Shown: positions 1-64,000 of the stretch, one piece after another | How positions within the stretch are numbered: the first letter of the stretch is position 1 | How the letters are laid out: every line of letters begins with the position of its first letter | Assembly: GCA_002309835.1 (NCBI GenBank) | Contig: DBYL01000019.1 | Location: 5,937-69,936, forward strand | Direction of reading: 5' to 3' | Length of the DNA: 64,000 nucleotides | Origin: Bacteroidales bacterium UBA1187 | Lineage (GTDB): Bacteria > Bacteroidota > Bacteroidia > Bacteroidales > Paludibacteraceae | Position numbers and translations under genes: made by a program | Notes under the pieces: model-generated | Told to the model about the DNA's origin: nothing | What the model saw: only the letters and a program-made list of their open reading frames with translations | Database searches by the model: none

Positions 1-1
1 G

Positions 2-1705
2 CGCTTCTACGGCAAGCGGTTGGATATCGTGGATTGGACGAGTGAATATATCATCGTGAATGCGACTAATCTAAGGGCTGCGACGGGAGGAACGGGTTGG
101 ACAATCAACTATAATAGTACCGACTACACGAAAGCCAATCTGGAGACGAACAGAACCGTCAAACTGGCTCGCGGAGGTGCTTCCGCCGATAGCGAAATAC
201 TGATTAAGTTCAGCGGTACCGACGGTGTGGAATCGCGTCAGAAATATCGCGTGCCTTATCTAGTTACCACAAACCAGAACTTATCCGCGCTATCGCCGAC
301 TCCAACAACAAGCAGCGTGGTTTATGTGAAGACCGGTTCTACTTTGACAGTTTCAGCAGACGCAACCATCTCTAAACTCTTTATAAGTCCGGGTGCAAAC
401 GTAGCGATCAGCGATGGCGTTACGTTGACGATTACGGATTCCTTAGTACTTCGTACACTGCCGTGGCAAAGCGCTGCAATTAGCGGTGATTTCACTGCCG
501 GCCATACCTATTACACGCGTATAGGTCCGGATAAGTATCAAACGATAAACGGTCTGAATGGTACCACAACGTATGTTCCGTCCACCTATTACCAGTTTGC
601 GATTCCGTTTGATTGCAACATTGCGGATGTACGTCTGTCGGATGGTACTACTCCTGCATATGAGACCACTTGGGCACTGAAATACTATAGCGAATCGAAA
701 CGTGCTAACGATCGCGCAGAGGCTAATAACTGGATATTCGTGACCAATACCGGTGCGGACACGAAGATCAAAGCCCACACAGGTTATGAGTTCATGTCGA
801 ATTATAAGTTCTATCGTGAATACTATTTCCCCGTAACGCCGCCGACAACGACTACAGACGTAGCCGTAACGCGTACCGGAAGCGACGATGTGAACTCCGG
901 TTGGAATATGATTTGTTCGCCGTTGATGAGTCGTCACTACCGAAATCCGGTTCCGGAAGATGCGGTAGTATGCTTGTTGACAGAGAATGATGATTATGAG
1001 CAGAAGATCCCAGATCATTTCCATCCTGCGATTCCGTTCTTCTATCAAGCCGCCGCAAGTGGTAATGTGTCGTTTGCAGGCACAAGTACAGAGCCTTCGT
1101 TGGCTCCGCGTCGTAAAGCCGCAGTAGCCGAACCGGTACGTATCCAATGGATCCATCTGGATATCAAGGATGCGGACGGACAAGGCGATCAGACGAGCAT
1201 ATATGCTCACCCGACGCGTTACGAAGAGCGCTACCAGACCGGTATCGATGTAGCGAAACAGTCGCTTACCGCTTCGCGCGCAACGCTATACACTTCGCAT
1301 AGCTATGGCGAGATGGCGTTCGCCGGTGTATCCGATGCATTATTAGAGCAAGGCGTGGCGCTGACGGTTTATAGCCCGAAGGCACAGGAACTGACGATAT
1401 CGATGCGCGAAAATGCATGGCTCAACCGCATGGCATACGTATGGTTGTTCGATAGCGAAACGGGCACATACACCGACCTGCTGGATTCGGATGCCACCAT
1501 CGAAGTGAATGCCGGCACGACGGCGAACCGATTCTATATCATCGGTCGCTTCTTCGCTCCGCAGATCACAACGGATTTAGAGCCTACCTCCGACTCCTCT
1601 CAGAAGGGAAGAGAGGTGGAGAAACTGCTCATCCATGATAAATTATATATCCGTATCAACGGCGTATTGTATGACGCAACGGGTAAAACAGTCAATTTGA
1701 AATAA
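2..1705 (+). CDS. Exported surface protein, 5'-truncated by the window edge (hypothetical)
   Basis: The frame is open from nt 2 (RFYGKR precedes the TTG at 20 used by the ORF track), so the gene probably starts upstream of the window. It has Thr/Pro-rich linkers and no enzyme motifs. It ends in KLLIHDKLYIRINGVLYDATGKTVNLK, a tail motif shared with the genes ending at 5643 and 6926. Confidence 0.6.
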   Translation, partial: RFYGKRLDIVDWTSEYIIVNATNLRAATGGTGWTINYNSTDYTKANLETNRTVKLARGGASADSEILIKFSGTDGVESRQKYRVPYLVTTNQNLSALSPTPTTSSVVYVKTGSTLTVSADATISKLFISPGANVAISDGVTLTITDSLVLRTLPWQSAAISGDFTAGHTYYTRIGPDKYQTINGLNGTTTYVPSTYYQFAIPFDCNIADVRLSDGTTPAYETTWALKYYSESKRANDRAEANNWIFVTNTGADTKIKAHTGYEFMSNYKFYREYYFPVTPPTTTTDVAVTRTGSDDVNSGWNMICSPLMSRHYRNPVPEDAVVCLLTENDDYEQKIPDHFHPAIPFFYQAAASGNVSFAGTSTEPSLAPRRKAAVAEPVRIQWIHLDIKDADGQGDQTSIYAHPTRYEERYQTGIDVAKQSLTASRATLYTSHSYGEMAFAGVSDALLEQGVALTVYSPKAQELTISMRENAWLNRMAYVWLFDSETGTYTDLLDSDATIEVNAGTTANRFYIIGRFFAPQITTDLEPTSDSSQKGREVEKLLIHDKLYIRINGVLYDATGKTVNLK

Positions 1706-1751
1706 GGTATTAGTTTGAATTATAGAGCCTGTGAAGGTTCGGTAAGGTATA

Positions 1752-2579
1752 ATGAGAAATAAGATCAAGGGTCCTCGCGGTGCAGCGATAGTATTCCTAT
1801 GCATAGCGTTGGCTGCCATGTGGCTCATCGCGGTATACGGCACCTACGAGGATTCTAAACGCGAGAAATATGAGGTCCGCATCACGCCGGGTGCTGTGAG
1901 TTATGGTACTCACTCCACGGCCCTGATGCCGATGGCGGTAGCCCCGGCGCGCACAAGCGTGCCGATGGTGAGCGCCAATGCCGTACATAGTTATGCGCAT
2001 CATGGTCACGCGTCCGCACCTACCGTTTCGTCAGGCAAAGGACTATATACCACTTCTTCGGCCAGAGTGAAGACTATTGGTTCGGGTAATGGTGGCGGAG
2101 GTTGGGCAACCGGTAGTTCGCCATCCTCATCCTCGCAACGCGGAATCAGCTATAGCAGCGGCTCGGTAAGCATGCCCACCTTGGCGATGAATAGTTCGCT
2201 ACTCACCACAACATCCGCTGCGCAGAAGAATACACAAGAGACCGCCACACGTTACGGTATCGGACCGAGACGAGCTAAACCGAGCCCGGGTACTACCGGC
2301 GCTGATGGAGAATGGTATGATGGAGGCGAAGGCGATAGCGATTGGTGGTGGTACGATGAATACAATGATGAATGGTATCAAGTAACTACTGATGACATGC
2401 GACCAGCTGAAGATGGTACCGGTAATTTTTGGAAATATAATGGAAGTACATGGGACTATGTCGATGATAAAGGCAACCCTGTATTAACCCCTATGGGAGA
2501 AACACCGTGGATAATTATGATACTACTTGCATGCGCGTACGCGTTAACTACATATAGAAAATATAAAAAGACTGCATAA
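1752..2579 (+). CDS. Bitopic membrane protein with Ser/Gly-rich and Trp/Asp/Glu-rich regions (hypothetical)
   Basis: ATG at 1752. N-terminal TM segment (AAIVFLCIALAAMWLIAVY), then a low-complexity S/G/T stretch and an acidic Trp-rich block (GEWYDGGEGDSDWWWYDEYNDEWYQ). C-terminal TM plus basic tail (WIIMILLACAYALTTYRKYKKTA). The next gene starts 1 nt after its stop. Confidence 0.55.
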   Translation: MRNKIKGPRGAAIVFLCIALAAMWLIAVYGTYEDSKREKYEVRITPGAVSYGTHSTALMPMAVAPARTSVPMVSANAVHSYAHHGHASAPTVSSGKGLYTTSSARVKTIGSGNGGGGWATGSSPSSSSQRGISYSSGSVSMPTLAMNSSLLTTTSAAQKNTQETATRYGIGPRRAKPSPGTTGADGEWYDGGEGDSDWWWYDEYNDEWYQVTTDDMRPAEDGTGNFWKYNGSTWDYVDDKGNPVLTPMGETPWIIMILLACAYALTTYRKYKKTA

Positions 2580-2580
2580 G

Positions 2581-4377
2581 ATGAGAAAAGCAACTCTTTT
2601 CACCCTGATGGTGCTGATGACCGCTACGATGGCATGGGCACAAACAGGTAAAAAATGCTACGACGCTATTCCTATCGGAAAGGATAATAACTTCTCGGAT
2701 GAGATCAATAGTCCGACTACCAAATGGTATTCGGCGAAAACATTCGATCTGCCGCTGACTGTTTATTTCGTTCCTAAGAACGGCGCCGCCGATGAGCCAC
2801 CGATCGTTTCGATGGATTTCACTTGTACCCCCGGATGGTATGAGAATGATATCTTATGCAGTCTGTTCTGCAAAACCAGCGCCAGCGGTGGTCTGGATTT
2901 TAAACTGCCGCACTCCCCTACGTTGGAAACCAAAACCTTAGATAACGGTACATTCGTGTACTATATGTCGATGGGTAAGCGCTATCGCGACCTGCTGCTG
3001 CAGATGGGTATTCAGGAGAACCTGACGGTGTATGTAGAGGTGCAATTCAAGTCTGCCGGTGTGCTGCGTCTGGCGCCGGATGATATGTTCTCCAACTGTA
3101 TGGATGGTCCGAAATTCATGCAGTTCGGCGATACGATTCAGGTCAAAGCGCAAGATAAAGACCGTCACGTCATCGTGCCTTACGTTCAATGGATGGAGGA
3201 CTCGATTCGCTACAGCTGGCAGGGCGAGAAGAAATGCGTCGTCACGGTAGCCGGCAGTTGCGATTATGACCCGACAGACCAGATGGACGAGCGTATTCTC
3301 GAGTTCGATGAGATAGCTCCGAACAGTAGTTATAAAGTCACCAGTGAAGATATTACCCACTATGTCAAATTCGCTGATAACCAGGCAGGTATGTTCTTCG
3401 CCAAAGTATATAGCGAGAGCGATGGTATCCTTACCGTCGAGCGTATCCCGATGGCGCCTCCTGCCGAAGGAACGATTCTGCTGCACTTGGATAAACCGAC
3501 GTATCTCAATGCAAACGACACGAATGCGCTGTATGCTATTCCTAAGTCATGGAAGACGAGCGTGAAATTCACTACGCCGACGGATCATATCTTCCGGATG
3601 TATGTATCCCAGGACCCGACATTCAAGCCCTCTAATGCCACTAAGTCTTACCAGTTCTACCCCATGCAGAGCGGTCACTGGTTAGGTCTCTATGCCGATG
3701 ATTTAGCAAGCGTTTGGCCCGAACCGCGCGGCAACTATCTCTATGTGCGTTTCTGCTGCTCTGAGGCCACGTCCGTCACGCCTACCGGTTGGGCTGTTTC
3801 GGACGACGATTGCGCCGTATCGACCATTCTGTTAGATCGGTCAAAGACGATTTCCGTAGCGGCGCAGTCGCCTACTATCTATCGTGTCTATTATCCTGCT
3901 ATTCAGGGAGGTAGCCTTAGTTTCAAAATCACGGATAATAAAGACCAACTCGATGTGTTGATTGCCGACACATGCGATGCTAATATTATCAAACCGAACT
4001 ATAGCGGACTGATAGATAGCGACAAGAAGAAAAACAAACAAGTCATCATTTTCGATGCCGCTCGTATCGCCACATGGGCCGACGGCGTAGATGAATACGG
4101 CTATATCTACATTCGTATCCACCCTTCCAAAGCCTCCACAGTAGATATCACCTATGATGCGCCGGAGGAGAAAGACCCGGAGTATCAACATCCTACAATT
4201 GCGGTCGTTTGCGAGGGTTCGCAAGTCATCGTGAATGTCTCCGAGAACCAGCATATCGTCATCGAGGGTACACAAGAAGAATGGGATGCCGTAGTAGGAA
4301 CACCGCACGTACTTCATCTGCCGACAGGCACCTATACGATGAAAGGTGAATGGGAACAGATACAGATAAAATTATAA
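2581..4377 (+). CDS. Secreted hypothetical protein (598 aa)
   Basis: Signal peptide MRKATLFTLMVLMTATMAWA|Q with Gln at +1. The mature N-terminus (KCYDAIPIGKD...TKWYSAKTFDL) resembles the start of the repeats in the 6975 gene. No catalytic motifs seen. Confidence 0.6.
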   Translation: MRKATLFTLMVLMTATMAWAQTGKKCYDAIPIGKDNNFSDEINSPTTKWYSAKTFDLPLTVYFVPKNGAADEPPIVSMDFTCTPGWYENDILCSLFCKTSASGGLDFKLPHSPTLETKTLDNGTFVYYMSMGKRYRDLLLQMGIQENLTVYVEVQFKSAGVLRLAPDDMFSNCMDGPKFMQFGDTIQVKAQDKDRHVIVPYVQWMEDSIRYSWQGEKKCVVTVAGSCDYDPTDQMDERILEFDEIAPNSSYKVTSEDITHYVKFADNQAGMFFAKVYSESDGILTVERIPMAPPAEGTILLHLDKPTYLNANDTNALYAIPKSWKTSVKFTTPTDHIFRMYVSQDPTFKPSNATKSYQFYPMQSGHWLGLYADDLASVWPEPRGNYLYVRFCCSEATSVTPTGWAVSDDDCAVSTILLDRSKTISVAAQSPTIYRVYYPAIQGGSLSFKITDNKDQLDVLIADTCDANIIKPNYSGLIDSDKKKNKQVIIFDAARIATWADGVDEYGYIYIRIHPSKASTVDITYDAPEEKDPEYQHPTIAVVCEGSQVIVNVSENQHIVIEGTQEEWDAVVGTPHVLHLPTGTYTMKGEWEQIQIKL

Positions 4378-4394
4378 GAAAACTGACAAAATAC

Positions 4395-4425
4395 TTGCGT
4401 ATTTCAAACTTTTTTAGTATCTTTG
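4395..4425 (+). promoter_or_regulatory. Internal Bacteroidota-type promoter inside the exported-protein cluster
   Basis: cTTGcgtatttcaaacttttttagTAtcTTTG, with a 20-nt spacer, in the 69-nt gap after the 2581-4377 gene. Confidence 0.55.
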
Positions 4426-4446
4426 CGGCCGATTTTTTGCACACAT

Positions 4447-5643
4447 ATGCGTAACGCACGCGTACATATGAGATTAGGATGGTTCACCCTCTGCTTTATG
4501 CTGCTTGGGGTTAGCTCATCTTTTTCTTTACGCGCACAAGAGCGCGCAGGCGCCACTACCGCTACGGCTACGCCTATTATCGATACGACTACCCTACTCG
4601 TGCAGAGTGGTGCTAACTACGTTCGTTTCGAGCCGAACCGTCTGCCGGCGACTATCGTCTATATGCCGGATACGGCTTTCGGTCCTACGCCGGTGGCATT
4701 GCTGTTAGGCGACACGCTGGTGGCCAGTATGCGTTTTGAGGACTGCCAGATGGTGTGGTATTGGTCGGTAGGTGAGGAAGAGAATGCTGCGCTGGTAGAA
4801 CTATACGCGCACGAGAGCGCAACCATACAGGCACGTCCGACGATACAGTACGTAGAGAGTTGGTCCACCATAACGGGCTGCGATAGTATCATTTATCAGG
4901 GCGTGAAATATACGGAGAGCGGCATCTATCCTCTTGATACGGTGATTCTGGAGTCCCGCGACCGAAGGATAGATCTGTTAGACCTGCATATCAACTATAC
5001 GCAATACGAGGAGGTTTACGCTACGCAGTATTTCCCCTATACCGGTCCTTCGGGCAAGAAATATACGGAGACGGGCGACTATAACGATACGACGATGGCT
5101 CTCAACGGATGCAATAAGATCACAACTATCCATCTCGTCATCGATCCGAGTGCTGCAGAGGCAGATACGGTCTTCTTCTGCACAGGTTTCAATACCAAGC
5201 ATGAGGAGTTTATCGCGGAGGGGTATGTGCGTCGCTATGAGCCCTATACCTTCCAGTCCCCGAGTGAGTGGGATTATATGGAGGGCGTGATTGTGAGCGG
5301 TGAGCCGGAGCGCACATTAGTGGACATGCGCCGCGCGGAGACGAACCTGCGCGAGCACTATGTCAATGGTCTGACGCCGGTAGAGTTTATCGCATGGTCG
5401 GTATGCTACGAGGGTGCAACGACCTATGTGCCGCTGACCGTCACCAACGAACCGCAATGGGTGGATGCCGGATATATAGCTATCCAGGTGCAGTTCCGCT
5501 GCGGCGAGGTATATAATACTCAGTTCCCGACGGATATCGACCAACTGAGCATAGAAGCCGCTCCTATCAAACGGCTGGAGAAAGGACGCGTAGTCATCCT
5601 CCGCGGAGGTGAGAAATATACAATTTTGGGCACGAAGTTATAA
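4447..5643 (+). CDS. Secreted hypothetical protein with two Cys-anchored modules and a shared C-terminal tail motif
   Basis: The ORF-track start (4423) lies inside the -7 promoter box at 4418-4425. The first ATG after the predicted TSS is 4447; 4468 is an alternative. Signal peptide ...LCFMLLGVSSSFSLRA|Q. Modules GCDSIIYQGVKYTESGIY...LLDLHINY and YTETGDY...NGCNKITTIHLVIDPS. Tail IKRLEKGRVVILRGGEKYTILGTKL. Confidence 0.6.
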   Translation: MRNARVHMRLGWFTLCFMLLGVSSSFSLRAQERAGATTATATPIIDTTTLLVQSGANYVRFEPNRLPATIVYMPDTAFGPTPVALLLGDTLVASMRFEDCQMVWYWSVGEEENAALVELYAHESATIQARPTIQYVESWSTITGCDSIIYQGVKYTESGIYPLDTVILESRDRRIDLLDLHINYTQYEEVYATQYFPYTGPSGKKYTETGDYNDTTMALNGCNKITTIHLVIDPSAAEADTVFFCTGFNTKHEEFIAEGYVRRYEPYTFQSPSEWDYMEGVIVSGEPERTLVDMRRAETNLREHYVNGLTPVEFIAWSVCYEGATTYVPLTVTNEPQWVDAGYIAIQVQFRCGEVYNTQFPTDIDQLSIEAAPIKRLEKGRVVILRGGEKYTILGTKL

Positions 5644-6926
5644 TGGCTAAGCGAATCTTTGACATACTTGTTTTGCTTGTGGCTTTTGCGTCGTGCGCAT
5701 GGACACAAAATCCGTGGGACGATACGGAGAGAGCGGCGTGTGAGGTATATCGTAAAGGTATCAAAGCGCCCTACTACTATTGCGACTGCCATATGACGAG
5801 CACCTCGTTCACCTTCCCTCTCGATACCATCGTGAAGGATACGATGTGGTTTGACGCTACGATAAACGACATCAAGCAAGGCCTCTCGGCATACTGGTTC
5901 GCCGATTGTGCAGCAACGATAGAGGTATATCTCATGTGTACCAATAAGACGCCGATATATAAGATGACGGTGCAGCCGAATCGCATGTGCGAGATCGATG
6001 CGGCGGAGATACAGAAGAAGATAGAGGAGAATAGCGATAAGGTACAGGAGGCTATCAGTACGCTCACGCCCCATATGCGCGTCTATCCGGAGGGCAAAGG
6101 TTCGGGTCGCGTTTACTGCTATCCGTATGATAAAGGTCCGGCATCTACCTGCGTTGATCCCCTTCCTTTACGCGCGGGCATGCTATACATCAACGCGGAC
6201 GAGGAGGCCTCTTATCGCTTAGACTACTCGCAGATACCGGCATCGAGCAAGGCCTTCATCCATTGGAAAGAGAAGAAGAACACGCCGTGCGAGATGTGGC
6301 TGACGATGGATAGCTGTACGGGAGAAGAGATTGGGCGCACGAAATTATCCGACTCGCTGCACGTCTATATCCTCGACTCGGCGAAACTGAATATTGCACG
6401 CGAGGGACAACGCCCTATATGGTTGCATACCAAGCATGCGGCGAATAAGACGGGACGTATCCACTACTATATCGACCCGCATTTCAGCGACCCGGCGGAA
6501 GCGGTAAGCAAGAGCGCTTGCCAAGGCAAGGCCATCAAGCAGAACGGGCGCAACTATACAAGCGATACGGCTTTTGTAGATACCGTATGGGTGAAAGGGG
6601 ATACGCTGCGTACGATGGAGCTGAACCTCACTTTCACCGCGCCGGAAATAGAGTATGATACGCTTCGTCTGGAGGAGAAAGACCTCAAACTCGGCTATCG
6701 GCATACGGACTACGGCGTCACGCTATACGCCTATGGAGATACGCTGATAGAAGTACAAGGCGCCAGCGCCTGCGCGCGCAAAGTCCTGCTTACCGTCATG
6801 GAGCCGACGGCATATGAGATAGTCATTGACGGGCAAGTGAAGATGCGCAAGCAGATGCAAGACGGACAAGTATTCATCATCATTGATGACAAACAATATA
6901 ATGTCTTTGGACAACAAACAAAATAA
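5643..6926 (+). CDS. Secreted or lipoprotein hypothetical protein with a shared C-terminal tail motif
   Basis: TAATG overlap with the previous stop. Signal peptide MAKRIFDILVLLVAFASCAWTQ (Cys or Gln cleavage context). Cys-rich N-domain. Modules ACQGKAIKQNGRNYTSDTAF...MELNLTFTAPE and ...ACARKVLLTVMEP. Tail MRKQMQDGQVFIIIDDKQYNVFGQQTK. Confidence 0.6.
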   Translation: MAKRIFDILVLLVAFASCAWTQNPWDDTERAACEVYRKGIKAPYYYCDCHMTSTSFTFPLDTIVKDTMWFDATINDIKQGLSAYWFADCAATIEVYLMCTNKTPIYKMTVQPNRMCEIDAAEIQKKIEENSDKVQEAISTLTPHMRVYPEGKGSGRVYCYPYDKGPASTCVDPLPLRAGMLYINADEEASYRLDYSQIPASSKAFIHWKEKKNTPCEMWLTMDSCTGEEIGRTKLSDSLHVYILDSAKLNIAREGQRPIWLHTKHAANKTGRIHYYIDPHFSDPAEAVSKSACQGKAIKQNGRNYTSDTAFVDTVWVKGDTLRTMELNLTFTAPEIEYDTLRLEEKDLKLGYRHTDYGVTLYAYGDTLIEVQGASACARKVLLTVMEPTAYEIVIDGQVKMRKQMQDGQVFIIIDDKQYNVFGQQTK

Positions 6927-6974
6927 CAAACAACAAATTATACTAACTGATTTATTAACAAATCCCAAAACAAC

Positions 6975-9900
6975 ATGAAAAAGTTTCTACTTTTCGCTGC
7001 TGCAGCCATGACGTCCATCTTTATGATGGCCGGTAACGGTAGTACAAAAGCAAATGCGATTGACTTTGATTGGGACAATGGTCATGTGCAGGAAGGTTCT
7101 AAGACCTTGTGGTACAAAGTATCACTCGATCCTCTCTACCAAGAGGAGAACCCGTCTTTGACACTGCATATGGTCAGCCAAACGCTGCAGGACACTGTTC
7201 AGGTGACTCTTCAGGCTACTGTAGCGGGTCAATCTGAGGAACGTACGTACACTATCATGCCGGGTAAGACCCAGAGTTGGTCTGCTAATGCTGCCACCCT
7301 CGTGCGTATGAAGCAGACAGAGGTGTACATCACGTTGAAAACTGTGGCAACCGATGAGGCCGCCCGAATCAAGCTGAGTGCCAAAGTGTACGACGCTGTC
7401 GATTTGGATGAGGCTTGTAAGGATGCCAAGACGTTTAACTGGACCAGCGGTATTACCCAGAACAAAGGTGTGCTGCAATGGTTTAAAGTAAACCTCAAGG
7501 ATGCTAAGACGGCAAACAAGAAGGATGTGAAGATTACCATGACCAACAAAGGTACCGGTAAACTGAACCTCCGCGTCGGCCAGTCTCTCGACTGTCCTTC
7601 ATCCGGTTTGACGAAGCGCTCCTTCGTCCTGGAAGCCGGCGAGAAAGTGTATGACACGATCCCGCAGAGTATGATCAAGGCTGTCGCTGCTGACGAGCTC
7701 TATGTCACCTTTGACAACAACCAACCGATTGAGGTAAAAGCAGAGTTGATCGACCAGCCCGCTTCGCCGATCTTCGATTTCAGTACTGTTACCGTGGACA
7801 GTCTGCCCGTTGTGTACAACGAGGTGCTGAACGGCAAGCACTACTTCAAGATCAACGTGCGCCAGATGAATGACTCGGCGAAGTATGAGCCGGAGTTCAC
7901 CTTCCGCAACAACGGCGAGAATCCTGTGAAGATCGTTCGTAAGATGTCGTTTGAGAATCCCGTTTGGGGATGGCAGACAAGCGAGATCGAGCTGGCCGCA
8001 GGTGAAGAAGCTGTCGAGGTGATCAAAAAGAACGTAGTGGATGGTATCAATGTAGATTCGATTCCGTATATCTACCTCGTGATCGACGCTGACGCTGAGT
8101 TCCAACTCATCGGTCGTTACAAACACGTACGCGAAGGTAAGGCTTGTAAGTCGAATATTGACTTCAACTGGGAGAAAGGTCATACCCAGGAAGGCAAAAC
8201 CACGCAATGGTATGCTATTGATGTGACGGAAGCTAAACGCGACATCCGTGATATTAAGGTCAAAGTGGAGAATATCGGTTATGACAACGCTAAAGTAAGT
8301 GCCGCTATGGCCTTCAGTTGTCCGTATATCGACCTCCAGGAGATGACCCGCACCATCAAACTGGGCGATTCGATCAAGACCACCGTTGCTTACTCGATGT
8401 ACGCGATGATGTCGGATACCATCTGGGTAGGCGTTACTACCGACCAGGATATCCGCATCTCTGTGGATACCGCTAAGGTAGAGACCAAGCCGGCTAATCC
8501 TAATGACCCGTGTCTGAAAGCTATTGACTTCGACTGGGAAGACGGCGGTAAGGTATCCAAACTCGACACCGTATGGTATAAGATTGACATGCGCGAGGTA
8601 CGTGACCGCAAGGAGTTCCCGACCGTTTACGTGAAGAACCTCAACCTCACCAGTGCAGTTACCGTTTACGGCGAGCTCTCGCTCGAGTGCCCGGATACGA
8701 TTCCTAACCAGACACGTTCGCTCAAACTGGCCGCAGGTGAGACCTATTCCAAACAGCTCGCGCGTAACATGTTTGAGAATATCAAGGCTGATTCCGTTTA
8801 TCTGCGTGTTGTCGCTACGGATTCGATTGCCTTTGAGATTCGTCTGACCGAAGAGGTAGAGGGATCGAGCTGTACTTCTCCTATCCGCTTCAACTGGACT
8901 TCCGGTAATGACCAGGCTGCTAATGCCAGCGTTTGGTATGCCGTTGATCTGCGCGAGGCGAAGGCAAGCACCAGCGACGTAAAGATCTCTATCATCAACA
9001 AGGGCACCACGGCCGGTAAGGGTACTGCTTATCTCGCTTACTCCTGCTTGGATGAGTCGCTGCAGAGCGTTAACTTCTCGCTCGGTACCAGCGCTTCAGA
9101 TAACAAGAAGACCACTACCCTGCCTCACAGCGCATTGGAGACGGTGAACGACAGTATCATCTTCGTTCGCGTATATGGAGACATCGCGCTCCATCTCGAG
9201 GCTACGCTCGTTCCCGCTGAGGAACTGCCGGTAGAGGATCAGGTAAGCTGCGAGACGATCGCTACCGCTACCGAACTCCAATGGAATACCGTGTATACGC
9301 AAAACGGCGGAAGCCAATGGTACATCCTCAAGAGAGAGGTGCTTGATACCCTTCTGAATGGCGACATCACAGCTGAAGCACATATCTGGAATGAGGCAGG
9401 TGTTGAACTCGCTATCACCGGTGAGATCGCTTACCACTGCCCTATCACCACGAAGATGATGAGCAAGAAACTCACCGTGAAGAGCGGCGGAGAGTTCATC
9501 AAGATGATTGCTGCCAACACTGCGCAACAGGTATCCGGTAAGGACACCGTCCTGATTCGTCTGAAGGCTGCCGGTAAGTTCCGTTTTGAGGCACATCTCG
9601 TATCGCCGTGGAATGGAAATACGCGTGATGCTGCTCTTCGTTTGAAACTCGATAATGAGATTGAGCAGGAGGCTAACACCATCATGTGGTATCGTATCAA
9701 TACAGCCGATCTCAAAGCCGTTGATAATCTTGATGGTCTGCGCGTCTTCGTAGAAGCAAAGACCCTTGCTACCAATGCGACCATCGAAGCTGCTGTATTC
9801 GAAGGCGATAGTCAAGAGGATATGATTGAGTACTTCACCGGTCGTACACTCAAACGTACAAGCGGTGCCATCAGAGCTAAACAGCATTATATCCCGGGTT

Positions 9901-12035
9901 ATGTGATCAAGGGTCTGGCTGACAAAGTGCTCTACGTTCGCGTGAAGACTACCCAGCCTATTAAACTCAAGACCGTTACGGATCTGTACCCGACGCTGGC
10001 TACACCGATCCCGACAAAAGAGCAGGCTATCCTCGCTGTTCCGAATGTAGATTATCAAATTCCTGCCGGTGGTCAATGGTTCGCCGTTTGTCTCCCGACG
10101 ATTCTGGATAACTATAAGATGACGCGCGATGCAGGCTTTGAGGTAATCAACCCCAATAGCACGGATGTGACGGTAACTTCTACTGCTACATGGCAAGAAG
10201 AGCTGACCTATAATGTTCCGAAACGCTCGCGTAAGATCGGCGCTAACAAGCATTATGTGAAGACCTTCTACAGCGCTATTGAAGCTGCTGCTAAACGTGC
10301 AGGTTTCAGTCTCTCGTTGGAAGGTACCGATCCTTCCCTCATCGATAGTTTGGTTCATTCTTATGTAACCGACGAGCATATGGCAGCATATGTCTTCATC
10401 GATCATAACGGTACCGAACCGCTGATTGCTCGCGTGAAAGCACAACCGAAGACCGGTGAGTATATGAGCAAACCGATCCTCTTCGATTGGGACCACGGTA
10501 ATGTGAACGCCGGTGCTACCACTGCAAACGCAGCTTATAGCCCGAAGAACTGGTTCTTGGCGGAGATCGACTCGACGCGTATTCCGGAAGGTAAGGAGCT
10601 GGAGCTCCACGTAACCAACTGGGGTAGCGATGTATCGAAAGCTACGGCGAAGATCATGCTCGATACGCTGAGTGTACAAGGCCAGACCGTTTCGTATGAC
10701 CTCGCTGCTAATGAAGATAAGAGCAAACGTATCGCTCGTGAGTTGCTCATTGGTAACTCTAACGTCCTCATCGAGTTTGAGTCTGATTCTGCCAACTATA
10801 TCTGGGCAGAGATCGTGGACGCACGCCCGAAAGATACGATTGAGGTAGATACAGTTGTAGTATGGTGCGCAGGCGAGGAGTATGACGATCCGTTCACCGG
10901 TTTGAAGTACACCATCGATGCAGAGACATTAGCTCCTGTTACATGGGATGATCAGTGGGAGTGGGTTAACGACACCGCTGCCGCTATCTGGGATTCGCTT
11001 GTTCACTTCACCCTCGTTCCGTATATCGATCCGGTGATCTATACCGTTGAGGAGATTGCTGACCAACCGGTTATCAAAGCCGGTCAACCGATCGACGTAA
11101 CTGCTGCTACAACATGGCTGATGACGCAGTACGCCGGACAGGTAGCACTGAACGACACCATTAAAGATGCTGTACAGATCATATGGGAGATTAGCACGAA
11201 TAATGCCAACACCCAGTTTGAGGAAGTATCCGCTGCCGCTATTGAGTCGGCCGGCGTTGTACTGCGCTACCGCATCGTTACCTTCTGTGAGGACGATACG
11301 CTGACCAGCCCGTTGTTCTTCAACTCGGTTCGCGACACTATCACCGTTGAAGAGGCATGTAACTTCTATGACGAATGGGAATATAAGGATAGCATCTACT
11401 ATGAGGCTACTCTGGATTCCGCAGTGTTTACGCAGCCGAACGGAAGCAAGCTTATCCACTATCTGGATCTCCAGAAAGTGACTAACCCTGCCCGTATCGA
11501 CCTCGTAGGTGTAGCCAAGTACGGCAACCGCCTGCTGCTCATCGACCGTTTCGACTTTGCTGCTAAGGGCTTCGCAACGGATTCCCTCTATGCCGAAGGT
11601 GGTAACGTAACGGTAGAATGGTATCGCGTGAATGCAGACGGAGGCAAACTGATTGGCGAAGGTTATTCGTACAATAAGGAAGATGGTGATACCCTCGTAG
11701 GTACTTTCTTCGCAATCATCAAGATCAGTTCCGCAACGGGTTGCGGTCTGCTTGGTCGTACGCAAGATATCGTATGTGAGGCTGCTGTCGCTACTCCTGC
11801 TCCGGCATTAGTACCGAATATGGTTATGCCGGGTGAGAATGTGAATGTCATCAATCTTGACCCGAATAAAGAAACCGTTATCCGCATCTTCACTACGGAA
11901 GGTCTGCTCCAAAGCACGTACAACGTACGCGGACAGGAGACCTTCATGCTACCGGCTGCGGCTGACCACGGATTCTATCTGGTTGAGCTCTTGAATGACA
12001 GCATGAAGTCAACCTTACGTTACATTGTTAAATAA
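6975..12035 (+). CDS. Giant T9SS-secreted surface protein (1686 aa) with ten tandem beta-sandwich-like repeats and a C-terminal sorting domain
   Basis: N-terminal signal peptide. Ten ~120-aa repeats each open with C/A-x-x-(I)-x-F-x-W...G...(T/S)xWY and close with an alternating hydrophobic strand. The last ~77 aa (PNMVMPGENVNVINLD...GFYLVELLNDSMKSTLRYIVK) match the canonical T9SS CTD pattern. Confidence 0.85.
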   Translation: MKKFLLFAAAAMTSIFMMAGNGSTKANAIDFDWDNGHVQEGSKTLWYKVSLDPLYQEENPSLTLHMVSQTLQDTVQVTLQATVAGQSEERTYTIMPGKTQSWSANAATLVRMKQTEVYITLKTVATDEAARIKLSAKVYDAVDLDEACKDAKTFNWTSGITQNKGVLQWFKVNLKDAKTANKKDVKITMTNKGTGKLNLRVGQSLDCPSSGLTKRSFVLEAGEKVYDTIPQSMIKAVAADELYVTFDNNQPIEVKAELIDQPASPIFDFSTVTVDSLPVVYNEVLNGKHYFKINVRQMNDSAKYEPEFTFRNNGENPVKIVRKMSFENPVWGWQTSEIELAAGEEAVEVIKKNVVDGINVDSIPYIYLVIDADAEFQLIGRYKHVREGKACKSNIDFNWEKGHTQEGKTTQWYAIDVTEAKRDIRDIKVKVENIGYDNAKVSAAMAFSCPYIDLQEMTRTIKLGDSIKTTVAYSMYAMMSDTIWVGVTTDQDIRISVDTAKVETKPANPNDPCLKAIDFDWEDGGKVSKLDTVWYKIDMREVRDRKEFPTVYVKNLNLTSAVTVYGELSLECPDTIPNQTRSLKLAAGETYSKQLARNMFENIKADSVYLRVVATDSIAFEIRLTEEVEGSSCTSPIRFNWTSGNDQAANASVWYAVDLREAKASTSDVKISIINKGTTAGKGTAYLAYSCLDESLQSVNFSLGTSASDNKKTTTLPHSALETVNDSIIFVRVYGDIALHLEATLVPAEELPVEDQVSCETIATATELQWNTVYTQNGGSQWYILKREVLDTLLNGDITAEAHIWNEAGVELAITGEIAYHCPITTKMMSKKLTVKSGGEFIKMIAANTAQQVSGKDTVLIRLKAAGKFRFEAHLVSPWNGNTRDAALRLKLDNEIEQEANTIMWYRINTADLKAVDNLDGLRVFVEAKTLATNATIEAAVFEGDSQEDMIEYFTGRTLKRTSGAIRAKQHYIPGYVIKGLADKVLYVRVKTTQPIKLKTVTDLYPTLATPIPTKEQAILAVPNVDYQIPAGGQWFAVCLPTILDNYKMTRDAGFEVINPNSTDVTVTSTATWQEELTYNVPKRSRKIGANKHYVKTFYSAIEAAAKRAGFSLSLEGTDPSLIDSLVHSYVTDEHMAAYVFIDHNGTEPLIARVKAQPKTGEYMSKPILFDWDHGNVNAGATTANAAYSPKNWFLAEIDSTRIPEGKELELHVTNWGSDVSKATAKIMLDTLSVQGQTVSYDLAANEDKSKRIARELLIGNSNVLIEFESDSANYIWAEIVDARPKDTIEVDTVVVWCAGEEYDDPFTGLKYTIDAETLAPVTWDDQWEWVNDTAAAIWDSLVHFTLVPYIDPVIYTVEEIADQPVIKAGQPIDVTAATTWLMTQYAGQVALNDTIKDAVQIIWEISTNNANTQFEEVSAAAIESAGVVLRYRIVTFCEDDTLTSPLFFNSVRDTITVEEACNFYDEWEYKDSIYYEATLDSAVFTQPNGSKLIHYLDLQKVTNPARIDLVGVAKYGNRLLLIDRFDFAAKGFATDSLYAEGGNVTVEWYRVNADGGKLIGEGYSYNKEDGDTLVGTFFAIIKISSATGCGLLGRTQDIVCEAAVATPAPALVPNMVMPGENVNVINLDPNKETVIRIFTTEGLLQSTYNVRGQETFMLPAAADHGFYLVELLNDSMKSTLRYIVK
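7050..10830 (+). repeat. Ten tandem divergent domain repeats (period ~355-445 nt) inside the 1686-aa CDS
   Basis: Repeat starts read from the sequence at about 7050, 7413, 7768, 8142, 8511, 8871, 9249, 9620, 10021 and 10467. Examples: AIDFDWDNGHVQEGSKTLWYKVSL, AKTFNWTSGITQNKGVLQWFKVNL, NIDFNWEKGHTQEGKTTQWYAIDV, AIDFDWEDGGKVSKLDTVWYKIDM, PIRFNWTSGNDQAANASVWYAVDL, PILFDWDHGNVNAG. The similarity is at protein level only; I saw no long exact DNA repeats. Confidence 0.75.
11802..12032 (+). other. T9SS C-terminal sorting domain (CTD) of the 1686-aa protein
   Basis: The terminal ~77 aa have the typical CTD strand pattern (VIRIFTTEGLL...YNVRGQETFMLP...GFYLVELLNDS...TLRYIVK). The protein ends in K. 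Confidence 0.75.
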
Positions 12036-12052
12036 GAAAAGGAGGTAGCACA

Positions 12053-13453
12053 ATGAAAACTTTGAAATCAATTTTAATTGCAGCCACCTTGATATGTGCA
12101 TCTGCCGTGACGACTATGTCGGCGCAGCAGGCTGCAGAGTCCGCACAACCCCAACAACCTAAATTGGCAGTAGGCGACTCCGTTATGATTCGACGTGAGT
12201 GTACCAAATATCTCACCGGCGAGACTCCGTCCACCTGGGTTTGGGATAAAGTACACACTGTACATCAGATCGGAACAAAACGTAATCCGAATAGATACCC
12301 TAACGGCATTCTGTTATGGAAGATTCGTTCGTGGGTTTGCGATAGCTGTATTACGGTTGTAAATGGTCATGCTGAAGAAGCAGCTCAAAAAGCCGCTGAA
12401 GAGCAGTCCGCAGAACGTGAGGCATGGGAACAAGCGAAGAAAGAGAATGCAGACGCAGAAGCTGCTGCGGCTCGCGTTGCCGAAGAAAAAGCAGCACGCG
12501 AAGCAGCTGAGCGCGCTGCTTTGGAAGAAGCGCGCAGACTAGCCGAAGAGCAGGCTGCTGCAGAGGCTAAGGCTGCTGCAGAGCAAGCGAAAGCTGACTC
12601 TATTCAGTCAGCGCAGAAATTCAAAGGCAGCTATGATCGCTTCACCATCGGTCTGCGCGGCGGTATCGCGTCGCAACTGCACCAAGCGGTACAGGGCGTA
12701 GATGCTAAGTGGGGTATCGGCGGTGACGTTCTGCTCGACCTCCAGTATGCGCACTATTGGACCAAAGACGGTCGTTCTACTGACCTCGGTCTGATTGTAG
12801 GTCTGAGTGCCGGTTATGCGCAAGGTAGCTTTAAAGGCTCTGAGAATAGCACCTTCACGAAGGGAAATTTGGATTATACCGTACAGGCTGACGGTATCAA
12901 CGAGACGGATCATCAGATCCAACTCGAGGTGCCGTTGATGTTCTCCTTGATTCATCAGAGCGGTCTGTTCTTCAACGTAGGTCCGCGCTTCATGATTCCG
13001 GTTTATACTCCGTATAAGCAGACTATCAATAGCGCTACGGCTGCCATCTCGGCATACGATCCCGCAACAGGTGTTACCCTTCAGGATAACGTCGTTACCG
13101 GTAAGTATATCGATCAGCAACCGGCTGAAGCAAACGGCCTTCAGTTTAAGTTGAATATCATGCTCACCGCCGAAATCGGATATGAGTGGATTCTCAAGAG
13201 CGGTAACTCTCTCGGACTCGGCGTATATGCTGACTACAGCGTATACAACACCCGTTCGAAACTGAATGCTGCTGCAAGCGAGTCGCTGCTCAATATCACT
13301 CCTCCGAGTGATTCCGGTATCGCTACGCTGGAGATGCTCTCCGCTACGAGCACATACGCAAAGAGCGTAGGTTACTTTGACCTCGGCGTGAAGTTGGCTT
13401 ATCATTTCAACTTCCCGAAGAAGAGAAGCAATATTGACGCTAAACTGTTCTAA
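12053..13453 (+). CDS. Outer-membrane beta-barrel protein with N-terminal small globular domain and Ala/Glu/Lys-rich helical spacer
   Basis: Signal peptide ...AVTTMSA|QQ. Residues ~36-104 form a compact Trp/Cys-containing domain. Residues 106-182 (nt 12368-12598) are AEEAAQKAAEEQ...AAAEAKAAAEQAKA. The C-terminal ~275 aa have alternating-hydrophobic strands and end in aromatic ...DAKLF, typical of OMP barrels. Confidence 0.65.
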   Translation: MKTLKSILIAATLICASAVTTMSAQQAAESAQPQQPKLAVGDSVMIRRECTKYLTGETPSTWVWDKVHTVHQIGTKRNPNRYPNGILLWKIRSWVCDSCITVVNGHAEEAAQKAAEEQSAEREAWEQAKKENADAEAAAARVAEEKAAREAAERAALEEARRLAEEQAAAEAKAAAEQAKADSIQSAQKFKGSYDRFTIGLRGGIASQLHQAVQGVDAKWGIGGDVLLDLQYAHYWTKDGRSTDLGLIVGLSAGYAQGSFKGSENSTFTKGNLDYTVQADGINETDHQIQLEVPLMFSLIHQSGLFFNVGPRFMIPVYTPYKQTINSATAAISAYDPATGVTLQDNVVTGKYIDQQPAEANGLQFKLNIMLTAEIGYEWILKSGNSLGLGVYADYSVYNTRSKLNAAASESLLNITPPSDSGIATLEMLSATSTYAKSVGYFDLGVKLAYHFNFPKKRSNIDAKLF

Positions 13454-13458
13454 AGCGC

Positions 13459-14106
13459 ATGACGATACTATGTATCGAAACTAGTACATCGGTTTGTTCG
13501 GCTGCCATCTGCAAGGATGGCAAGCCGGTCAAACAATGTATCAACCGTGAGGGTAGCAACCATGCTCGGTTGCTACCTCGCTATATAGAGGAATTGCTCT
13601 CGTTCGCGCGGGAGCAACACCTCTCTATAGACGCGGTTGCGCTATCCGAAGGTCCCGGCAGTTACACCGGTCTGCGTATCGGTACCAGTACCGCAAAAGG
13701 ACTTTGCTATGGCTTGAATATCCCGCTGATACCTGTACCTACGCTGCACATCCTCTGCGCTGCAGCACAGGTGAGCAATACCCGTTTATGCCCGATGATT
13801 GACGCTCGGCGGATGGAGGTATATACTACCGATGAGGCAGGCAAAGCCCGCGCAGTGGTAGTAGAGCAAGCAGAGAACCTATACGCCGGAGACGAAGAGA
13901 TAACTTATTTCGGCGACGGCGCAGAGAAATGTCAATCGGTGCTGACGGCGCCAAACTGGCATTATCTCCCCAATATCGTACCGGAAGCACAATATATGGC
14001 CGAGTTGGCCGAAGCATTACCGAAGGTAACGGACATAGCGTATTACGAGCCCTATTATCTTAAAGAGTTTATCGCTGCGCAGAGTCATGTGAAAGGACTG
14101 GTATAA
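13459..14106 (+). CDS. tsaB: tRNA threonylcarbamoyladenosine (t6A) biosynthesis protein TsaB
   Basis: MTILCIETSTSVCSAAIC... N-terminus and the ~215-aa YeaZ/TsaB layout (GPGSYTGLRIG). TAATG-coupled to the next gene. Confidence 0.85.
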   Translation: MTILCIETSTSVCSAAICKDGKPVKQCINREGSNHARLLPRYIEELLSFAREQHLSIDAVALSEGPGSYTGLRIGTSTAKGLCYGLNIPLIPVPTLHILCAAAQVSNTRLCPMIDARRMEVYTTDEAGKARAVVVEQAENLYAGDEEITYFGDGAEKCQSVLTAPNWHYLPNIVPEAQYMAELAEALPKVTDIAYYEPYYLKEFIAAQSHVKGLV

Positions 14107-16706
14107 TGATGAAGAATATACATCATACATCATACATTATACATGGATTGATCCTATTGGGGTTAATCTTCTCGTCCTGCTCTACCCAAAAGAACACATG
14201 GGCTACGCGTTCGTTCCATCAAACGAAAGTCAAATATAATATTCTCCATAATGGTAATCTCGCGTATGAAGAAGGCCTGAAAGCCATCCGCGATGCCAAT
14301 ACGGATGATTATAGTCAAATCCTATACCTATACCCTGTATCCAATCACAAAGCGGCAGAGGCTTCTACCTCTCAGATGGATAAGACCATCGAGAAATGCC
14401 GTAAGTGTATTAAGTTACATTCTATCAAAGCCAAACCGAAACGTGACCCCAAAAAGGCGAACGATCCTAAATATAAACTATGGCTTCAATCCGAAGAATT
14501 CAATGCCAACATGAGTCTGGCATGGATTCGCCTCGGCGAAGCGGAATTTCATAAAGGAGATTTCTTAGGCGCAGTAAGCACCTTCAATTATATCATCAAT
14601 CATTATTCCAACGATGCGGATATGATTGCGCAATGCCAGTTATGGATTGCTCGATCGTATGCCGAAATGGGTTGGCAGTATGAAGCCGAAGATATGCTCA
14701 ACCGCGTCAATATTGATGCGCTTACCAAAAAGCATGCACGTCTCTACTCAGCCGTTAAAGCCGACGTGCTGCTGCATGGCAAAGAGTATCACTCGGCTAT
14801 TCCGTTTGTAAAGATTGCTATCCCCTATGAAAAACGCAAGATCTACCGTCCGCGTTTCTCCTATGTCTTGGGACAGTTGTATGAGTTGGAAAACAATCGT
14901 GAAGAGGCTATCAGCGCGTATAAATACGTTGTGCGTCTGGCGCCTCCAACGGAGATGGAGTTTAATGCACGCCTCCGTATTGCAGAGTTGGGAGGCAAGA
15001 ACTCGATTCGCCAGTTGCGCACGATGACCAAGCAGTCGAAATTCAAAGACCATCTCGACCAGATATATGGCGCGATGGGAAACATCTATCTGGCGCAGCA
15101 TGATACAGCCGCAGCGCTGGAGATGTACGATAAAGCCATCTCTGAAGCTACGCAGGCCGGTCCTTCTAAAGCAGCAGTCCTCGTGCGTGCGGGAGACATC
15201 TATTATGAACAACGCGCATACGCGCAGGCGCAGCCTTGCTATCGCGAAGCTGTGACCATCCTTACCGCGGAAAACCCCGACTACGCGCGTATCCAAAAGC
15301 GCTCGGAGGTATTGGATGAATTAGTAGTGGCCTATAATCAGGCGCAACTGCAAGACTCCTTACAGCGTCTCAGTCACATGACGGAGGAAGAGCAACGCGC
15401 GATAGCGGAAAAGATCGTTGCAGATCTCATCGAAGCGGAGAAAGCCGATTCTGCCAAACAGGCGCAGGAGGCACGCGACATAGCGCGCGGTGGAGACCGT
15501 CGTCCGAAAAGCGTCAATACAGCAAATATGTTAGGAGGCGGTGGCGCACAGAAAGGCGAGTGGTATTTCTATAACCAGCAACTCATCAAACAGGGCCAAC
15601 AGGAATGGCGTCGCCGTTGGGGTAACAGACCATTGGAAGATAACTGGCGTCGCCAGAGTAAGCAGGTAGTTGCGTCTCAGCCGGAAGAGACCGGAGAAGG
15701 AAATGCCGATTCACTCGCTTTAGCCGGCGATTCGACGGTGATGACAACTCCTCAACTGGAGACGGATCAGCATAAACCGGAATATTATCTACAGCAGATT
15801 CCGCGCACGCCGCAAGACTTCGCAGCCAGCGATAGTTTATGGCGAGAAGCATTAGTGGCGCTCTATTATATCTATCGCGATAAGGTTGAAGATGAGGCAT
15901 TGACGGAAGAGACGCTTCGTGAACTGGAGAGACGATTCGCTCCGCATGCGTCCATCGATGCTATTCATGAGGACGAGCAGTTACGCGCACTTCGCCATGA
16001 TGAAGCGTACATCGCGAAAATGCGTCGTATGTTAGCGGAGCAAGATTCGCTGTATGCCTCTACCTATACGGCATATACGAAAGGAGAGTATGCGCAGGTG
16101 AAAGCCAATAAACAATATGCAGAGCGTGAGTTCCCGCAAAGCAAACTCATGCCGCGATTCCTTTTCCTTAATGCCGTCTCTGTTGCGCGCACTGAGGGAC
16201 AAAAGGCATTTATGGCCGAACTGCAAGATTTGGTGGATCGCTATCCGTCTACCGAACTGGGCGCTATGGCGAAAGATATGCTCGCCATGATGGGTCAGGG
16301 AATGGAGAGCCAGACGGGCGGAAATACCGGTTCGTTAGCTGACAGACGCGGACAAGTAGAGGAAGATAACCAACAGGCTGAGAGTCAAGAACAGCAGTGG
16401 AGCGATGACCGCAAGCAACCGAGTATCGTATTACTACGCTTACCCAAGATGGATGAGGAGGCTTTGAATGAACTGCTCTATGAAGTAGCCCTGTTTAACT
16501 TCTCGCAATTCCTGATACGTGATTTCGATTTACAGAAGATGCCGGTATTGGGCACCGGATGTGCCTTACGCGTCAGCGGCTTTGCTGATTTGGATGAAGC
16601 AGAATGGTGGGTAGATCTCATTCGTAAGAACAGCGACATGCAATCTGTCCTCAGCGGAGTAGAGATACAAGCCTTGGCAGAAGTGAACCTGCCGTTAGTA
16701 CAATAA
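14106..16706 (+). CDS. TPR-repeat lipoprotein, PorW/SprE-like (T9SS-associated), tentative
   Basis: Lipoprotein signal (LILLGLIFSSC|S), many TPR-like helical repeats, Gln/Glu-rich central region, 866 aa. The N-terminal block STQKNTWATRSFHQTKVKYNILHNGNLAYEEG resembles SprE/PorW-family proteins as I recall them. This was not verified by search. Confidence 0.45.
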   Translation: MMKNIHHTSYIIHGLILLGLIFSSCSTQKNTWATRSFHQTKVKYNILHNGNLAYEEGLKAIRDANTDDYSQILYLYPVSNHKAAEASTSQMDKTIEKCRKCIKLHSIKAKPKRDPKKANDPKYKLWLQSEEFNANMSLAWIRLGEAEFHKGDFLGAVSTFNYIINHYSNDADMIAQCQLWIARSYAEMGWQYEAEDMLNRVNIDALTKKHARLYSAVKADVLLHGKEYHSAIPFVKIAIPYEKRKIYRPRFSYVLGQLYELENNREEAISAYKYVVRLAPPTEMEFNARLRIAELGGKNSIRQLRTMTKQSKFKDHLDQIYGAMGNIYLAQHDTAAALEMYDKAISEATQAGPSKAAVLVRAGDIYYEQRAYAQAQPCYREAVTILTAENPDYARIQKRSEVLDELVVAYNQAQLQDSLQRLSHMTEEEQRAIAEKIVADLIEAEKADSAKQAQEARDIARGGDRRPKSVNTANMLGGGGAQKGEWYFYNQQLIKQGQQEWRRRWGNRPLEDNWRRQSKQVVASQPEETGEGNADSLALAGDSTVMTTPQLETDQHKPEYYLQQIPRTPQDFAASDSLWREALVALYYIYRDKVEDEALTEETLRELERRFAPHASIDAIHEDEQLRALRHDEAYIAKMRRMLAEQDSLYASTYTAYTKGEYAQVKANKQYAEREFPQSKLMPRFLFLNAVSVARTEGQKAFMAELQDLVDRYPSTELGAMAKDMLAMMGQGMESQTGGNTGSLADRRGQVEEDNQQAESQEQQWSDDRKQPSIVLLRLPKMDEEALNELLYEVALFNFSQFLIRDFDLQKMPVLGTGCALRVSGFADLDEAEWWVDLIRKNSDMQSVLSGVEIQALAEVNLPLVQ

Positions 16707-16728
16707 AAAAAGAGGACCGAAATCCTCT
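16704..16728 (-). terminator. Intrinsic terminator downstream of tRNA-Pro
   Basis: Hairpin AGAGGA-ccgaaa-TCCTCT (16711-16728). On the minus strand it is followed by TTTTTTT (plus-strand A-run 16704-16710). It also sits 5 nt after the stop of the + strand TPR gene. Confidence 0.6.
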
Positions 16729-16732
16729 ATCG

Positions 16733-16806
16733 TCGGGGAGACGTGATTCGAACACGCGACCTCCGGTCCCCCAGACCGTTGCGCTACCGGGCTGCGCCAC
16801 TCCCCG
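16733..16806 (-). tRNA. tRNA-Pro (anticodon GGG)
   Basis: The reverse complement folds as a 74-nt cloverleaf: acceptor CGGGGAG/CTCCCCG, D-stem GCGC/GCGC, anticodon stem ACGGT/ACCGG (one A-G mismatch), loop CTGGGGG with anticodon GGG at 16770-16772 and G37, T-loop TTCGAAT, discriminator A. CCA is not encoded. Confidence 0.85.
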
Positions 16807-16829
16807 AACACTCTTTTCAAAAGAGCGTG

Positions 16830-16860
16830 CAAAGGTACGACTTTTTTTTGATATACGCAA
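16830..16860 (-). promoter_or_regulatory. Bacteroidota sigma-A type promoter for tRNA-Pro
   Basis: Minus strand reads cTTGcgtatatcaaaaaaaagtcgTAccTTTG. The -33 TTG and -7 TAnnTTTG are separated by exactly 20 nt, ~25 nt upstream of the tRNA 5' end. Confidence 0.65.
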
Positions 16861-16865
16861 GAGAA

Positions 16866-18215
16866 ATGGAAAAAAAATTCTATATAGAGACCTATGGCTG
16901 CCAGATGAATGTGGCGGATAGCGAGGTAGTGGCCGCCATCATGCAGACGACCGATGCGCAGCTTACCGAGCAATGGGAAGATGCGGATATTATCCTTCTC
17001 AATACCTGCTCTATTCGCGATAACGCAGAGCAGAAAGTTGGCGCACGCCTGCGTGAACTAAAGGCCAAATCGACTCAGAATCGCTCAAAGGTCGTTCAAC
17101 GCGGAGATAAGATTACTATTGGCGTTATCGGATGCATGGCCGAGCGCATGGGACAAGAACTGATCAAGGAATACGGAGTGGATTTTGTGGCCGGCCCGGA
17201 TGCCTATCTGGATATCCCGAACCTACTGGCACAATGCGAACAGGGACATAAGGCGATGAATGTGGAGTTGAGTACCACTGAGACATATCGCCAGATCATC
17301 CCAGCCCGTATAGGACGCTCCATCAGCGGCTTCGTTTCTATTATGCGCGGCTGTAATAATTTCTGCTCGTATTGCGTAGTGCCGTATACACGAGGACGCG
17401 AACGCAGCCGAGATGTAGACTCCATCCTAAATGAAGTACGTGACCTGCAGAAACGCGGATACAAAGAAGTGACGCTATTGGGACAGAATGTAAACTCCTA
17501 TCGCTTCACCCGCGAGGATGGTACGACAGTAGATTTCGCAGACCTGCTGGAGATAGTGGCTGATGCCGTTCCGGATATGCGTATTCGTTTTACCACCAGT
17601 CACCCCAAGGATATGTCGGATAAGACGCTGGAAGCTATCAGTCGTCATGCGAACCTCTGTAAGTTTATCCATCTGGCGGTACAATCCGGTTCGAATCATA
17701 TCCTCAAACTGATGAACCGTAAATATACGCGAGAGTGGTACTTGGAACGTATCGCGGCCATTAGACGTATCTTACCCGAAGCAGCTATCAGTACGGATAT
17801 ATTCTGCGGATTCCACGACGAAACGCTCGAGGATCATGCGCAGACACTTAGCCTCATGCGAGAGGTTGGTTTCGATACCGCATTTATGTTTAAATATTCC
17901 GAGCGACCGGGCACCTATGCGCAGAAACATCTGCCGGATAATATCTCAGAAGAAGAGAAAGTGCGCCGTCTCAATGAGATCATTGCGCTGCAGAATCAAT
18001 TATCCCTTGAATCCAACCAACGCGAGATAGGTAAGACCGTAGAAGTGCTGGTGGAAGGCTTCTCCAAACGCAGCCATGAAGATATGTACGGACGTACCGA
18101 TAGATACAAGACCGTGGTATTCCCGCGCACTGACCAAAAGATAGGCGATCTGGTCCTCGTACGTGTATTAGAGGCCTCTGCCGCTACATTAAAGGGCGAA
18201 ATTGTTAAAAAATAA
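16866..18215 (+). CDS. miaB: tRNA-2-methylthio-N6-dimethylallyladenosine synthase MiaB
   Basis: MEKKFYIETYGCQMNVADSE N-terminus, radical-SAM CNNFCSYCVVP motif and TRAM-like C-terminus. Start moved to ATG 16866 because the ORF-track start at 16743 reads through the antisense tRNA-Pro and its promoter. Confidence 0.9.
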   Translation: MEKKFYIETYGCQMNVADSEVVAAIMQTTDAQLTEQWEDADIILLNTCSIRDNAEQKVGARLRELKAKSTQNRSKVVQRGDKITIGVIGCMAERMGQELIKEYGVDFVAGPDAYLDIPNLLAQCEQGHKAMNVELSTTETYRQIIPARIGRSISGFVSIMRGCNNFCSYCVVPYTRGRERSRDVDSILNEVRDLQKRGYKEVTLLGQNVNSYRFTREDGTTVDFADLLEIVADAVPDMRIRFTTSHPKDMSDKTLEAISRHANLCKFIHLAVQSGSNHILKLMNRKYTREWYLERIAAIRRILPEAAISTDIFCGFHDETLEDHAQTLSLMREVGFDTAFMFKYSERPGTYAQKHLPDNISEEEKVRRLNEIIALQNQLSLESNQREIGKTVEVLVEGFSKRSHEDMYGRTDRYKTVVFPRTDQKIGDLVLVRVLEASAATLKGEIVKK

Positions 18216-18243
18216 AGAATTTCTGCATTTTTTTGTTCAAAAA

Positions 18244-18275
18244 TTTGGCTATATAAAATAAAAGCAGTACTTTTG
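18244..18275 (+). promoter_or_regulatory. Bacteroidota-type promoter upstream of the greA leader
   Basis: aTTTGgctatataaaataaaagcagTActTTTG, with a 20-nt spacer. Predicted TSS near 18282. Confidence 0.6.
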
Positions 18276-18281
18276 CACTGA

Positions 18282-18355
18282 AAACAAATAAATTTTCATA
18301 GTTAAGGTTTAGGTTTAATGGCAATAGGAGGCTGTGAAGTTTCCTATTGCTTTTT
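18282..18355 (+). ncRNA. Candidate short leader RNA or attenuator upstream of greA
   Basis: It runs from the predicted TSS to the first hairpin plus T-run, ~74 nt. Support is only the promoter and terminator geometry. Confidence 0.3.
18321..18355 (+). terminator. Intrinsic terminator-like hairpin 1 in the greA leader
   Basis: GCAATAGGA (18321-18329) pairs perfectly with TCCTATTGC (18342-18350) and is followed by TTTTT. Confidence 0.6.
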
Positions 18356-18369
18356 AAAAAAACTGCAAC

Positions 18370-18394
18370 GAAGTGGAGACTCCGCTTCTTTTTT
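18370..18394 (+). terminator. Intrinsic terminator-like hairpin 2 in the greA leader
   Basis: GAAGTGG...CCGCTTC stem (one G-T wobble) followed by TTTTTT (18389-18394). Confidence 0.5.
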
Positions 18395-18522
18395 ATACAA
18401 ATGGAAGAGAAGAAAGATACACAGAATGCGATACCCGATTTGACGGATATTGAGCAGGTTCGCAAAGCTATTATTGCGAACGAGATACTTAATCGAAAAT
18501 ATTAAAATACTATATTGATATT

Positions 18523-18993
18523 ATGGCAGTAACGTACATGACCGAAGAAGGTCTGCAAAAATTAAAAGAGGAGCTTCAGTTCTTGGAGACTGTAGAGCGC
18601 CCACGTGTCATTGCCGCTATAGCAGAGGCACGCGAAAAAGGTGATTTGAGTGAAAATGCGGAGTATGACGCAGCAAAAGAAGAGCAAGGAGTCTTAGAGA
18701 GTAAGATCGCTCAGATTAAGACGCGTCTGATGGAGGCACGTGTGCTGAATACAGAGGATGTCAAGACAGACGAGGTACAAATCCTCACGCGCGTCAAAGT
18801 ACGCGTTCGCTCTACCGGAAAGGAGAAAACATACCAACTGGTAACGGAAGGCGAAGCTAATTCGCTGGAAGGAAAAATCGCTGTGACTACTCCTATCGCC
18901 AAAGGATTGATGGGAAAGAAAGTCGGCGAAGTAGCTCAAGTACAGGTACCGGCCGGTTTGCTCGAATTAGAAATTCTGGAGATCTCTCTTTAA
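18523..18993 (+). CDS. greA: Transcription elongation factor GreA
   Basis: 156 aa. N-terminal coiled coil with GDLSENAEYDAAKEEQ, followed by a C-terminal globular domain. Confidence 0.9.
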   Translation: MAVTYMTEEGLQKLKEELQFLETVERPRVIAAIAEAREKGDLSENAEYDAAKEEQGVLESKIAQIKTRLMEARVLNTEDVKTDEVQILTRVKVRVRSTGKEKTYQLVTEGEANSLEGKIAVTTPIAKGLMGKKVGEVAQVQVPAGLLELEILEISL

Positions 18994-19005
18994 TCATTTT
19001 GAATT

Positions 19006-19413
19006 ATGACTATTTTCACACGTATTATCAAAGGTGAGATTCCGAGCTATAAAGTAGCGGAGGACGAGAAGAACTATGCCTTCCTGGATATCAATCCGCT
19101 GGTAAAAGGCCACACACTCGTAGTACCGAAACTGCAAGAGCCTGAGAGCGATTATCTCTTTGATCTCACGGACGAGCAATACGAGAGCCTCATGCGCTTT
19201 GCTAAGCGCGTAGCGAAAGGTCTTAAGGCAGCTATGGGTTGTAAACGCGTAGGCGTAGCGGTATTAGGCATGGAAGTCAATCACGTGCATATCCATCTTG
19301 TTCCACTGAATTCGGAGAAAGATATGCTCTTCTCTAACCCCAAACTCAGTTTGCCGGCAGAGGAGATGGCATTCATCGCCAATTCTATCGCAGAGGCAAT
19401 AGACAAAGCATAA
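19006..19413 (+). CDS. HIT-family (histidine triad) protein
   Basis: MTIFTRIIKGEIPSYKV... N-terminus and the histidine triad HVHIHLVP. Confidence 0.85.
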   Translation: MTIFTRIIKGEIPSYKVAEDEKNYAFLDINPLVKGHTLVVPKLQEPESDYLFDLTDEQYESLMRFAKRVAKGLKAAMGCKRVGVAVLGMEVNHVHIHLVPLNSEKDMLFSNPKLSLPAEEMAFIANSIAEAIDKA

Positions 19414-19419
19414 CATAAT

Positions 19420-19445
19420 GAAGGGTGGTCGCTTGACCACCCTTC
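19420..19445. terminator. Convergent-gene terminator hairpin (HIT gene / psuG)
   Basis: Perfect 11-bp stem GAAGGGTGGTC-gctt-GACCACCCTTC followed by a T-rich tract. It lies between the two convergent stop codons. Confidence 0.7.
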
Positions 19446-19448
19446 TTC

Positions 19449-20360
19449 TTATCTGCTCATTGCCGCAGCCGTGAGTGCTGCCAGACGAGCATTATTAAGT
19501 ACCAATTGGATATTAGCTGCCAAACTGTCACCGCCCGTTAGATCTTTCACTTTTGCCAATAGGAACGGAGTACATTGCTTGCCATGAATACCTTGCTGAT
19601 CCGCTTCTTTCAACGCACGCTCAATAGCTGCATTAATCACATCGGCTGGCATGGAGAATTCTTCAGGAATAGGGTTGGTTACCAGCATACCGCCTTTCAA
19701 ACCGCAGTCCATCTTTGCTTTAAAAGCCGCAGCCAGTTCTTCGGGAGTATCAATTCGATAATCCACTCCGAATCCGCTATGACGCGTATAGAATGCCGGC
19801 AGTTCATCCGTGCCGTATCCTATTACAGGCACTCCTTTGGTCTCCAGATATTCCAGAGTGAGACCTAAATCCAATATTGACTTCGCTCCTGCACAGATAA
19901 CCATCACAGGGGTCTGTGCCAATTCCTCCAAGTCAGCAGAGATATCGAAGGTCTGTTGTGCACCGCGATGCACACCACCTATACCGCCTGTGGCGAACAC
20001 ATGAATACCCGCCATAGCGGCAATCATCATCGTAGTGGTGACCGTCGTAGCACCATCCTCCTTGCGGGCAAGCAGAACAGGCAAATCGCGACGCGAAGCC
20101 TTGATAACCGCCTGACCTTTCTTACCCAGATACTCAATCTCTTCATGCGTACAGCCGGCTTTTAACTTGCCGCCGATGATAGCGATAGTTGCCGGAACGG
20201 CTCCGTTATCTCGTATAGTCTGCTCTACGCGCAATGCCGTCTCTACGTTTTGCGGATAAGGCATACCGTGACTGATGATGGTGGACTCGAGGGCTACAAC
20301 TGGCTTGCCCTCACGGAGGGCCTGCTGCACCTCCTCGGAAATAGATAAGAACTGATTCAT
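19449..20360 (-). CDS. psuG: Pseudouridine-5'-phosphate glycosidase
   Basis: Colinear with E. coli YeiN/PsuG as recalled: [54 protein letters not shown]. Confidence 0.9.
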
Positions 20361-20361
20361 G

Positions 20362-21258
20362 TTATAATAGTATATTTGCTATATCTGGATTAACGGCCTT
20401 AGGGCTCATGAGAGTTGCTCGGGCAGCCATAAGACCATACTGCGCTGTCTGTGGGAACTGCAGACCTTTGACTAAAGCAAACACCACACCCGCCAGGAAT
20501 GCATCTCCGGCACCTGTGGTATTGACAATATCTCCGGGCAGAGCCGGGAATAACCATTCCTCAGCAGCATTGCGACAATAGACCCCCTCACTACCCAAAG
20601 TAATATATACGTGCGCCACACCCATATTCAATAACTGCTGTGCTGCCTCAGCGTACGTAGTCGTCTCTGTGACGGCTAAAGCTTCTTTGAGGTTTAACTT
20701 CAGCGTATGCAGATAAGGTAACTTACATTTACGCAGAGCGTTAATCACACGATGCGCTTTAGTTGAACTCACGCCATCAATAAGCAGCGGAGCTGTAGTA
20801 TTCTCCATTAGATAACGAATAGCATCCTCACTGATATTGGTATCCGCTACGATATATTCCGATTGATTGATTTCTCCTATCCGTTTGGCTAACCATTCCG
20901 GCGTAATCTCTCGTACTGCCTCCGTATCCGCTACAGCCGCAATCATCTCGCCTCCGTGATTATTGATGCAAAGATAAATGCCGCTACGCAAAGACGAATG
21001 TTTCTCCGATAGATGAATATCAATCCCCTGCTGCTTACAATAATCGTGCAGCAAACCGCCGAAAAGATCTCCACCGAATACGGTCAACAATTGCGAATTA
21101 GCGCCGAGTAGAGATAAGTTATGCGCAATATTTCGCGCCACTCCTCCATAGCCGATCTCTACATGCCCCGGATTGGAATCCGCAGCGATAAATGCATCCG
21201 ATAAAGTAGCAGATAAATCTACATTTGCACCGCCTATGACGGAAATAAGTGTCTCCAT
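20362..21258 (-). CDS. psuK: PfkB-family kinase, probable pseudouridine kinase
   Basis: Ribokinase-like motifs (VIGGANVDL; TGAGDAF). Its stop is 1 nt upstream of the psuG start. Start set at ATG 21258 because the TTG at 21300 lies inside the -7 box. Confidence 0.7.
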
Positions 21259-21297
21259 GGTTGTTCCTTGTTTGATGAGAACCTTTCTTTGCGACTG

Positions 21298-21329
21298 CAA
21301 AGATACTGCTTTTTGTTGGAATATGCAAA
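21298..21329 (-). promoter_or_regulatory. Bacteroidota-type promoter for psuK-psuG
   Basis: Minus strand reads aTTTGcatattccaacaaaaagcagTAtcTTTG, with a 20-nt spacer. Confidence 0.6.
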
Positions 21330-21340
21330 TTTATTCCTAT

Positions 21341-21370
21341 AAAAACAAAGAAGGTTGTCTCACGACAACC
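21341..21370 (-). terminator. Intrinsic terminator (minus strand) between two promoters
   Basis: Minus strand reads GGTTGTC-gtga-GACAACC (GNRA-type loop) followed by ttctttgttttt. Confidence 0.55.
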
Positions 21371-21411
21371 CAACCTTTTTACTTAACCTTAAATCTAATA
21401 CCATGAAAAAC
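21341..21411 (-). ncRNA. Candidate ~70-nt small RNA (promoter plus terminator unit)
   Basis: Bounded by the promoter at 21418-21449 and the terminator at 21341-21370. No ORF lies inside. Support is geometric only. Confidence 0.3.
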
Positions 21412-21417
21412 ACGATG

Positions 21418-21449
21418 CAAAAGTACTGCTTTTTTACAAATCCACCAAA
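21418..21449 (-). promoter_or_regulatory. Bacteroidota-type promoter driving the candidate small RNA
   Basis: Minus strand reads aTTTGgtggatttgtaaaaaagcagTActTTTG, with a 20-nt spacer. Confidence 0.55.
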
Positions 21450-21532
21450 TATTTTGTAAAAAATATGTTATAAAACATAATTTTGTAAGTCTTACTTTGC
21501 AAATTTTGCCTTTCGTGGAAATATACGTAATT

Positions 21533-22213
21533 TTATTCTCCTTCTAACAAATCCGGCCTTCTTTCCTTTGTATGCTCTAAGGATTGCTCATACATCCATT
21601 CTTCTATCTTGACCTGATGTCCGCTTAGAAGTATTTCCGGTACTTTCCATCCTTTGTATTCCGCGGGGCGCGTATATATACCCGCTTCTAACAATCCATC
21701 TTGGAAGGAATCATTGAGCGCAGACTCCACATCTCCGAGTGCACCTGGCAGTAAACGCACAATAGCGTCCGTCATCATTGCAGCCGGCATCTCTCCTCCG
21801 GTTAGCACAAAGTCTCCAATCGAATATTCTTTCGTAATCAGATGATCACGCACACGCTGATCTACTCCTTTATAATGCCCGCATAGGATGATGATATTCT
21901 CCTTGAGCGACAAGGTATTTGCAGCTTTCTGGTCAAAGCGCTCGCCGTCAGGGGCAGTAAAGATAATCTCATCGTAATGGCGTTTAGAGGTCAGATGGGT
22001 GATGAGACGGTCGATAGGTTCAATCTGAAGTACCATCCCAGCACTAAACCCGAACGCATAGTCATCTATCTTACGATGCTTATCCAGCGTCCAGTCACGT
22101 AAGTTATGCACGTAAATCTCACAAAGGCCCTTGGTCTTCGCGCGTTGAATAATAGAGTGATTGAGTGGCGACTCCAGCAGTTCCGGGCACGCCGAGATGA
22201 TATCTATTCTCAT
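21533..22213 (-). CDS. trmD: tRNA (guanine37-N1)-methyltransferase TrmD
   Basis: [26 protein letters not shown]... and the ~226-aa TrmD layout. Start moved to ATG 22213; the ORF-track extension overlaps yidD. Confidence 0.9.
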
Positions 22214-22227
22214 AAGTTCTATGCTTT

Positions 22228-22470
22228 TTAGGGAACAGGATCGTAGCCACTTCCTCCCCATGGATGGCAACGCAAAATGCGCTTGATGCCTAACCAACCA
22301 CCTTTGAAAATGCCGTATTTAAGCACCGCTTCCACCATATATTGACTACATGTAGGCGTATATCGACACGATGGCGGCGTGAGCGGAGAGATGAAGACCC
22401 GATAGAAATAGACCGGTATCAGGAATATTTTGCGTACTACTATTTTCCATTTCTCACTGCTCATGGGCAA
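22228..22470 (-). CDS. yidD: Membrane protein insertion efficiency factor YidD
   Basis: [10 protein letters not shown] and [12 protein letters not shown] signatures. Located downstream of rnpA. Confidence 0.85.
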
Positions 22471-22801
22471 TCTTTTTAAGTGCTTTTTGTACAGCTTTTT
22501 CTATTACGGCAAACGACTGCTCTTCCTTATCCATGTAGTTAAAAGCAATCTGGTAATGCGCATCGTCTAAAAGCGCTTGGTTGAGACGATAGGCCTCCCG
22601 CATGAGACGTCTAAGGTGATTGCGCTGAATCGCATGTTTGAAGAGCGATTTGGGTGCCCAAATAAGGACTTGCGTTTCGTTGTCCGCCTTTGCCCATGTT
22701 ACACGCAAAGGCCACGCTACAAAGCGCTTGCCCTCGCGATAGAACTGCGCAATGCGCAATGATCCGCATAGCTTATTCTGTTTCGGGAACCCGTACCCCA
22801 T
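22454..22801 (-). CDS. rnpA: Ribonuclease P protein component
   Basis: 115-aa basic protein (…[17 protein letters not shown]…) directly upstream of yidD, the classic arrangement. Confidence 0.8.
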
Positions 22802-22807
22802 CCTCTC

Positions 22808-23554
22808 TTATTGGTTCTTATCCAGATAATCGGCTATAGCCATCGGCAGCGAAGCGAACTCTTTACCTTGACCGGCCTCAATATCTACACGGAAGCCTGC
22901 TTCTTGTAAGGCACGAATAGTACCGCCTCCGAACGCAGCGATCTTCGTCTCTCCTTGTTCCCAAGTCGGGAAGTTCTCCTTGAGCGCCTTCGCTCCTGCC
23001 GGAGTGAACAAGGCGATGATATCGTAATCAAATGGTTTCTCTGCGGGCCATGGAGTGGTTACCGTACGATACATGATAGCCGGTTGTACCTCGATATCAT
23101 TATTCGCAAACATGTTGATCTGATCCTGCGTGTGAATATCCGATAATACCATTAGATATTTCTCGTTCGGACGACGATGCATAGCGGGCAGAAGATCCTC
23201 AAACTTATTACCGCTCTCCGGGAAGAATACTTTCCGCTTGCGATACTGGATGAACTTCTGCAGATAAAGACCTACCTGCTCAGAATTGCAGTAATAATGC
23301 ATAGTGTCCGGCACGTTGAGACGCATCTCTTCGCAAAGACGGAAATAATGCTCTATACCTAATCTTGAATTGAGAATGACGGCCGTATAATCCAGCGGAT
23401 TGATATGCTGCTGACGGAATTCACGTGCCGTCAATCCCTCAATGTGAATAAACTGATAGAACTCACATTGAACGCCAAACTGCTCTTCTAAGCGTGAATA
23501 AGGATTGTGCGCAGTCTCCGGTTGAGGCTGCGAAAAAAGTATTTTTTGTATCAT
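22808..23554 (-). CDS. HemD-like (uroporphyrinogen-III synthase family) protein
   Basis: ~249 aa from ATG 23554 (MIQKILFSQPQPE...), with an ATGA overlap to the upstream gene's stop. Family assigned from recalled Bacteroidales synteny (membrane protein, hemD-like, rnpA). Not verified. Confidence 0.5.
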   Translation of the reverse strand: MIQKILFSQPQPETAHNPYSRLEEQFGVQCEFYQFIHIEGLTAREFRQQHINPLDYTAVILNSRLGIEHYFRLCEEMRLNVPDTMHYYCNSEQVGLYLQKFIQYRKRKVFFPESGNKFEDLLPAMHRRPNEKYLMVLSDIHTQDQINMFANNDIEVQPAIMYRTVTTPWPAEKPFDYDIIALFTPAGAKALKENFPTWEQGETKIAAFGGGTIRALQEAGFRVDIEAGQGKEFASLPMAIADYLDKNQ

Positions 23555-24204
23555 ATCAGCAATAACGTTTGCGAAGACAGATAAAGGATAATACCTAACG
23601 GTAAGATCTCCAAGGTAATAATATACAGTATAAAATACAGGATAGCCATCGGTGTATTGATGAAAACCCGCGCAGAGCGATAGATCCACAGCAGCACAAA
23701 GACAATCGTCATGATTCCTACGACCCAACGACTTCCTTCCCGATTACCCATACGTAGCAGTACTAACAGGCACGGATAGAGAATGCATGCCACCATCGTG
23801 AAAATATTCGCGAGATGCTCATATACAGATCCGAAACGACGTGATAGCTCGAATGTATAATCCAATAACACATTGCACAACATCTTCACCGCAATTATCA
23901 CAAAGATCACTGTGCATATCGCGATAAAAGCACTAAAGGTGAAGGACTCATCCGGACATAAGCATAGACATAAACCCATCGCAAAAGTGCCGATGCGGAA
24001 GAGGGTGATGAGGAACTGACTCAAGTAATTGGTGGGGGCATCTTTATATGCCCGCTCAATATGCACACGCAGCGAAGCACCGGACTTAGTAATCACACCC
24101 GGTTGCAAGAACTCACTAACGACCGCAAAGAGCAGAAGGACGAACATCATCCAAGCACTCCACGCTGCATTTAACGGAGATACTATGTGCGCTATGCTTT
24201 CCAT
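23551..24204 (-). CDS. Multi-pass membrane protein (DUF4271-like)
   Basis: About six hydrophobic segments and no soluble domain. Translationally coupled to the hemD-like gene. Confidence 0.5.
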   Translation of the reverse strand: MESIAHIVSPLNAAWSAWMMFVLLLFAVVSEFLQPGVITKSGASLRVHIERAYKDAPTNYLSQFLITLFRIGTFAMGLCLCLCPDESFTFSAFIAICTVIFVIIAVKMLCNVLLDYTFELSRRFGSVYEHLANIFTMVACILYPCLLVLLRMGNREGSRWVVGIMTIVFVLLWIYRSARVFINTPMAILYFILYIITLEILPLGIILYLSSQTLLLI

Positions 24205-25448
24205 AGATAGAGTTTATCGCCTCGATGAATCAGTTTATCTGTCTTGAGCGAGAAATACTCGCCTTTCTTAATCTGTTTCGCAGGATGTCCTTCCGCATCG
24301 CGTAGTCCTTCTGCGCGGCATTCGTAAACACCTGTTGTCTCTCCGGTGATGAGCAGATCTTGTCCTTCTTCAATACTATCGACCGCCTCCACTAAGAACT
24401 CCGCCACACTCAGTTGCTTGAAGAAATTGGTGCATTTAGCCGCATAAATCTTCGTACGCGTGGCTTTATTACCATACGTGTGCGTCCATTCACCCAAGCG
24501 TTGTCCCTGATAATAACCGTCCCAGAAACCACGGTTAAAGACTCTGCTTAAGCGTTCGTCCCAATCAGCAATCTTTGGCTCTATAACGGCATCGTTGTTA
24601 TACTCCCCGTTCTGCCATGCTTCTACTGCCTCGCGGTAACAACGCACCACGGTATCTACGTATTCCGCGCCGCGGGCACGCCCTTCAATCTTCAGCACGC
24701 GCACACCAGCATCAAGCATCTTGTTCAAGAAATGAATCGTCTTCAGGTCTTTCGGACTCATCACATATTGGTTGTCAATGTCCAGTTCCAAATCCGAAGA
24801 CTTGTCTTTGACAGTATACCCGCGGCGGCAAACCTGTACGCACGCTCCGCGATTGGCGCTGAGACCGTAGTTATTCAGACTCAGGTAGCATTTTCCGCTC
24901 ACCGCCATGCAGAGCGCACCGTGGCAGAACATCTCGATACGTATCGGTTTTCCGTTGCGGCCGCAGATATGTTGCTCTTGGATATCTTTGTAGATAGAAG
25001 CCACCTGCTCCATGTTCAGTTCACGCGCTAAAACAACGACGTCCGCAAACTGCGCATAGAACTTCAGCGCTTCCGTATTAGCAATATTCAATTGCGTGGA
25101 CAGATGCACCTCTTGACCGACCTTGTTGGCATACTGCATCACCGCGATGTCGGACGCGATGACGGCATCCACACCAGTCTTATGCGCGCGATCCACGATC
25201 TCCCGCATCAACGGCAGGTCTTCCGGATACATCACGGTGTTCACCGTCAGGTAAGTCTTCACACCCGCCTCACGGCAACGCGCCACGATAGTATCAATAT
25301 CGTCTGTGGTGAAATTAACCGAACTACGGGCACGCATATTCAAGTGCTCGATACCGAAATAGACACTGGTAGCACCGGCCTCAAGAGCTGCGGCCAGCGA
25401 TTCCCAACACCCCACAGGGGCCATTATTTCGATTTGTTCGTTCTTCAT
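24192..25448 (-). CDS. Peptidase U32 family protein (collagenase-like)
   Basis: [32 protein letters not shown]... and the TIM-barrel-like U32 layout, 418 aa. Confidence 0.8.
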
Positions 25449-26440
25449 TTAATCAATCTCTCCGCAATCTGCACAGCATTCAGCGCCGCACCCTTGCGTA
25501 TCTGGTCACTCACGCACCAGAAACTCAGTCCGTTCTCGTTTGTCAGGTCTTTGCGGATACGTCCCACAAACACCTCATCTTTGCCACTGAGGAACAGCGG
25601 CATAGGGTATATTTTTTTCTCCGGTTCGTCCATCAACACGCACCCTTGCGCCTTCGTGAATGCTTCTTTCGCTTCTGCGACACTGATTGGTCGCTCAGTC
25701 TCCACCCATACACTCTCGCTATGCGCGCGAAGCGAAGGAACTCGTACACAGGTAGCACTCACCTTCACGTCCGAATGCATGATCTTCCGCGTCTCGTTAT
25801 ACATCTTCATCTCCTCTTTGGTGTAGCCGTTATCGGTGAAGACATCGATATGCGGGATGAGGTTATATGCTAACTGGTACGCGAATTTCTCTACGGTTGG
25901 TTGTTCGCCGTTCAGCACCTGACGGTATTGGTTCTCCAACTCTTTCATCGCCTGTGCACCGGCGCCTGAGGCCGCCTGGTAGGTGGATACATGCACGCGC
26001 GTGATATGGCTGAGACGCTCAATCGCCTGAAGTGCTACTACCATCTGTATGGTTGTGCAGTTCGGGTTGGCGATGATGTTACGCGGACGAACGAAAGCGT
26101 CTGCGGAATTCACCTCGGGTACGACCAACGGCACATCCTCGTCCATGCGAAAAGCAGACGAGTTATCAATCATGATAGCACCGAAACGAGTGATGTCCTC
26201 CGCGTATGCACGCGACACGCTCGCGCCCGCGGATACAAAAGCAATATCGACGCCCTTGAAAGCGTCGTCGTGTTGTAAAAGGCGAACCGTGTGTTCTTTG
26301 CCTTTGAAAAGGTATGTCTTGCCGGCACTGCGTTCCGAACCGAAAAGTCGGAGTTCGGAGACGGGGAATTGCCGCTGTTCAAGAACAGCGAGCAACTCCT
26401 GTCCGACGGCGCCTGAAGCGCCAACGATTGCAATTACCAT
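25445..26440 (-). CDS. asd: Aspartate-semialdehyde dehydrogenase
   Basis: [20 protein letters not shown]-binding N-terminus and the active-site region [11 protein letters not shown]. 331 aa. Confidence 0.9.
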
Positions 26441-26442
26441 AA

Positions 26443-26637
26443 TTAAGCTAATGCAATGATCGTGTCAGCCTCTGCCTCCGTGAAGGTAATTTTACCCTCG
26501 CGAGCGAGCCAACCAAGTGCCAAGAAAAGCTCCTCGTTTTTCAGTTTCGTAGCTTTCTTGAGGGCCTTCAGACCCTGAGCACCATTCTGCAGTGCACCCC
26601 ATACGAGGCCTGCATTTTCGCCAATTTTCGTAATCAT
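26443..26637 (-). CDS. Small winged-helix protein (DUF2582-like)
   Basis: 64 aa, ...[28 protein letters not shown]..., a pattern typical of small wHTH proteins in Bacteroidales. Confidence 0.5.
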
Positions 26638-26721
26638 AATACCTTAAATATATTTATAGTGACTAATACGGGCACTTTGAGGGGTGCCCACCCCTATTTC
26701 TAAACTCTAAATCCTAAACAA

Positions 26722-27981
26722 TCACTCTTCCCACTTTTTGAATACCAGACAGGCATTGTGGCCTCCAAAACCGAAGGTATTGCTCAGCGCATATTTGATG
26801 TCGCGTTTCTGTGCCTTGTCGAAAGTGAAGTTAATGCGGTAGTCGATCTCTTCGTCCGCATCTTCCGGATCATGGTTGATAGTGGGCGGGATGATTCCGT
26901 CTTTGAGTGCCATCACGCATGCGATAGCCTCTACGGCTCCGGTCGCACCGATCAGGTGACCGGTCATTGACTTGGTGGAGTCCAGGTTCATGTCATAGAC
27001 ATGATCGCCGAACACGCGCTGGATAGCTTTCACCTCCGTCACGTCGCCGAGCGGGGTAGAAGTACCGTGAGTATTGATGAAATCAATCTGATCGGGTTGC
27101 AGACCTGCATCGCGCAGCGCCAGGCGCATCACGCGCTCCGCACCCTTGCCTTCGGGGTCCGGTGCCGTCATATGGTATGCATCCGAGGTCATTCCTTCGC
27201 CGACGATTTCTGCGTAAATCTTCGCGCCGCGCGCTTTGGCGTGCTCGTAATCCTCGAGAATCAGACATGCGGCACCTTCGCCCAAGACGAATCCGTCGCG
27301 CGATTTTGAGAAAGGACGACTGGCGGTCTCCGGACTCTCGTTGCGCGTAGAGAGGGCGTGCAGCGAGTTGAAACCACCGATGCCGGTATAGGTAACGTCC
27401 GCGTCAGCCCCACCCGTCAGCAGTACGTCTGCATGACCGAGACGAATCTGGTCGAAGGCGGTACCTACGGCGTGAGACGAGGATGAACAAGCGGTGGAAA
27501 CCGAGAAACTCGGACCACCGAGACCGAAGCGGATAGATATATGACCGGCGGCGATACTCGGGATAGCCTTCGGAATCATGAACGGGTTGAAACGCGGTAC
27601 ACCGTCGCCTTTGGCGAAATCGATAATCTCTTCTTCGGTGGACTGCAAACCGCCCATGCCGCTTCCCCAAATCACACCTACGCGGCTACGATCCTCTTTT
27701 TCGAGGTCCAGACCACTGTCGCGAAGCGCTTCATCGGCTACGCAAACGGAGAACTGGGAATAGCGATCCATCTTACGCGCCTCTTTGCGATCAATCACAG
27801 CAGTGGGATCAAAGCCCTTTACTTCTCCCGCAAAGTGAGTCTTAAAAAGACTCGCATCGAAAGAAGTGATGGGCGCAATACCATTCTTGCCGGCAACCAA
27901 AGCGCGCCATGTTTCAGGAGCAGAATTACCCACCGGGGTGAGCGCGCCGAGGCCCGTGATAACTACTCGTCGTAACTGCAT
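26722..27981 (-). CDS. fabF: 3-oxoacyl-ACP synthase II
   Basis: Active-site blocks STACSSSSHA, AYHMTAPDPEG, INTHGTSTPLGD and MTGHLIGATG. Located downstream of acpP. Confidence 0.95.
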   Translation of the reverse strand: MQLRRVVITGLGALTPVGNSAPETWRALVAGKNGIAPITSFDASLFKTHFAGEVKGFDPTAVIDRKEARKMDRYSQFSVCVADEALRDSGLDLEKEDRSRVGVIWGSGMGGLQSTEEEIIDFAKGDGVPRFNPFMIPKAIPSIAAGHISIRFGLGGPSFSVSTACSSSSHAVGTAFDQIRLGHADVLLTGGADADVTYTGIGGFNSLHALSTRNESPETASRPFSKSRDGFVLGEGAACLILEDYEHAKARGAKIYAEIVGEGMTSDAYHMTAPDPEGKGAERVMRLALRDAGLQPDQIDFINTHGTSTPLGDVTEVKAIQRVFGDHVYDMNLDSTKSMTGHLIGATGAVEAIACVMALKDGIIPPTINHDPEDADEEIDYRINFTFDKAQKRDIKYALSNTFGFGGHNACLVFKKWEE

Positions 27982-27997
27982 GTATAAAAAACTCTAA

Positions 27998-28037
27998 TAA
28001 AAAGCAGACGAGTTTACAGGTTGGGACCGTAAACTCG
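27998..28037 (-). terminator. acpP-fabF intergenic hairpin (partial terminator or attenuator)
   Basis: Perfect 9-bp stem CGAGTTTAC / GTAAACTCG (28009-28037). On the minus strand it is followed by tctgcttttta. Confidence 0.5.
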
Positions 28038-28058
28038 CTAACTTAGGTGAAAGGAAAA

Positions 28059-28301
28059 TTATTTCCCGTTAGTTTTCTCCTCTACATAAGCGATAGCGTC
28101 GCCTACGGTACTAATCTTCTGAGTGTCCTCATCCGGAATAGAGATACCGAACTCTTTCTCGAACTCCATGATCATCTCAACGGTATCCAGAGAATCGGCT
28201 CCAAGGTCAGTCTGGAAATTAGCTTCGTTAGTAACTTGAGACTCCTCAACACCAAGCTTATCAATAATGATTGCTTTTACTTTTGCGTCAATTTCTGCCA
28301 T
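28059..28301 (-). CDS. acpP: Acyl carrier protein
   Basis: 80 aa with the phosphopantetheine attachment motif [10 protein letters not shown]. Confidence 0.95.
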
Positions 28302-28386
28302 AATACTAAATCAATTAAGTTAATATGTATGTGTTTTTTTATAATAATCGAATACCTTTATTTTCTTTCCTTTCGGAAAAGTGGCG

Positions 28387-28418
28387 CAAAGTTACTGCTT
28401 TTTTTTGAATTGTGCAAA
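28387..28418 (-). promoter_or_regulatory. Bacteroidota-type promoter for acpP-fabF
   Basis: Minus strand reads aTTTGcacaattcaaaaaaaagcagTAacTTTG, with a 20-nt spacer. Confidence 0.6.
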
Positions 28419-28434
28419 TAATTCGCCCTTAAAT

Positions 28435-29253
28435 TTACTTTTTGCTATTCAAATGTAGCACAATCTTGCCTAAATACACCCCACTCTTCGCCATTTGAGC
28501 TACAGGAATGCTATCTCCGTCTAAATTCGCGACACGTAAATTATCGTATAATTTATGGGTGTGTCCACCGATGACGGCATCAATGCCACGGGTGTGAGAT
28601 ACGAGGGCGGTATCGCATACATCTTCCGCAGCTTTCCCGAACGTACCCATGTGGCTGAGACAGATAACAATGTCGCATTTTTCCGCCCGTAAAGTGTCCG
28701 CCATTTGTTGGGCTATAGCATAGGGCTCCAGGTATTTTGCGGGCTCAAAATTCTTATCGGAGATGATACCTTTTGGATCACATCCAAGACCAAAAATACC
28801 GATCTTCAAACCTCCTTTTCGTACGATGGCGAAAGGTTGAATAAGGCCTTCCAGCGCCGTTCCCGTGAAGTCATAATTCGCACAGACGATTGGGAAGTTA
28901 GCCGTCTTAATCACCGCAGCCAGCGTATCTAAACCATTATCAAACTCATGATTACCAAGCGTACCGGCATCGTACCCCATCCTATTCATAGCGTTCAGTT
29001 CCACACGGCCGTGGAAGAAATTGAAATAGGGTGTGCCTTGACAGAAATCACCTGCATCCACTAAGAGCAAGTTGCGATCCAGCGCACGCTCCTGACGAAT
29101 GAGGCCCATGCGACGAGCATAGCCGCCCTGATTGTTCGATTTCGGTTCTACTTGAGAATGTGTGTCATTCGTGTGCAGGATCGTTAGATGGTCTTGTGGC
29201 GTGCAAGCGATGCCCAGCACAGCCATTACGCAATAAAAGAAAAAGTGTCGCAT
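28435..29253 (-). CDS. Calcineurin-like metallophosphoesterase (5'-nucleotidase N-terminal domain type), exported
   Basis: Signal peptide plus the metallophosphatase motifs HTNDTHS, DAGD, GNHEFD and GGHTH. Confidence 0.8.
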   Translation of the reverse strand: MRHFFFYCVMAVLGIACTPQDHLTILHTNDTHSQVEPKSNNQGGYARRMGLIRQERALDRNLLLVDAGDFCQGTPYFNFFHGRVELNAMNRMGYDAGTLGNHEFDNGLDTLAAVIKTANFPIVCANYDFTGTALEGLIQPFAIVRKGGLKIGIFGLGCDPKGIISDKNFEPAKYLEPYAIAQQMADTLRAEKCDIVICLSHMGTFGKAAEDVCDTALVSHTRGIDAVIGGHTHKLYDNLRVANLDGDSIPVAQMAKSGVYLGKIVLHLNSKK

Positions 29254-29278
29254 GGTATATTCATTTATAATTTACAAA

Positions 29279-31093
29279 TCAAAATCTCTTTGCCAACTCT
29301 TCGTCTGTCACGAGCGAGACGATAGTCTTGCCGTCTTTTAAGTGACGGTAGCTAGGTAGCGCAATTAGGCGCGTTACGATATCGTGCATCTCGGCATCTC
29401 CCAACACTTTCCCAAAGGGAATAGCTGCACTCTCAGCCAGCGATAATGCTATCTGTTCGCGCCATTCCTGTTGAGTGTCTGCCCCGCGACTGCGCACCTG
29501 ATGCAAGATGTTTTGCAGCACAGGCAGCGGTGACTGGTTTGCTAATTGGGAAGGGATACCTTGTATCGAAAAACTATCAGGACTGAGTTGCTCCAAGTCA
29601 AAGCCGATGGCGCGCAAGTCCGGTAGCAAATTATTCATAAGAACCATCTCATCCGGTTGCAGGGCAATCACTTCAGGGAAGAGCAGTTGTTGCATCGCGC
29701 CTTGGGTGTGCGCCAGTTGTTCTATAAACTGCGCATACAACACGGCGATATGCGCACGACGCGGATGGATCAGTAGCAGTCCTTCAGCCGAAGGCATGAA
29801 GATATATTTCCCACCGTACTGCCACATCGGCGCTTGCTCTGCGTCCAGTGGACGCAACATTCCATCATTAAGCAGCTGTGCTGCATCATTGATTCCGCTC
29901 TGCGGACGCTCATTCTTTAAACCATCATAGAGTGACTCCCAGTTTTTGGGAGTAGGCTGATTAGGATAAATAGCGCCACGCGTGTGGAAAGGATTATAAT
30001 GGGGATCAACACTCACCTGCGGTTGCTCTACCGGTTTGTCTGTAGGCAGAGGGATATCAATCGTTCCGGAAGTATCAAAATCAATCTGCGGAGCGAGGGT
30101 AAACTTACCCAAGGCTTCGCGTACAGAGGCCATGAGAATTTGGAAGATAGCCTGCTCGTCGGCAAACTTAATCTCCGTCTTCGTAGGATGAATATTGACA
30201 TCTATAGCCTCTGGATCGATATCAAAATAGATGAAGAAGGACGGTTGGTAATCACTGGTCAGCATGCCCGAATATGCCGTCTGTACGGCTTTCAGGAAAT
30301 ACGGATGACGCATGTAGCGTCCGTTGACAAAGAAATACTGCTCTGCCTTACGTGTGGCACTCTCCGGTTTGATGACAAATCCGCGGATAGACACTAAGTC
30401 TGTCTCCGTATTCAAGTCCACAAAATTAGAGGTATAGACGTTCCGCTTCGGATTACCGAATATCGCCTCTATGCGTTGCTTCTCGGTGCCTACCGGCAAC
30501 TCGAGGAGGATCTCATCGTTGTGCACGAAAGTGAACGCCACTTTCGGATACACCAGCACAATATGATAAAACTCATTAAGCAGATTGCGCAACTCCGTCT
30601 GGTCGGTCTTTAGGAACTTACGGCGGACAGGGACGTTGAAGAAGAGGTTGCTTACCTTGATATTTGTCCCTTTAGGACAAGAGCACACCTCCTGACGCAC
30701 TACATCCGAGCCGTGTATCTCCAGCAGCGTACCTGTCTCATCTTCCGTGCGACGGGTCGTCATCTCCACTTGCGCCACGGCGCATATGGAGGCTAAAGCT
30801 TCTCCGCGGAAACCCATCGTGCGCAGACTGAACAGATCTTTCGCCTCGCGAATCTTACTGGTGGCATGCCGTTCGAACGCCAGACGCGCGTCCATCTCAC
30901 TCATGCCTATACCGTCATCTATCACCTGCAACAACGTACGACCGGCATCGCGCACAATGATTTGTACGCGCGTTGCACCTGCGTCGAGACTATTCTCCAC
31001 CAGCTCCTTGAGACACGAGGCGGGGCGTTGAATAACCTCCCCTGCCGCTATCTGGTTGGCAACGCTGTCCGGTAAAAGATGAATAATATCCAC
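29279..31093 (-). CDS. mutL: DNA mismatch repair protein MutL
   Basis: GHKL ATPase N-terminus ANQIAAGEVIQRPASCLKELVENSLDAGA. 604 aa. Confidence 0.95.
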   Translation of the reverse strand: MDIIHLLPDSVANQIAAGEVIQRPASCLKELVENSLDAGATRVQIIVRDAGRTLLQVIDDGIGMSEMDARLAFERHATSKIREAKDLFSLRTMGFRGEALASICAVAQVEMTTRRTEDETGTLLEIHGSDVVRQEVCSCPKGTNIKVSNLFFNVPVRRKFLKTDQTELRNLLNEFYHIVLVYPKVAFTFVHNDEILLELPVGTEKQRIEAIFGNPKRNVYTSNFVDLNTETDLVSIRGFVIKPESATRKAEQYFFVNGRYMRHPYFLKAVQTAYSGMLTSDYQPSFFIYFDIDPEAIDVNIHPTKTEIKFADEQAIFQILMASVREALGKFTLAPQIDFDTSGTIDIPLPTDKPVEQPQVSVDPHYNPFHTRGAIYPNQPTPKNWESLYDGLKNERPQSGINDAAQLLNDGMLRPLDAEQAPMWQYGGKYIFMPSAEGLLLIHPRRAHIAVLYAQFIEQLAHTQGAMQQLLFPEVIALQPDEMVLMNNLLPDLRAIGFDLEQLSPDSFSIQGIPSQLANQSPLPVLQNILHQVRSRGADTQQEWREQIALSLAESAAIPFGKVLGDAEMHDIVTRLIALPSYRHLKDGKTIVSLVTDEELAKRF

Positions 31094-31104
31094 TCCTTAA
31101 TATA

Positions 31105-31341
31105 TTATAATATAAAATAGAACGCGAAAAGAAGCAGGATGAGCAAAGAAATAAGGAATACTAACCTACTCTGTTTCTTCTTTCGCAGCTCCGTCATGTT
31201 CCTTTCGTGCTCCTCGCGGAAAGACCCGTGATGAAGACGCGCAAGTTTTTTATCCTTGCGCGCCTCCTTATCCTCGTCGTAATAAATGGGGCGATAGTCC
31301 CACTCACGGGGTTTCTGTACTTTCGGAAAAAGTACGGACAT
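31105..31341 (-). CDS. Small tail-anchored membrane protein (hypothetical)
   Basis: 78 aa. Charged N-terminal part and a single C-terminal TM (LVFLISLLILLLFAFYFIL). Tightly packed between mutL and the upstream lipoprotein gene. Confidence 0.5.
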   Translation of the reverse strand: MSVLFPKVQKPREWDYRPIYYDEDKEARKDKKLARLHHGSFREEHERNMTELRKKKQSRLVFLISLLILLLFAFYFIL

Positions 31342-31345
31342 TTAC

Positions 31346-33037
31346 TTACTTAACCAGAGCTTTGAACTCGTCGTCCTCTGCAAACTTAGCGAACTCAATG
31401 TCGTCAGCAGCGCGAGCTTTGAGCTTAGCGTCCTGAGCGATAGCCGACTTGAGGTTGCTGATAACACCAGCTTTGTCGTTCGTACGAGCAGCTACAACAG
31501 CCTTCAGATAAGCGGTCGTTGCGTTCGGCTCTTTTACGTTAGCCAAAGTCTGAGCAGCACCAGCGTAGTCCTCGTTGAGGATCTGCTGAACAGCAGCGTT
31601 GTTCGAAGCGGTCTCACCGTAAGCGTTCTTTGCAGCAGCGTAGTCACCCTTCTGCGTATAGAGCGTACCGAGAGCAGCATTCAAGTTACCCTTTGTGCCG
31701 GCAGCCTTGCCGAGGTACTCCTCTGCTTTTGCGAGGTCACCGTCAGCCATAGCTGCAATACCTGCGTTGTAGTTCACGTCCGGATCATTCGGCTGGATCT
31801 CCAGAGCCTTGCTGTAGCAACGACGAGCCTCAGCGATGTTACCCTCCTCGAAATAGAGTTGTCCGAGGCTGTTCCATGCGCGGTAGTCATTGAATTGGTC
31901 AGCAGCTTTCTGATAGATAGCTTTCTTCTCTGCCTTGTCGTTGGTCAGCGTAGCAGCATAGAGCAGCTCCTCAACGCTCAGCTGAGCAGGATCTTCCTTA
32001 GCCAGTTTCTTGATCTCGTCATCGCTCTTACCGATAAGGTCGGTAGTGAGGATGAGGCGGCTGCGACGGAGAGCCGGAAGGATCTCGTCAGCGATAGTGC
32101 CATATACAGAACTCAGGTTCTTGATCTGAGCCTCACGCTCCTCAGGATCGCTGTACATAGAGAGCACGCGGAGTACGAGGTCTTTGTCCTGCATGTTGCT
32201 GTTCTCCATTGCCTTCTGGAAACCATCCCAGTCCTCAGCGGTGATATTCGAAGCAACCTCTGCTTTTACTTTATTCTTCTTGAGGTCGTTCTTGAGGAAG
32301 TTAGCAGCAGCTTTCTGACGGTTCTTTGCCAGATTCTCGTTCAGATCCTGAGCACCATCCGGGGAAGCGTAACCTGCAACCTCGATCTTGTTGATCTCTT
32401 TCTTCTCGTTGTCCTTAGCGTCCTTGATAGCAGCCTGGAGGTTCTTCACGCCGTCATTCTTCGTCTCAGACGAACGAAGCTCTGCACTCTGGATGAGGAA
32501 CTTGATGTCAGCCTCAGTCAACTCCTGGATAACACGCTGGAACTTGTCCGGAGTGGTAGCCGTCTTGTTGTCCTTAGCGTCAGCCAACTCAGAAGTAGCT
32601 ACAACACCATCAGCAATCTTGAGATCAGGAATCTCAATCACTTTCTTACCGACCTTAGCCTCAAAACGGAGGTAAAGCTCGGATTTACGCATTGCGGGAA
32701 CATAGTCGAACGAGCAGCTCTGGCTATATTTACCACCTTGCTTGTAGTTAACAGTCTTACCGTTCTCTTTGGCTTTCTCACCTACGTAGGTAACAGGGTC
32801 ACCTACAACCTCTTGACCCTCGAATTTGAGGACCGGAGTAACGGTCAATACACCTTTCTTAGCAAATTTCTTTGCAGGGAAAGTACCGGTGATGTCTGCG
32901 TCAACTTTGTTACCAACCTTCTGCAGCGGGCTGGGGTTAACGGTGATCTCATCGGGTTTCGGTAACGATTTGTTACACGATGCCAACAATGCTACTGCAG
33001 CAATGAGGCTAAGAAATAAACCTTTCTTCATATGCAA
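31346..33037 (-). CDS. Lipoprotein with OmpA-like segment and C-terminal TPR repeats
   Basis: Lipobox LLASC|N, the segment EVAGYASPDG...NLAKNRQ, and TPR-like repeats (AWNSLGQLYFEEGNIAEARRCYSKALEIQP...). Confidence 0.6.
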   Translation of the reverse strand: MHMKKGLFLSLIAAVALLASCNKSLPKPDEITVNPSPLQKVGNKVDADITGTFPAKKFAKKGVLTVTPVLKFEGQEVVGDPVTYVGEKAKENGKTVNYKQGGKYSQSCSFDYVPAMRKSELYLRFEAKVGKKVIEIPDLKIADGVVATSELADAKDNKTATTPDKFQRVIQELTEADIKFLIQSAELRSSETKNDGVKNLQAAIKDAKDNEKKEINKIEVAGYASPDGAQDLNENLAKNRQKAAANFLKNDLKKNKVKAEVASNITAEDWDGFQKAMENSNMQDKDLVLRVLSMYSDPEEREAQIKNLSSVYGTIADEILPALRRSRLILTTDLIGKSDDEIKKLAKEDPAQLSVEELLYAATLTNDKAEKKAIYQKAADQFNDYRAWNSLGQLYFEEGNIAEARRCYSKALEIQPNDPDVNYNAGIAAMADGDLAKAEEYLGKAAGTKGNLNAALGTLYTQKGDYAAAKNAYGETASNNAAVQQILNEDYAGAAQTLANVKEPNATTAYLKAVVAARTNDKAGVISNLKSAIAQDAKLKARAADDIEFAKFAEDDEFKALVK

Positions 33038-33125
33038 TATAAATTAATTAAAGGATGTTGATTTATCAACTTCTAACTACACACACTCGCACGCCAATTC
33101 GCACGCTTTTGCGCATAATTCGCTG

Positions 33126-33157
33126 CAAAAGTACAACTTTTTTTTGATATATGCAAA
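33126..33157 (-). promoter_or_regulatory. Bacteroidota-type promoter for the 33037 lipoprotein operon
   Basis: Minus strand reads aTTTGcatatatcaaaaaaaagttgTActTTTG, with a 20-nt spacer. Confidence 0.6.
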
Positions 33158-33189
33158 TATTTCGCGTTTTTTTGTAAAAAAAGCGAGCA

Positions 33190-34440
33190 TTACACCTCAT
33201 GCGGGCGCATGAAACCGGCAGGCTGGTCGTCTATATCAGCCTCTGTGCCTTGTACGGCGAAATGTATCTGATTACGTCCGAAACGCTCGTTAATACCGTC
33301 TATGGCCTGCATGAGTCGTTTCTTGCGCGCTTTCTCTTCCGCCTGGTCCGGAGCGAACAGGTCTAACTGTACGCCGTCGGCACTCTGCAGCTGACCTAAG
33401 ATCACACCGGCTTGCTTGTATTGGTAGTTCTCTTTGAAGAGTTTGTCCAACAACTGCTCCACGGCAAGGATAATCTTGGTGGAGTCATCGGTGGCAGTCG
33501 CTAACCGTAGCGTCTCATCGCCGTAATATTGGGCGAGGTCCTGGCGATGCCGATTAGTAGCGAGAAAGATAGTGACAGTGCGGCATAGCGAGCCTTGTTC
33601 ACGCATCTTGCGTGTGGCTGAACCGGCATAATTACTCAACTCGCGTTTCAGTACCGCCTTACTGCTCGTCATATGCGCAAAAGTGCGGCTATACATGATT
33701 GATTTCTGCCGCTCATGGCTGGCAATGGTGATGGACGGAATGCCGTTCAGTTCCTTCCATGTGCGGACTCCCGTCACACCGAAATGCCGCTGCACCCAAG
33801 TCTCTGACTGGCGGGTGTAGTCGAGCGCCGTCTTAACGCCTTGCATCGTGATCGTCTTGATCCTTCGGCGGCCGATGCCCCACACCTCTTTGATGGGCAC
33901 CATCGCTAGGGCCTGTTCGCGTTTGTCGGCCGGCATGATACATATACCGTTGTAGGCAGGATAATGCTTCGCGAACCAAGTGGCGGTCTTTGCAAGCGTA
34001 TACGTTGTCCCCGCACCACAACTGACGGGAATACTCGTCTCGCGCAGGATGATATCTTTGAGAGTTTGGAGATATTCGCGCAAGCAGATAGGATCATCAT
34101 CGGGCATAGAACCGAAAAACTCATCTACACTATATTGGACAAAGTCCAGCACCATCTCCGTCTTCTTCACTTCTTCCATGATGTGCGCCGAGACCTCATG
34201 ATATAGATGATGATGCACATCAATGACCGTAACATGTTGTTGTTCAATCAGTTGCGTTACTTGAAACAGCGGATTGCCGCGCTTGAGACCGACTGCTTTC
34301 GCTTCGGCGTTCAGCGCCAGGATAATTCCGCCGTTATTGCCGTTATCGTTCGCCACCACTACCGGCGTGCCACGCAACTCCGGCCGCGAGACCAACTCGC
34401 AACTCACAAAGAAATTATTACAGTCCAGATGAATATACAT
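33190..34440 (-). CDS. Y-family translesion DNA polymerase, UmuC-like
   Basis: MYIHLDCNNFFVSCELVSRPELRGTPVVVANDNG...ALNAEAKAVGLKRGNP follows the UmuC N-terminal pattern (DVNAFYASCE...VVVLSNNDG...AEAKALG) rather than the DinB one. Confidence 0.8.
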   Translation of the reverse strand: MYIHLDCNNFFVSCELVSRPELRGTPVVVANDNGNNGGIILALNAEAKAVGLKRGNPLFQVTQLIEQQHVTVIDVHHHLYHEVSAHIMEEVKKTEMVLDFVQYSVDEFFGSMPDDDPICLREYLQTLKDIILRETSIPVSCGAGTTYTLAKTATWFAKHYPAYNGICIMPADKREQALAMVPIKEVWGIGRRRIKTITMQGVKTALDYTRQSETWVQRHFGVTGVRTWKELNGIPSITIASHERQKSIMYSRTFAHMTSSKAVLKRELSNYAGSATRKMREQGSLCRTVTIFLATNRHRQDLAQYYGDETLRLATATDDSTKIILAVEQLLDKLFKENYQYKQAGVILGQLQSADGVQLDLFAPDQAEEKARKKRLMQAIDGINERFGRNQIHFAVQGTEADIDDQPAGFMRPHEV

Positions 34441-34547
34441 CGCCCTTCAAATGTTGCATATTACCAGTCGGCTTAAAGTCGGTATCACATCGGAGGCAAG
34501 TCGAGGTAAACACGGAGGCGGGAATGTTCTATTTTTTCACGCTCCTT

Positions 34548-35141
34548 TTACCACTTGTTGTAGTGGATGTTCTCGGGGAGGAATTTGTCTTTGACGGCGG
34601 GGTGCTCAGCAGGGATGCCGACGGGGACTACGCAGAGCGGGATGATGTGTTCGGGCAGACCGAGCATGTCTTGTACCAGTTTAGCGCGGTTCATATCGGG
34701 ATGCAAGCCCGTCCAGACGGCTCCAAGACCCATGGCGTGAGCGGCGAGAAGGAGGTTCTCTGTGGCAGCGGAGACATCGTTGATCCAGAAATTGGCCATC
34801 TCGCCCGGGATGGCTTTGTTGAGGTCTCCGCAAGGGATGATTGCTACGGCAGGATGATTGCTGCAACGCGAATAGGGAAGCGCTTCGCCGAGTTGGGCGA
34901 TGAGGGTTTCGTCCGTGACGACGATAAACGCCCAAGGTTGTTTGTTGATCGCCGAAGGCGCAGCCATGGCCGCACGAAGGAGAGTGTCGATCTGCGCCTC
35001 GCTGATCTTTTCGCCCGTGAACTCACGTACGGAGACGCGGGTCATGATGTTTTTGATAGCTTGATTTTCCATAACTTGAGGTTGTTGATTGCAGGCAGCG
35101 AAAATGAAGGCTGCGAGTGCAAGAAGAATGAGTTTTTTCAT
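34548..35141 (-). CDS. Nitroreductase-family protein with lipoprotein signal
   Basis: Signal/lipobox AAFIFAAC|N, then RVSVREFTGEKISEAQIDTLLRAAMAAPSAINKQPWAFIVV, typical of nitroreductases. Confidence 0.8.
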   Translation of the reverse strand: MKKLILLALAAFIFAACNQQPQVMENQAIKNIMTRVSVREFTGEKISEAQIDTLLRAAMAAPSAINKQPWAFIVVTDETLIAQLGEALPYSRCSNHPAVAIIPCGDLNKAIPGEMANFWINDVSAATENLLLAAHAMGLGAVWTGLHPDMNRAKLVQDMLGLPEHIIPLCVVPVGIPAEHPAVKDKFLPENIHYNKW

Positions 35142-35198
35142 ATGTGTATATTTGGAAGAGTTTTCTTACTTTGGGTGTATTATTCGTCTTTGTCGCTG

Positions 35199-35230
35199 CA
35201 AAGATACGGATAATTTTTGAATTATGCAAA
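35199..35230 (-). promoter_or_regulatory. Bacteroidota-type promoter for the nitroreductase gene
   Basis: Minus strand reads aTTTGcataattcaaaaattatccgTAtcTTTG, with a 20-nt spacer. Confidence 0.6.
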
Positions 35231-35414
35231 TTTTAACAGAAAAACGAAGAAGTCAAATCTTTTGACGAGGATGGTTAAGTGGTGAATTTGCCCGATGAAA
35301 TCGAGAGAAGTTGAATAATTCTAGGCAAAATAACACCCTTCGCAGACACGGCAGTCACAACAGACAAAAGACAAGTGTGTCATGTATCATTTTTCAAAAA
35401 AGTAATGCGCGCGC

Positions 35415-35445
35415 TTGCATATATGAAAAATTTGTTGTAATTTTG
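35415..35445 (+). promoter_or_regulatory. Bacteroidota-type promoter for the mreB operon
   Basis: cTTGcatatatgaaaaatttgttgTAatTTTG, with a 20-nt spacer, 75 nt upstream of the mreB ATG. Confidence 0.6.
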
Positions 35446-35520
35446 CACGGTATTTTGCGGAGTACGCGCTTTCGCGAACCATCTTTACAGCAGATAATTA
35501 CATAAAAAACGATACAAAAC

Positions 35521-36540
35521 ATGGGACTTTTTTCTTTTACTCAAGAGATCGCTATTGACCTCGGAACGGCGAACACGATTATCATGTGTGATGATAAGAT
35601 CGTGGTAGATGAGCCGTCTGTAGTAGCTATCTCAATGGCGGACAACAAGATGGTTGCCGTCGGCCGTAAGGCACAACAGATGATCGGTAAGGGTGGTTCG
35701 ATGATTCGCACCGTGCGTCCTTTGCGCGATGGTGTCATCGCCGATTTCTACGCTTGCGAGATGATGATTCGCGGAATGATTAAGATGATTCCGAAGCAGA
35801 CACACCTGTTCACTCCTTCTATCCGCATGGTAGTTTGTATTCCTTCGGGTTCCACTGAAGTGGAAATCCGTGCGGTGCGTGACAGTTCAGAGCACGCAGG
35901 CGGACGTGATGTCTACATGATTTACGAGCCGATGGCAGCTGCGATCGGTATCGGTATCGATGTAGAAAGTCCGGAGGGCTGTATGATTGTAGATATCGGT
36001 GGTGGTACGACGGAGATTGCTGTCATCTCGCTTGGCGGTATCGTAAGTAATAAGTCTATCAAAATTGCAGGTGATGACTTTAACCAGGATATCGTTGAGT
36101 ATATGGGTCGTATGCACAACTTGCGTATCGATGAGCCTACGGCTGAGCGCATCAAGATTCAGGTAGGTTCGGCTCTTCCGGAACTGGAGGATGCTCCTGA
36201 GGATTTCGTCGTTGTAGGTCCTAACAAAGTGACGGCGCTTCCGATGTCGGTTCCCGTAAGTTATCAGGAGATTGCGCACTGTCTCGAGAAGAGCGTGAGC
36301 AAGATCGAGAGCGCTATCCTTCAGGCACTGGAATCCACGCCGCCTGAGTTATACTCGGACATCGTGAAACGTGGTATTTACCTGACCGGTGGTGGTGCAC
36401 TGCTCCATGGTCTGGCAAGACGTCTGACGGATAAGATCACAATTCAGTTCCACGTGGCAGATGATCCGTTGCACTCCGTTGCTCGCGGTACAGGTGTAGC
36501 GCTGAAGAACGTGAACAACTTCGGCTTCCTGATTCGCTAA
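35521..36540 (+). CDS. mreB: Rod shape-determining protein MreB
   Basis: Actin-like ATPase motifs (IAIDLGTANT, DIGGGTTE). 339 aa. Confidence 0.95.
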   Translation: MGLFSFTQEIAIDLGTANTIIMCDDKIVVDEPSVVAISMADNKMVAVGRKAQQMIGKGGSMIRTVRPLRDGVIADFYACEMMIRGMIKMIPKQTHLFTPSIRMVVCIPSGSTEVEIRAVRDSSEHAGGRDVYMIYEPMAAAIGIGIDVESPEGCMIVDIGGGTTEIAVISLGGIVSNKSIKIAGDDFNQDIVEYMGRMHNLRIDEPTAERIKIQVGSALPELEDAPEDFVVVGPNKVTALPMSVPVSYQEIAHCLEKSVSKIESAILQALESTPPELYSDIVKRGIYLTGGGALLHGLARRLTDKITIQFHVADDPLHSVARGTGVALKNVNNFGFLIR

Positions 36541-36554
36541 TCGGCGAGTAGCAC

Positions 36555-37346
36555 ATGCAAAATCTGCTGAAAATACTGCTGCGATACAGCAACTTCCTGG
36601 TATTTATCATCCTGGAAGTTGCTGCGTTTTTGCTCTTCTCATTCAATAACGCGTATCCGCGCAGCAGTATTCTGAGCACTGCGAACAACGTTATTGCTTG
36701 GCAGAACGAGCAGATAAGTGAGATAAAAGCGTATTTCCACTTGCGTAGCGAAAACGAACAACTGGCGCGAGAGAATGCGGAACTGCGCAATCAGATTTGC
36801 TCGATGAATTCGGACCAGCACGCCGCTCCTATTCATTATACCTCAGCCAAAGTGATACAGATGACCACGGACGAGATGCATAACTATCTGACCATCAATC
36901 GCGGTAAGAAAGACGGTATAGTTCGCGGACAAGGAGTGCGCAACGAGGAAGGCGTAGTAGGTATCGTACGCACAGTAGGTAGAAACTACAGCGTCGTGCT
37001 GCCTCTCATCAATACCAATACCAATCTCAGTTGCCGGTTTACCAAAAATGACTATATCGGTACATTGCAATGGGACGGCAAAGACAGCCGCTTTGCGTTG
37101 TTAGAAGATGTAGCCGCGCATATGGTAGTTAATCCCGGCGATACAATTGTGACGAGCGGTTTGAGTCCTGTCTTCCCGGAAGGAATTCCCGTTGGAATCG
37201 TAGAAAACAGCGTATTGAAAGAGGGTGATTCGTATCATACCATACGTGTGCGTCTAAACACCAATTTTAAGCGATTGAAATACGTAGAGATCGTGCAAAA
37301 CGCACACCAAACAGAGTTGGAGGAACTGCAAGATGGATTGGACTAA
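36555..37346 (+). CDS. mreC: Rod shape-determining protein MreC
   Basis: N-terminal TM, coiled coil (LRSENEQLARENAELRNQ) and a beta-rich C-domain. Located between mreB and mreD. Confidence 0.85.
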   Translation: MQNLLKILLRYSNFLVFIILEVAAFLLFSFNNAYPRSSILSTANNVIAWQNEQISEIKAYFHLRSENEQLARENAELRNQICSMNSDQHAAPIHYTSAKVIQMTTDEMHNYLTINRGKKDGIVRGQGVRNEEGVVGIVRTVGRNYSVVLPLINTNTNLSCRFTKNDYIGTLQWDGKDSRFALLEDVAAHMVVNPGDTIVTSGLSPVFPEGIPVGIVENSVLKEGDSYHTIRVRLNTNFKRLKYVEIVQNAHQTELEELQDGLD

Positions 37347-37827
37347 ACAAATAGGACGATATATACTCGTAATGCTGCTGCAGGTCTTCCTTTTCAACCA
37401 GTTGCAGCTATGGGGTGCGTGCCATCCGTATATCTATATCTTATGCCTGCTGATGATGCCAATCACACTGCCACACAGCGCAGATATGATCATCGGAGCG
37501 GTTGTAGGATTGATCATGGATATTTTCTGCAACTCGTTAGGCGTCCACACGGCCAGTTGTATCTTGTTGATGTTCATCCGTCCGTATCTGATTGGCGGCC
37601 TTGTCAGCGATAAAGACCGATTGAACGAACAGATATCCCTCCGCACGCTCGGTATGGAGGCGATGGTGAAATATGTGATTATCTTAGTGCTGATTCACCA
37701 CCTCATGGTCTTCCTATTAGCTGCATGGAGTTGGCATCATATCGGATTCGTACTCCTGGAAACGCTCGTTAGCGGACTCATTACGAGTTTCGTTATCATA
37801 GGATATAATGCGCTGAGTTACAAATGA
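37333..37827 (+). CDS. mreD: Rod shape-determining protein MreD
   Basis: 164-aa polytopic membrane protein. It overlaps the mreC end and the mrdA start. Confidence 0.75.
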   Translation: MDWTKQIGRYILVMLLQVFLFNQLQLWGACHPYIYILCLLMMPITLPHSADMIIGAVVGLIMDIFCNSLGVHTASCILLMFIRPYLIGGLVSDKDRLNEQISLRTLGMEAMVKYVIILVLIHHLMVFLLAAWSWHHIGFVLLETLVSGLITSFVIIGYNALSYK

Positions 37828-39662
37828 TTAACGACCAATTTTATAAACGCCGATACGTCATCAGCGGTATTGCCGTTGTGGTAGTATTGGTGTATATAAT
37901 ACGGTTGTTTTATCTGCAAGTTATTGATCAATCGACAGCCGGGCAGGCGGATAACAATGCTTTGGTCAAACAGACTATTTTCCCTTCCCGCGGCCTAATC
38001 TACGATCGTAACGGGGAACTGTTGGTTTTTAACCAACCTATTTACGAGATCACGCTGACCATGCGTGAGATGGGCAAAGACTGGGATACTACAGCTTTCT
38101 GCCAGTGTCTGCAGATCAGTCGTGCGGAGTTTGACGAGCGCATCGAAGAGATCAAAGACCGGCGTAAGAACCGCGGTTATTCCCGTTGGACTCCGCAGAT
38201 ATTCATGAGCCAACTCAAAAAGGAAGATATCGCGACGTTGCAGGAGTCTATGTTCCTTTTTCCTGGCATTCATATCCAGAAACGTACGCTTCGCGACTAT
38301 ACCTACAACGCCGCAGCGCATGTGTTAGGCTCGGTAGGTGAGGTCAATCAGAATGATTTGGACCGCGATCCGTATTATGCACGTGGAGACTATTCCGGTC
38401 GTGATGGATTGGAGCGCACTTACGAGAAAGAGTTACGAGGCGAGAAAGGAGTGGAAGTGCTGATGCGTGATTCCCGCGGTCGCATGCAGGGTAGTTATCA
38501 GGACGGCGCATTAGATAGAACCGCTAAGGCCGGCACGGACCTTCATACAACCTTAGATATCCGATTGCAGATGTTAGCGGAGGAGCTGCTGGCAGGTAAG
38601 ATAGGAAGCGCAGTAGCGATCGAACCCAAGACAGGTGAGATATTAGCGTTGGCTTCTAATCCCGCATGGAATCCAAAAGTATTAGTAGGTAAGGAGCGCA
38701 GCAAGAATTACAACATCCTGCTGCAAGATAAGACTAAACCGCTACTCAACCGCGCTACGCAAGCAACATATTCTCCCGGTTCCACATTTAAGACTATCCA
38801 ATCGCTGGTTTGTCTGGAGCAGGGTGCTATCACGCCTAACACGCTCTATCCTTGTTCGGGGCCGGGTAGTACACCTATCAAATGTACCCACCATCACGGT
38901 TCTCCGGTAGCCTTAGACAGAGCTATCGAGCAGAGTTGTAACCCGTATTTCTGGTGCGCTTTCCGAGATTTGCTACAGATGGACGGCTATGGAAAAGATA
39001 ATGAAGATTTCCGCCGTCGTTATGAGTTATGGCGCGATGCGGTGATGAGTTTCGGACTCGGTCAGCGTTTCACGGACTCAGACCTCAACGAGCAATCGGC
39101 AGGTAGTATCCCGAGTACGCGACTTTTTGACAAGTTCTACGGCAAAACCGGTTGGAAAGCCATCACGATCCGTTCGCTCAGTATCGGTCAGGGGGAGATT
39201 CTCGTCACGCCTTTACAACTCGCCAATCAGGCGGCTACGATTGCCAACGAAGGTTACTATATCACGCCGCACTTGAATAAGAACGACTCGATGCTGGAGC
39301 ATATTCATAAGTTGGATATCAAGAAGCAGCATTTTGACGCAGTCAAAGAAGGTATGCACCGCGTGATGATCTACGGTACCGGTCGCCATTTTGCGATCGA
39401 TAGCCTGCATATGGCCGGTAAGACCGGAACGGTACAGAATCCGCATGGACGCGATCACGCTATCTTTATCGGTTTTGCGCCGGTGGATGACCCGCAGATA
39501 GCGGTGGCAGTAGTAGTGGAGAATGCCGGTTTTGGTGCTACCTGGGCTTGTCCTATCGCAACGATGATGATTGAGCAATACCTGACCGGAGAAGTGAAAC
39601 GCAAAGATTTACGCAAACGAATAGGAGAATCTGTTCTGAATGAGAGCGTCAAGAAATGGTAG
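37824..39662 (+). CDS. mrdA: Penicillin-binding protein 2 (elongasome transpeptidase)
   Basis: N-terminal TM and the transpeptidase motifs STFK, SCN and KTGT. Confidence 0.9.
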   Translation: MINDQFYKRRYVISGIAVVVVLVYIIRLFYLQVIDQSTAGQADNNALVKQTIFPSRGLIYDRNGELLVFNQPIYEITLTMREMGKDWDTTAFCQCLQISRAEFDERIEEIKDRRKNRGYSRWTPQIFMSQLKKEDIATLQESMFLFPGIHIQKRTLRDYTYNAAAHVLGSVGEVNQNDLDRDPYYARGDYSGRDGLERTYEKELRGEKGVEVLMRDSRGRMQGSYQDGALDRTAKAGTDLHTTLDIRLQMLAEELLAGKIGSAVAIEPKTGEILALASNPAWNPKVLVGKERSKNYNILLQDKTKPLLNRATQATYSPGSTFKTIQSLVCLEQGAITPNTLYPCSGPGSTPIKCTHHHGSPVALDRAIEQSCNPYFWCAFRDLLQMDGYGKDNEDFRRRYELWRDAVMSFGLGQRFTDSDLNEQSAGSIPSTRLFDKFYGKTGWKAITIRSLSIGQGEILVTPLQLANQAATIANEGYYITPHLNKNDSMLEHIHKLDIKKQHFDAVKEGMHRVMIYGTGRHFAIDSLHMAGKTGTVQNPHGRDHAIFIGFAPVDDPQIAVAVVVENAGFGATWACPIATMMIEQYLTGEVKRKDLRKRIGESVLNESVKKW

Positions 39663-41103
39663 TATATGGCAACATGTAGACTGGATCACCATCGGTCTCT
39701 TTCTGGCCTTAGTTTTCTTTGGCTGGATGAATATCTATGGCGCCAGTTATACCTTCGACCAGACCAGCATCGTGGATTTCTCTAACCGTGCCGGTAAGCA
39801 ATTTGCCTGGATAATGGGTTCGCTTGTGCTGGGTGGAGTGCTGCTGCTGATCGACTATAAGACTTATGATGTGCTGGCATATATCGCCTACGGCGCGATG
39901 CTCTTGCTGCTATTAGTGACGCCTTTCCTGGCGCATGACATCAAGGGTTCGATGTCCTGGATATCACTTGGTCCGGTGAGTCTGCAACCGGCGGAGTTCG
40001 CAAAATGTATCGTGGCGTTGGCCGTAGCCAAATATATGGGAAGGTATGAATATAAACTGCGCGGTTGGCGTGATCTTATCATACCTTTTGCCCTGATTGG
40101 TGTGCCGGCGTTGATCATCATGGTGCTGCAGAAAGAGACCGGTTCAGCACTTGTCTTTGCTGCTTTCTTGTTGGTTTTCTATCGTCAAGGAATGAGTGGC
40201 TATGTGCTTTGGACGGGCGTGGCGGCCGTGGCACTATTCATCATCAGTATCCGTTGGGGTGAGGTAGTGCTACCTTTAGGTAGCGGAAACGCAGGAATGC
40301 TGACCTGTATGCTGCTGCTGACGGCCGTAGAGATCTTCTTCGTCTGCAAGGAGCATAAGATGCGGTGGCAATTACTAATCCTTATCGGTAGCGTTATCGT
40401 CATCTATGGCATCAGCCTGATTATCAATATATGGGTGACTGTGCCATTCAACTGGATAGCGGTAGGAGTCGTTATAGCGCTGATGCTCTATACGATTTTT
40501 GTGAGCGTCTATTGGCGCAAATACCAGTTGCTACTCGTAGCCGCCTTCTGTTTCTTCTGTATCGGTTATACGCAAGCCTGCGATTTCGTATTCACGCGTG
40601 TGCTTCAACCGCACCAGCGGATTCGTATCGAGGTGCTGCTGGGTATGAAGGAGGATCCGGCTGGAGCAGGGTATAACGTCAACCAAGCCCGCATCGCTAT
40701 CGGTTCGGGACGTTTCTTCGGTAAAGGATATCTGAACGGCACACAGACGAAGCTTCAGTTTGTACCGGAACAGGACACCGACTTCATCTTCTGCACCGTA
40801 GGAGAAGAGTGGGGTTTCCTCGGTTCCATCGGAGTTTTGTTAGTATATTTATGGTTCATCTTGCGCTTGATAGGAATAGCAGAAAGGCAACGTAGCACAT
40901 TCACGCAGATATACGCTTATGCCGTAGCGAGCATCTTCCTTTTCCACCTTACGATTAACGTAGGTATGGTATTAGGATTGCTACCGGTGATTGGTATTCC
41001 GCTGCCGTTCTTCAGTTACGGCGGTAGTTCATTATGGGGATTCACCCTGCTGCTGTTTATCCTGCTGAGGCTGGATGCGGCGCGCATGGAGCAATTGAGG
41101 TAA
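39640..41103 (+). CDS. rodA: SEDS-family peptidoglycan polymerase RodA
   Basis: Polytopic FtsW/RodA/SpoVE-type protein (…PLPFFSYGGSS…) directly after mrdA. Confidence 0.9.
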   Translation: MRASRNGSIWQHVDWITIGLFLALVFFGWMNIYGASYTFDQTSIVDFSNRAGKQFAWIMGSLVLGGVLLLIDYKTYDVLAYIAYGAMLLLLLVTPFLAHDIKGSMSWISLGPVSLQPAEFAKCIVALAVAKYMGRYEYKLRGWRDLIIPFALIGVPALIIMVLQKETGSALVFAAFLLVFYRQGMSGYVLWTGVAAVALFIISIRWGEVVLPLGSGNAGMLTCMLLLTAVEIFFVCKEHKMRWQLLILIGSVIVIYGISLIINIWVTVPFNWIAVGVVIALMLYTIFVSVYWRKYQLLLVAAFCFFCIGYTQACDFVFTRVLQPHQRIRIEVLLGMKEDPAGAGYNVNQARIAIGSGRFFGKGYLNGTQTKLQFVPEQDTDFIFCTVGEEWGFLGSIGVLLVYLWFILRLIGIAERQRSTFTQIYAYAVASIFLFHLTINVGMVLGLLPVIGIPLPFFSYGGSSLWGFTLLLFILLRLDAARMEQLR

Positions 41104-41105
41104 GT

Positions 41106-41552
41106 ATGTTCGTTACGGATCCTATAGCCATCATCGGCGAGAATGAAGCCGCTAAGATGCTGGAGAAGAAAGGCTTCAAAGTGCTGGAGCGGAACTGGCG
41201 CATGGGTCATCTGGAGGTCGATCTGATTGCAGAAAAGAGGAGAGTGATTGTATTTGTAGAAGTGAAGGCGCGTACCTGTATCCTCAATAACAAGATGCCC
41301 GAAGAAAATGTCGATGAAATCAAGATGAAAAGGGTGATTGCGGCTGCCAACGCATACCTTAAATATCATAAGATTGAGAAGCAACCGCGGTTTGATGTAG
41401 TAGGCATATTGGTGGATAGGAACACAAATGAGATCACCTACAGCCGTTATGTAGAAGATGCTTTTCAACCCAAAACACGAACTATTAATTCCGGTAGTTA
41501 CAGCGGTCTATGGCATTGGGCGCATCGGAATAAGACAATAGGAAAAAGATAG
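41106..41552 (+). CDS. YraN-family (UPF0102) endonuclease-like protein
   Basis: GENEAAKMLEKKGFKVLERNWR...EVDLIAEK...VFVEVKAR pattern. Start set at ATG 41106, 2 nt after the rodA stop. It has a longer C-terminal tail than I expect for this family. Confidence 0.7.
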   Translation: MFVTDPIAIIGENEAAKMLEKKGFKVLERNWRMGHLEVDLIAEKRRVIVFVEVKARTCILNNKMPEENVDEIKMKRVIAAANAYLKYHKIEKQPRFDVVGILVDRNTNEITYSRYVEDAFQPKTRTINSGSYSGLWHWAHRNKTIGKR

Positions 41553-41555
41553 ATT

Positions 41556-43421
41556 ATGGACTTCAAATACGACGTCATAGTTGTCGGTGCCGGTCATGCC
41601 GGCTGTGAAGCGGCGAGTGCTGCTGCCCGTATGGGTAGTAAGACACTCCTGATCACCATGGATATGAATAAGATTGCGCAGATGAGTTGCAATCCCGCGG
41701 TGGGTGGCATCGCCAAAGGACAGATCGTGCGCGAGATAGATGCGTTAGGCGGACAGATGGGCATCGTCACCGACCGCAGCGCTATCCAGTTCCGGCTGCT
41801 GAACCAGAGCAAAGGTCCGGCTATGTGGAGTCCGCGTAGCCAGAGTGACCGCAAGCGGTTTATCGAAGAGTGGATCAAAGTGCTGTCGCACACCGAGAAC
41901 CTGCATATATGGCAAGACACCGTCGTTAGTCTTATTATCAAAGATAATAAGGTATGTGGTGTAAAGACCATCTTAGGCATCGAGATGGAAGCGCAAGCGG
42001 TGGTATTGACAAACGGCACTTTCCTCAATGGACTCATGCACTGCGGTAAGACACAAGTCAAAGGCGGACGCATCTCCGAACCTGCTTCTTATGGGCTTAC
42101 GGAGCAGTTAGTGGAGTTGGGATTTGCGACAGACAGAATGAAGACCGGTACACCGGCACGTATCGATGCCCGCTCTATTCATTTCGACCAGATGACACGT
42201 CAGGACGGCGATAACGACTGGCATCAGTTCAGTTATCTGGACACTGTCCATCGAGAGTTAAAACAGATGCCTTGCTGGATCACCTATACCAACACAAGTA
42301 CACATGATGCATTACGTGCGGGACTGAAAGATTCTCCTCTTTTCAACGGACAAATCCAAAGTATCGGTCCGCGTTACTGCCCAAGTATAGAGACCAAGAT
42401 CGTGACATTTGCCGACAAAGAGGCACATCAGTTATTCTTGGAACCTGAAGGTGTTGATAGTAATGAGTATTATGTGAACGGCTTCTCCAGCAGTCTGCCG
42501 TGGCAAGTACAGTTAGCGGGTTTAAAAACCGTGAAAGGGCTGGAAGATGTTGTGCTCTATCGCCCGGGCTATGCCATCGAATATGACTTCTTCGATCCTA
42601 CGCAGTTGCACCACACATTAGAGACTAAACTGGTATCCAACCTGTTTTTCGCCGGTCAAATCAATGGTACAACAGGCTATGAGGAAGCTGCGGGACAAGG
42701 ATTGGTAGCAGGTGTGAATGCACATATGAACGTCCACGGATGTGCTCCTTTCACGATGGGCAGAGACGAGAGTTATATCAGCGTGCTGATCGATGATCTG
42801 GTGAATAAAGGAGTCGATGAACCCTACCGCATGTTCACCTCCAGAGCAGAATACAGAATACTGCTGCGTCAGGACAACGCAGACGAGCGTCTCACCAAAC
42901 GCAGTTATGAGATGGGATTGGCAGACAGGTATAGGTATGATTTGCTATGCCGCAAACAATCAAGTTGCGCCGATTTCATCGAATTTATGCAGACTACTAC
43001 GGTGCGCAAAGGAAGTATCGACGGATGGTTGGAATCAACAGGAAGCACTCCGCTGCATGAAGGATGCAAGATCAGCGAGCTGGTATTGCGCCCACAAGTG
43101 GGTATCAAAGCACTGGCAGAAGTAGTGCCGGAACTGAAAGAGAAAATAGCCAATCTATCCGATGAGATCGTAGAAAGTTGCGAGATCCAGATCAAATACG
43201 CAGGGTATATCAAACGCGAGCAAATGGAGGCAGCCAAACTACAACGATTGGACCAGATACGCATCCCCGATGGGTTTAATTACGACGAGGTGCAAAGCCT
43301 AAGTACCGAGGCGCGACAGAAGTTAAGTAGAATACGCCCCAAGTCTATCGGAGAAGCACAACGTATCCCTGGCGTAAGCCCAAATGATGTTAGTGTTTTG
43401 CTCGTTTTAATGGGTAGATAA
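41556..43421 (+). CDS. mnmG: tRNA uridine 5-carboxymethylaminomethyl modification enzyme MnmG
   Basis: FAD-binding [16 protein letters not shown]-terminus. 621 aa with the GidA layout. Confidence 0.95.
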
Positions 43422-43428
43422 GCGATTT

Positions 43429-43448
43429 TAGTTTGCAAAAGCAAACTA
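43429..43448 (+). terminator. Hairpin after mnmG (weak terminator)
   Basis: TAGTTTGC-aaaa-GCAAACTA, a perfect 8-bp stem. The downstream T tract is weak (ctttaattgttt). Confidence 0.4.
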
Positions 43449-43494
43449 CTTTAATTGTTTCACGTGGAACACGGAGATTAAAAAACCAAATAAT

Positions 43495-44034
43495 ATGACA
43501 GCTCAAGAAGTAAAAAGCGCTATTCGTAATGTGCCTGATTTTCCTATACCGGGCATACAGTTCAAGGACATCACTACTGCTTTGCTAAAGGCGGAGTACA
43601 TGGTGTGGATGCGTGATGAGATTGTGAAGTTGTATCGAGACAAAGGTATCACCAAGGTGGTAGGTATTGAGTCGCGCGGGTTTATCATCGCTCCTGCAGT
43701 AGCTATGGAATTAGGTGCAGGATTTGTACCTATCCGTAAGCATAATAAACTGCCGGCAGAGACCATCTCTGTTACCTATAAAAAGGAATATGGGGATGAT
43801 ACGATCCAGGTGCATAAGGATGCGCTCAATGAGAATGACGTAGTACTTATTCATGATGACATCTTGGCTACCGGTGGTTCGATGGAAGCAGCTATCGAGT
43901 TAGTGAAGAAACTGGGCGTAAAAAAAGTGTACGTCAACTGCTTGATTGAATTGGAGGGTCTGAACGGACGTGAGTACCTTAAAGGTAAAGCGGATGGTTT
44001 AGACTGCCTCTTCGGTATAGAAGTGGATGAGTAA
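43495..44034 (+). CDS. apt: Adenine phosphoribosyltransferase
   Basis: PRPP-binding motif VVLIHDDILATGGS. 179 aa. Confidence 0.9.
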   Translation: MTAQEVKSAIRNVPDFPIPGIQFKDITTALLKAEYMVWMRDEIVKLYRDKGITKVVGIESRGFIIAPAVAMELGAGFVPIRKHNKLPAETISVTYKKEYGDDTIQVHKDALNENDVVLIHDDILATGGSMEAAIELVKKLGVKKVYVNCLIELEGLNGREYLKGKADGLDCLFGIEVDE

Positions 44035-45844
44035 GAAAGATGATCATATTGCCCTTTTGCTGAAACGCATTCCGGAGAGTCCGGGCGTCTACCAGTACTT
44101 TGATAAGGACGGGCAGATCATCTATGTGGGCAAAGCTAAGAACCTGCATCGGCGGGTAAATAGTTATTTTAGCAAAGATCATCCATCATCCAAGACGCGG
44201 CAGTTAGTAGCGCATATAGCCGATATACGCTACGTAGTAGTGAAGAGCGAGCAGGATGCATTTCTGTTAGAGAATAACCTGATTAAGCAATACCAACCGC
44301 GGTATAATATCTTGCTCAAGGACGGGAAGAGTTATCCGAGTATATGCATCACCAAGGAAGCTTTTCCGCGCATCTTCAAGACACGGACAATTAATAAGAA
44401 GACGGGCGAGTACTACGGACCTTACAGTTTCAGCAACACCGTAGAGATGGTGTTGGAATTGATTCATAAACTCTACCCAATACGCACTTGCAATATTCCG
44501 CTTTCTGCTGATTCCATCGAGAAAAAGAAGATACGTGTTTGCCTGAAATACCATCTAAAAAACTGCTGCGGTATATGTGAGGGCTTTGGCAAAGAGGAAT
44601 ATAGCCAATGGATAGATCAGGCGCGGAAGTTGATTAAAGGTGATGCCCATGAGATCGGCAAGCAGTTGGAAGAGCAGATGATGCGTCTGGCGGCAGAGAT
44701 GAAGTATGAAGAGGCGGCAGATCTGAAGCATAAGATTGAGCTGCTCGAGCAATTCAAGAGCAAGACAATTATCACGAATTCATCGGCAAAAGATGTGGAC
44801 GTCTTCGGCTATGATGAGCAGGAGGATAAGGTATACATCTCTATGCTGCATGTACATAACGGGTCTATCGTTCAAGGTCAGACGATTGAGTACAGACGAA
44901 AGATGGAAGAAGAGAAAGAGGAGCTGTTAGCAATGGGAATGATGGAATTAAGAGAACGACTGGAGAGTAAGACAAAGGACGTAATTGTTCCGTTCATACC
45001 GGAGGTATTTGATGATTCGCTGCATGTATATATTGCCTTTAGCGGAGACAGAAAGAAGCTTCTCGATCTGGCGATGCAGAATGTACGGCAGTATAAGTTA
45101 GACCGTCTCAAACAGGAAGATAAGTTAAATCCCGAGCAACGAGGAGTACGCATCTTGACGGAACTGCAGCAGATGATGGGCCTGGAGACCTTGCCGCGAT
45201 GGATAGACTGCTTCGATAACTCGAATATACAAGGCGAGAGTGCCGTGGCCGGCTGCGTAGTCTATCGGATGGCGAAGCCGAGTAAGAGCGACTATAAGAA
45301 ATTTGATATCAAGACGGTTCAAGGCGCAGATGATTACGCCAGTATGCGTGAAGTGGTACGCAGAAGGTATCAACATATACTCGATGAAAACGGACAGATG
45401 CCTGACTTGATCATCGCAGATGGAGGACTTGGACAGATGCACGCTATCCGAGAAGCGGTGGAAGATCAATTGGGACTGAAGATTCCGATTGCGGGTCTGA
45501 AGAAAAACGACAAACATAGGACACAAACTTTGCTCTTCGGTTTTCCTCCTAAAGAGATCAGCATGCCTGTGACGAGTGAAGTGTTCCGTCTGCTGACGAA
45601 CATACAGGATGAAGTGCATCGATTTGCCATTTCGTTCCACAAAAACAAGCGAAGTAAGGCCCAAATTCATAGCCAACTTGATGATTTACAGGGAGTTGGA
45701 GAAGTAACGAAGCAAAAAATACTGACGCATTTCGGCTCCGTGAAACGCGCTAGAGCAGCAAAAAAGGAAGAATGGCTCAAATTGCTCGGAACTCGCAGAG
45801 GATCAGATATTTACGAGCAAATTCAGGTCCAAATAAGTCTCTGA
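44027..45844 (+). CDS. uvrC: Excinuclease ABC subunit C
   Basis: GIY-YIG N-terminus (GVYQYFDKDGQIIYVGKAKNLHRRVNSY), a UvrB-interacting region and a C-terminal HhH. 605 aa. Confidence 0.95.
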   Translation: MSKKDDHIALLLKRIPESPGVYQYFDKDGQIIYVGKAKNLHRRVNSYFSKDHPSSKTRQLVAHIADIRYVVVKSEQDAFLLENNLIKQYQPRYNILLKDGKSYPSICITKEAFPRIFKTRTINKKTGEYYGPYSFSNTVEMVLELIHKLYPIRTCNIPLSADSIEKKKIRVCLKYHLKNCCGICEGFGKEEYSQWIDQARKLIKGDAHEIGKQLEEQMMRLAAEMKYEEAADLKHKIELLEQFKSKTIITNSSAKDVDVFGYDEQEDKVYISMLHVHNGSIVQGQTIEYRRKMEEEKEELLAMGMMELRERLESKTKDVIVPFIPEVFDDSLHVYIAFSGDRKKLLDLAMQNVRQYKLDRLKQEDKLNPEQRGVRILTELQQMMGLETLPRWIDCFDNSNIQGESAVAGCVVYRMAKPSKSDYKKFDIKTVQGADDYASMREVVRRRYQHILDENGQMPDLIIADGGLGQMHAIREAVEDQLGLKIPIAGLKKNDKHRTQTLLFGFPPKEISMPVTSEVFRLLTNIQDEVHRFAISFHKNKRSKAQIHSQLDDLQGVGEVTKQKILTHFGSVKRARAAKKEEWLKLLGTRRGSDIYEQIQVQISL

Positions 45845-45851
45845 GAATTGA

Positions 45852-46322
45852 ATGAAAAACAAGAATATGACTACTTATACAGTCAAAATAGACGAAAAAT
45901 CCAACCTTTTGGTGCTCAATGAGAAAAATGAGACAGTGAGTGCGTTGGATATTTTGAAAGCATGTGAACCGCGTAGGGTATTTGCGTTCGATGGGGTGAT
46001 GGGTGCAGGTAAGACGACGTTCATCAAAAAACTCTGTGAAGAGATGGACACGATGGATGTGGTGAATAGTCCGACTTTCGCCATCGTCAATGTGTACGAC
46101 GTGGAACAACCATACAAAGGGGAAGTGTATCATTTCGACTGCTATCGACTGAAGGACATCCGCGAGGCGATGGATTTCGGAGCAGAGGAATATCTGTACT
46201 CGGGTAACTACTGCTTCATCGAATGGCCGGAAAAGATAGAGGCTTTGTTACCGGAAGACACTGTATGGGTGAAAATCGTTCCACAGGAAAACGGAGATAG
46301 AAAACTGATTGTAGCATTATGA
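45852..46322 (+). CDS. tsaE: t6A biosynthesis ATPase TsaE
   Basis: P-loop [17 protein letters not shown] and HFDCYRL motifs typical of YjeE/TsaE. Confidence 0.85.
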
Positions 46323-46969
46323 TAGAAGTTAAGAACATACATAAATCGTTTGACGATTTAGAGGTGCTCAAAGGCGTTAACCTGAAAGTGCAGAAAGGTG
46401 AAATTGTTGCCATCGTTGGTAAGAGTGGTGCAGGTAAAACCACCTTGCTGCAAATCATCGGCACACTGGACCGTCCGACGCAAGGACAGGTGTTCATTGA
46501 AGGCACAGATGTATTCACGATGAAGGACAAAGAGTTGGCTGCGTTCCGCAATAGACACATCGGTTTCATCTTCCAGTTCCATCAGCTGTTACCGGAGTTC
46601 ACGGCCCTCGAGAACGTCTGTATCCCTGCTATGATCGCTCGCGAGAAAGAGGCGGAGTATAAAAAACGGGCAGAGCAACTGCTGACGGACTTAGGTCTCA
46701 AGGATCGAATGAACCATAAGCCGAACGAACTCTCCGGAGGAGAGAAACAGCGTGTAGCCGCAGCGCGCGCACTGATGATGAGTCCGGATATCATCTTGGC
46801 GGATGAACCCACCGGTAGTCTGGATACCCAGAATAAGAAAGAGCTCAGTGAACTGCTGCTGCAGTTACGCAAAGAATATAACCAGACCATTCTGCTGGTG
46901 ACGCACGATAAGGAACTGGCGCAGATGGCTGACCGAGTAATCGAGATAGTAGACGGTGTGATCAAATGA
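46319..46969 (+). CDS. ABC transporter ATP-binding protein (LolD/FtsE-like)
   Basis: Walker [10 protein letters not shown], signature LSGGEKQR, Walker B ILADEPT. Confidence 0.85.
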
Positions 46970-47970
46970 AAAGACTCCTTATTATCATTGCGTGCGCATG
47001 TGTGCTGATGGGATGTCAGCATAAGCGTGCTTATTGGCCAGAGAAATTGGAACCTCAAGAGATAGAGATCGTGCGCTTCGATAATGCGCTGCTGAACGTA
47101 CATGAGTCTACAGTGGCGCAAGATATCCGTGTGCTGTATGACGAGTATCCGGTCTTCATGCCGCTGTGGGTGGAAGATATCCTCGGTATCCCTGCTGCTG
47201 ACACCGCGTACCTGGAGCAAGCCTTACCGCAATTCTTGAATGATACGTTGTATGGTTTTAAACAGACGAACGCACGTGAGCAGAAACTATTTGCGGATGT
47301 GAAAGATCTGCAAAAGTCTATCAGTCAGGCATTTACACGTATTCAATACCTCTATCCGGAAACGGAGATACCGAGTATCTATCTATTCGTTTCGGGTTTC
47401 CAGACGCCTATCTATTTCGCGGAAGATATCATCGGCATCGGTGCAGACATGTACTTGGGCAGCGATTATGAGTATTACAACCGCGTGGTGTATGAATACC
47501 AGAAACAGACGATGCGCAAGGAGTGTATACCGGTAGATGTAGTGAGTGCGTATCTGTTTAGGACACTACCTTATACGAGCACCAAGAGTCGCTTGTTGGA
47601 CCAGATGATATATCGCGGAAAAGTGATGTATCTGGTAGCTCAGATCTTCGATGACCTGCCCGGCTATGAAGTTATGGGATGGACCAAAGAGCAGTGGAAC
47701 TGGTGTGTAAAGAATGAAGAAGCTATCTGGCATCTGGTGATGGACAAACGAGATCTGTTTAAGACCGAGAGTCTTATTCTGACGGGTTACTTGAATGACG
47801 GTCCTTTTACCTCGGAAGTCTCACAAGACGCACCTGGAAGACTCGGTATATGGCTCGGTTGGCGCATCGCAGAGAGTTATATGGAGCATAACGAGACGGT
47901 GACGCTGCAGGAACTGATGGCCGAACCGGACGCACAGAAAATATTAGAAGAAAGTTATTATAAACCCTAG
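46966..47970 (+). CDS. gldB: Gliding-motility-associated lipoprotein GldB-like
   Basis: Lipobox VLMGC|Q. The C-terminal block [27 protein letters not shown]...[12 protein letters not shown] matches my recollection of F. johnsoniae GldB (SPGRIGAWIGWQIVRSYM...). Not verified. Confidence 0.65.
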
Positions 47971-47971
47971 T

Positions 47972-49183
47972 ATGAATAGAGCTGATTTTCCTATATTAAA
48001 AGAACAAGTATACGGATGCAACTTGGTGTATCTGGATAATGCCGCTACGAGCCAAAAGCCGCAGCAGGTGTTGGATGCTATCGTTGAGGCGTACACACAT
48101 TGGAACAGTAATATCCACCGCGGTGTGCACCATCTGAGTCAGGTAGCTACCGCCAAACACGAAGAGGCACGAAAGGCTGTGGCGCAGTTCATTAACGCCA
48201 AAGAGCCGGAGGAGATCATCTTCGCCAAAGGCACGACGGATAGCATTAATGCCTTAGCCTTCAGTATTGGTGAGTTACTGGTGAAGGAAGGCGATGAGAT
48301 CATCGTCAGCGGGCTGGAGCACCACTCGAATATCGTGCCTTGGCAGATGCTCTGCGAGCGTAAGAAAGCGGTGCTCAAACATATTCCGTTGCGCGAAGAT
48401 CTGACGTTGGATATTAACGTCTTCAAGGCACTTCTGAGCGACAAGACGCGACTGGTAAGCGTAGCACATGTAAGTAATGTGTTAGGTACTATCCAACCGA
48501 TAGAAACGATCATCCGCCTGGCGCATGAACGCGGGATTCCGGTGTGTATCGATGGCGCACAGAGTGTGCCGCATATGAAGGTGGATGTGCAGGCTTTGGA
48601 TTGCGATTTTCTCGCTTTCTCAGGACATAAGATGTACGGTCCGACGGGCATCGGTGTGCTGTATGGCAAGCAGGAGTGGTTGGAGAAATTGCCTCCACAT
48701 GAAGGAGGCGGTGAGATGATCCATCATGTGCGCTGGAGTGGCACGACGTATAATGATCTGCCGTATAAGTTCGAAGCAGGAACCCCTAATTTCGTGGGTT
48801 CTTGGGCACTGAAGACGGCTATCGATTATATGCAATCCGTTGGTTTAGAGGCTATTGAGAAGCATGAACGGGAACTGACGGAGTACTGCGAACAGCAGTT
48901 GATTAGTGCAGGGTGTAAGGTGTACGGTGTCGGTCAACCGAAAGCCGGTGTGATCAGTTTTAATATCTATGACGGTGAGCAACTCATCCATCCGTTTGAT
49001 GTAGGTACATTACTGGATCAGCAGGGTGTTGCGGTGCGCACGGGTCACCATTGTGCAGAGCCGCTGATCGATGAGTTGGGTGTTCCGGGAACAGTGAGAG
49101 TGTCGTTCGGTTTATACAACGACAAGAGCGATGTAGATGCCTTTATCGCTGCCTTGAAAAAGGCACAAAGCATGTTAGCCTGA
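47972..49183 (+). CDS. sufS: Cysteine desulfurase, SufS type
   Basis: Class-V aminotransferase. PLP lysine in FSGHKMYGPTG and catalytic Cys in RTGHHCAEP. Confidence 0.9.
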   Translation: MNRADFPILKEQVYGCNLVYLDNAATSQKPQQVLDAIVEAYTHWNSNIHRGVHHLSQVATAKHEEARKAVAQFINAKEPEEIIFAKGTTDSINALAFSIGELLVKEGDEIIVSGLEHHSNIVPWQMLCERKKAVLKHIPLREDLTLDINVFKALLSDKTRLVSVAHVSNVLGTIQPIETIIRLAHERGIPVCIDGAQSVPHMKVDVQALDCDFLAFSGHKMYGPTGIGVLYGKQEWLEKLPPHEGGGEMIHHVRWSGTTYNDLPYKFEAGTPNFVGSWALKTAIDYMQSVGLEAIEKHERELTEYCEQQLISAGCKVYGVGQPKAGVISFNIYDGEQLIHPFDVGTLLDQQGVAVRTGHHCAEPLIDELGVPGTVRVSFGLYNDKSDVDAFIAALKKAQSMLA

Positions 49184-50085
49184 TGTCCTTGGTTTCTATC
49201 CTTCTGATTGTGATTGTCAACTATAATGTTGAGAATCTGTTTCACCCAAAGCATGATAGCATTGCTATCAACAATACTACGTGGGTAGAGAAGGATGATT
49301 ATGAATGGACGCCTGACGGAGATCGCCATTGGAGTTACAGCCGTTATTATCGCAAAGTGGAGAATATAGCACGCGTGCTGACGAATATCGGTGAGTGGCC
49401 AGGCGTGGATGTAGTGGGTTTGCAGGAAGTGGAGAATGCACTGTGTATCAAGCGTTTATGCCGAACACTTAGGCGTAATGAATATGATTTTGTACATTAC
49501 GAGAGTCCCGACAGACGCGGCATAGACGTAGCATTTATCTATAAGAAAGCACGCATAGACACGATCGCTACTAAGCCTCTAAGAGTAGATTTAGGCAAAG
49601 AGACAACGCGGGATATATTGTATGTCAGCGCTAAGATAGATCGTAAAGATACCATTCATTTCTTCGTCTGCCATCTGCCGAGTCAACGAGGCGGAGCGGC
49701 AGAAAGTCAATGGAAAAGAGACCAAGCAAAAAAGGTATTGCAAGACGCTATAGACTCGCTTTGTGCTATTCATCCAAATCCCCAAATCATCGTCATGGGG
49801 GATATGAATAGTAAGCCGCAGCAAGATCTTAATGGACTGAATAACAGGATGTTAACCATTAAGAATGGTGGTACACATAAGTATCAAGGCCAATGGACTT
49901 GCTTGGACCAATTCTATACCTCGCCGGCCTTGGATAGTATCAGTGATGTACGCATCTATGATGCGGAATGGATACAAGAGACGGATGAGAAATTTATGGG
50001 ATTAAAGCCCAAAAGGACCTATAATGGTTTTCACTATCAGAATGGTTTTTCGGACCACCTGCCGATTATTTTGAATATTCATTAA
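49183..50085 (+). CDS. Endonuclease/exonuclease/phosphatase (EEP) family protein
   Basis: EEP motifs NVENLF, GLQEVEN, GDMNS and SDHLP. Confidence 0.8.
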   Translation: MSLVSILLIVIVNYNVENLFHPKHDSIAINNTTWVEKDDYEWTPDGDRHWSYSRYYRKVENIARVLTNIGEWPGVDVVGLQEVENALCIKRLCRTLRRNEYDFVHYESPDRRGIDVAFIYKKARIDTIATKPLRVDLGKETTRDILYVSAKIDRKDTIHFFVCHLPSQRGGAAESQWKRDQAKKVLQDAIDSLCAIHPNPQIIVMGDMNSKPQQDLNGLNNRMLTIKNGGTHKYQGQWTCLDQFYTSPALDSISDVRIYDAEWIQETDEKFMGLKPKRTYNGFHYQNGFSDHLPIILNIH

Positions 50086-50096
50086 CACCAATTCAT

Positions 50097-52049
50097 ATGA
50101 AAAAAGTATTCTTTTTTGCAATCTTAGTAATGATGAGCATGATTAGTTGTACCAAACAGGAAAAGGCATTGTATGACGGAATTGTCTTTACAGATGAGCG
50201 CATGGAACGAGGCGTTAAACAAGCTGCGGCTCTGTGGCGTGAAGAAGATGGTTCCAAAGAAGAGTTTCAAGCTTTCGTAGCCCAAAACTACGCCAAGACG
50301 GAAGAGGAACGTACTGCGCTGTTCGAAAGCCTCAGCCGTATTATGGAAAAATTAAACGAAAGTGCTGATATTCTGACTGTTGAATTACTCAAACCCACCC
50401 AATTAACTAATGCAGGTGAGCCTACAGAAGTCGATTGGATTATGTCCGGTTATAGTGCTTCTGCACATGTGATAGATGATCTTTTTGCCAATAAAGTGGC
50501 CTTTATCACGATTCTTAATTTCCCTTTCTATACGCTTGAGGAAAAGAATACTTTAGGTACGCAATGGACGCGTCAACAATGGGCTGAGGCGCGCCTTGGA
50601 GATGTATTCACTGATCGTGTACCGGCAAAAGTACAGGCAAATATGGCGCAGACTTTTGTAAACGCAGAAAACTATATCGCAGATTATAATATCTGTATGG
50701 ATCGCTTGCGCACGGAAGATGGACGCCAACTCTTCCCGGATGGAATGACGCTGCTCAGTCACTGGAATCTGCGTGATGAACTGAAGGTAGATTATGATGC
50801 GCAAGAGAAGCAGGAGATGATCTATCAAGTGATGCAACATATTGTGCGTCAGACCATTCCGCAAGAAGTTATTAACAATCATGAACCGCTTTGGTATCCT
50901 TTCTCTAACCGTGTTGAGAACGGAGACTCCAAGCGTGAAGCGGATACGCGTTATCAGAAGATTCTGGATATCTTCCATGCTATGCAGCAGATGGATACGT
51001 ATTTTCCGAATATGCCTACTGGTATTATCCGTAATTTTGAAGGAGACATAGAGATTCCGGCTGATGAAGTAGAGCGCTTGTTTACGGAACTTATAAGTTC
51101 CGAGCAAGTAGGTATTGTGGCTGCGGAAATCAAAAATCGTTTAGGTCGAGACCTGCGTCCTTATGATATATGGTACGATGGTTTTAAAGCGCGCAGTGCT
51201 ATGAACGAAGATGAACTGAGTGCACAAACACGCAAACTCTATCCTACTCCTGAAGCATATCAGAAGCAGATTCCTTCTATGCTGCAGAACTTAGGCTTTA
51301 CCAAAGAAAATGCGGAAGAGATTGCCAGTCATATTATGGTAGAACCAGCGCGTGGTTCCGGTCATGCATGGCCTTGCGTAGGAAAAAATGAACCGGCACG
51401 TTTACGCACACGCATTTCAGAAAACGGCATGGATTATAAGGGGTATAATATTGCTGTTCATGAGATGGGTCATAATGTAGAAGAAGTGATAAGTCTCTAT
51501 AAGATGGACTATTACATGCTGCATGGAATACCTAATACTGGTTTTACCGAGACAAGTGCATTTCTATTCCAGCATCGTGATTTACAATTATTGGGTTACG
51601 GACGTCAGGAGATGGATAAAGAATCTATCTATGATCAGTTCTGGGGAATGTATGAGATAATGGGTGTTAGTTTGGTAGATATGCATGTTTGGCAATGGCT
51701 GTATGCGCACCCTAAAGCTACCGCAGCTGAATTGCGCGAAGCTACACTTGCTATTGCAGCAGATATATGGAATAAATATTATGAACCGGTTTTAGGAGAG
51801 AAAAACTGTGTATTATTAGCTATCTACAGCCATATGGTAAATAGTCCTATGTATCTGCCTAATTATCCTATCGGACATATTGTGCAATTCCAATTAGAAG
51901 AGGCACTGGCAAATACTACACCTTCACAATGGGCAGAGAAATATGAACGTTGGTATCGTTTGGGCCGTTTAACACCGGATGTATGGATGCAACAAGCTGT
52001 TAACGGAGAGTTATCCGTACAACCAATTTTAAGAAAAATAGAAAAATAA
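50097..52049 (+). CDS. Putative zinc metallopeptidase lipoprotein (HEMGH motif), family unassigned
   Basis: Lipobox SMISC|T and a single HExxH (VHEMGHNVEE). 650 aa, mostly helical-looking. Confidence 0.5.
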   Translation: MKKVFFFAILVMMSMISCTKQEKALYDGIVFTDERMERGVKQAAALWREEDGSKEEFQAFVAQNYAKTEEERTALFESLSRIMEKLNESADILTVELLKPTQLTNAGEPTEVDWIMSGYSASAHVIDDLFANKVAFITILNFPFYTLEEKNTLGTQWTRQQWAEARLGDVFTDRVPAKVQANMAQTFVNAENYIADYNICMDRLRTEDGRQLFPDGMTLLSHWNLRDELKVDYDAQEKQEMIYQVMQHIVRQTIPQEVINNHEPLWYPFSNRVENGDSKREADTRYQKILDIFHAMQQMDTYFPNMPTGIIRNFEGDIEIPADEVERLFTELISSEQVGIVAAEIKNRLGRDLRPYDIWYDGFKARSAMNEDELSAQTRKLYPTPEAYQKQIPSMLQNLGFTKENAEEIASHIMVEPARGSGHAWPCVGKNEPARLRTRISENGMDYKGYNIAVHEMGHNVEEVISLYKMDYYMLHGIPNTGFTETSAFLFQHRDLQLLGYGRQEMDKESIYDQFWGMYEIMGVSLVDMHVWQWLYAHPKATAAELREATLAIAADIWNKYYEPVLGEKNCVLLAIYSHMVNSPMYLPNYPIGHIVQFQLEEALANTTPSQWAEKYERWYRLGRLTPDVWMQQAVNGELSVQPILRKIEK

Positions 52050-52055
52050 TTTATT

Positions 52056-52529
52056 ATGGATATCTTTCTTTTAGTACTTGCATTTTTATGCATGCTGATA
52101 GGTATTATCGGCTGTATTATTCCTGGTTTGCCAGGTACACCTATTGCTTATATCGGATTATGGATAGCGCAGGCTACCACACGTATTGATTTTTCATGGC
52201 AGATGCTGTTAGTTTGGGGTATTATCACTATTATTGTATCTGTATTAGATTATATCGTGCCGGCATGGGGAACCAAACAATTCGGCGGTACTAAATATGG
52301 CATATGGGGAAGTACTATTGGCGTATTTGTAGGTTTGTTTTTTGGCGCAATAGGTGTTATTATCGGTCCGTTGGTAGGTGCTATACTCGGTGAAATGATA
52401 AACGGAAAGGAACTAAAAAAGGCTATCCGTGCCGGATGGGGAAGTTTTATAGGTATTTTAATGGGTACACTTATAAAAATAATATGCTGCGGCCTCATGA
52501 CCACAGCACTTATTAAAGCTATTTTATAA
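52056..52529 (+). CDS. Small polytopic membrane protein (DUF456-like)
   Basis: 157 aa with four Gly-rich hydrophobic segments. Confidence 0.45.
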   Translation: MDIFLLVLAFLCMLIGIIGCIIPGLPGTPIAYIGLWIAQATTRIDFSWQMLLVWGIITIIVSVLDYIVPAWGTKQFGGTKYGIWGSTIGVFVGLFFGAIGVIIGPLVGAILGEMINGKELKKAIRAGWGSFIGILMGTLIKIICCGLMTTALIKAIL

Positions 52530-52535
52530 ATTTTA

Positions 52536-53480
52536 CTAACTCATTTCCAACATACGTTGGATGGAAGAGATGGCCTTCTCGGCTGTCTCTTTTTTTACAA
52601 TCATCTCAGGCGCCTCGTTCAGCAAGCATTTATACACTTTCTCAAGCGTATTCATCCGCATATACTCGCATTCGTTACAACTACATCCTACGCCTTCTGT
52701 CACCTCTGGTGGAACAGGAATAAACTCCTTATCCGGACATGCACGTTGCATCTCAAAGAGAATTCCGCTTTCTGTAGCGATTATAAAGCGTTTGACGGGC
52801 GATTTGATTGTGTGCTCGAGCAATGCTTTCGTCGAACCTATTACGTCGCTCTGCGCGAGTATTGGCGCCTTACACTCAGGATGAGCAAGCACTTCTACAC
52901 CCGGATTATCTTTTTTAATTTGTAAAAGCGCCTCTAATGAAAAACGGCTATGCACATGACACGCACCGTTCCATAGAAGCATATTACGTCCCGTTACGGA
53001 ATTGATATACGATCCTAAGTTATGATCCGGACCGAAGATTATCTTAGCATCTGCAGGTAACTGATCTACTATCTTCTTGGCGTTAGACGAAGTCACCACT
53101 ACATCCGTCAGCGCTTTCACGTCTGCAGAGGTGTTTACATAACTAACCACCATATGATCCGGATGTTCGGCTTTGAAAGCTGCCAGGTCTTCTGCCTTAC
53201 AACTATCCGCTAACGAACAACCTGCATTCATATCCGGGATGAGCACTTTCTTATCCGGACAAAGGATTTTCATCGTCTCACCCATAAAATGCACGCCACA
53301 CATTATTAATATATCCGCCTGTACGCGCGTAGCCTGTTGCGCCAACGCTAAAGAATCACCGATGAAATCGGCTATTTCTTGTATTTCCGGTCTGGTATAA
53401 TAATGTGCGAAAATTACTGCATTCTTCTCCTTCGCTAAGGATTTAATTTTATCTATATATTCTTTACTTTTTAAATCCAT
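52536..53480 (-). CDS. nadA: Quinolinate synthase
   Basis: 314 aa. ...NAVIFAHYYTRPEIQEIADFIGDSL... with conserved Cys ligands (MNAGCSLADSC, ...CHVHSRF, ...VGCSCNECEYM). Confidence 0.85.
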   Translation of the reverse strand: MDLKSKEYIDKIKSLAKEKNAVIFAHYYTRPEIQEIADFIGDSLALAQQATRVQADILIMCGVHFMGETMKILCPDKKVLIPDMNAGCSLADSCKAEDLAAFKAEHPDHMVVSYVNTSADVKALTDVVVTSSNAKKIVDQLPADAKIIFGPDHNLGSYINSVTGRNMLLWNGACHVHSRFSLEALLQIKKDNPGVEVLAHPECKAPILAQSDVIGSTKALLEHTIKSPVKRFIIATESGILFEMQRACPDKEFIPVPPEVTEGVGCSCNECEYMRMNTLEKVYKCLLNEAPEMIVKKETAEKAISSIQRMLEMS

Positions 53481-53640
53481 GGATATGAATAGGTGTTGAA
53501 TTTGTTAATAAACCAACTAACTATTTGAAAATTGTACTTTTATGTGCGTTTTCTAATGTAATACGAATGTGGACTTTTTTAACAACTGCAACGTGGAACA
53601 GGTTTTAAACTGTGTAGCATGTACGTTGTTAACAATATGT

Positions 53641-54591
53641 TTATAACCACTTCTTTAGTCTGAAAATCAGTAAGATAACTACTACTGACATAATCATCAG
53701 ACCCAGTGCAAAAGCGTATCCGTATTCCCAATGCAGTTCAGGCATGAAGTCGAAGTTCATTCCATAGAGGCTACCAATCAACGTAGGCGGCAGGAAGATA
53801 ATATTGATGACCGTGAAGATCTTAATAATTCTGTTCTGCTCGATGTTTACCAAACCGAGGAAGGTATCCTGGAGGTAGTCCAGACGGTCAAATCCGAAAC
53901 GCGTGTAGTCAAAAAGCGAGTTAATATCCTTGATAATCATCGTCAAACGCGGATAGAGTTCCTCGGGGAAGAAATCGCACTTGAGAAAGTTACTGATAAC
54001 GCGTTGTTTATCCATGATGTTTTGACGGATGATGGTCACTTTTTCTTGCAAGTCCTTGATTTGTACCAGCAAGTCTTCATCTACGTGATCCGACTCCGCA
54101 TTGATCTGTTGGGAGAGTTCGGTAATCAAATCCGTGGTGTCCTCGATAAGGTCGGCATCCTTTTCTACTCGCGTCTCCATGAGCGCTACTAACACATGAA
54201 AGCCCGTCGGGAAATTACGGGTGTTGACAAATAATTTCTTAAATGTCTCGTTAAACGTATCCAACTCGTTATCACGTATGGATACGAGGATAGAGTTCTT
54301 AAGGATAAAGTTAACCGGCTCCGTCTCAAAGTTGTTTTTCAGGAAGTTGGAGTTCGCCACAATACTGTCATCCGTTTGGATATAACGGCTGGAGAACTCA
54401 ATCTCCTCCATCTCCTCGTCTTCCTGGATATCTATTTTTAGAAAACCCTCGAGCGTGTCCTCCGTCTTATCTGATACATCGAGCAGGTCAATCCAGATAA
54501 TATCTTTCTTATCGAGCTCTTTGAGAGCGGAGATGGTACGTGCTACCTTGATTTTCTCCTTGTCTTTGTAGAATATTTTGATTTCAGACAT
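53641..54591 (-). CDS. corA: CorA-family magnesium/cobalt transporter
   Basis: YGMNF signature followed by the second C-terminal TM. 316 aa. Confidence 0.85.
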   Translation of the reverse strand: MSEIKIFYKDKEKIKVARTISALKELDKKDIIWIDLLDVSDKTEDTLEGFLKIDIQEDEEMEEIEFSSRYIQTDDSIVANSNFLKNNFETEPVNFILKNSILVSIRDNELDTFNETFKKLFVNTRNFPTGFHVLVALMETRVEKDADLIEDTTDLITELSQQINAESDHVDEDLLVQIKDLQEKVTIIRQNIMDKQRVISNFLKCDFFPEELYPRLTMIIKDINSLFDYTRFGFDRLDYLQDTFLGLVNIEQNRIIKIFTVINIIFLPPTLIGSLYGMNFDFMPELHWEYGYAFALGLMIMSVVVILLIFRLKKWL

Positions 54592-55387
54592 GATTTTTTT
54601 CGATTAAAAGGGTTAATTCAATAAATTGTTCAACACTCAGCTGTTCGGGGCGCATTGTAAAAATCTTCTCTTCGAGGATGGGATTTCCCTTACCTACCAG
54701 CTGCTGAAGAGAATTGCGCATCTGTTTTCGTCGCTGGTTGAATGCAGTCTTGACGACCGTCTTAAACAACGCCTCGTTACATTCCAACCGTCGTCGTCGG
54801 TTCCGCGTCATGCGGATCACGGCCGACTTCACTTTTGGCGGCGGGTTGAACACATATTCATCTACTGTAAATAGATATTCTATATCATAATAGGCTTGTA
54901 ATAATACCGATAAAATACCATAGGCTTTCTTGCCAGGCTTGGAAGCCAACCGCTCGGCTACTTCCTTTTGAATCATTCCCGAGCAAACAGGTATACGGTC
55001 CTTGTAGTCCAGCACTTTAAAGAAAATCTGGCTACTGATATTATACGGATAGTTACCGATGACGTTGAATTCGCCTTCGGGCACAATCGTATTCAAATCA
55101 ATTTTGAGGAAATCTCCTTCTATCAAATCCAATTCCGGATACCACTCTTTGAGATAGGCAACGCTCTCGCGGTCAATCTCGATGGCCGTGAGCTGGATAG
55201 CTTTGTTTTGAAGGAGAAACTGGGTAAGAACGCCCATACCGGGACCAATCTCTAATGTGCGGCCCGAGGTGATGGTCTCAGCAATCTTGCGGGCGACGTT
55301 CAGGTCCGTCAAGAAGTGCTGCCCCAGAAATTTCTTTGCTCGTACGGTGTTCTCGCACGATTTTTTCTTGGCATGTACTTGTTGCAT
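54584..55387 (-). CDS. rsmA: 16S rRNA (adenine1518/1519-N6)-dimethyltransferase
   Basis: FLGQHFL N-terminal block and SAM motif LEIGPGMGVLT. 267 aa. Confidence 0.9.
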   Translation of the reverse strand: MQQVHAKKKSCENTVRAKKFLGQHFLTDLNVARKIAETITSGRTLEIGPGMGVLTQFLLQNKAIQLTAIEIDRESVAYLKEWYPELDLIEGDFLKIDLNTIVPEGEFNVIGNYPYNISSQIFFKVLDYKDRIPVCSGMIQKEVAERLASKPGKKAYGILSVLLQAYYDIEYLFTVDEYVFNPPPKVKSAVIRMTRNRRRRLECNEALFKTVVKTAFNQRRKQMRNSLQQLVGKGNPILEEKIFTMRPEQLSVEQFIELTLLIEKNHV

Positions 55388-55483
55388 TGTCCGCGTGATA
55401 ATCGTCCATAGATTGTGTTAATTTAGTTCAACTTTTCCCCGTTATTGCATAGCACAGGGAACCCTTCCGGGCTTTTGCGACTG

Positions 55484-55515
55484 CAAAAGTACTGCTTTTT
55501 TTTGACATACGCAAA
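55484..55515 (-). promoter_or_regulatory. Bacteroidota-type promoter for rsmA-corA
   Basis: Minus strand reads gTTTGcgtatgtcaaaaaaaagcagTActTTTG, with a 20-nt spacer. Confidence 0.6.
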
Positions 55516-55794
55516 CTTTTTAGTAATTTTTTACTAAAATATAGTATTTTCTATATTAATAATTAACTATTTAGCCATTTGGACTTGTACAAAAATGGCT
55601 ATGTAGGTAATTATAGATGAGTCTAACTCATTGTAAAAAAGTTGCTGAAAGTTTAGCGTAAGTAATACCTAAAATTTTATGAAACTTCGGAGGGACCCAC
55701 CCACAAGGGAAGGGGCGTGCCGAAGTACTCCGCAAACTTTTGCGCATTTTTTAGGCAAAATATAGCACATTCTCTAATTTTTTAATTCAAAAAC

Positions 55795-55825
55795 TTGCCT
55801 ATATCGGCAAAAAACAGTATCTTTG
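55795..55825 (+). promoter_or_regulatory. Bacteroidota-type promoter for the fic unit
   Basis: cTTGcctatatcggcaaaaaacagTAtcTTTG, with a 20-nt spacer, 31 nt upstream of the ATG. Confidence 0.6.
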
Positions 55826-55856
55826 CAGCGAATTTTGAATAAAACTTGCCGATATT

Positions 55857-56738
55857 ATGGAATATCTATCTGTTAGTCAATTTGCAGAAAAGTACGGAAT
55901 GAGCGTTCGAACCGCTCGAAATCTTTGCGCCACAGGGAAGATAAAAGGTGTCTTCTTAACCGGTAAAACATGGAATATACCTGCAGATTCTGTGTTGCCA
56001 CAGAAGAGAAAGCAGAAAATATCTCCGCTTTTACAACGGCTGCGTGAAGAAAAAGAGACTAAATTGCATGGCGGTATCTATCATCGTACGCAGATTGATT
56101 TAACCTATAATTCCAACCACATAGAAGGCTCGCGTTTAACCAAAGAGCAGACGCGATATATCTTTGAAACCAACACATTAGGTGTTACCAGTGAGAGTAC
56201 AAGGATTGATGATATCATAGAAACCATCAATCACTTCCGTTGTATTGATTTTGTTATAGACCATGCGATGGATAAAATCACCGAACCGTTTATCAAGCAG
56301 TTGCATTTAATACTCAAATCCAATACTGCTGATAGTCAAAAACCATGGTTTGCTGTCGGGGATTACAAACGCTTGGCGAATGAAGTTGGTGATAGAGAGA
56401 CTGTCCAACCTCAGGATGTGCATAACCACATGAAGGTGTTGCTTTCGGACTATAATGCGCTCAAAGAAGTAGAATTCGATAACATCCTTGATTTTCACGT
56501 TCGCTTTGAGCGTATTCATCCATTTCAAGATGGTAATGGACGTGTAGGACGTTTACTTTTATTATGGCAATGCCTGCAAAATGGGATAGTACCTTTTATC
56601 ATCACCGATGAATTACGACTATTCTATTATAGAGGCCTTCAAAATTGGGGAGAAACCAACGGCTACTTGCGCGACACTTGCCTTACCGCGCAAGATCAAT
56701 TCACCGCCTTGCTGAATTATTTTAAAATCAAATACTAA
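55857..56738 (+). CDS. Fic-family protein (AMPylase type) with N-terminal helix-turn-helix and intramolecular inhibitory motif
   Basis: Fic motif HPFQDGNGRVGR (56517-56552). Upstream S-x-x-x-E-G (SNHIEG, 56112-56129) matches the published (S/T)xxxE(G/N) inhibitory helix. The N-terminus YLSVSQFAEKYGMSVRTARNLCATGKIKG looks like an excisionase/MerR-type HTH. Confidence 0.85.
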   Translation: MEYLSVSQFAEKYGMSVRTARNLCATGKIKGVFLTGKTWNIPADSVLPQKRKQKISPLLQRLREEKETKLHGGIYHRTQIDLTYNSNHIEGSRLTKEQTRYIFETNTLGVTSESTRIDDIIETINHFRCIDFVIDHAMDKITEPFIKQLHLILKSNTADSQKPWFAVGDYKRLANEVGDRETVQPQDVHNHMKVLLSDYNALKEVEFDNILDFHVRFERIHPFQDGNGRVGRLLLLWQCLQNGIVPFIITDELRLFYYRGLQNWGETNGYLRDTCLTAQDQFTALLNYFKIKY

Positions 56739-56762
56739 AAATATTTTAATTTATTATTGCTT

Positions 56763-57455
56763 ATGAAAAACATATTAGCAAAATTCACAGGTGCCACTGA
56801 GGTGTCTGATATTGAGGGAAAAGAGGTAATTCTTAATCAACAGTTTTGTGAGATGGCAAAAGAATTGCTTTATGGTGGCTATTTTTTGGTAGATGAGAAA
56901 AAGAAAATCTATCTGGATGATATTGAATTTTACTATCATGAAGAAGGAGACGGTAGATTAAAAGATCCGATAATGTATCATACTAATGACCATGAAGGAA
57001 AGGAACTGCCATATTATGGACTCGGAAGGTTGAATTTGCACATTTCAGGTATAGACGTTACCTTTGAGAATGAAGAAAAACATTATCGTGCATCTTTCCT
57101 CATCCGTGGTTTTCATGTGAATGAAGGGGAATACGATGATTGTTCAACCCATATATATGACGAGTTACTATATATGGGAGTCCCATTTGATAAATCCATA
57201 GAAATAGAATGGATAAATATGGATTTGCCAGGAAAAGAGAACTATCGACCAAAAGAAGGAGAACGACGTTATAACGTACCAGCAGAAGAGCACTTTAAAA
57301 TAAACGCGAAAGGCAAGTATGAAAAATATACGCAAATAACAACAATTCCTTCGCTCGAGGCTAAAGAATACTTTAAAGCATCTAATAAGGTATATAAACG
57401 CTGCGATCGTCCATGGCGTTTTTATAAACCAGGATTACCTATGAAAAAAATCTAA
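56763..57455 (+). CDS. Divergent AAG/Mpg-like (3-methyladenine DNA glycosylase fold) protein, tentative
   Basis: Start set at ATG 56763. Ordered resemblance to recalled AAG/Mpg blocks: ELLYGGYFLV (LLG..LV), DDIEFYYH...DPIMYH (ETEAY..D.A.H), YRASFLIRG (AVLLRA) and the C-terminal RPWRFYKPGLP (KPLRFYVRGSP). Low overall identity; not verified. Confidence 0.45.
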   Translation: MKNILAKFTGATEVSDIEGKEVILNQQFCEMAKELLYGGYFLVDEKKKIYLDDIEFYYHEEGDGRLKDPIMYHTNDHEGKELPYYGLGRLNLHISGIDVTFENEEKHYRASFLIRGFHVNEGEYDDCSTHIYDELLYMGVPFDKSIEIEWINMDLPGKENYRPKEGERRYNVPAEEHFKINAKGKYEKYTQITTIPSLEAKEYFKASNKVYKRCDRPWRFYKPGLPMKKI

Positions 57456-57458
57456 TCA

Positions 57459-57481
57459 AGAGGACTCAGTCCTCTTTTTTT
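57459..57481 (+). terminator. Intrinsic terminator after the AAG-like gene
   Basis: AGAGGAC-tca-GTCCTCT followed by TTTTTT, 4 nt after the stop codon. Confidence 0.75.
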
Positions 57482-57529
57482 ATGCTTAATAACTACTCCT
57501 AAACTTTTAACAAACTTTAATATAAAATT

Positions 57530-57561
57530 TTTGGAATCCTCCGAAAAAGCATATACCTTTG
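57530..57561 (+). promoter_or_regulatory. Bacteroidota-type promoter for the deiminase-like unit
   Basis: tTTTGgaatcctccgaaaaagcataTAccTTTG, with a 20-nt spacer. Confidence 0.6.
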
Positions 57562-57609
57562 CGCCGAAAAGTTAAATAACTTATTTATTAACAATTAATT
57601 GCAAAGAAT

Positions 57610-59082
57610 ATGATACATGATTCACAGACTGATTTAGTCTTTCTTCCGAAAGCTCTTCGTCTTCATTTTCCTCGCCTTTACAAAAGCCTCATCGCAGCGC
57701 TTGAATTAACACACGTCAAGTATCGGGAGATTCCTTACACAGATTCTAAAACTCGTTTATGGGTGCGCGACTGGATGCCGATTTTGGTTGACAAAACCGG
57801 CAGTATGGAACAATTGGAATACGACCCTGACTACTTGCGTGCACCGCGCTACGCCAAGTATAAACCAGACATGGTCTATATATTGGACGAAATGGGTATC
57901 ACTCCTTTTCATAATAACATCATCGTGGACGGAGGAAATATTCTATCGGACAAGAAAGGTCGCGTGTATATGACGGATAAAGTCTTCTTGGAGAACGCAC
58001 ATATACCACGTGAGCAACTCATTAACTACCTTAAACAAATTCTCAACACACGCTCCATCCATTTCCTGCATTGGGACAAATCCGATATGTATGGTCACGT
58101 GGACGGAATGATGGCTATTACGGATGATGGCACGCCTATTACCGACCTTAGTTGGGAATACCTCAATTTCCTGCGCGTAGGCAATAAAATATTCATGGCG
58201 CAACTCGGCAAACCATCCGATGCACCTGCCTTCAAACGTATTCAAGAGGCTTTTCCTCACTGTATCGTATATCCGATTCAGCATGTGCAATCCCTCACTC
58301 GGCTTGGCGGAGGACTACATTGCGCTACTTGGAACACCGTTGAAAAATGTTATCAAAACGCAAAAGTTTTCAAACCATCCAAACGTCATCCGTTTAACCC
58401 ATTTACGTCAGATGCCATGTCTGACGAGCGCCTGCGCGCGGTCGTTGAATATTCTCACGGACAGCCTTTAGAGGATAGCGAATGGGATGCCCTATTAAAT
58501 GCTTTTTATACATGGAGCGGAGAATGGTTAAATTCTGAACTCTCCTATCGTGAAATGGTGAAGTCTATTTACGCAACCTTATCCGAACAGCAGCTTCCGT
58601 TCTTCGAAGACCATGATTTCGTAGAAACCCTTTGCAATCATCTCTATAGCTACCTTATTGACATCCCAAAACTTTTTATTCTGGAAAATAGCAAATGGGA
58701 CTCCGGTTGTATCTATTATCCAACTGTTCATTTCAAGGACACAGATGCTTTGCTTACATCTTTCGAAATGAAGTTTGGATACCGTGAAATGAGTTATCTT
58801 GAGGAAATGATAATAACCGAAACGGTTGAAGAAGAAGCGAAGAAGACCGTTAACCGCGAAAAAGGCATTGTATATGTGCTCTATTACAAGAACGACAAGC
58901 GTCGCGTTTGTCCTCATAGATACACCTTTACAGCCTGCAAAGGCGATACGCACATTAAAGTTATCATGTATTGGGATTCACCTATTACCAACCTGCCCAT
59001 CTCCAAATATGCTCAACAAGCATGCTTCGATATTTCGTTCTTTGAAAATTGTGTAAAAGATGATTCCAACATGCCATTTTAA
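57610..59082 (+). CDS. Agmatine-deiminase/PAD-like (guanidino-group modifying enzyme) domain fused to an unknown C-terminal domain
   Basis: Residues 1-245 carry the GME catalytic set in order: WVRDWMP, VDGGN, GHVDG and GGGLHCATWN (Cys codon at 58321-58323). Residues 246-490 (58345-59079) have no motif I recognise. Confidence 0.65.
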   Translation: MIHDSQTDLVFLPKALRLHFPRLYKSLIAALELTHVKYREIPYTDSKTRLWVRDWMPILVDKTGSMEQLEYDPDYLRAPRYAKYKPDMVYILDEMGITPFHNNIIVDGGNILSDKKGRVYMTDKVFLENAHIPREQLINYLKQILNTRSIHFLHWDKSDMYGHVDGMMAITDDGTPITDLSWEYLNFLRVGNKIFMAQLGKPSDAPAFKRIQEAFPHCIVYPIQHVQSLTRLGGGLHCATWNTVEKCYQNAKVFKPSKRHPFNPFTSDAMSDERLRAVVEYSHGQPLEDSEWDALLNAFYTWSGEWLNSELSYREMVKSIYATLSEQQLPFFEDHDFVETLCNHLYSYLIDIPKLFILENSKWDSGCIYYPTVHFKDTDALLTSFEMKFGYREMSYLEEMIITETVEEEAKKTVNREKGIVYVLYYKNDKRRVCPHRYTFTACKGDTHIKVIMYWDSPITNLPISKYAQQACFDISFFENCVKDDSNMPF

Positions 59083-59083
59083 T

Positions 59084-59263
59084 ATGAAACCCGAATACGT
59101 TGATGAAATGAGCCTCGACGAAGTGACCGCCATCAAACACAAAGCCGCGTGTGTTTGGAAATTAGTAGGCAGCAATTATTCAAAAGAGCAATTAGACAAA
59201 TATTGTTCTCTTTATGGCATCACACCCGAACAAGCACTCCAATGGAAATACTATTGGTTATAA
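59084..59263 (+). CDS. Small hypothetical protein (59 aa)
   Basis: ATG lies 2 nt after the preceding stop (MKPEYVDEMSLDEV...). Helical-looking and Trp/Tyr-rich at the C-terminus. The ORF-track start at 59060 overlaps the previous gene. Confidence 0.35.
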   Translation: MKPEYVDEMSLDEVTAIKHKAACVWKLVGSNYSKEQLDKYCSLYGITPEQALQWKYYWL

Positions 59264-59318
59264 ACACAAATCACAATTAAAACCGACGGGGCGATGGGAT
59301 ATAACAGCCGCAAAATGT

Positions 59319-59969
59319 ATGAAAAAGTTACTTTCAATTTTAATCGTAATGATGTCGCTTTCAGCGATTTGTAATGCCGAAGAATATAATTTTGAGGATT
59401 ATATTTATCCCTTTGGCAATCGGACATTTAACACCTTGGACGCTAACGGAAAAACGATTTCCATGAGTGAATATAGCTTCCAATCCGAGTATTATGACAA
59501 TTATATTGTCGAAGAAGTGTATATCGGCATGGGAATGCAGTCCGCAACAAATTATTATCGCTATCGTATAGTAGATAATGCCGTTGTTTCCGACCTTCAA
59601 ATCATGCGGAATAAGTTAACCGGAAGCACCAAATATCAAGACAAAAGAACGCTTTTTGCTTTCCCGGGTGAAGACAAACCCTATACATGGTCTGAAACAG
59701 AAAAAGACCAGAAAATAGACGGCAAATCCGAATATGTTTTCGTCATGTTCTTGGGGGCAAAAGTAAAAGCCGTAAAAATTACGGAGAACATTACTTACAT
59801 TGTGAATAATGTGAAGCACAAGCACCAAAGGAAAAGTTATTGGATAGAAGGTTACGGACGAGTGGTCACGTACTATCGCATGGAAGACGGTAAAGAGCGT
59901 ATTCAGTCTATCGCCGAAATGCCTGTTGCATTTTACGGCGTAACCGAGATTTCTTCTCCGGCAAAGTAA
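59319..59969 (+). CDS. Exported hypothetical protein (216 aa)
   Basis: Start moved to ATG 59319, giving a clean signal peptide MKKLLSILIVMMSLSAICNA|EE. Beta-rich, Tyr-rich sequence with no known motif. Confidence 0.5.
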   Translation: MKKLLSILIVMMSLSAICNAEEYNFEDYIYPFGNRTFNTLDANGKTISMSEYSFQSEYYDNYIVEEVYIGMGMQSATNYYRYRIVDNAVVSDLQIMRNKLTGSTKYQDKRTLFAFPGEDKPYTWSETEKDQKIDGKSEYVFVMFLGAKVKAVKITENITYIVNNVKHKHQRKSYWIEGYGRVVTYYRMEDGKERIQSIAEMPVAFYGVTEISSPAK

Positions 59970-60219
59970 ACGCAAAATAGACATTATTGTATATAGGTTT
60001 CATAGGGATTGCCTCCGAGATTACCCCGTAATAACCCCGACTCGATTCTCTCTCGATTCTGTCTCGCCAGTCTGATTTTGATATATAATCCTGCAATCGG
60101 CGGCGGGTGCGCATAAGGGTAAGTGTTGAGGCGGATGCAGGGCGGAACGTATCATCCTATACCCTATATATACTTTAGTATATATCCCGTGATTTTGAAA
60201 TATTTATATTTGCAAATTA

Positions 60220-60235
60220 TTTGCATATATGCAAA
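60220..60235. repeat. 16-nt perfect palindrome TTTGCATATATGCAAA (copy 1)
   Basis: Self-complementary 16-mer, preceded by the 8-nt palindrome TTTGCAAA at 60209-60216. Confidence 0.8.
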
Positions 60236-60251
60236 ATTTTTCGTACCTTTG
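60220..60251 (+). promoter_or_regulatory. Bacteroidota-type promoter for the gtrA-like gene
   Basis: aTTTGcatatatgcaaaatttttcgTAccTTTG, with a 20-nt spacer. The -33 region is part of the 16-nt palindrome TTTGCATATATGCAAA. Confidence 0.6.
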
Positions 60252-60269
60252 CAGCCGCAAAAGTAAAAG

Positions 60270-60779
60270 ATGAACCGATTAGCGCAGATAATAACCAAAA
60301 TCATCGATTTTTTCTATCCTCCCTTCCGCAAAGTCATGTCGGAGCAGCTCTTCCGTTATGCGGCCTGCGGCGGCGGAAACATGGTGCTTGATTGGGTGCT
60401 CTATTTCTTGATTTATAACTTTGTTATAGGTCATGATTTGGTATACATTACCCTTCCCTTCAGGGAGGGGACAGGGGTAGGCTTATGCCTCACCCCTCAT
60501 ATCGCTACTCTTTGTATCGTCTTCCCCATCACTCTGCTCACCGGTTTCTGGCTTCAGAAATATGTCACTTTCACCGCTTCCCAACTCAACGGTTGGCGGC
60601 AATTCTTCCGTTACGTCACTATCGTAGCGCTCAATCTTGCGGTGAACTATTTCGGCCTCAAACTGTGCGTTGAAGTATGGGGTTGGTATCCGACGCCGAG
60701 TAAGATGGTGATCACCTTAATCACGGTAGCCATCAGCTATTTAGGACAAAAATACTACTCTTTTCGAGTAAAAAAGTAA
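60270..60779 (+). CDS. GtrA-family membrane protein
   Basis: 169 aa with four TM segments. The N-terminal block LFRYAACGGGNMVLDWVLYFLIY is typical of GtrA-like proteins. Confidence 0.6.
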   Translation: MNRLAQIITKIIDFFYPPFRKVMSEQLFRYAACGGGNMVLDWVLYFLIYNFVIGHDLVYITLPFREGTGVGLCLTPHIATLCIVFPITLLTGFWLQKYVTFTASQLNGWRQFFRYVTIVALNLAVNYFGLKLCVEVWGWYPTPSKMVITLITVAISYLGQKYYSFRVKK

Positions 60780-60784
60780 AAATA

Positions 60785-60800
60785 TTTGCATATATGCAAA
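60785..60800. repeat. 16-nt perfect palindrome TTTGCATATATGCAAA (copy 2)
   Basis: Identical to the copy at 60220-60235. Both overlap a -33 element. Confidence 0.8.
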
Positions 60801-60816
60801 AAAAAATGTAACTTTG
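60785..60816 (+). promoter_or_regulatory. Bacteroidota-type promoter for the 60843 gene (and probably fba)
   Basis: aTTTGcatatatgcaaaaaaaaatgTAacTTTG, with a 20-nt spacer. It carries the same 16-nt palindrome as at 60220. Confidence 0.6.
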
Positions 60817-60842
60817 CAGCGTAATTTTAAAATTATATAACC

Positions 60843-61931
60843 ATGTTACACACCTTATGCTCCAACCTCCATACAGAGGTATCCGGTATGCCTTTCAAGG
60901 TAGCGGATTCGTTTCTCAATGAAAATCAAGTGATTGCGGTTCTTTCCGGAGGAACGGAAGCGCAGTTCATAGATCTAATCAGACAGAAGAAGATTGACCT
61001 CAAGCGCCCTGTTTATCTGATGGTCAGCGAGTATAGCAACTCGTTGCCTGCAGCGCTGGAGATCCTGAGTTTCATCCGTCAGCGTGACGGCTTGGCGAAG
61101 ATCATGCAGAATGCCGCTGATACAGCCTTCCCGGATCCGAGTGAGACTGACTCGTTGACGCGCGTGCCGCTGGCTAAAGTGCTGAAGAACGAGAAGAAGT
61201 TGCGTCTGGGTGTAATAGGTATGCCTTCCGACTGGCTCATCGCTTCGAGTGTGGATTACAAAGAGGTGCTCAAAGAGATGAACTGCGAGTTGATAGATAT
61301 CCCATTCACGGAGCTCTCTAGCCTTGGCGAAGTAGACCCGGGAATGAAGGGTGCTGAGGCTATCTACGAGCGCCTCAAAGAGATCATCGCAAAGAATAAA
61401 CTGGACGGAATCACCGTGCGTTGCTTTGACCTCTTCAAGACCGTTAAGAATACCGGTTGTATCGCTATCAGCAAACTCAATGACGAGGGTATTCCTGCCG
61501 GCTGCGAGAGCGATATCCCTGTGCTGCTGACGAAGATCGCTTGTAAGCAACTGACTGGCGAACTTGGCTTTATGGGCAACCCTGCGCGTATCCAACCGGA
61601 TGGCCAGATCTTGCTGGCGAAATGTACTATTCCGTTGAGCATGACCGAGAACCATGAGTTCACCACGCATTTCGAATCGGGTATCGGTGTCGCCATTCAT
61701 GGCGAAGTACCTGCTGGTGACTACACATTGGTAAAACTCAGCCACGACATGAAGCGTCTCTTGGCGGTTAATGTTACCGTTACGCACTGCCAGTATGAGA
61801 AGAACATGTGCCGCACGCAAATATGGATCCAAACGACGCCAATCGTAAGCCAGTACTTGCTTACCTCGCCGATTGCGAACCACCATATTCTCATCAAGGG
61901 CCATCATGCCGCTAAATTCTGGAGAGACTAA
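60843..61931 (+). CDS. Hypothetical cytoplasmic protein (362 aa), possibly sugar-isomerase-like
   Basis: Long ORF with normal composition, 27 nt after the predicted promoter -7 box. No motif I can name with confidence. The antisense 310-aa ORF is a shadow. Confidence 0.5.
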   Translation: MLHTLCSNLHTEVSGMPFKVADSFLNENQVIAVLSGGTEAQFIDLIRQKKIDLKRPVYLMVSEYSNSLPAALEILSFIRQRDGLAKIMQNAADTAFPDPSETDSLTRVPLAKVLKNEKKLRLGVIGMPSDWLIASSVDYKEVLKEMNCELIDIPFTELSSLGEVDPGMKGAEAIYERLKEIIAKNKLDGITVRCFDLFKTVKNTGCIAISKLNDEGIPAGCESDIPVLLTKIACKQLTGELGFMGNPARIQPDGQILLAKCTIPLSMTENHEFTTHFESGIGVAIHGEVPAGDYTLVKLSHDMKRLLAVNVTVTHCQYEKNMCRTQIWIQTTPIVSQYLLTSPIANHHILIKGHHAAKFWRD

Positions 61932-61974
61932 AAATCACAAATCATCAATCACAAATAAATTTTAATTTTTCATT

Positions 61975-62973
61975 ATGGTAAGTTATAAGGAATTAGGCCT
62001 TGTGAACACCCGTGAGATGTTTGCTAAGGCTATCAAGGGTGGCTATGCTATCCCCGCTTTCAATTTCAACAACATGGAGCAGCTCCAGGCTATCATCAAA
62101 GCCGCTGCTGAGACTAAGTCTCCGGTTATTCTTCAGGTGTCCAAAGGTGCGCGTAACTATGCGAACCAGACCCTTCTCCGTTACATGGCTCAAGGTGCTG
62201 TAGAGTACGCTAAAGAGCTGGGTTGGGAGAAACCGCAGATCGTGCTGCACCTCGACCACGGAGATAGCTTCGAGCTCTGCAAGAGCTGCGTGGACTTCGG
62301 TTTCTCGAGTGTCATGATCGATGCTTCTGCGCTGCCTTATGAGGAGAATATCGCCCTCACCAAGAAAGTTGTTGAGTACGCTCATCAGTTTGATGTAACC
62401 GTTGAGGCTGAGCTCGGCGTTCTCGCCGGTGTAGAGGATGAGGTTTCCTCTGCTGTCAGCCATTATACCAAGCCGGAAGAGGTAGTTGACTTCGCTACCC
62501 GTACGGGCTGCGATAGCCTTGCTATCTCCATTGGTACCAGCCACGGTGCTTATAAGTTCACTCCGGAGCAGTGTACGCGTGACCCGAAGACCGGTAAACT
62601 CGTGCCTCCTCCATTGGCTTTCGACGTGCTTGACGCTATCATGGAGCAGCTTCCTGGCTTCCCGATCGTTCTCCACGGCTCGTCTTCCGTTCCGCAGGAG
62701 TACGTAGATATCATCAATCATTTCGGTGGCAAACTGCCTGACGCAGTAGGTATTCCTGAGGAGCAACTCCGTAAGGCTTCCGAGAGCGCTGTTTGCAAGA
62801 TCAACATCGACTCTGATAGCCGTCTGGCCTTCACCGCTGCTGTGCGCAAAGTGCTGGCTGAGAAACCGGGTGAGTTCGATCCGCGTAAATACTGCGGCGT
62901 AGCTCGTGACTACATGGAGGATCTGTATAAGCATAAGATCATCGACGTGCTTGGTTCGGACGGAAAGGCATAA
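61975..62973 (+). CDS. fba: Class II fructose-1,6-bisphosphate aldolase
   Basis: YAIPAFNFNN, LHLDHG and VLHGSSSVP motifs. 332 aa. Confidence 0.9.
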   Translation: MVSYKELGLVNTREMFAKAIKGGYAIPAFNFNNMEQLQAIIKAAAETKSPVILQVSKGARNYANQTLLRYMAQGAVEYAKELGWEKPQIVLHLDHGDSFELCKSCVDFGFSSVMIDASALPYEENIALTKKVVEYAHQFDVTVEAELGVLAGVEDEVSSAVSHYTKPEEVVDFATRTGCDSLAISIGTSHGAYKFTPEQCTRDPKTGKLVPPPLAFDVLDAIMEQLPGFPIVLHGSSSVPQEYVDIINHFGGKLPDAVGIPEEQLRKASESAVCKINIDSDSRLAFTAAVRKVLAEKPGEFDPRKYCGVARDYMEDLYKHKIIDVLGSDGKA

Positions 62974-62975
62974 GT

Positions 62976-64000
62976 ATGGCTCTCCCCTTCATGACAGCCG
63001 AAGAGGCTGCCGAGTTGATACAACATGGTGACGTCTTGGGCATGGGTGGTTTTACTGCCACCGGTGTGCCCAAGGCCGTTCCTTTTGCTTTGGCGCAACG
63101 CGCAGAGCGTCTGCATGCCAAAGGCAAACCGTTCCGCGTAGGCTTGGAGACAGGTGCCTCTATGGGCGACAGTTGTGATGGTGCTTTAGCGCGTGCTCAT
63201 GCTGTCGAGTTCCGTACGCCGTATCAGTCCAATAAGTCGATGCGAGAGGAGATCAATGCCGAAGGTACGCATTATTTCGATATGCACCTCTCGCACATGG
63301 CGCAGGACTTGCGTTATGGATTCCTCCCGCGTCCGAAATTTGCGATCATCGAGGCTTCGTATGTAGGAGAAGACGGTGTGATCGTGCCTGCTGCCGGTGT
63401 AGGTATCATGCCTACTATCTGTAACATGGCCGAGAAAATCATCATCGAGCTCAATGAGATGTTCCCCGTAACTATGCGTGGCATGCATGATCTCTATGAA
63501 CCGCTCGATCCGCCTTACCGCAAAGAGATACCTATCTACAAGCCCTCCGATCGCTGCGGCTCAGATCATCTGAAGGTCGATCCGAAGAAGATTGCGGCTG
63601 TAGTACGCACCAATCGTCCGAACGAGATAGCGGCTTTCACGCCGGTCGATGCGACTACTGCAAAGATCGGTGAGAACGTAGCGCTCTTCCTCGAGAAAGA
63701 GATGCATGAAGGACGTATCCCGAGTACCTTCCTGCCAATCCAATCCGGTGTCGGCAACGTAGCTAACGCCGTGCTTGGAGAGCTGGGTAAGAACCCGCAT
63801 ATTCCGCCTTTTGAGATGTATTCCGAAGTTGTTCAGGACTCCGTAGTAGATCTCATCAAAGCCGGGCATTGTAAGTTCGCTTCCGGTTGCTCGCTACGTT
63901 TGGTAGAAGGCAAGATGGCGGAAGTGCTGGCGGACCTTGATTTCTTCCGTGATAAGTTGCTGCTTCGTCCGCAAGAGACATCCAACAACCCTGAAATCAT
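62976..64000 (+). CDS. Acetyl-CoA hydrolase/transferase family protein (succinate CoA-transferase-like), 3'-truncated by the window edge
   Basis: Not in the ORF track because there is no stop before the window end. ATG at 62976 is 2 nt after the fba stop. My translation reads MALPFMTAEEAAELIQHGDVLGMGGFTATGVPKAV...FLPIQSGVGNVANAVL..., typical of the Cat1/ScpC family. Confidence 0.8.
   Translation, partial: MALPFMTAEEAAELIQHGDVLGMGGFTATGVPKAVPFALAQRAERLHAKGKPFRVGLETGASMGDSCDGALARAHAVEFRTPYQSNKSMREEINAEGTHYFDMHLSHMAQDLRYGFLPRPKFAIIEASYVGEDGVIVPAAGVGIMPTICNMAEKIIIELNEMFPVTMRGMHDLYEPLDPPYRKEIPIYKPSDRCGSDHLKVDPKKIAAVVRTNRPNEIAAFTPVDATTAKIGENVALFLEKEMHEGRIPSTFLPIQSGVGNVANAVLGELGKNPHIPPFEMYSEVVQDSVVDLIKAGHCKFASGCSLRLVEGKMAEVLADLDFFRDKLLLRPQETSNNPEI

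Follow-up and report, generated by a model that had tools for sequence, protein, structure and literature searches.

What do seven co-directional genes of exported proteins build at the start of this window (the whole stretch of 64,000 nucleotides analysed here)? An earlier note, made from the sequence, had read them as a self-contained surface-structure or adhesin system comprising one giant cargo of the T9SS, accessory proteins and a dedicated outer-membrane beta-barrel. We found its observations confirmed in part and its interpretation supported in part. The block and the neighbours that bear on it are:

2–1705, + strand: G1, the C-terminal 567 aa of an 1884-aa giant secreted protein
1752–2579, + strand: G2, 275 aa, with an N-terminal hydrophobic anchor
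2581–4377, + strand: G3, 598 aa, secreted, of no known family
4418–4425, + strand: TAtcTTTG, matching (by pattern only) the -7 promoter motif of Bacteroidetes; it lies between G3 and G4, in their 69-nt gap
4447–5643, + strand: G4, 398 aa, with alternative starts at 4423 (TTG) and 4468 (ATG)
5643–6926, + strand: G5, 427 aa (AlphaFold2 pLDDT 90.8)
6975–12035, + strand: G6, 1686 aa, a giant secreted protein
12053–13453, + strand: G7, 466 aa, an outer-membrane protein
13459–14106, + strand: tsaB, downstream of the block
14106–16706, + strand: porW/sprE, after tsaB (NF052312, E = 2.6e-173)
46966–47970: gldB (TIGR03514, 220.7 bits; cutoff 190)

The coordinates and the gaps between the genes (46, 1, 69, -1, 48 and 17 nt from G1 to G7) bear out the packed, co-directional arrangement. 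Housekeeping genes flank it, with lnb upstream and tsaB-porW downstream. The order G1-G2-G3-G4-G5-G6-G7 is kept across 57 Paludibacteraceae/Bacteroidales genomes, counted at species level and originating from ruminant guts, so the block is syntenic in relatives; because the order persists although G6 identity across these genomes is only 37–56%, its conservation is more than chance. Among the related loci reaching past G7, all but three continue with tsaB and porW, and G7 still stands with G6 where these are missing (L040, L041 and L061). The earlier note had described tsaB, PorW/SprE and GldB correctly; porW/sprE and gldB, both within the window, speak for the presence of a T9SS.

The reading we favour, at a probability of roughly 60%, is that this is an operon-like locus, vertically inherited in rumen Paludibacteraceae, which encodes a set of T9SS-delivered cell-surface proteins together with two envelope proteins. 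Its role is most likely that of an adhesin, a surface fibril or a coat, not catalysis. Searches with the seven proteins against Pfam, NCBIfam, PHROGs and PDB sequences gave no significant match, and the absence of any enzyme family in the first three agrees with the reported lack of an enzyme signature. Sequence and fold searches likewise placed the block in neither Fim/Mfa pili, SprB/RemA loci nor PULs. What is supported is that the genes form a conserved set in one direction, and that their exported products are non-enzymatic and linked to the T9SS.

The N-termini are signal-like. By inspection, the residue after the predicted signal peptidase I cut is Gln in the four proteins for which this had been claimed (G3, AWA|Q; G4, RA|Q; G5, WT|Q; G7, SA|Q), as in the Q-rule for signal peptidase I substrates (PMC5837995; PMC10653852). 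The start of G1 lies upstream of the window, and the out-of-window part does add domains, as the earlier note had asked: the full-length protein carries a signal peptide of its own and, in the upstream part, Listeria-Bacteroides repeats (PF09479, E = 1.3e-14). Judging from the signal peptides, Sec would deliver all products to the periplasm.

Whether the proteins go further bears on their C-terminal elements:

1574–1702, + strand: short tail of G1, 43 aa, after the ...APQITT|DLEP junction
4180–4374, + strand: C-terminal beta module of G3, ~65 aa, after an A-P-E-E-x-D-P linker
5533–5640, + strand: short tail of G4, 36 aa, after FPT|DIDQ
6810–6923, + strand: short tail of G5, 38 aa, with predicted strands at residues 401–406, 409–414 and 417–419 and a disordered linker at 391–398
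11799–12032, + strand: C-terminal 78 aa of G6, a divergent T9SS type-A-like CTD ending in ...STLRYIVK

The G6 domain had been called a canonical T9SS CTD. It matches TIGR04183 over model positions 3–72 of 72 and to the last residue, at 18.7 bits (E = 0.0012), a score below the cutoff of 23 and obtained only when the last 78 aa were scanned alone; divergent and sub-threshold is the better description. The match also reaches the last residue in four of five homologues, and the STLRYIVK end is nearly invariant among orthologues. The curated T9SS threshold is reached by no protein of the window.

The tail said to be shared within the block was found in G1, G4 and G5. It measures 31–44 aa from a P-T|(G/D)-(I/V)-(D/E)-like linker, which resembles a P-T|G-I sortase site, and it always stands at the extreme C-terminus. 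Its core of ~26 residues reads K-x-I-x-N-G-Q-V-x-I-I-R-x-G-x-K-Y-N-x-L-G-Q-K-I; among the 119 distinct C-termini of the three families that carry it, the K and the last G are conserved in 100%, the Y in 98% and the I in 95%. In two G1 orthologues (L003 and L008) the tail is replaced by a TIGR04183-scoring domain (24.4 and 22.6 bits, cutoff 23), both times at the same junction, GRF(F/Y)APQ(I/V)ATG(I/L)D, and three G4 orthologues (L035, L040 and L061) have a type-A-like end instead (19.9, 14.2 and 12.9 bits with the same model). Metagenome matches to the motif lay 0–5 residues from the stop codon in 60/60 cases. Of the carriers, 32/60 are unrelated to the block and have no G1–G7-like neighbour within 4 kb; classical signal peptides are present in 15 of the 16 complete unrelated carriers, and one unrelated carrier is an FN3-repeat protein. 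Because a type A domain can replace the tail and the tail occurs on unrelated signal-peptide proteins, the sequences argue that the T9SS cargo comprises G1, G4, G5 and G6, and probably G3 as well. For G1, we propose that the 43-aa tail is a minimal T9SS sorting signal.

The same observations bear on the scheme of the earlier note, in which G6 is the sole T9SS cargo and G1 and G3–G5 are periplasmic or outer-membrane accessory proteins. The shared tail would then be a locus-specific docking or assembly tag, for example a strand inserting into G7 or a neighbouring subunit, as might be expected from the constant adjacency of G7, the confinement of the tail to the G1, G4 and G5 positions across 60 related loci, and its lack of significant similarity to the G6 CTD. 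A local tag fits poorly with the 32 unrelated tail-ended proteins and with the exchange of the tail for a TIGR04183-scoring domain in G1 and G4 orthologues, and we consider this scheme distinctly unlikely. G6 as cargo stands; the accessory role of G1, G4, G5 and probably G3 gives way to modular C-terminal sorting elements. Homology of the tail to known CTDs is unproven, since profile comparison of its core with the G6 CTD found no significant similarity and its elements G-x-x-[YFV]-I and Y-[ND]-x-x-G stand in reverse order relative to type A motifs B and D.

G3, with a mean column identity of 50% the most conserved of the small members, ends in L-x-x-G-T-Y-T-L-x-G-x-x-E-x-I-x-I-x-L. Its module has no TIGR04183 match, is recognised as a CTD by no model and shows no significant hhalign similarity to the G6 CTD. 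In seven of eight G3–G4 fusions the last ~65 aa of G3 are dropped and the G4 tail ends the fused protein; in this the module acts like an exchangeable C-terminal sorting element.

Under the favoured reading, the general T9SS (translocon and PorV-type carrier) would recognise the divergent ~78-aa CTD of G6, the short tails of G1, G4 and G5 and the ~65-aa module of G3. By analogy with the short CTDs of Prevotella intermedia, the PorU sortase would then cut the linker and fix the passenger to surface lipopolysaccharide. Those CTDs are 40–55 aa long, are predicted to form a flexible linker followed by a single three-stranded sheet, and have the cleavage motif PT/GI with Ile at +2 (Ye et al. 2025, Open Biol; PMC11969387). 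Compared by description rather than by sequence, the tails are similarly short; a disordered linker precedes three strands in the AlphaFold2 model of G5, and the PT|GI-like linker has a hydrophobic residue at +2. In both cases short and long signals occur in one organism on signal-peptide proteins, with adhesin-like passengers (FN3, LRR and beta-helix domains). The core differs (G-Q-x-x-I-I...K-Y-N-x-L-G-Q, with the D-like before the B-like element and no clear motif E strand), and the hosts are uncultured rumen Paludibacteraceae, not Prevotella. With the type A cargo of Porphyromonas gingivalis and Tannerella forsythia (gingipains and S-layer proteins attached by PorU to A-LPS), the block shares signal peptides, a beta-sandwich signal at the very C-terminus and, through porW/sprE, an adjoining T9SS gene; unlike that cargo, G6 falls below the TIGR04183 cutoff and the passenger domains fall outside all described families.

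The passengers are built largely of repeats and modules:

7044–10826, + strand: stalk of G6, about 9–10 tandem repeats of ~120 aa (repeat HMMs)
11286–11624, + strand: G6 region with Cys-anchored modules common to G4

Each G6 repeat has a conserved Cys...Cys-Pro pair and probably an Ig-like/beta-sandwich fold; G6 orthologues match PF05506 (35.8 bits) and PF22544. These repeats would form a surface stalk. Repeat-like N-termini had been described as common to the proteins, but the G6-repeat HMMs had no match in G1, G3, G4 or G5, and hhalign gave only 44% for G3 against G6. The Cys-anchored modules are indeed shared, between G4 and G5 (hhalign 97%, E = 3e-11) and between G4 and G6 (95%, E = 3e-8). 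G4 consists of an N-domain and degenerate modules of this kind, their number and the inserted domains differing among species; the AlphaFold2 model of G5 runs from beta-sandwich/jelly-roll domains through two such modules to the linker and tail. G3, G4 and G5 would be smaller partners of the stalk. G1, whose body differs in length among species (orthologues reach at least 3347 aa), would be the exposed, diversifying binding part. The natural G3–G4 fusions and the shared modules suggest that the proteins work together.

Beta-sandwich domains could also be carbohydrate-binding modules, making the block a T9SS-linked, non-PUL system for glycan binding or degradation, comparable to the multi-modular cellulases that rumen Bacteroidales secrete by the T9SS (PMC5831590). 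The rumen habitat fits, the best matches of the G5 model include the sugar-binding botulinum HA70/HA3 and GH2 beta-sandwich domains, and the GH88 domain PF07470 in 3/32 G4 orthologues (best E = 1.8e-8) hints, against the favoured reading, at glycan processing rather than pure adhesion. Because their TM-scores are about 0.18, the G5 matches, the only kind returned by Foldseek, are generic beta-sandwich ones; the GH88 matches are unplaced within the G4 orthologues, two long G4 orthologues have no PDB relatives, and the window's seven proteins contain no catalytic or CBM family. We regard a glycan system as very unlikely.

It is less improbable, though still unlikely, that the locus is a loose cluster of independent T9SS surface proteins, paralogous or with modules in common, brought together by duplication and shared regulation and forming no single structure. 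G7 would then be a common envelope protein of the OmpA-like or porin-like kind, and G2 would be unrelated. Signal peptides and C-terminal signals are individual to each protein, barrels of the PF13568 type occur widely in Bacteroidota, and the promoter-like motif before G4 allows independent expression. Such a cluster would hardly keep a strict gene order over 57 species at low identity, fuse G3 and G4 repeatedly with precise domain loss, or hold G7 beside G6 where tsaB-porW is missing. The description 'self-contained' is likewise unproven: the block relies on the general T9SS and has the promoter-like motif inside it.

In the favoured reading G7 and G2 are the two envelope proteins. G7 has three parts:

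12158–12367, + strand: small N-terminal beta domain with conserved Cys50 and S-W-x-C-x-x-C (Cys96, Cys99)
12371–12607, + strand: Ala/Glu/Lys-rich helix of ~79 residues, TolA-like in composition
12638–13450, + strand: C-terminal beta-barrel, ending in Phe

The N-domain has no detectable known family; SWxCxxC is kept in 49/56 orthologues. The helix is located in the periplasm. That G7 is an outer-membrane beta-barrel is supported by barrel strands in its low-confidence model (pLDDT 58.8), by the top 50 Foldseek matches to that model, all outer-membrane barrels, and by PF13568 matches in 6/39 orthologues; the predicted strands probably number 10–12. PorP/SprF was rejected as its identity for want of a match to PorP/SprF models. 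The barrel is 'dedicated' insofar as it always adjoins G6, but not in being a PorP/SprF carrier, and no G7-like gene lies within 4 kb of tail carriers outside the locus. We take the layout of a periplasmic N-domain, long helical spacer and outer-membrane barrel to resemble, in architecture only, envelope tethers of the OmpM/SlpA type and TolA-like ones; SLH and OmpA_C domains are both missing from G7.

G2 continues from its anchor into a Ser/Gly/Thr-rich and then a Trp/Asp/Tyr-rich segment, and ends in a conserved P-x-G-x-(T/A)-P-W motif, a hydrophobic helix and a basic end. It had been called bitopic; the N-terminal anchor is there, but with the C-terminal one it has two hydrophobic segments, which makes that topology uncertain. 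In the weakest step of the proposed scheme, G7, with its barrel, ~12-nm periplasmic helix and Cys-bearing N-domain, would probably anchor or organise the assembly across the envelope, joined by G2 as an inner-membrane protein with a periplasmic Trp/Asp-rich segment.

Type V (Fim/Mfa) pili are likewise multi-gene surface loci of Bacteroidales in which C-terminal strands matter to the fate of the proteins, but their pilins are lipoproteins and polymerise through strand exchange. The block proteins differ in their signal peptidase I sites (A|Q), and they show neither a conserved lipobox Cys nor a pilin family or fold match. In the sprCDBF operon of Flavobacterium johnsoniae and the pairs of type B cargo and PorP-SprF carrier (PMC9143113; PMC12618676; PMC12635249), as here, a gene for a giant repetitive T9SS surface protein is directly followed by one for an outer-membrane beta-barrel, and further large secreted proteins are encoded upstream in the operon. 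The G6 CTD is type-A-like rather than type B, and G7 lacks a PorP/SprF match. Conserved periplasmic cysteines are common to G7, SprF and PorG; those in the C-tails of SprF and PorG bond to GldK/PorK, whereas G7 has them in the N-domain that a long helix bears at its end. The SprB-repeat Pfam had no match in the window proteins. The G5 family is narrow, and its profile also picked up giant proteins with SprB-type repeats.

We rate the block of seven + strand genes (G1–G7) as a lineage-specific, multi-cargo T9SS surface-protein locus that would combine an uncatalogued minimal C-terminal signal with an uncharacterised tethered barrel. The earlier note had read it as a self-contained T9SS surface or adhesin system, a general idea that survives here with several of its particulars corrected and with the function of the block still inferred. 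The intergenic gaps reported there (46, 1, 69, −1, 48 and 17 nt) follow from the ORF coordinates:

2..1705, + strand, G1, cut at its 5' end by the window edge
1752..2579, + strand, G2, 275 aa
2581..4377, + strand, G3, 598 aa
4447..5643, + strand, G4, 398 aa
5643..6926, + strand, G5, 427 aa
6975..12035, + strand, G6, 1686 aa
12053..13453, + strand, G7, 466 aa

The upstream part of G1 was taken from a public contig identical to the window over 12,579 shared bases. Full G1 comprises 1884 aa; it starts with a signal peptide and contains two Listeria-Bacteroides repeats (PF09479, E=1.3e-14). Apart from these out-of-window repeats, no significant Pfam, NCBIfam or PHROGs match was obtained for G1–G7, and for the window proteins the same scans confirm that the block carries no enzyme signature. 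PDB sequence and family-profile searches with G3, G5, G6, G7 and the G7 N-domain returned no relatives. The signal peptides, with Gln at +1 in four of the proteins, are as described from the translations and are consistent with the published Q-rule (PMC5837995, PMC10653852); in the family consensuses the Ala-Gln junction is kept only in G5 and G7.

The gene order G1-G2-G3-G4-G5-G6-G7 is kept in related loci, so that the lack of synteny that would have counted against the original proposal is not what we found. On the 3' side, G7 is followed by tsaB and porW, except in three of the loci that reach past it. On the 5' side, a membrane protein gene with an Lnb_N domain (PF13387; L001:918-2069, in the corresponding public locus) shares 4 nt with the start of G1; in another locus (L049) the Lnb-like ORF stops at the first base of G1. 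Because Lnb is the lipoprotein N-acyltransferase of Bacteroides (PMC11573676), we treat lnb as a housekeeping neighbour and rejected it as a component of the system; it may be co-transcribed with the block while being unrelated in function. Judging from its synteny, the block is a stable locus of the chromosome that is passed on vertically. A phage or mobile-element origin was rejected on the absence of PHROGs hits, the flat GC content of the block and its flanks (~0.50) and the constant place of the locus on the chromosome, with lnb on one side and tsaB on the other.

Full-length relatives of G6 number in the hundreds (39–56% identity among the best 120 listed); among the matches listed all are unnamed or 'hypothetical', and those from named sources are Paludibacteraceae MAGs. 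When each species was represented by one genome, members of the G6 family turned up in at least 57 genomes, a lower bound because two exact peptide patterns served for the scan. All of these genomes belong to Paludibacteraceae or 'uncultured Bacteroidales', and for most of them the record title points to the gut of a ruminant or another herbivore. The G5 family is narrow: a word-indexed search gave 71 clusters, all at E<1e-108, and in an exhaustive HMMER search 96 of 1.84 billion representatives matched at E<1e-30.

G1, G4 and G5 end in a common motif (the tail). Over 119 distinct C-termini, drawn from the three families and from G3–G4 fusions, the tail core reads K(100%)-x-[IL]-x-N-G(78%)-Q-[VL]-[YVF]-I(95%)-[IL]-R-[GD]-[GD]-x-K-Y(98%)-[NDT]-[VI]-L-G(100%)-Q-K-I, and ~10–15 residues upstream of it lies a linker, T-(G/D/A)-(I/V/L)-(E/D), with Thr in 57%. 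Orthologues exchange this tail for longer domains. The G1 tail is swapped in four loci (L003, L006, L008 and L009) for a ~70-aa domain, always at the same GRF(F/Y)APQ(I/V)ATG(I/L)D junction. Scored against TIGR04183, the T9SS type A CTD model (cutoff 23 bits), this domain reaches 22.6 bits in L008 and 24.4 bits in L003, which places the orthologous G1 of L003 among type A cargo. The G4 tail is swapped for a type-A-like end in L020, L035, L040, L041 and L061, with TIGR04183 scores of 19.9 bits (L035), 14.2 bits (L040) and 12.9 bits (L061).

The tail also occurs away from the block. A metagenome scan with the G4-type core returned 60 loci, in every one of which the motif lies 0–5 residues from the stop codon. 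Copies of the block account for 28 of them; in the other 32 (within L087–L122) the tail sits on proteins unlike G1–G7, with no G1–G7-like gene within 4 kb. These secreted proteins, encoded on metagenome contigs, are 400–1360 aa long, and 15 of the 16 complete ones have classical MKK...A-x-A signal peptides; one (L114) is an FN3-repeat protein. The ATGID/TATAID-type linker accompanies the tail on them as well (e.g. ATGIDD, TATAIDL). The tail could have been a docking tag specific to this locus, but with 32 unrelated proteins ending in it, signal peptides on nearly all of the complete ones and no G1–G7-like neighbour beside them, that explanation is now unlikely.

The closest functional parallel for the tails is found in Prevotella intermedia, with whose 'short CTDs' we compared them by their published description. 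These CTDs of T9SS cargo are 40–55 aa long (Ye et al. 2025, PMC11969387), are predicted to form one three-stranded sheet after a flexible linker, and carry a PT|GI cleavage motif with Ile at +2 (PMC11969387); they are cleaved and the passenger is glycosylated in the same way as with long CTDs (PMC11969387). The block tails, at 31–44 aa from the linker motif to the C-terminus, are slightly shorter. The AlphaFold2 model of G5 (pLDDT 90.8, pTM 0.75), the one tail modelled and the basis of the three-strand prediction, has a disordered linker (391–398) followed by strands at 401–406, 409–414 and 417–419, as in the P. intermedia description. The upstream linker consensus, with I/V/L two positions after its Thr, resembles PT|GI and would be a putative cleavage site. 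The two differ in motif order: P. intermedia short CTDs run B (Y..G plus a basic residue), D (GxY-I), E (basic) (PMC11969387), whereas the tail has B-like (K-Y-N-x-L-G-Q-K) and D-like (G-Q-x-[YFV]-I-I) elements in reversed order relative to the canonical motifs. An hhalign comparison of the tail with the G6 CTD was not significant, and TIGR04131, the type B CTD model, matched neither G1 and G3–G6 (E<=0.1) nor the tails of G1 and G3–G5 (E<=10).

The CTD swaps among orthologues, the occurrence on other proteins, the G5 model and the P. intermedia precedent together make the tail a candidate general, modular C-terminal sorting signal, one that would be functionally interchangeable with a type A CTD. 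Most likely it is a minimal T9SS signal.

The 1686-aa G6 had been credited with a canonical T9SS CTD. Scanned alone, its last 78 aa align with positions 3–72 of the 72 in TIGR04183 and end at the last residue, at 18.7 bits, under the cutoff of 23; the whole protein gave no match at E<=0.1. Four of five G6 homologues match the model at the extreme C-terminus (14.5–17.8 bits), and the end (...STLRYIVK) is nearly invariant in orthologues. By its similarity to the model the domain is thus a divergent, type-A-like CTD, not a canonical one, and with a Sec signal peptide (by inspection) at one end and this CTD at the other G6 has the layout of type A cargo. Its body consists of about nine or ten tandem ~120-aa repeats (repeat HMMs place them at aa 24-142, 143-262, 288-378, 386-506, 508-628, 629-750, 760-878, 885-1001 and 1165-1284), each with a conserved Cys...Cys-Pro pair. 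Because G6 orthologues lie at or near the Pfam thresholds for the beta-sandwich families PF05506 and PF22544, the repeats fit a stalk of predicted Ig-like domains.

G3 ends in a ~65-aa beta module that follows an A-P-E-E-x-D-P linker. None of the CTD models tried detects this module, and hhalign revealed no significant similarity of the G3 C-terminus to the G6 CTD. A fused G3–G4 gene is present in eight species, seven of which keep G3 to about residue 533 and G4 from about residue 141, losing the G3 C-terminal module together with the G4 signal peptide and N-domain, so that the G4 tail forms the end of the protein. Across the fusion loci (L011, L013, L017, L030, L037, L046, L055 and L059) the products are ~850–1100 aa long, with the last ~65 aa of G3 and the first ~140 aa of G4 gone. 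The L056 fusion is instead near end-to-end, with G3 to residue ~597 and G4 from ~44. Because the fusions drop the G3 module and leave the G4 tail to end the protein, the module appears to behave as a C-terminal sorting module would. The block could also be a loose cluster of independent cargo proteins; set beside this rival, the fusions constitute Rosetta-stone evidence that points to G3 and G4 acting together.

A Cys-anchored module of ~40–50 aa, C-x-S-x-x-W-x-G-x-x-Y-x-E-S-G-x-Y...G-C-D-S-x-x-T-L-x-L-T-I, is common to G4 and G5 (97%, E=3e-11, hhalign) and to G4 and the C-terminal part of G6 (95%, E=3e-8, profile comparison); its number in G4 differs between species. The other proposed relationship, repeat-like N-termini shared between the proteins, is supported neither by hhalign, which found nothing significant for G3 against G6, G5 against G3 or G5 against G6, nor by the G6 repeat HMMs, which matched no other block protein. 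Through its Cys-module region the G5 profile also matches giant proteins (e.g. P0402, P0369, P0455 and P0464) from Chitinophagales, Daejeonella and Paludibacteraceae; they reach 5308 aa in length and 43 matched stretches, with E-values of 1e-9 to 1e-22 summed over many stretches. On this profile similarity we place the Cys-anchored modules in a wide class of extracellular Bacteroidota repeats. By eye, the repeats of the giants resemble SprB repeats and some of the giants end in apparent type B CTDs, which suggests a distant link between the Cys modules and SprB repeats; a Pfam search of the window proteins and of 32 G4 orthologues found no SprB repeat (PF13573).

Foldseek with the G5 model gave generic beta-sandwich or jelly-roll folds only (SID1 ectodomain, botulinum HA70/HA3, CUB; TM-scores ~0.18). 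Among the 32 G4 orthologues of one alignment (A4), three match PF07470 Glyco_hydro_88 (best E=1.8e-8) and three match PF18663 Pallilysin; from these matches, G4 looks like a scaffold into which different domains can be inserted. The resemblance of G5 to HA70 and the Glyco_hydro_88 matches are the points in favour of a glycan-binding or glycan-degrading system, a weak alternative.

G7 belongs to a well-conserved family (mean column identity 49–68%). Its AlphaFold2 model is of low confidence (pLDDT 58.8) with a clear layout: a small beta domain (43–102), a helix (107–185) and strands from 196 to 454. The top 50 Foldseek matches are all outer-membrane barrels, including Pla/OmpT, OpcA, OmpA, NspA and NalP, and six of 39 orthologues match PF13568 (best E=1e-4). 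With its C-terminal barrel of amphipathic strands, G7 is predicted to be an outer-membrane beta-barrel of OMP_b-brl_2-like type; neither it nor the 39 orthologues match the PorP/SprF models (PF11751 / TIGR03519). The helix is rich in Ala, Glu and Lys, a TolA-like composition, and its ~79 residues would span ~12 nm. Pfam and PDB searches assigned the N-domain to no family, and a suspected resemblance to SH3b cell-wall-binding domains was dropped for lack of a match in either. Three cysteines of the N-domain are kept in 49–50 of 56 orthologues:

12197-12202, + strand, Cys50
12338-12349, + strand, Cys96 and Cys99 in S-W-x-C-x-x-C

All three are lost together in one sub-clade (L020, L040, L041, L057 and L061), which overlaps the sub-clade with a long CTD on G4 and is partly without tsaB-porW downstream. 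In SprF, a carrier, and in PorG, cysteines of the periplasmic tails form disulfide bonds with the GldK/PorK track (Liu et al. 2025, PMC12635249); a comparable link through the G7 cysteines is a lead, nothing more. Outside the block, proteins bearing the tail lack a G7-like gene beside them, so G7 itself probably does not serve as the tail's carrier. In G2, a hydrophobic anchor at the N-terminus is accompanied by conserved periplasmic motifs and a Trp/Asp/Tyr-rich segment; its C-terminal stretch (2480-2576; orthologue alignment A9) consists of a conserved P-x-G-x-(T/A)-P-W motif, then a hydrophobic helix, then basic residues. This three-part end recalls sortase/exosortase-type C-terminal sorting signals; none of the models matched it.

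As to gene layout, with a barrel gene placed after the gene for a giant cargo, the closest parallels are sprCDBF and the pairs of type B cargo with PorP-SprF (PMC9143113, PMC12618676). The block shares with these pairs the adjacency of G6 and G7 and differs in barrel family and in the absence of a type B CTD. Pilins of type V (Fim/Mfa) pili are lipoproteins of the FimA/Mfa fold, a class that the block does not fit: its proteins have signal peptidase I-type sites, Cys18 of G5 is not conserved, and family searches found no pilin family in G1–G7; in the fold comparison, made with the G5 model, no Fim/Mfa pilin was among the matches. Nor does the block qualify as a PUL, which would have a SusC/SusD pair: TonB-dependent receptor and SusD families are absent from all seven proteins.

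In the surface-protein locus that we propose, the products would be exported by Sec and their C-terminal elements then recognised by the T9SS, with cleavage in the linker and surface attachment to be expected by analogy with P. intermedia. G1 and G3–G6 would jointly form a surface adhesin or fibril, in which G6 may be the stalk and the hypervariable G1 the exposed binding part; G7 and G2 would have an anchoring or organising role. A bolder, joint reading holds both that the tail is an undescribed class of minimal T9SS signal, unlike type A, type B and P. intermedia short CTDs in motif order and widely used by rumen Bacteroidales, and that G7 and G2 make up a new type of carrier or anchor, spanning the envelope, for a surface filament of several proteins. 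The G7 periplasmic helix would then present the Cys-bearing domain to the GldK/PorK track or to peptidoglycan, by analogy with SprF and PorG. We consider it improbable that both halves hold; if they did, a gliding-adhesin-like apparatus would exist in an anaerobic gut lineage.

Current prediction of T9SS cargo relies on TIGR04183 and TIGR04131, both of which miss every protein of the block. Should the short tail prove to be a true signal, counts of T9SS-secreted proteins in rumen Bacteroidales are too low. The exchanges of short tail and long CTD among orthologues amount to a natural experiment that could define the smallest element able to replace a full CTD. Set against the SprB/SprF paradigm, the locus is an unstudied arrangement of several cargo, an inner-membrane protein, a tethered barrel and an adjoining porW, and it could account for the attachment of an abundant, uncultured rumen lineage to feed particles or other cells.

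Downstream of the block lie tsaB, porW/sprE (NF052312, E=2.6e-173), a tRNA-Pro gene on the − strand and miaB. The sole clear + strand terminator-like hairpin in the intergenic regions is at 18370, 3' of miaB, and a weaker match occurs at 16826, just upstream of miaB. Two short features of the region are:

4418-4425, G3–G4 gap, TAtcTTTG, match to the Bacteroidetes −7 promoter motif
16732-16806, − strand, tRNA-Pro (GGG), between porW and miaB

The motif at 4418 could be an internal promoter before G4, and its position favours a later start for G4 (predicted at 4447 or 4468). A 490-aa GTG ORF (16743..18215) overlaps the tRNA-Pro gene; the 5' extension of this ORF is spurious, and miaB matches TIGR01574 from 16869 on. 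Between 49183 and 52049 lie a 300-aa ORF with a weak ExeM/NucH endonuclease-domain match (E=6e-10, far under its cutoff) and, after it, a 650-aa ORF without an NCBIfam match. Elsewhere in the window, a lolD-like ABC ATPase gene (46319..46969; TIGR02211, 273 bits, under the cutoff of 307.75) runs into the start of gldB (46966..47970; TIGR03514, 220.7 bits), a pair that joins a lipoprotein-export gene to a gliding/T9SS lipoprotein gene.

Follow-up and report, generated by a model that had tools for sequence, protein, structure and literature searches.

Positions 55516-60219 of the Bacteroidales DNA analysed here (a stretch of 64,000 nt, hereafter the window) are an insertion between rsmA and gtrA that holds a Fic gene together with an undescribed recombining cassette, which is widespread in gut Bacteroidales and centres on a cysteine deiminase and a possibly DNA-glycosylase-like protein. 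The five genes encode an HTH-Fic protein, a 230-aa protein (p2), a 490-aa deiminase fusion (p3), a 59-aa protein (p4) and a 216-aa protein predicted to be exported (p5); the reading frames, the 24-nt gap between the Fic gene and p2 and the start of p4 at stop+2 of p3 all agree with the initial annotation. We read the island as a mosaic accessory cassette in an rsmA/gtrA hot spot, whose Fic gene and p2-deiminase module plausibly, though short of probably, constitute a nucleic-acid-directed conflict system, and in our view the cassette makes a good candidate for a conflict or defence system not described before.

An insertion at a chromosomal hot spot

The GC content of 55516-60219 is 0.389, compared with 0.476 for the whole window, and is the lowest of any 4704-nt stretch in the window. 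Likewise, GC3 is 0.29-0.45 in the five island genes and 0.54-0.63 in corA, rsmA, gtrA, a 362-aa gene and fba. The AT-richness originally judged by eye is thus borne out in both GC and codon composition, whereas the accompanying estimate of about 50% GC for the flanks holds on the right (50%) and fails on the left (42%). In most close relatives rsmA and gtrA are 60-350 bp apart; the junction is empty in L092, L094, L099, L103, L106, L109, L111, L112 and L115-L118, and when the window is aligned with empty sites of relatives, the junctions fall at ~55506-55516 and ~60216. Unrelated cargo occupies the site in L095, L104 and L107, and the cargo found there in relatives comprises WG-repeat and Ig-like surface proteins and other Fic genes. 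The suspicion that the island is foreign is therefore confirmed by a site that is mostly empty in relatives and by atypical composition. Searches at the island found no tRNA, integrase or transposase domain, or flanking direct repeat, as had been reported before.

Inverted arms of 44 nt, 73% complementary and with exactly 4704 nt between them, correspond to the divergent rsmA and gtrA promoters. The left arm (55472-55515, minus strand) contains the rsmA promoter region, in which a -7 element, TACTTTTG, and a -33 TTTG can be read on the minus strand, and the right arm (60220-60263, plus strand) contains that of gtrA, with -33 TTTG and -7 TACCTTTG. The rsmA arm aligns at 88-97% with the empty sites in L099, L103 and L112; both arms, identified as a repeat pair and by empty-site alignment, are part of the host site and not of the cargo. 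Two boundary segments are shared with L107, which has different cargo at the site: the left one (55506-55753) shows 93% nucleotide identity over 252 nt to the sequence beside rsmA in L107, and the right one (59981-60037) shows 77% identity over 57 nt to the sequence just 3′ of the L107 cargo. At the left boundary, a 46-nt direct repeat (55510-55555/55731-55776) encloses a 221-nt segment with a hairpin, an arrangement to which a duplicated insert in L092 is analogous. The site resembles core-gene-flanked hot spots and defence islets without mobility genes in its housekeeping-gene flanks, its alternative cargo in relatives, its low GC and its lack of an integrase. It differs from defence islets in that it takes surface-protein genes too, and hence is not a dedicated defence locus.

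The p2-deiminase core and its exchange

The p2 and deiminase genes are adjacent and co-directional in 40 of 77 loci and within 5 kb of each other in 10 more, so that 50 of the 68 informative Bacteroidales loci have them adjacent or at most 5 kb apart; in addition, the two are fused in both orders (P0278, P0338 and P0072). This adjacency and these fusions argue strongly that p2 and the deiminase are functional partners. Across Bacteroidales, the universal core of the cassette is p2 with a short Cys-His-Asp guanidino-modifying enzyme, to which p4, an M48-like peptidase, p5 and Fic are clade-specific additions, giving a hierarchical unit rather than a fixed five-gene set. The order Fic-p2-deiminase-p4-p5 recurs downstream of glmS in L172 and between POR and lepA in L177, with a variant in L174, and an M48-like HExxH protein lies inside the cassette in L007, L015, L044, L172 and L174. 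The five families therefore do co-localise elsewhere, as the initial annotation had asked of a module; of its five-gene unit, the p2-deiminase core stands, whereas p4, p5 and Fic prove to be clade-specific and Fic is swapped, the Fic of the sets at other sites being non-orthologous to that of the window.

It is barely credible that five unrelated, strain-specific hypothetical genes simply share a hot spot. The site does take unrelated cargo of the surface-protein and Fic types, and a terminator divides the island into two transcription units, but the p2-deiminase proximity and two-way fusions, the recurrence of the gene order at three other chromosomal sites and the conservation of a cassette-specific regulatory block all speak against such a view. 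Their co-occurrence and their fusions already contradict a neighbourhood that arose by chance.

The mosaic character is most evident in comparison with L172. The segment 56753-57585 (plus strand) is 98.3% identical to L172 at the DNA level (blastn), whereas other parts of the island are ~77% identical or unrelated; among the proteins, p2 is 98.7% identical, Fic 28% and the C-terminal half of p3 53%. This segment appears to be a recently exchanged p2 cassette, and the comparison strongly suggests that recombination at a conserved intergenic block exchanges parts of the cassette.

Regulatory sequences of the cassette

A sigma-70 promoter scan is uninformative for the phylum Bacteroidetes, in which the promoter consensus is TAnnTTTG, and the -7 boxes were read directly from the sequence. 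The Fic-p2 unit has a promoter predicted from this consensus at 55795-55825 (plus strand; -7 box TATCTTTG at 55818-55825). An intrinsic terminator follows p2 (57458-57483, plus strand), consisting of an 8-pair stem (AAGAGGAC/GTCCTCTT, placed by the terminator scan at 57458-57476) and a T-run; its hairpin is kept in 15 aligned loci, with 0 pairs changed on both sides. Directly downstream is a block (57484-57581, plus strand), delimited by nucleotide conservation across loci, that contains AATAACT at 57488-57494, tandem copies of a motif (TTTTAACA at 57505-57512 and CTTTAATA at 57515-57522), -33 TTTG at 57530-57533 and -7 TACCTTTG at 57554-57561. In 24 loci the block retains 75-94% nucleotide identity, while the flanking proteins there retain only 30-60%. 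In 17 loci that are more distant, nhmmer finds weaker copies beside the gene for the deiminase or p2, upstream of it in the loci compared by eye. The tandem motif occurs 46 times in 2.34 Mb, 42 times no further than 1.2 kb from a cassette gene. The aligned loci gave no sign of an RNA structure in the block. The module thus has its own conserved putative operator/promoter. The terminator and the promoters of both units, here of Bacteroidetes type, lie where they were first described; the border between the two transcription units separates p2 from the deiminase, which means that the module cannot be delimited by operon structure.

p2 and its possible relation to AAG/Mpg

p2 (56763-57455, plus strand), the hub of the cassette, has 368 homologues without a Pfam domain and 459 clusters at 50% identity; residues E55, F56, Y57, H59, K67, Y72, H73, H93, S95, G96, D98, Y108, R109, R115, R169 and W218 are invariant in the family alignment. 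It had been described as AAG/Mpg-like, a proposal on which the evidence is divided. On the positive side, a divergent p2 subfamily is linked to Mpg by hhalign (probability 66%, E 5.7e-5; reversed control, 0.5%), the Mpg HMM puts 13 p2-family proteins first among 1023 sequences, and the p2 and AAG motifs align in one register and in the same order. In the comparison with AAG/Mpg (PF02245; human AAG, PDB 1F4R), IEFYYH of p2 aligns with VETEAY, placing the invariant E55 and Y57 on AAG E125 and Y127, and FLIR, RxNV and WRF correspond to LLRA, RVGV and LRF, respectively. On the negative side, PF02245 matches none of 60 p2-family members, the direct comparison of the p2 and Mpg profiles gives a probability of <1%, and the AlphaFold model of p2 (pLDDT 92.9) has no significant PDB match by Foldseek, no AAG structure being among the 50 matches listed. 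AAG-family membership is therefore unproven, and p2 is possibly a very divergent AAG/Mpg-like protein, for which the sequence signals are weak though coherent and the fold search gives no support.

DNA glycosylases serve as antiviral defences (Brig1, PMC11078745; Dag and Brig2 families, bioRxiv 10.1101/2025.10.29.685425). Like p2, Brig1, Dag and Brig2 are encoded by small accessory genes in variable regions; they attack modified phage DNA by base excision, and p2 could act likewise. They are set apart from the p2 module, which needs a partner enzyme and has extra components, and no mention of AAG, alkyladenine, 3-methyladenine or deiminase was found in bioRxiv 10.1101/2025.10.29.685425.

Neighbourhood, effectors and a model

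Genes near the cassette encode RhuM-Fic, YhcG and PDDEXK_9 nucleases, Mrr_cat, GIY-YIG, WYL, HipA_C, AbiEii and Kinase-PolyVal proteins and an RNase T-like exonuclease, which follows the p2-deiminase pair in six loci. RhuM-Fic is close upstream of p2 in L009, L029, L035, L036, L038 and L041 and downstream of the pair in L042, and three Fic families occur directly upstream of p2 or at the rsmA|gtrA hot spot. Judging from these loci, the module occurs in variable regions near nucleases, toxin/abortive-infection genes and other Fic/Doc genes; many of the neighbours are plain housekeeping genes, and the conflict-type neighbours are instances rather than an enrichment against a control. p2 is also found fused to other enzymes, namely restriction endonucleases and, in one case, an RlaP nucleotidyltransferase. 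In Phocaeicola plebeius, B. mediterraneensis and others, an N-terminal PD-(D/E)xK domain (SMEK_N/Mrr-like) is fused to p2 and followed by an Mrr_cat gene, an architecture like that of modification-dependent (Type IV) restriction enzymes, in which a nuclease is joined to a reader domain; the matches of the fused nuclease domain are below the Pfam cut-offs (25-26 bits vs 27), and the window copy has no nuclease, the deiminase taking the effector position.

In the model that we favour, as plausible though short of probable, the cassette, which lies in a recombination hot spot flanked by the divergently oriented promoters of rsmA and gtrA, would use p2 as its target-recognition subunit, most likely a nucleic-acid base-binding protein of the AAG/Mpg-like glycosylase type that would retain the Glu-x-Tyr motif, an Arg and a C-terminal RF motif in the AAG register. 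The effectors of p2 would be interchangeable: the deiminase in most loci, PD-(D/E)xK and Mrr in Phocaeicola and some Bacteroides, and RlaP in the single fusion. In the version found in the window, the target selected by p2 would carry a guanidino or amidino group that the deiminase hydrolyses, and the C-terminal half of p3, p4 and the exported p5 may tune specificity or localisation. The whole could then be an anti-phage or anti-mobile-element system, switched on via the tandem TTTAAC operator.

The Fic protein and possible protein targets

The HTH-Fic protein (293 aa; 55857-56738, plus strand) matches Fic (2.9e-15) and HTH_17 (1.9e-5) in Pfam, and PDC-S04 (2e-107) and SoFic (1.6e-19) in PADLOC. 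Like these, it has the canonical HxFx(D/E)GNGRxxR (HPFQDGNGRVGR at 56517-56552) and the N-terminal inhibitory (S/T)xxxE(G/N), here SNHIEG at residue 86, which assigns it to the class II autoinhibited type. It is a predicted autoinhibited AMPylase of a type that PADLOC already lists among possible phage defences made of a single gene. PDC-S04 itself has no more than candidate status, and the window Fic is instead co-transcribed with p2; a non-orthologous Fic replaces it in the sister islands, and Fic is absent from most p2-deiminase loci. The earlier statement that no known system is matched must thus be restricted: alone among the five proteins, Fic matches a named PADLOC candidate, whereas p2, the C-terminal half of p3, p4 and p5 have no match in Pfam, NCBIfam or PADLOC, and no PADLOC model matches the deiminase or the M48-like protein.

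Since Fic, the M48-like peptidase and the peptidyl-arginine-deiminase-like enzyme are all protein modifiers, a protein-directed reading fits equally well. The module could be an abortive-infection or toxin system in which the deiminase, with Fic and, in relatives, the M48-like protease, citrullinates arginines of a host or phage protein, with p2 in the role of a sensor or adaptor and not of an enzyme acting on nucleic acids. The deiminase family (PF04371) is named for peptidyl-arginine as well as agmatine deiminases, and the recurrence of three Fic families, of RhuM-Fic near p2 and of the M48-like protein in five cassettes speaks for such a system. The ties of p2 to nucleases and a nucleotidyltransferase and the RNase T-like neighbour, however, point to nucleic acids, as does the weak AAG/Mpg-like signal, and most p2-deiminase loci lack Fic and M48; we consider protein targets unlikely, if far from negligible.

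The deiminase and possible small-molecule substrates

p3 (57610-59082, plus strand) consists of a minimal guanidino-group-modifying (pentein) domain (57610-58338; Pfam PAD_porph, 4.1e-23) and a C-terminal half of ~247 aa (58339-59082, including the stop) with a helical and an alpha/beta subdomain. Its N-terminal half matches PDB profiles of agmatine deiminases (2ewo, 2.8e-12). The catalytic motifs WVRD (57760-57771), DGGN (57928-57939), GHVDG (58093-58107) and GGGLHC (58306-58323; Cys238) are invariant or nearly so in 46 long forms, and W-R-D, DGGN, GHxDG and Cys are kept in 100% of 44 p2-linked deiminases. The cassette deiminase is thus like the agmatine deiminases and Porphyromonas-type PAD of PF04371 in its Pfam match above the gathering score, its matches to solved-structure profiles and its Trp-x-Arg-Asp, Gly-His-x-Asp and Cys, and unlike them in that its domain is only ~245-280 aa, is always partnered with p2 and, in the window, is fused to the C-terminal half; its DGGN and C-x-[ST]-W replace the canonical motifs. 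Identities of the N- and C-terminal halves to relatives are 81/53, 89/62, 86/62, 75/49, 72/39 and 72/36%, which suggests that the C-terminal half is a fast-evolving extension. Its model (pLDDT 78, pTM 0.48) has no significant PDB match by Foldseek, and in L007 its helical part is a separate 93-aa gene.

Pentein enzymes act on arginine, agmatine and related guanidines and are not known to act on nucleic acids, which counts against the nucleic-acid-directed model. In a metabolic role, p2 and the deiminase would carry out successive reactions on a guanidino compound such as an arginine analogue from the diet or from microbes, an amine resembling agmatine or an antibiotic with a guanidino group, and p5 would be an exported binding protein; such a role seems rather improbable. 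In its favour, two-way fusions are typical of enzymes for successive steps of metabolism, the exported p5 keeps close linkage to the deiminase (even where the latter is presumably membrane-anchored and flanked by housekeeping genes), housekeeping genes lie at many flanks, and the cassette was absent from the plasmids and viral contigs searched. Yet no transporter or further pathway enzyme is conserved beside the pair, a metabolic role does not readily account for the associations with nuclease, RlaP, Mrr, Fic and toxin-type genes, the fast evolution of the C-terminal half and the cassette shuffling are unusual for metabolism, and p3 scores 49 bits against the agmatine deiminase equivalog cut-off of 381.8.

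p4 and p5

p4 (59 aa; 59084-59263, plus strand) begins in the +1 frame at stop+2 of p3, a spacing suggestive of translational coupling; the arrangement is kept in L002, L173, L177 and L179. Homologues 57-80% identical directly follow the deiminase in L002, L007, L009, L010, L014, L015, L044 and L172-L179, and P0008, P0055 and L172 have an in-frame fusion of p4 with the deiminase, which establishes p4 as a genuine small protein or domain. The tailoring of lasso peptides by peptidyl-arginine deiminases of bacteria (bioRxiv 10.1101/2020.07.16.207027) offers a precedent for a modified secreted peptide or protein, with p4, another short ORF or p5 as the substrate of the deiminase, M48-like peptidase and p2, and a peptidase and an exported protein do occur together with small ORFs (p4 and, in relatives, genes of 53 aa and 93 aa). 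Such a pathway is very improbable, given that the window p4 contains no arginine, is conserved over its whole length with no leader/core split and in several relatives forms one polypeptide with the enzyme, that no export/maturation ABC transporter is conserved, and that most p2-deiminase loci lack any small ORF or p5.

p5 (216 aa; 59319-59969, plus strand) is predicted to be exported from its N-terminus, MKKLLSILIVMMSLSAICNA, which by eye is signal- or lipoprotein-like. Its 64 homologues have no Pfam domain, and their sole named taxon is Paludibacteraceae; p5 follows the deiminase and p4 in seven loci inspected (L172 and L174-L179). Together, these loci strongly suggest that the deiminase has p4 and p5 as clade-specific partners, p5 in the Paludibacteraceae clade. 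In L181, a 50%-identical p5 homologue precedes, by 5 nt, a deiminase that has a hydrophobic helix at its N-terminus and is presumably membrane-anchored. An exported p5 and the hydrophobic-helix deiminase of L181 are unusual features for a cytoplasmic nucleic-acid-directed system.

Composition and Boundaries of the Island

The island between rsmA and gtrA (55516-60219) has a GC content of 38.9%, compared with 47.6% for the whole window, and is the lowest-GC 4.7-kb stretch of the window. GC at third codon positions (GC3) is likewise atypical, ranging from 0.29 to 0.45 in the five island genes as against 0.54-0.63 in corA, rsmA, gtrA and the genes to the right. The five ORFs lie on the plus strand, as the initial annotation had described them: a gene with Pfam HTH_17 and Fic domains (55857-56738); p2 (56763-57455; 230 aa), which starts 24 nt after the Fic gene; p3 (57610-59082; 490 aa), a deiminase fusion in which PAD_porph occupies the first ~243 residues and the rest matches no known family; p4 (59084-59263; 59 aa), which starts at stop+2 of p3; and p5 (59319-59969; 216 aa), which has a signal-like N-terminus. 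The clean terminator reported after p2 is present, and Bacteroidetes -7 boxes (TAnnTTTG), read directly in the sequence in place of a sigma-70 scan, lie upstream of Fic and of p3; such a scan gave fewer matches than in shuffled sequences, is unsuited to Bacteroidetes, and was discarded. The divergent promoters of rsmA and gtrA account for the 44-nt inverted arms, which flank exactly 4704 nt. A search for a tRNA, integrase, transposase or flanking direct repeat found none at the island, in agreement with the initial annotation, and an Rfam search of the island returned sub-threshold noise only.

A comparison of 80 metagenomic loci encoding relatives of the window RsmA adds presence/absence polymorphism to composition as a sign of island status. 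In at least 12 relatives (RsmA 72-91% identical), rsmA and gtrA are adjacent and divergent, 60-350 bp apart, and alignment of these empty sites places the junctions at ~55506-55516 and ~60216. In four relatives a different insert fills this site: 7.3 kb with a 1313-aa protein that has weak sub-threshold Ig/PKD matches only (locus L095), 5.7 kb with WG-repeat and Big_2 proteins (L104), 3.5 kb with a different Fic (candidate defence model PDC-S72) and a 343-aa protein without an assigned family (L107), and 1.4 kb (L097). The rsmA|gtrA intergenic site is thus a general insertion hot spot. The first 248 nt of the insert and a 57-nt piece at its right end are common to L107, and therefore the cargo has apparently been swapped between conserved boundary segments. 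Exact RsmA and GtrA protein matches elsewhere revealed no alternative contexts. Near rsmA, a 46-nt direct repeat (55510-55555 and 55731-55776, 74% identity) encloses a 221-nt segment with a hairpin (stem CTTCGG...CCGAAG); the 55510-55776 segment is present in L107 at 93%, an analogous duplicated insert occupies the same rsmA-proximal place in L092, and the segment may be a small mobile or regulatory element.

A Two-Gene Core of p2 and a Short Deiminase

Homologues of p2 numbered 368 in a word-indexed search and formed 459 clusters at 50% identity in an exhaustive profile search, and none of them contains a Pfam domain. A scan of one genome per species located p2 in at least 124 GTDB species, so that the cassette is not a one-off. 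Nearly all species labels are Bacteroidales or Bacteroidia, apart from two contigs labelled Methanobrevibacter or Anaerotignum, and the carriers include Phocaeicola plebeius DSM 17135, Bacteroides cellulosilyticus DSM 14838, Segatella copri and S. paludivivens. For p3, ~56 full-length homologues were identified, nearly all in metagenomic or MAG assemblies. Of the 77 GTDB loci in which the p2 ORF is intact, 40 have a co-directional short deiminase-like gene (~275 aa) next to p2, in either order, and 10 others have one at a distance of up to 5 kb; 18 loci have no deiminase, and the remaining 9 are cut by a contig end. The two proteins are also fused in both orders, as deiminase-p2 in P0278 and p2-deiminase in P0338, with another fusion in P0072. 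The observation made in the initial annotation was sound and its interpretation held in part: the island houses a genuine module, although what is conserved is a core of two genes to which individual clades have added others, not a fixed set of five. Searches of Pfam, NCBIfam, PADLOC and the searchable literature turned up neither p2 nor the pairing of p2 with a cysteine deiminase, and the cassette appears to be undescribed.

No p2 gene occurs in PLSDB plasmids or in IMG/VR, which leaves a phage or plasmid origin unsupported and marks the cassette as chromosomal host cargo. A search of phage GenBank records for p2 gave a single match, one 5.5-kb phage contig labelled "UNVERIFIED."

Accessory Components

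The full gene order recurs away from rsmA, and these families do co-localize elsewhere. Fic (316 aa), p2, p3, p4 and p5 follow one another between POR and lepA in locus L177, and the array downstream of glmS in L172 reads Fic (316 aa), p2, an M48-like gene, a 53-aa ORF, a p3/p4 fusion and p5. A variant with a p2-like gene lies between the rpsF operon and pulA in L174 (LRR, p2-like, M48-like, short deiminase, p4, p5). The presence of the cassette at three other chromosomal sites implies movement by recombination. An earlier view of p5 and Fic as passengers, drawn from their absence from 80 GTDB p2 loci, was overturned by L172, L174, L177 and L181.

The smallest ORF, p4, is a real coding element: copies 57-80% identical lie 3′ of the deiminase in at least a dozen loci, the stop+2 arrangement is kept in diverged loci, and in P0008, P0055 and L172 p4 forms an in-frame fusion with the deiminase. 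For p5, 64 homologues were found, the single named one being from Paludibacteraceae. At L181:6001-7951, flanked by the housekeeping genes tilS, rho and prfC and with no p2 nearby, a p5 homologue (50% identity) lies 5 nt upstream of a 425-aa protein in which a linker joins a hydrophobic helix at the N-terminus, presumably serving as membrane anchor, to a short deiminase domain.

The window Fic scores 57.3 bits against Pfam Fic (cut-off 24), carries the catalytic motif HxFx(D/E)GNGRxxR (HPFQDGNGRVGR at residue 221) together with an N-terminal inhibitory motif, and matches PADLOC model PDC-S04 (2e-107, 355.9 bits). PDC-S04 is itself only a candidate, which papers list from PADLOC output. No HMM of PADLOC-DB v2 matches p2, the deiminase, p4, p5 or the components of relatives; only Fic is matched. 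The statement that the island resembles no nameable system accordingly stands for p2, the deiminase, p4 and p5, but not for Fic, which is of candidate type PDC-S04. The window Fic shares only 28% identity with its counterparts in L172 and L177. Six Prevotella-type loci have a RhuM-Fic gene a short distance upstream of p2, and L042 has one more, on the downstream side of the p2-deiminase pair. This association of cassettes with non-orthologous Fic and RhuM-Fic genes indicates that Fic is a recurrent but replaceable companion.

Two extra families, an M48-like HExxH peptidase of ~263 aa and a Kinase-PolyVal protein (the latter in L014 and L086), recur inside or beside the cassette in L007, L014, L015, L044, L086, L172 and L174. 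In L015 and L044, p2 and the deiminase are separated by a 266-aa gene, which was considered as a free-standing copy of the p3 C-half and rejected as such (hhalign 0.7%); it encodes an M48-like peptidase.

Mosaicism and a Putative Cassette-Specific Regulatory Block

An 834-nt block containing p2 and the start of the following spacer (56753-57585) is 98.3% identical in DNA to L172:1708-2540, whereas p3-p5 are ~77% identical in DNA to their L172 counterparts (81% for the N-half and 53% for the C-half of the p3 protein) and the two Fic genes are unrelated in the same comparison of DNA blocks. Such a block in otherwise divergent or unrelated islands at different sites indicates recent cassette exchange, and the breakpoint falls at the p2-p3 spacer. 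This spacer is 75-94% identical in 24 loci in which the flanking proteins are only 30-60% identical. Its conserved block (57458-57581) consists of the terminator, AATAACT, two TTTAAC(A) motifs one helical turn apart, TTTG at -33 and TACCTTTG at -7; it occurs also in L002-L016, L090 and L172-L179, and outdoes the surrounding proteins in conservation. In 17 loci farther removed, nhmmer detected weaker copies beside the p2 or deiminase genes, which they precede in the loci compared by eye. The tandem motif is similarly confined, with 42 of its 46 occurrences in 2.34 Mb lying at most 1.2 kb from a cassette gene. The spacer block is read as a predicted DNA operator/promoter for a regulator, doubling as a recombination joint. 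A structured RNA was also considered and dropped, because Rfam and RNAalifold gave no support beyond the terminator, the latter recovering the terminator only, with no covariation, in the conserved spacer.

Catalytic Potential of the Deiminase

The N-half of p3 matches Pfam PF04371 at 82.6 bits (cut-off 25), and the catalytic Cys and His and both guanidinium-binding Asp residues of that family are present (D54, H163, D165, C238). The motifs W51-x-R53-D54, D107-G-G-N110, G162-H163-x-D165-G and C238 are kept in 44 of 44 aligned p2-linked short deiminases; the 46 long forms all keep H163 and D165, with D54 and C238 present in at least 90%. This conservation predicts that the p2-linked deiminases are active guanidino/amidino hydrolases. 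They are remote from agmatine deiminase AguA, since p3 reaches 49.2 bits with partial coverage against the TIGR03380 equivalog model, for which the cut-off is 381.8. The C-half of p3 is modeled as a helical plus an α/β subdomain (pLDDT 78), for which Foldseek found no structural neighbours. It always diverges much faster than the N-half across the relatives compared, in which N/C-half identities to p3 are 89/62, 86/62, 75/49, 72/39 and 72/36%.

Is p2 Related to AAG?

The initial annotation had likened p2 to the 3-methyladenine DNA glycosylases (AAG/Mpg; PF02245). The p2 model is confident (pLDDT 92.9, pTM 0.90), and a Foldseek search of the PDB with it gave a best E value of 0.31 and TM scores of at most 0.15, with no AAG entry among the 50 matches listed; against BFVD, it gave just two uncharacterized giant-virus proteins (TM 0.42). 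Profile searches with p2 found nothing in a set of PDB sequences that includes AAG entries 1F4R, 1EWN, 1BNK and 3QI5, and none of 60 p2 family members matches PF02245 at E values up to 10.

Profile comparisons (hhalign and HMMER) employed nine annotated bacterial Mpg genes from plasmids and a human AAG sequence identical to PDB 1F4R. The p2 family profile as such reached a probability of 0.5-0.7% against Mpg. A divergent p2-like subfamily of 212 aa (L007, L174), which is linked to p2 at 85% probability (phmmer ~1e-8), reached 65.8% (E 5.7e-5) over the core from ETEAY to LIRALE, compared with 0.5% for the reversed control. When an Mpg HMM was searched against 1023 proteins (313 of the p2 family and 710 length-matched controls), the top 13 were all p2-family members (hypergeometric P ~1e-6), as were 29 of the top 40; because the sequences are interrelated, this is a family-level signal rather than an independent test. 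The Mpg motifs kept differ among members, but their order is always constant, and a permissive alignment places the invariant E55, Y57, R115 and W-R-F of p2 on E125, Y127, R182 and L-R-F of AAG. An AAG ancestry of p2 is, at the level of these sequence comparisons, plausible but unproven.

Genomic Context and Possible Function

Some p2 proteins (421-430 aa; L019-L021, L027, L028, L031, L033) carry an N-terminal PD-(D/E)xK nuclease-like domain (SMEK_N 1e-5, just under the cut-off, with Mrr_cat and UPF0102 traces); the carriers include Phocaeicola plebeius DSM 17135, Bacteroides mediterraneensis and Segatella paludivivens, among others. In L019-L021 (P. plebeius and relatives) an Mrr_cat gene lies 3′ of the fusion, and this combination looks like a Type IV restriction-like variant. 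The 10-kb flanks of the PD-(D/E)xK-p2 loci contain no deiminase, three of the contigs ending less than 1 kb from p2. An RlaP nucleotidyltransferase is another p2 fusion partner, and an RNase T-like exonuclease lies 3′ of the p2-deiminase pair in six loci. Among the other neighbours are YhcG and PDDEXK_9 nucleases and GIY-YIG, WYL-WCX, HipA_C, AbiEii, Kinase-PolyVal, Sel1 and vWA proteins, interspersed with ordinary housekeeping genes; a Pfam survey, covering the best 25 of 150 neighbour families, showed both conflict and housekeeping genes.

Several traits together point to a conflict system: p2 is constant but its enzymatic partners interchange, an appendage evolves fast, cassettes are shuffled, and the genes have low GC and reside in variable regions. 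A nucleic-acid target is favoured by the AAG-like signal and by the associations with a nuclease, a nucleotidyltransferase and an exonuclease. For this there is established precedent in the antiviral DNA glycosylases (PMC11078745; bioRxiv 10.1101/2025.10.29.685425); Brig1 and Dag were compared with p2 by their published descriptions only. The protein modifiers of the cassette (Fic, the M48-like peptidase and the PAD-like enzyme) and the exported p5 make a protein-directed toxin and a small-molecule pathway live alternatives to a nucleic-acid target. Nothing relevant to deiminase- or pentein-based defence, to citrullinating toxins or to polymorphic toxins emerged from literature searches.

If a nucleic acid is indeed the target, one may speculate, at rather long odds, on a two-step "deiminate-and-excise" immunity module, in which the pentein-fold enzyme would be a nucleobase deiminase and p2 an AAG-derived glycosylase. 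The former would hydrolyze an amidine or guanidine group on purines, modified or not, within nucleic acid (examples being archaeosine-type 7-deazaguanines and 2-aminoadenine, but also plain adenine or guanine), and p2 would flip and excise the product or the substrate; the module would have an operator of its own and, in some cases, draw on Fic and on an exported partner. A system of this kind would give the guanidino-modifying superfamily its first member directed at nucleic acids and add a new class to the defence systems of gut Bacteroidales. More generally, if the cassette serves in defence or conflict, guanidino/amidino hydrolysis would be a new enzymatic logic in prokaryotic immunity, found in dominant bacteria of the human and ruminant gut. 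The cassette is a strong candidate for experimental follow-up, offering two small putative enzymes with obvious predicted catalytic residues (E55 and C238), fusions and a range of part swaps that already exist in nature, and a sharply delimited predicted operator with which to find the regulator.

Flanking Features

The left flank (50000-55500) has 42% GC, below the window average, with dips to 36% at ~51750-52500 and 53250-53750, and further atypical segments may exist left of corA. After gtrA, a 362-aa gene (60843-61931) that is conserved beside gtrA in relatives contains no Pfam domain, its sole match being a weak one to the NCBIfam sulfoquinovose isomerase (5e-8, far under the cut-off). 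A palindrome, TTTGC(R)NN(Y)GCAAA, occurs just 3′ of the -7 boxes at 21288, 55474 and 60248, that is, at one promoter at ~21.3 kb and at those of rsmA and gtrA, and may be a shared leader hairpin or operator.
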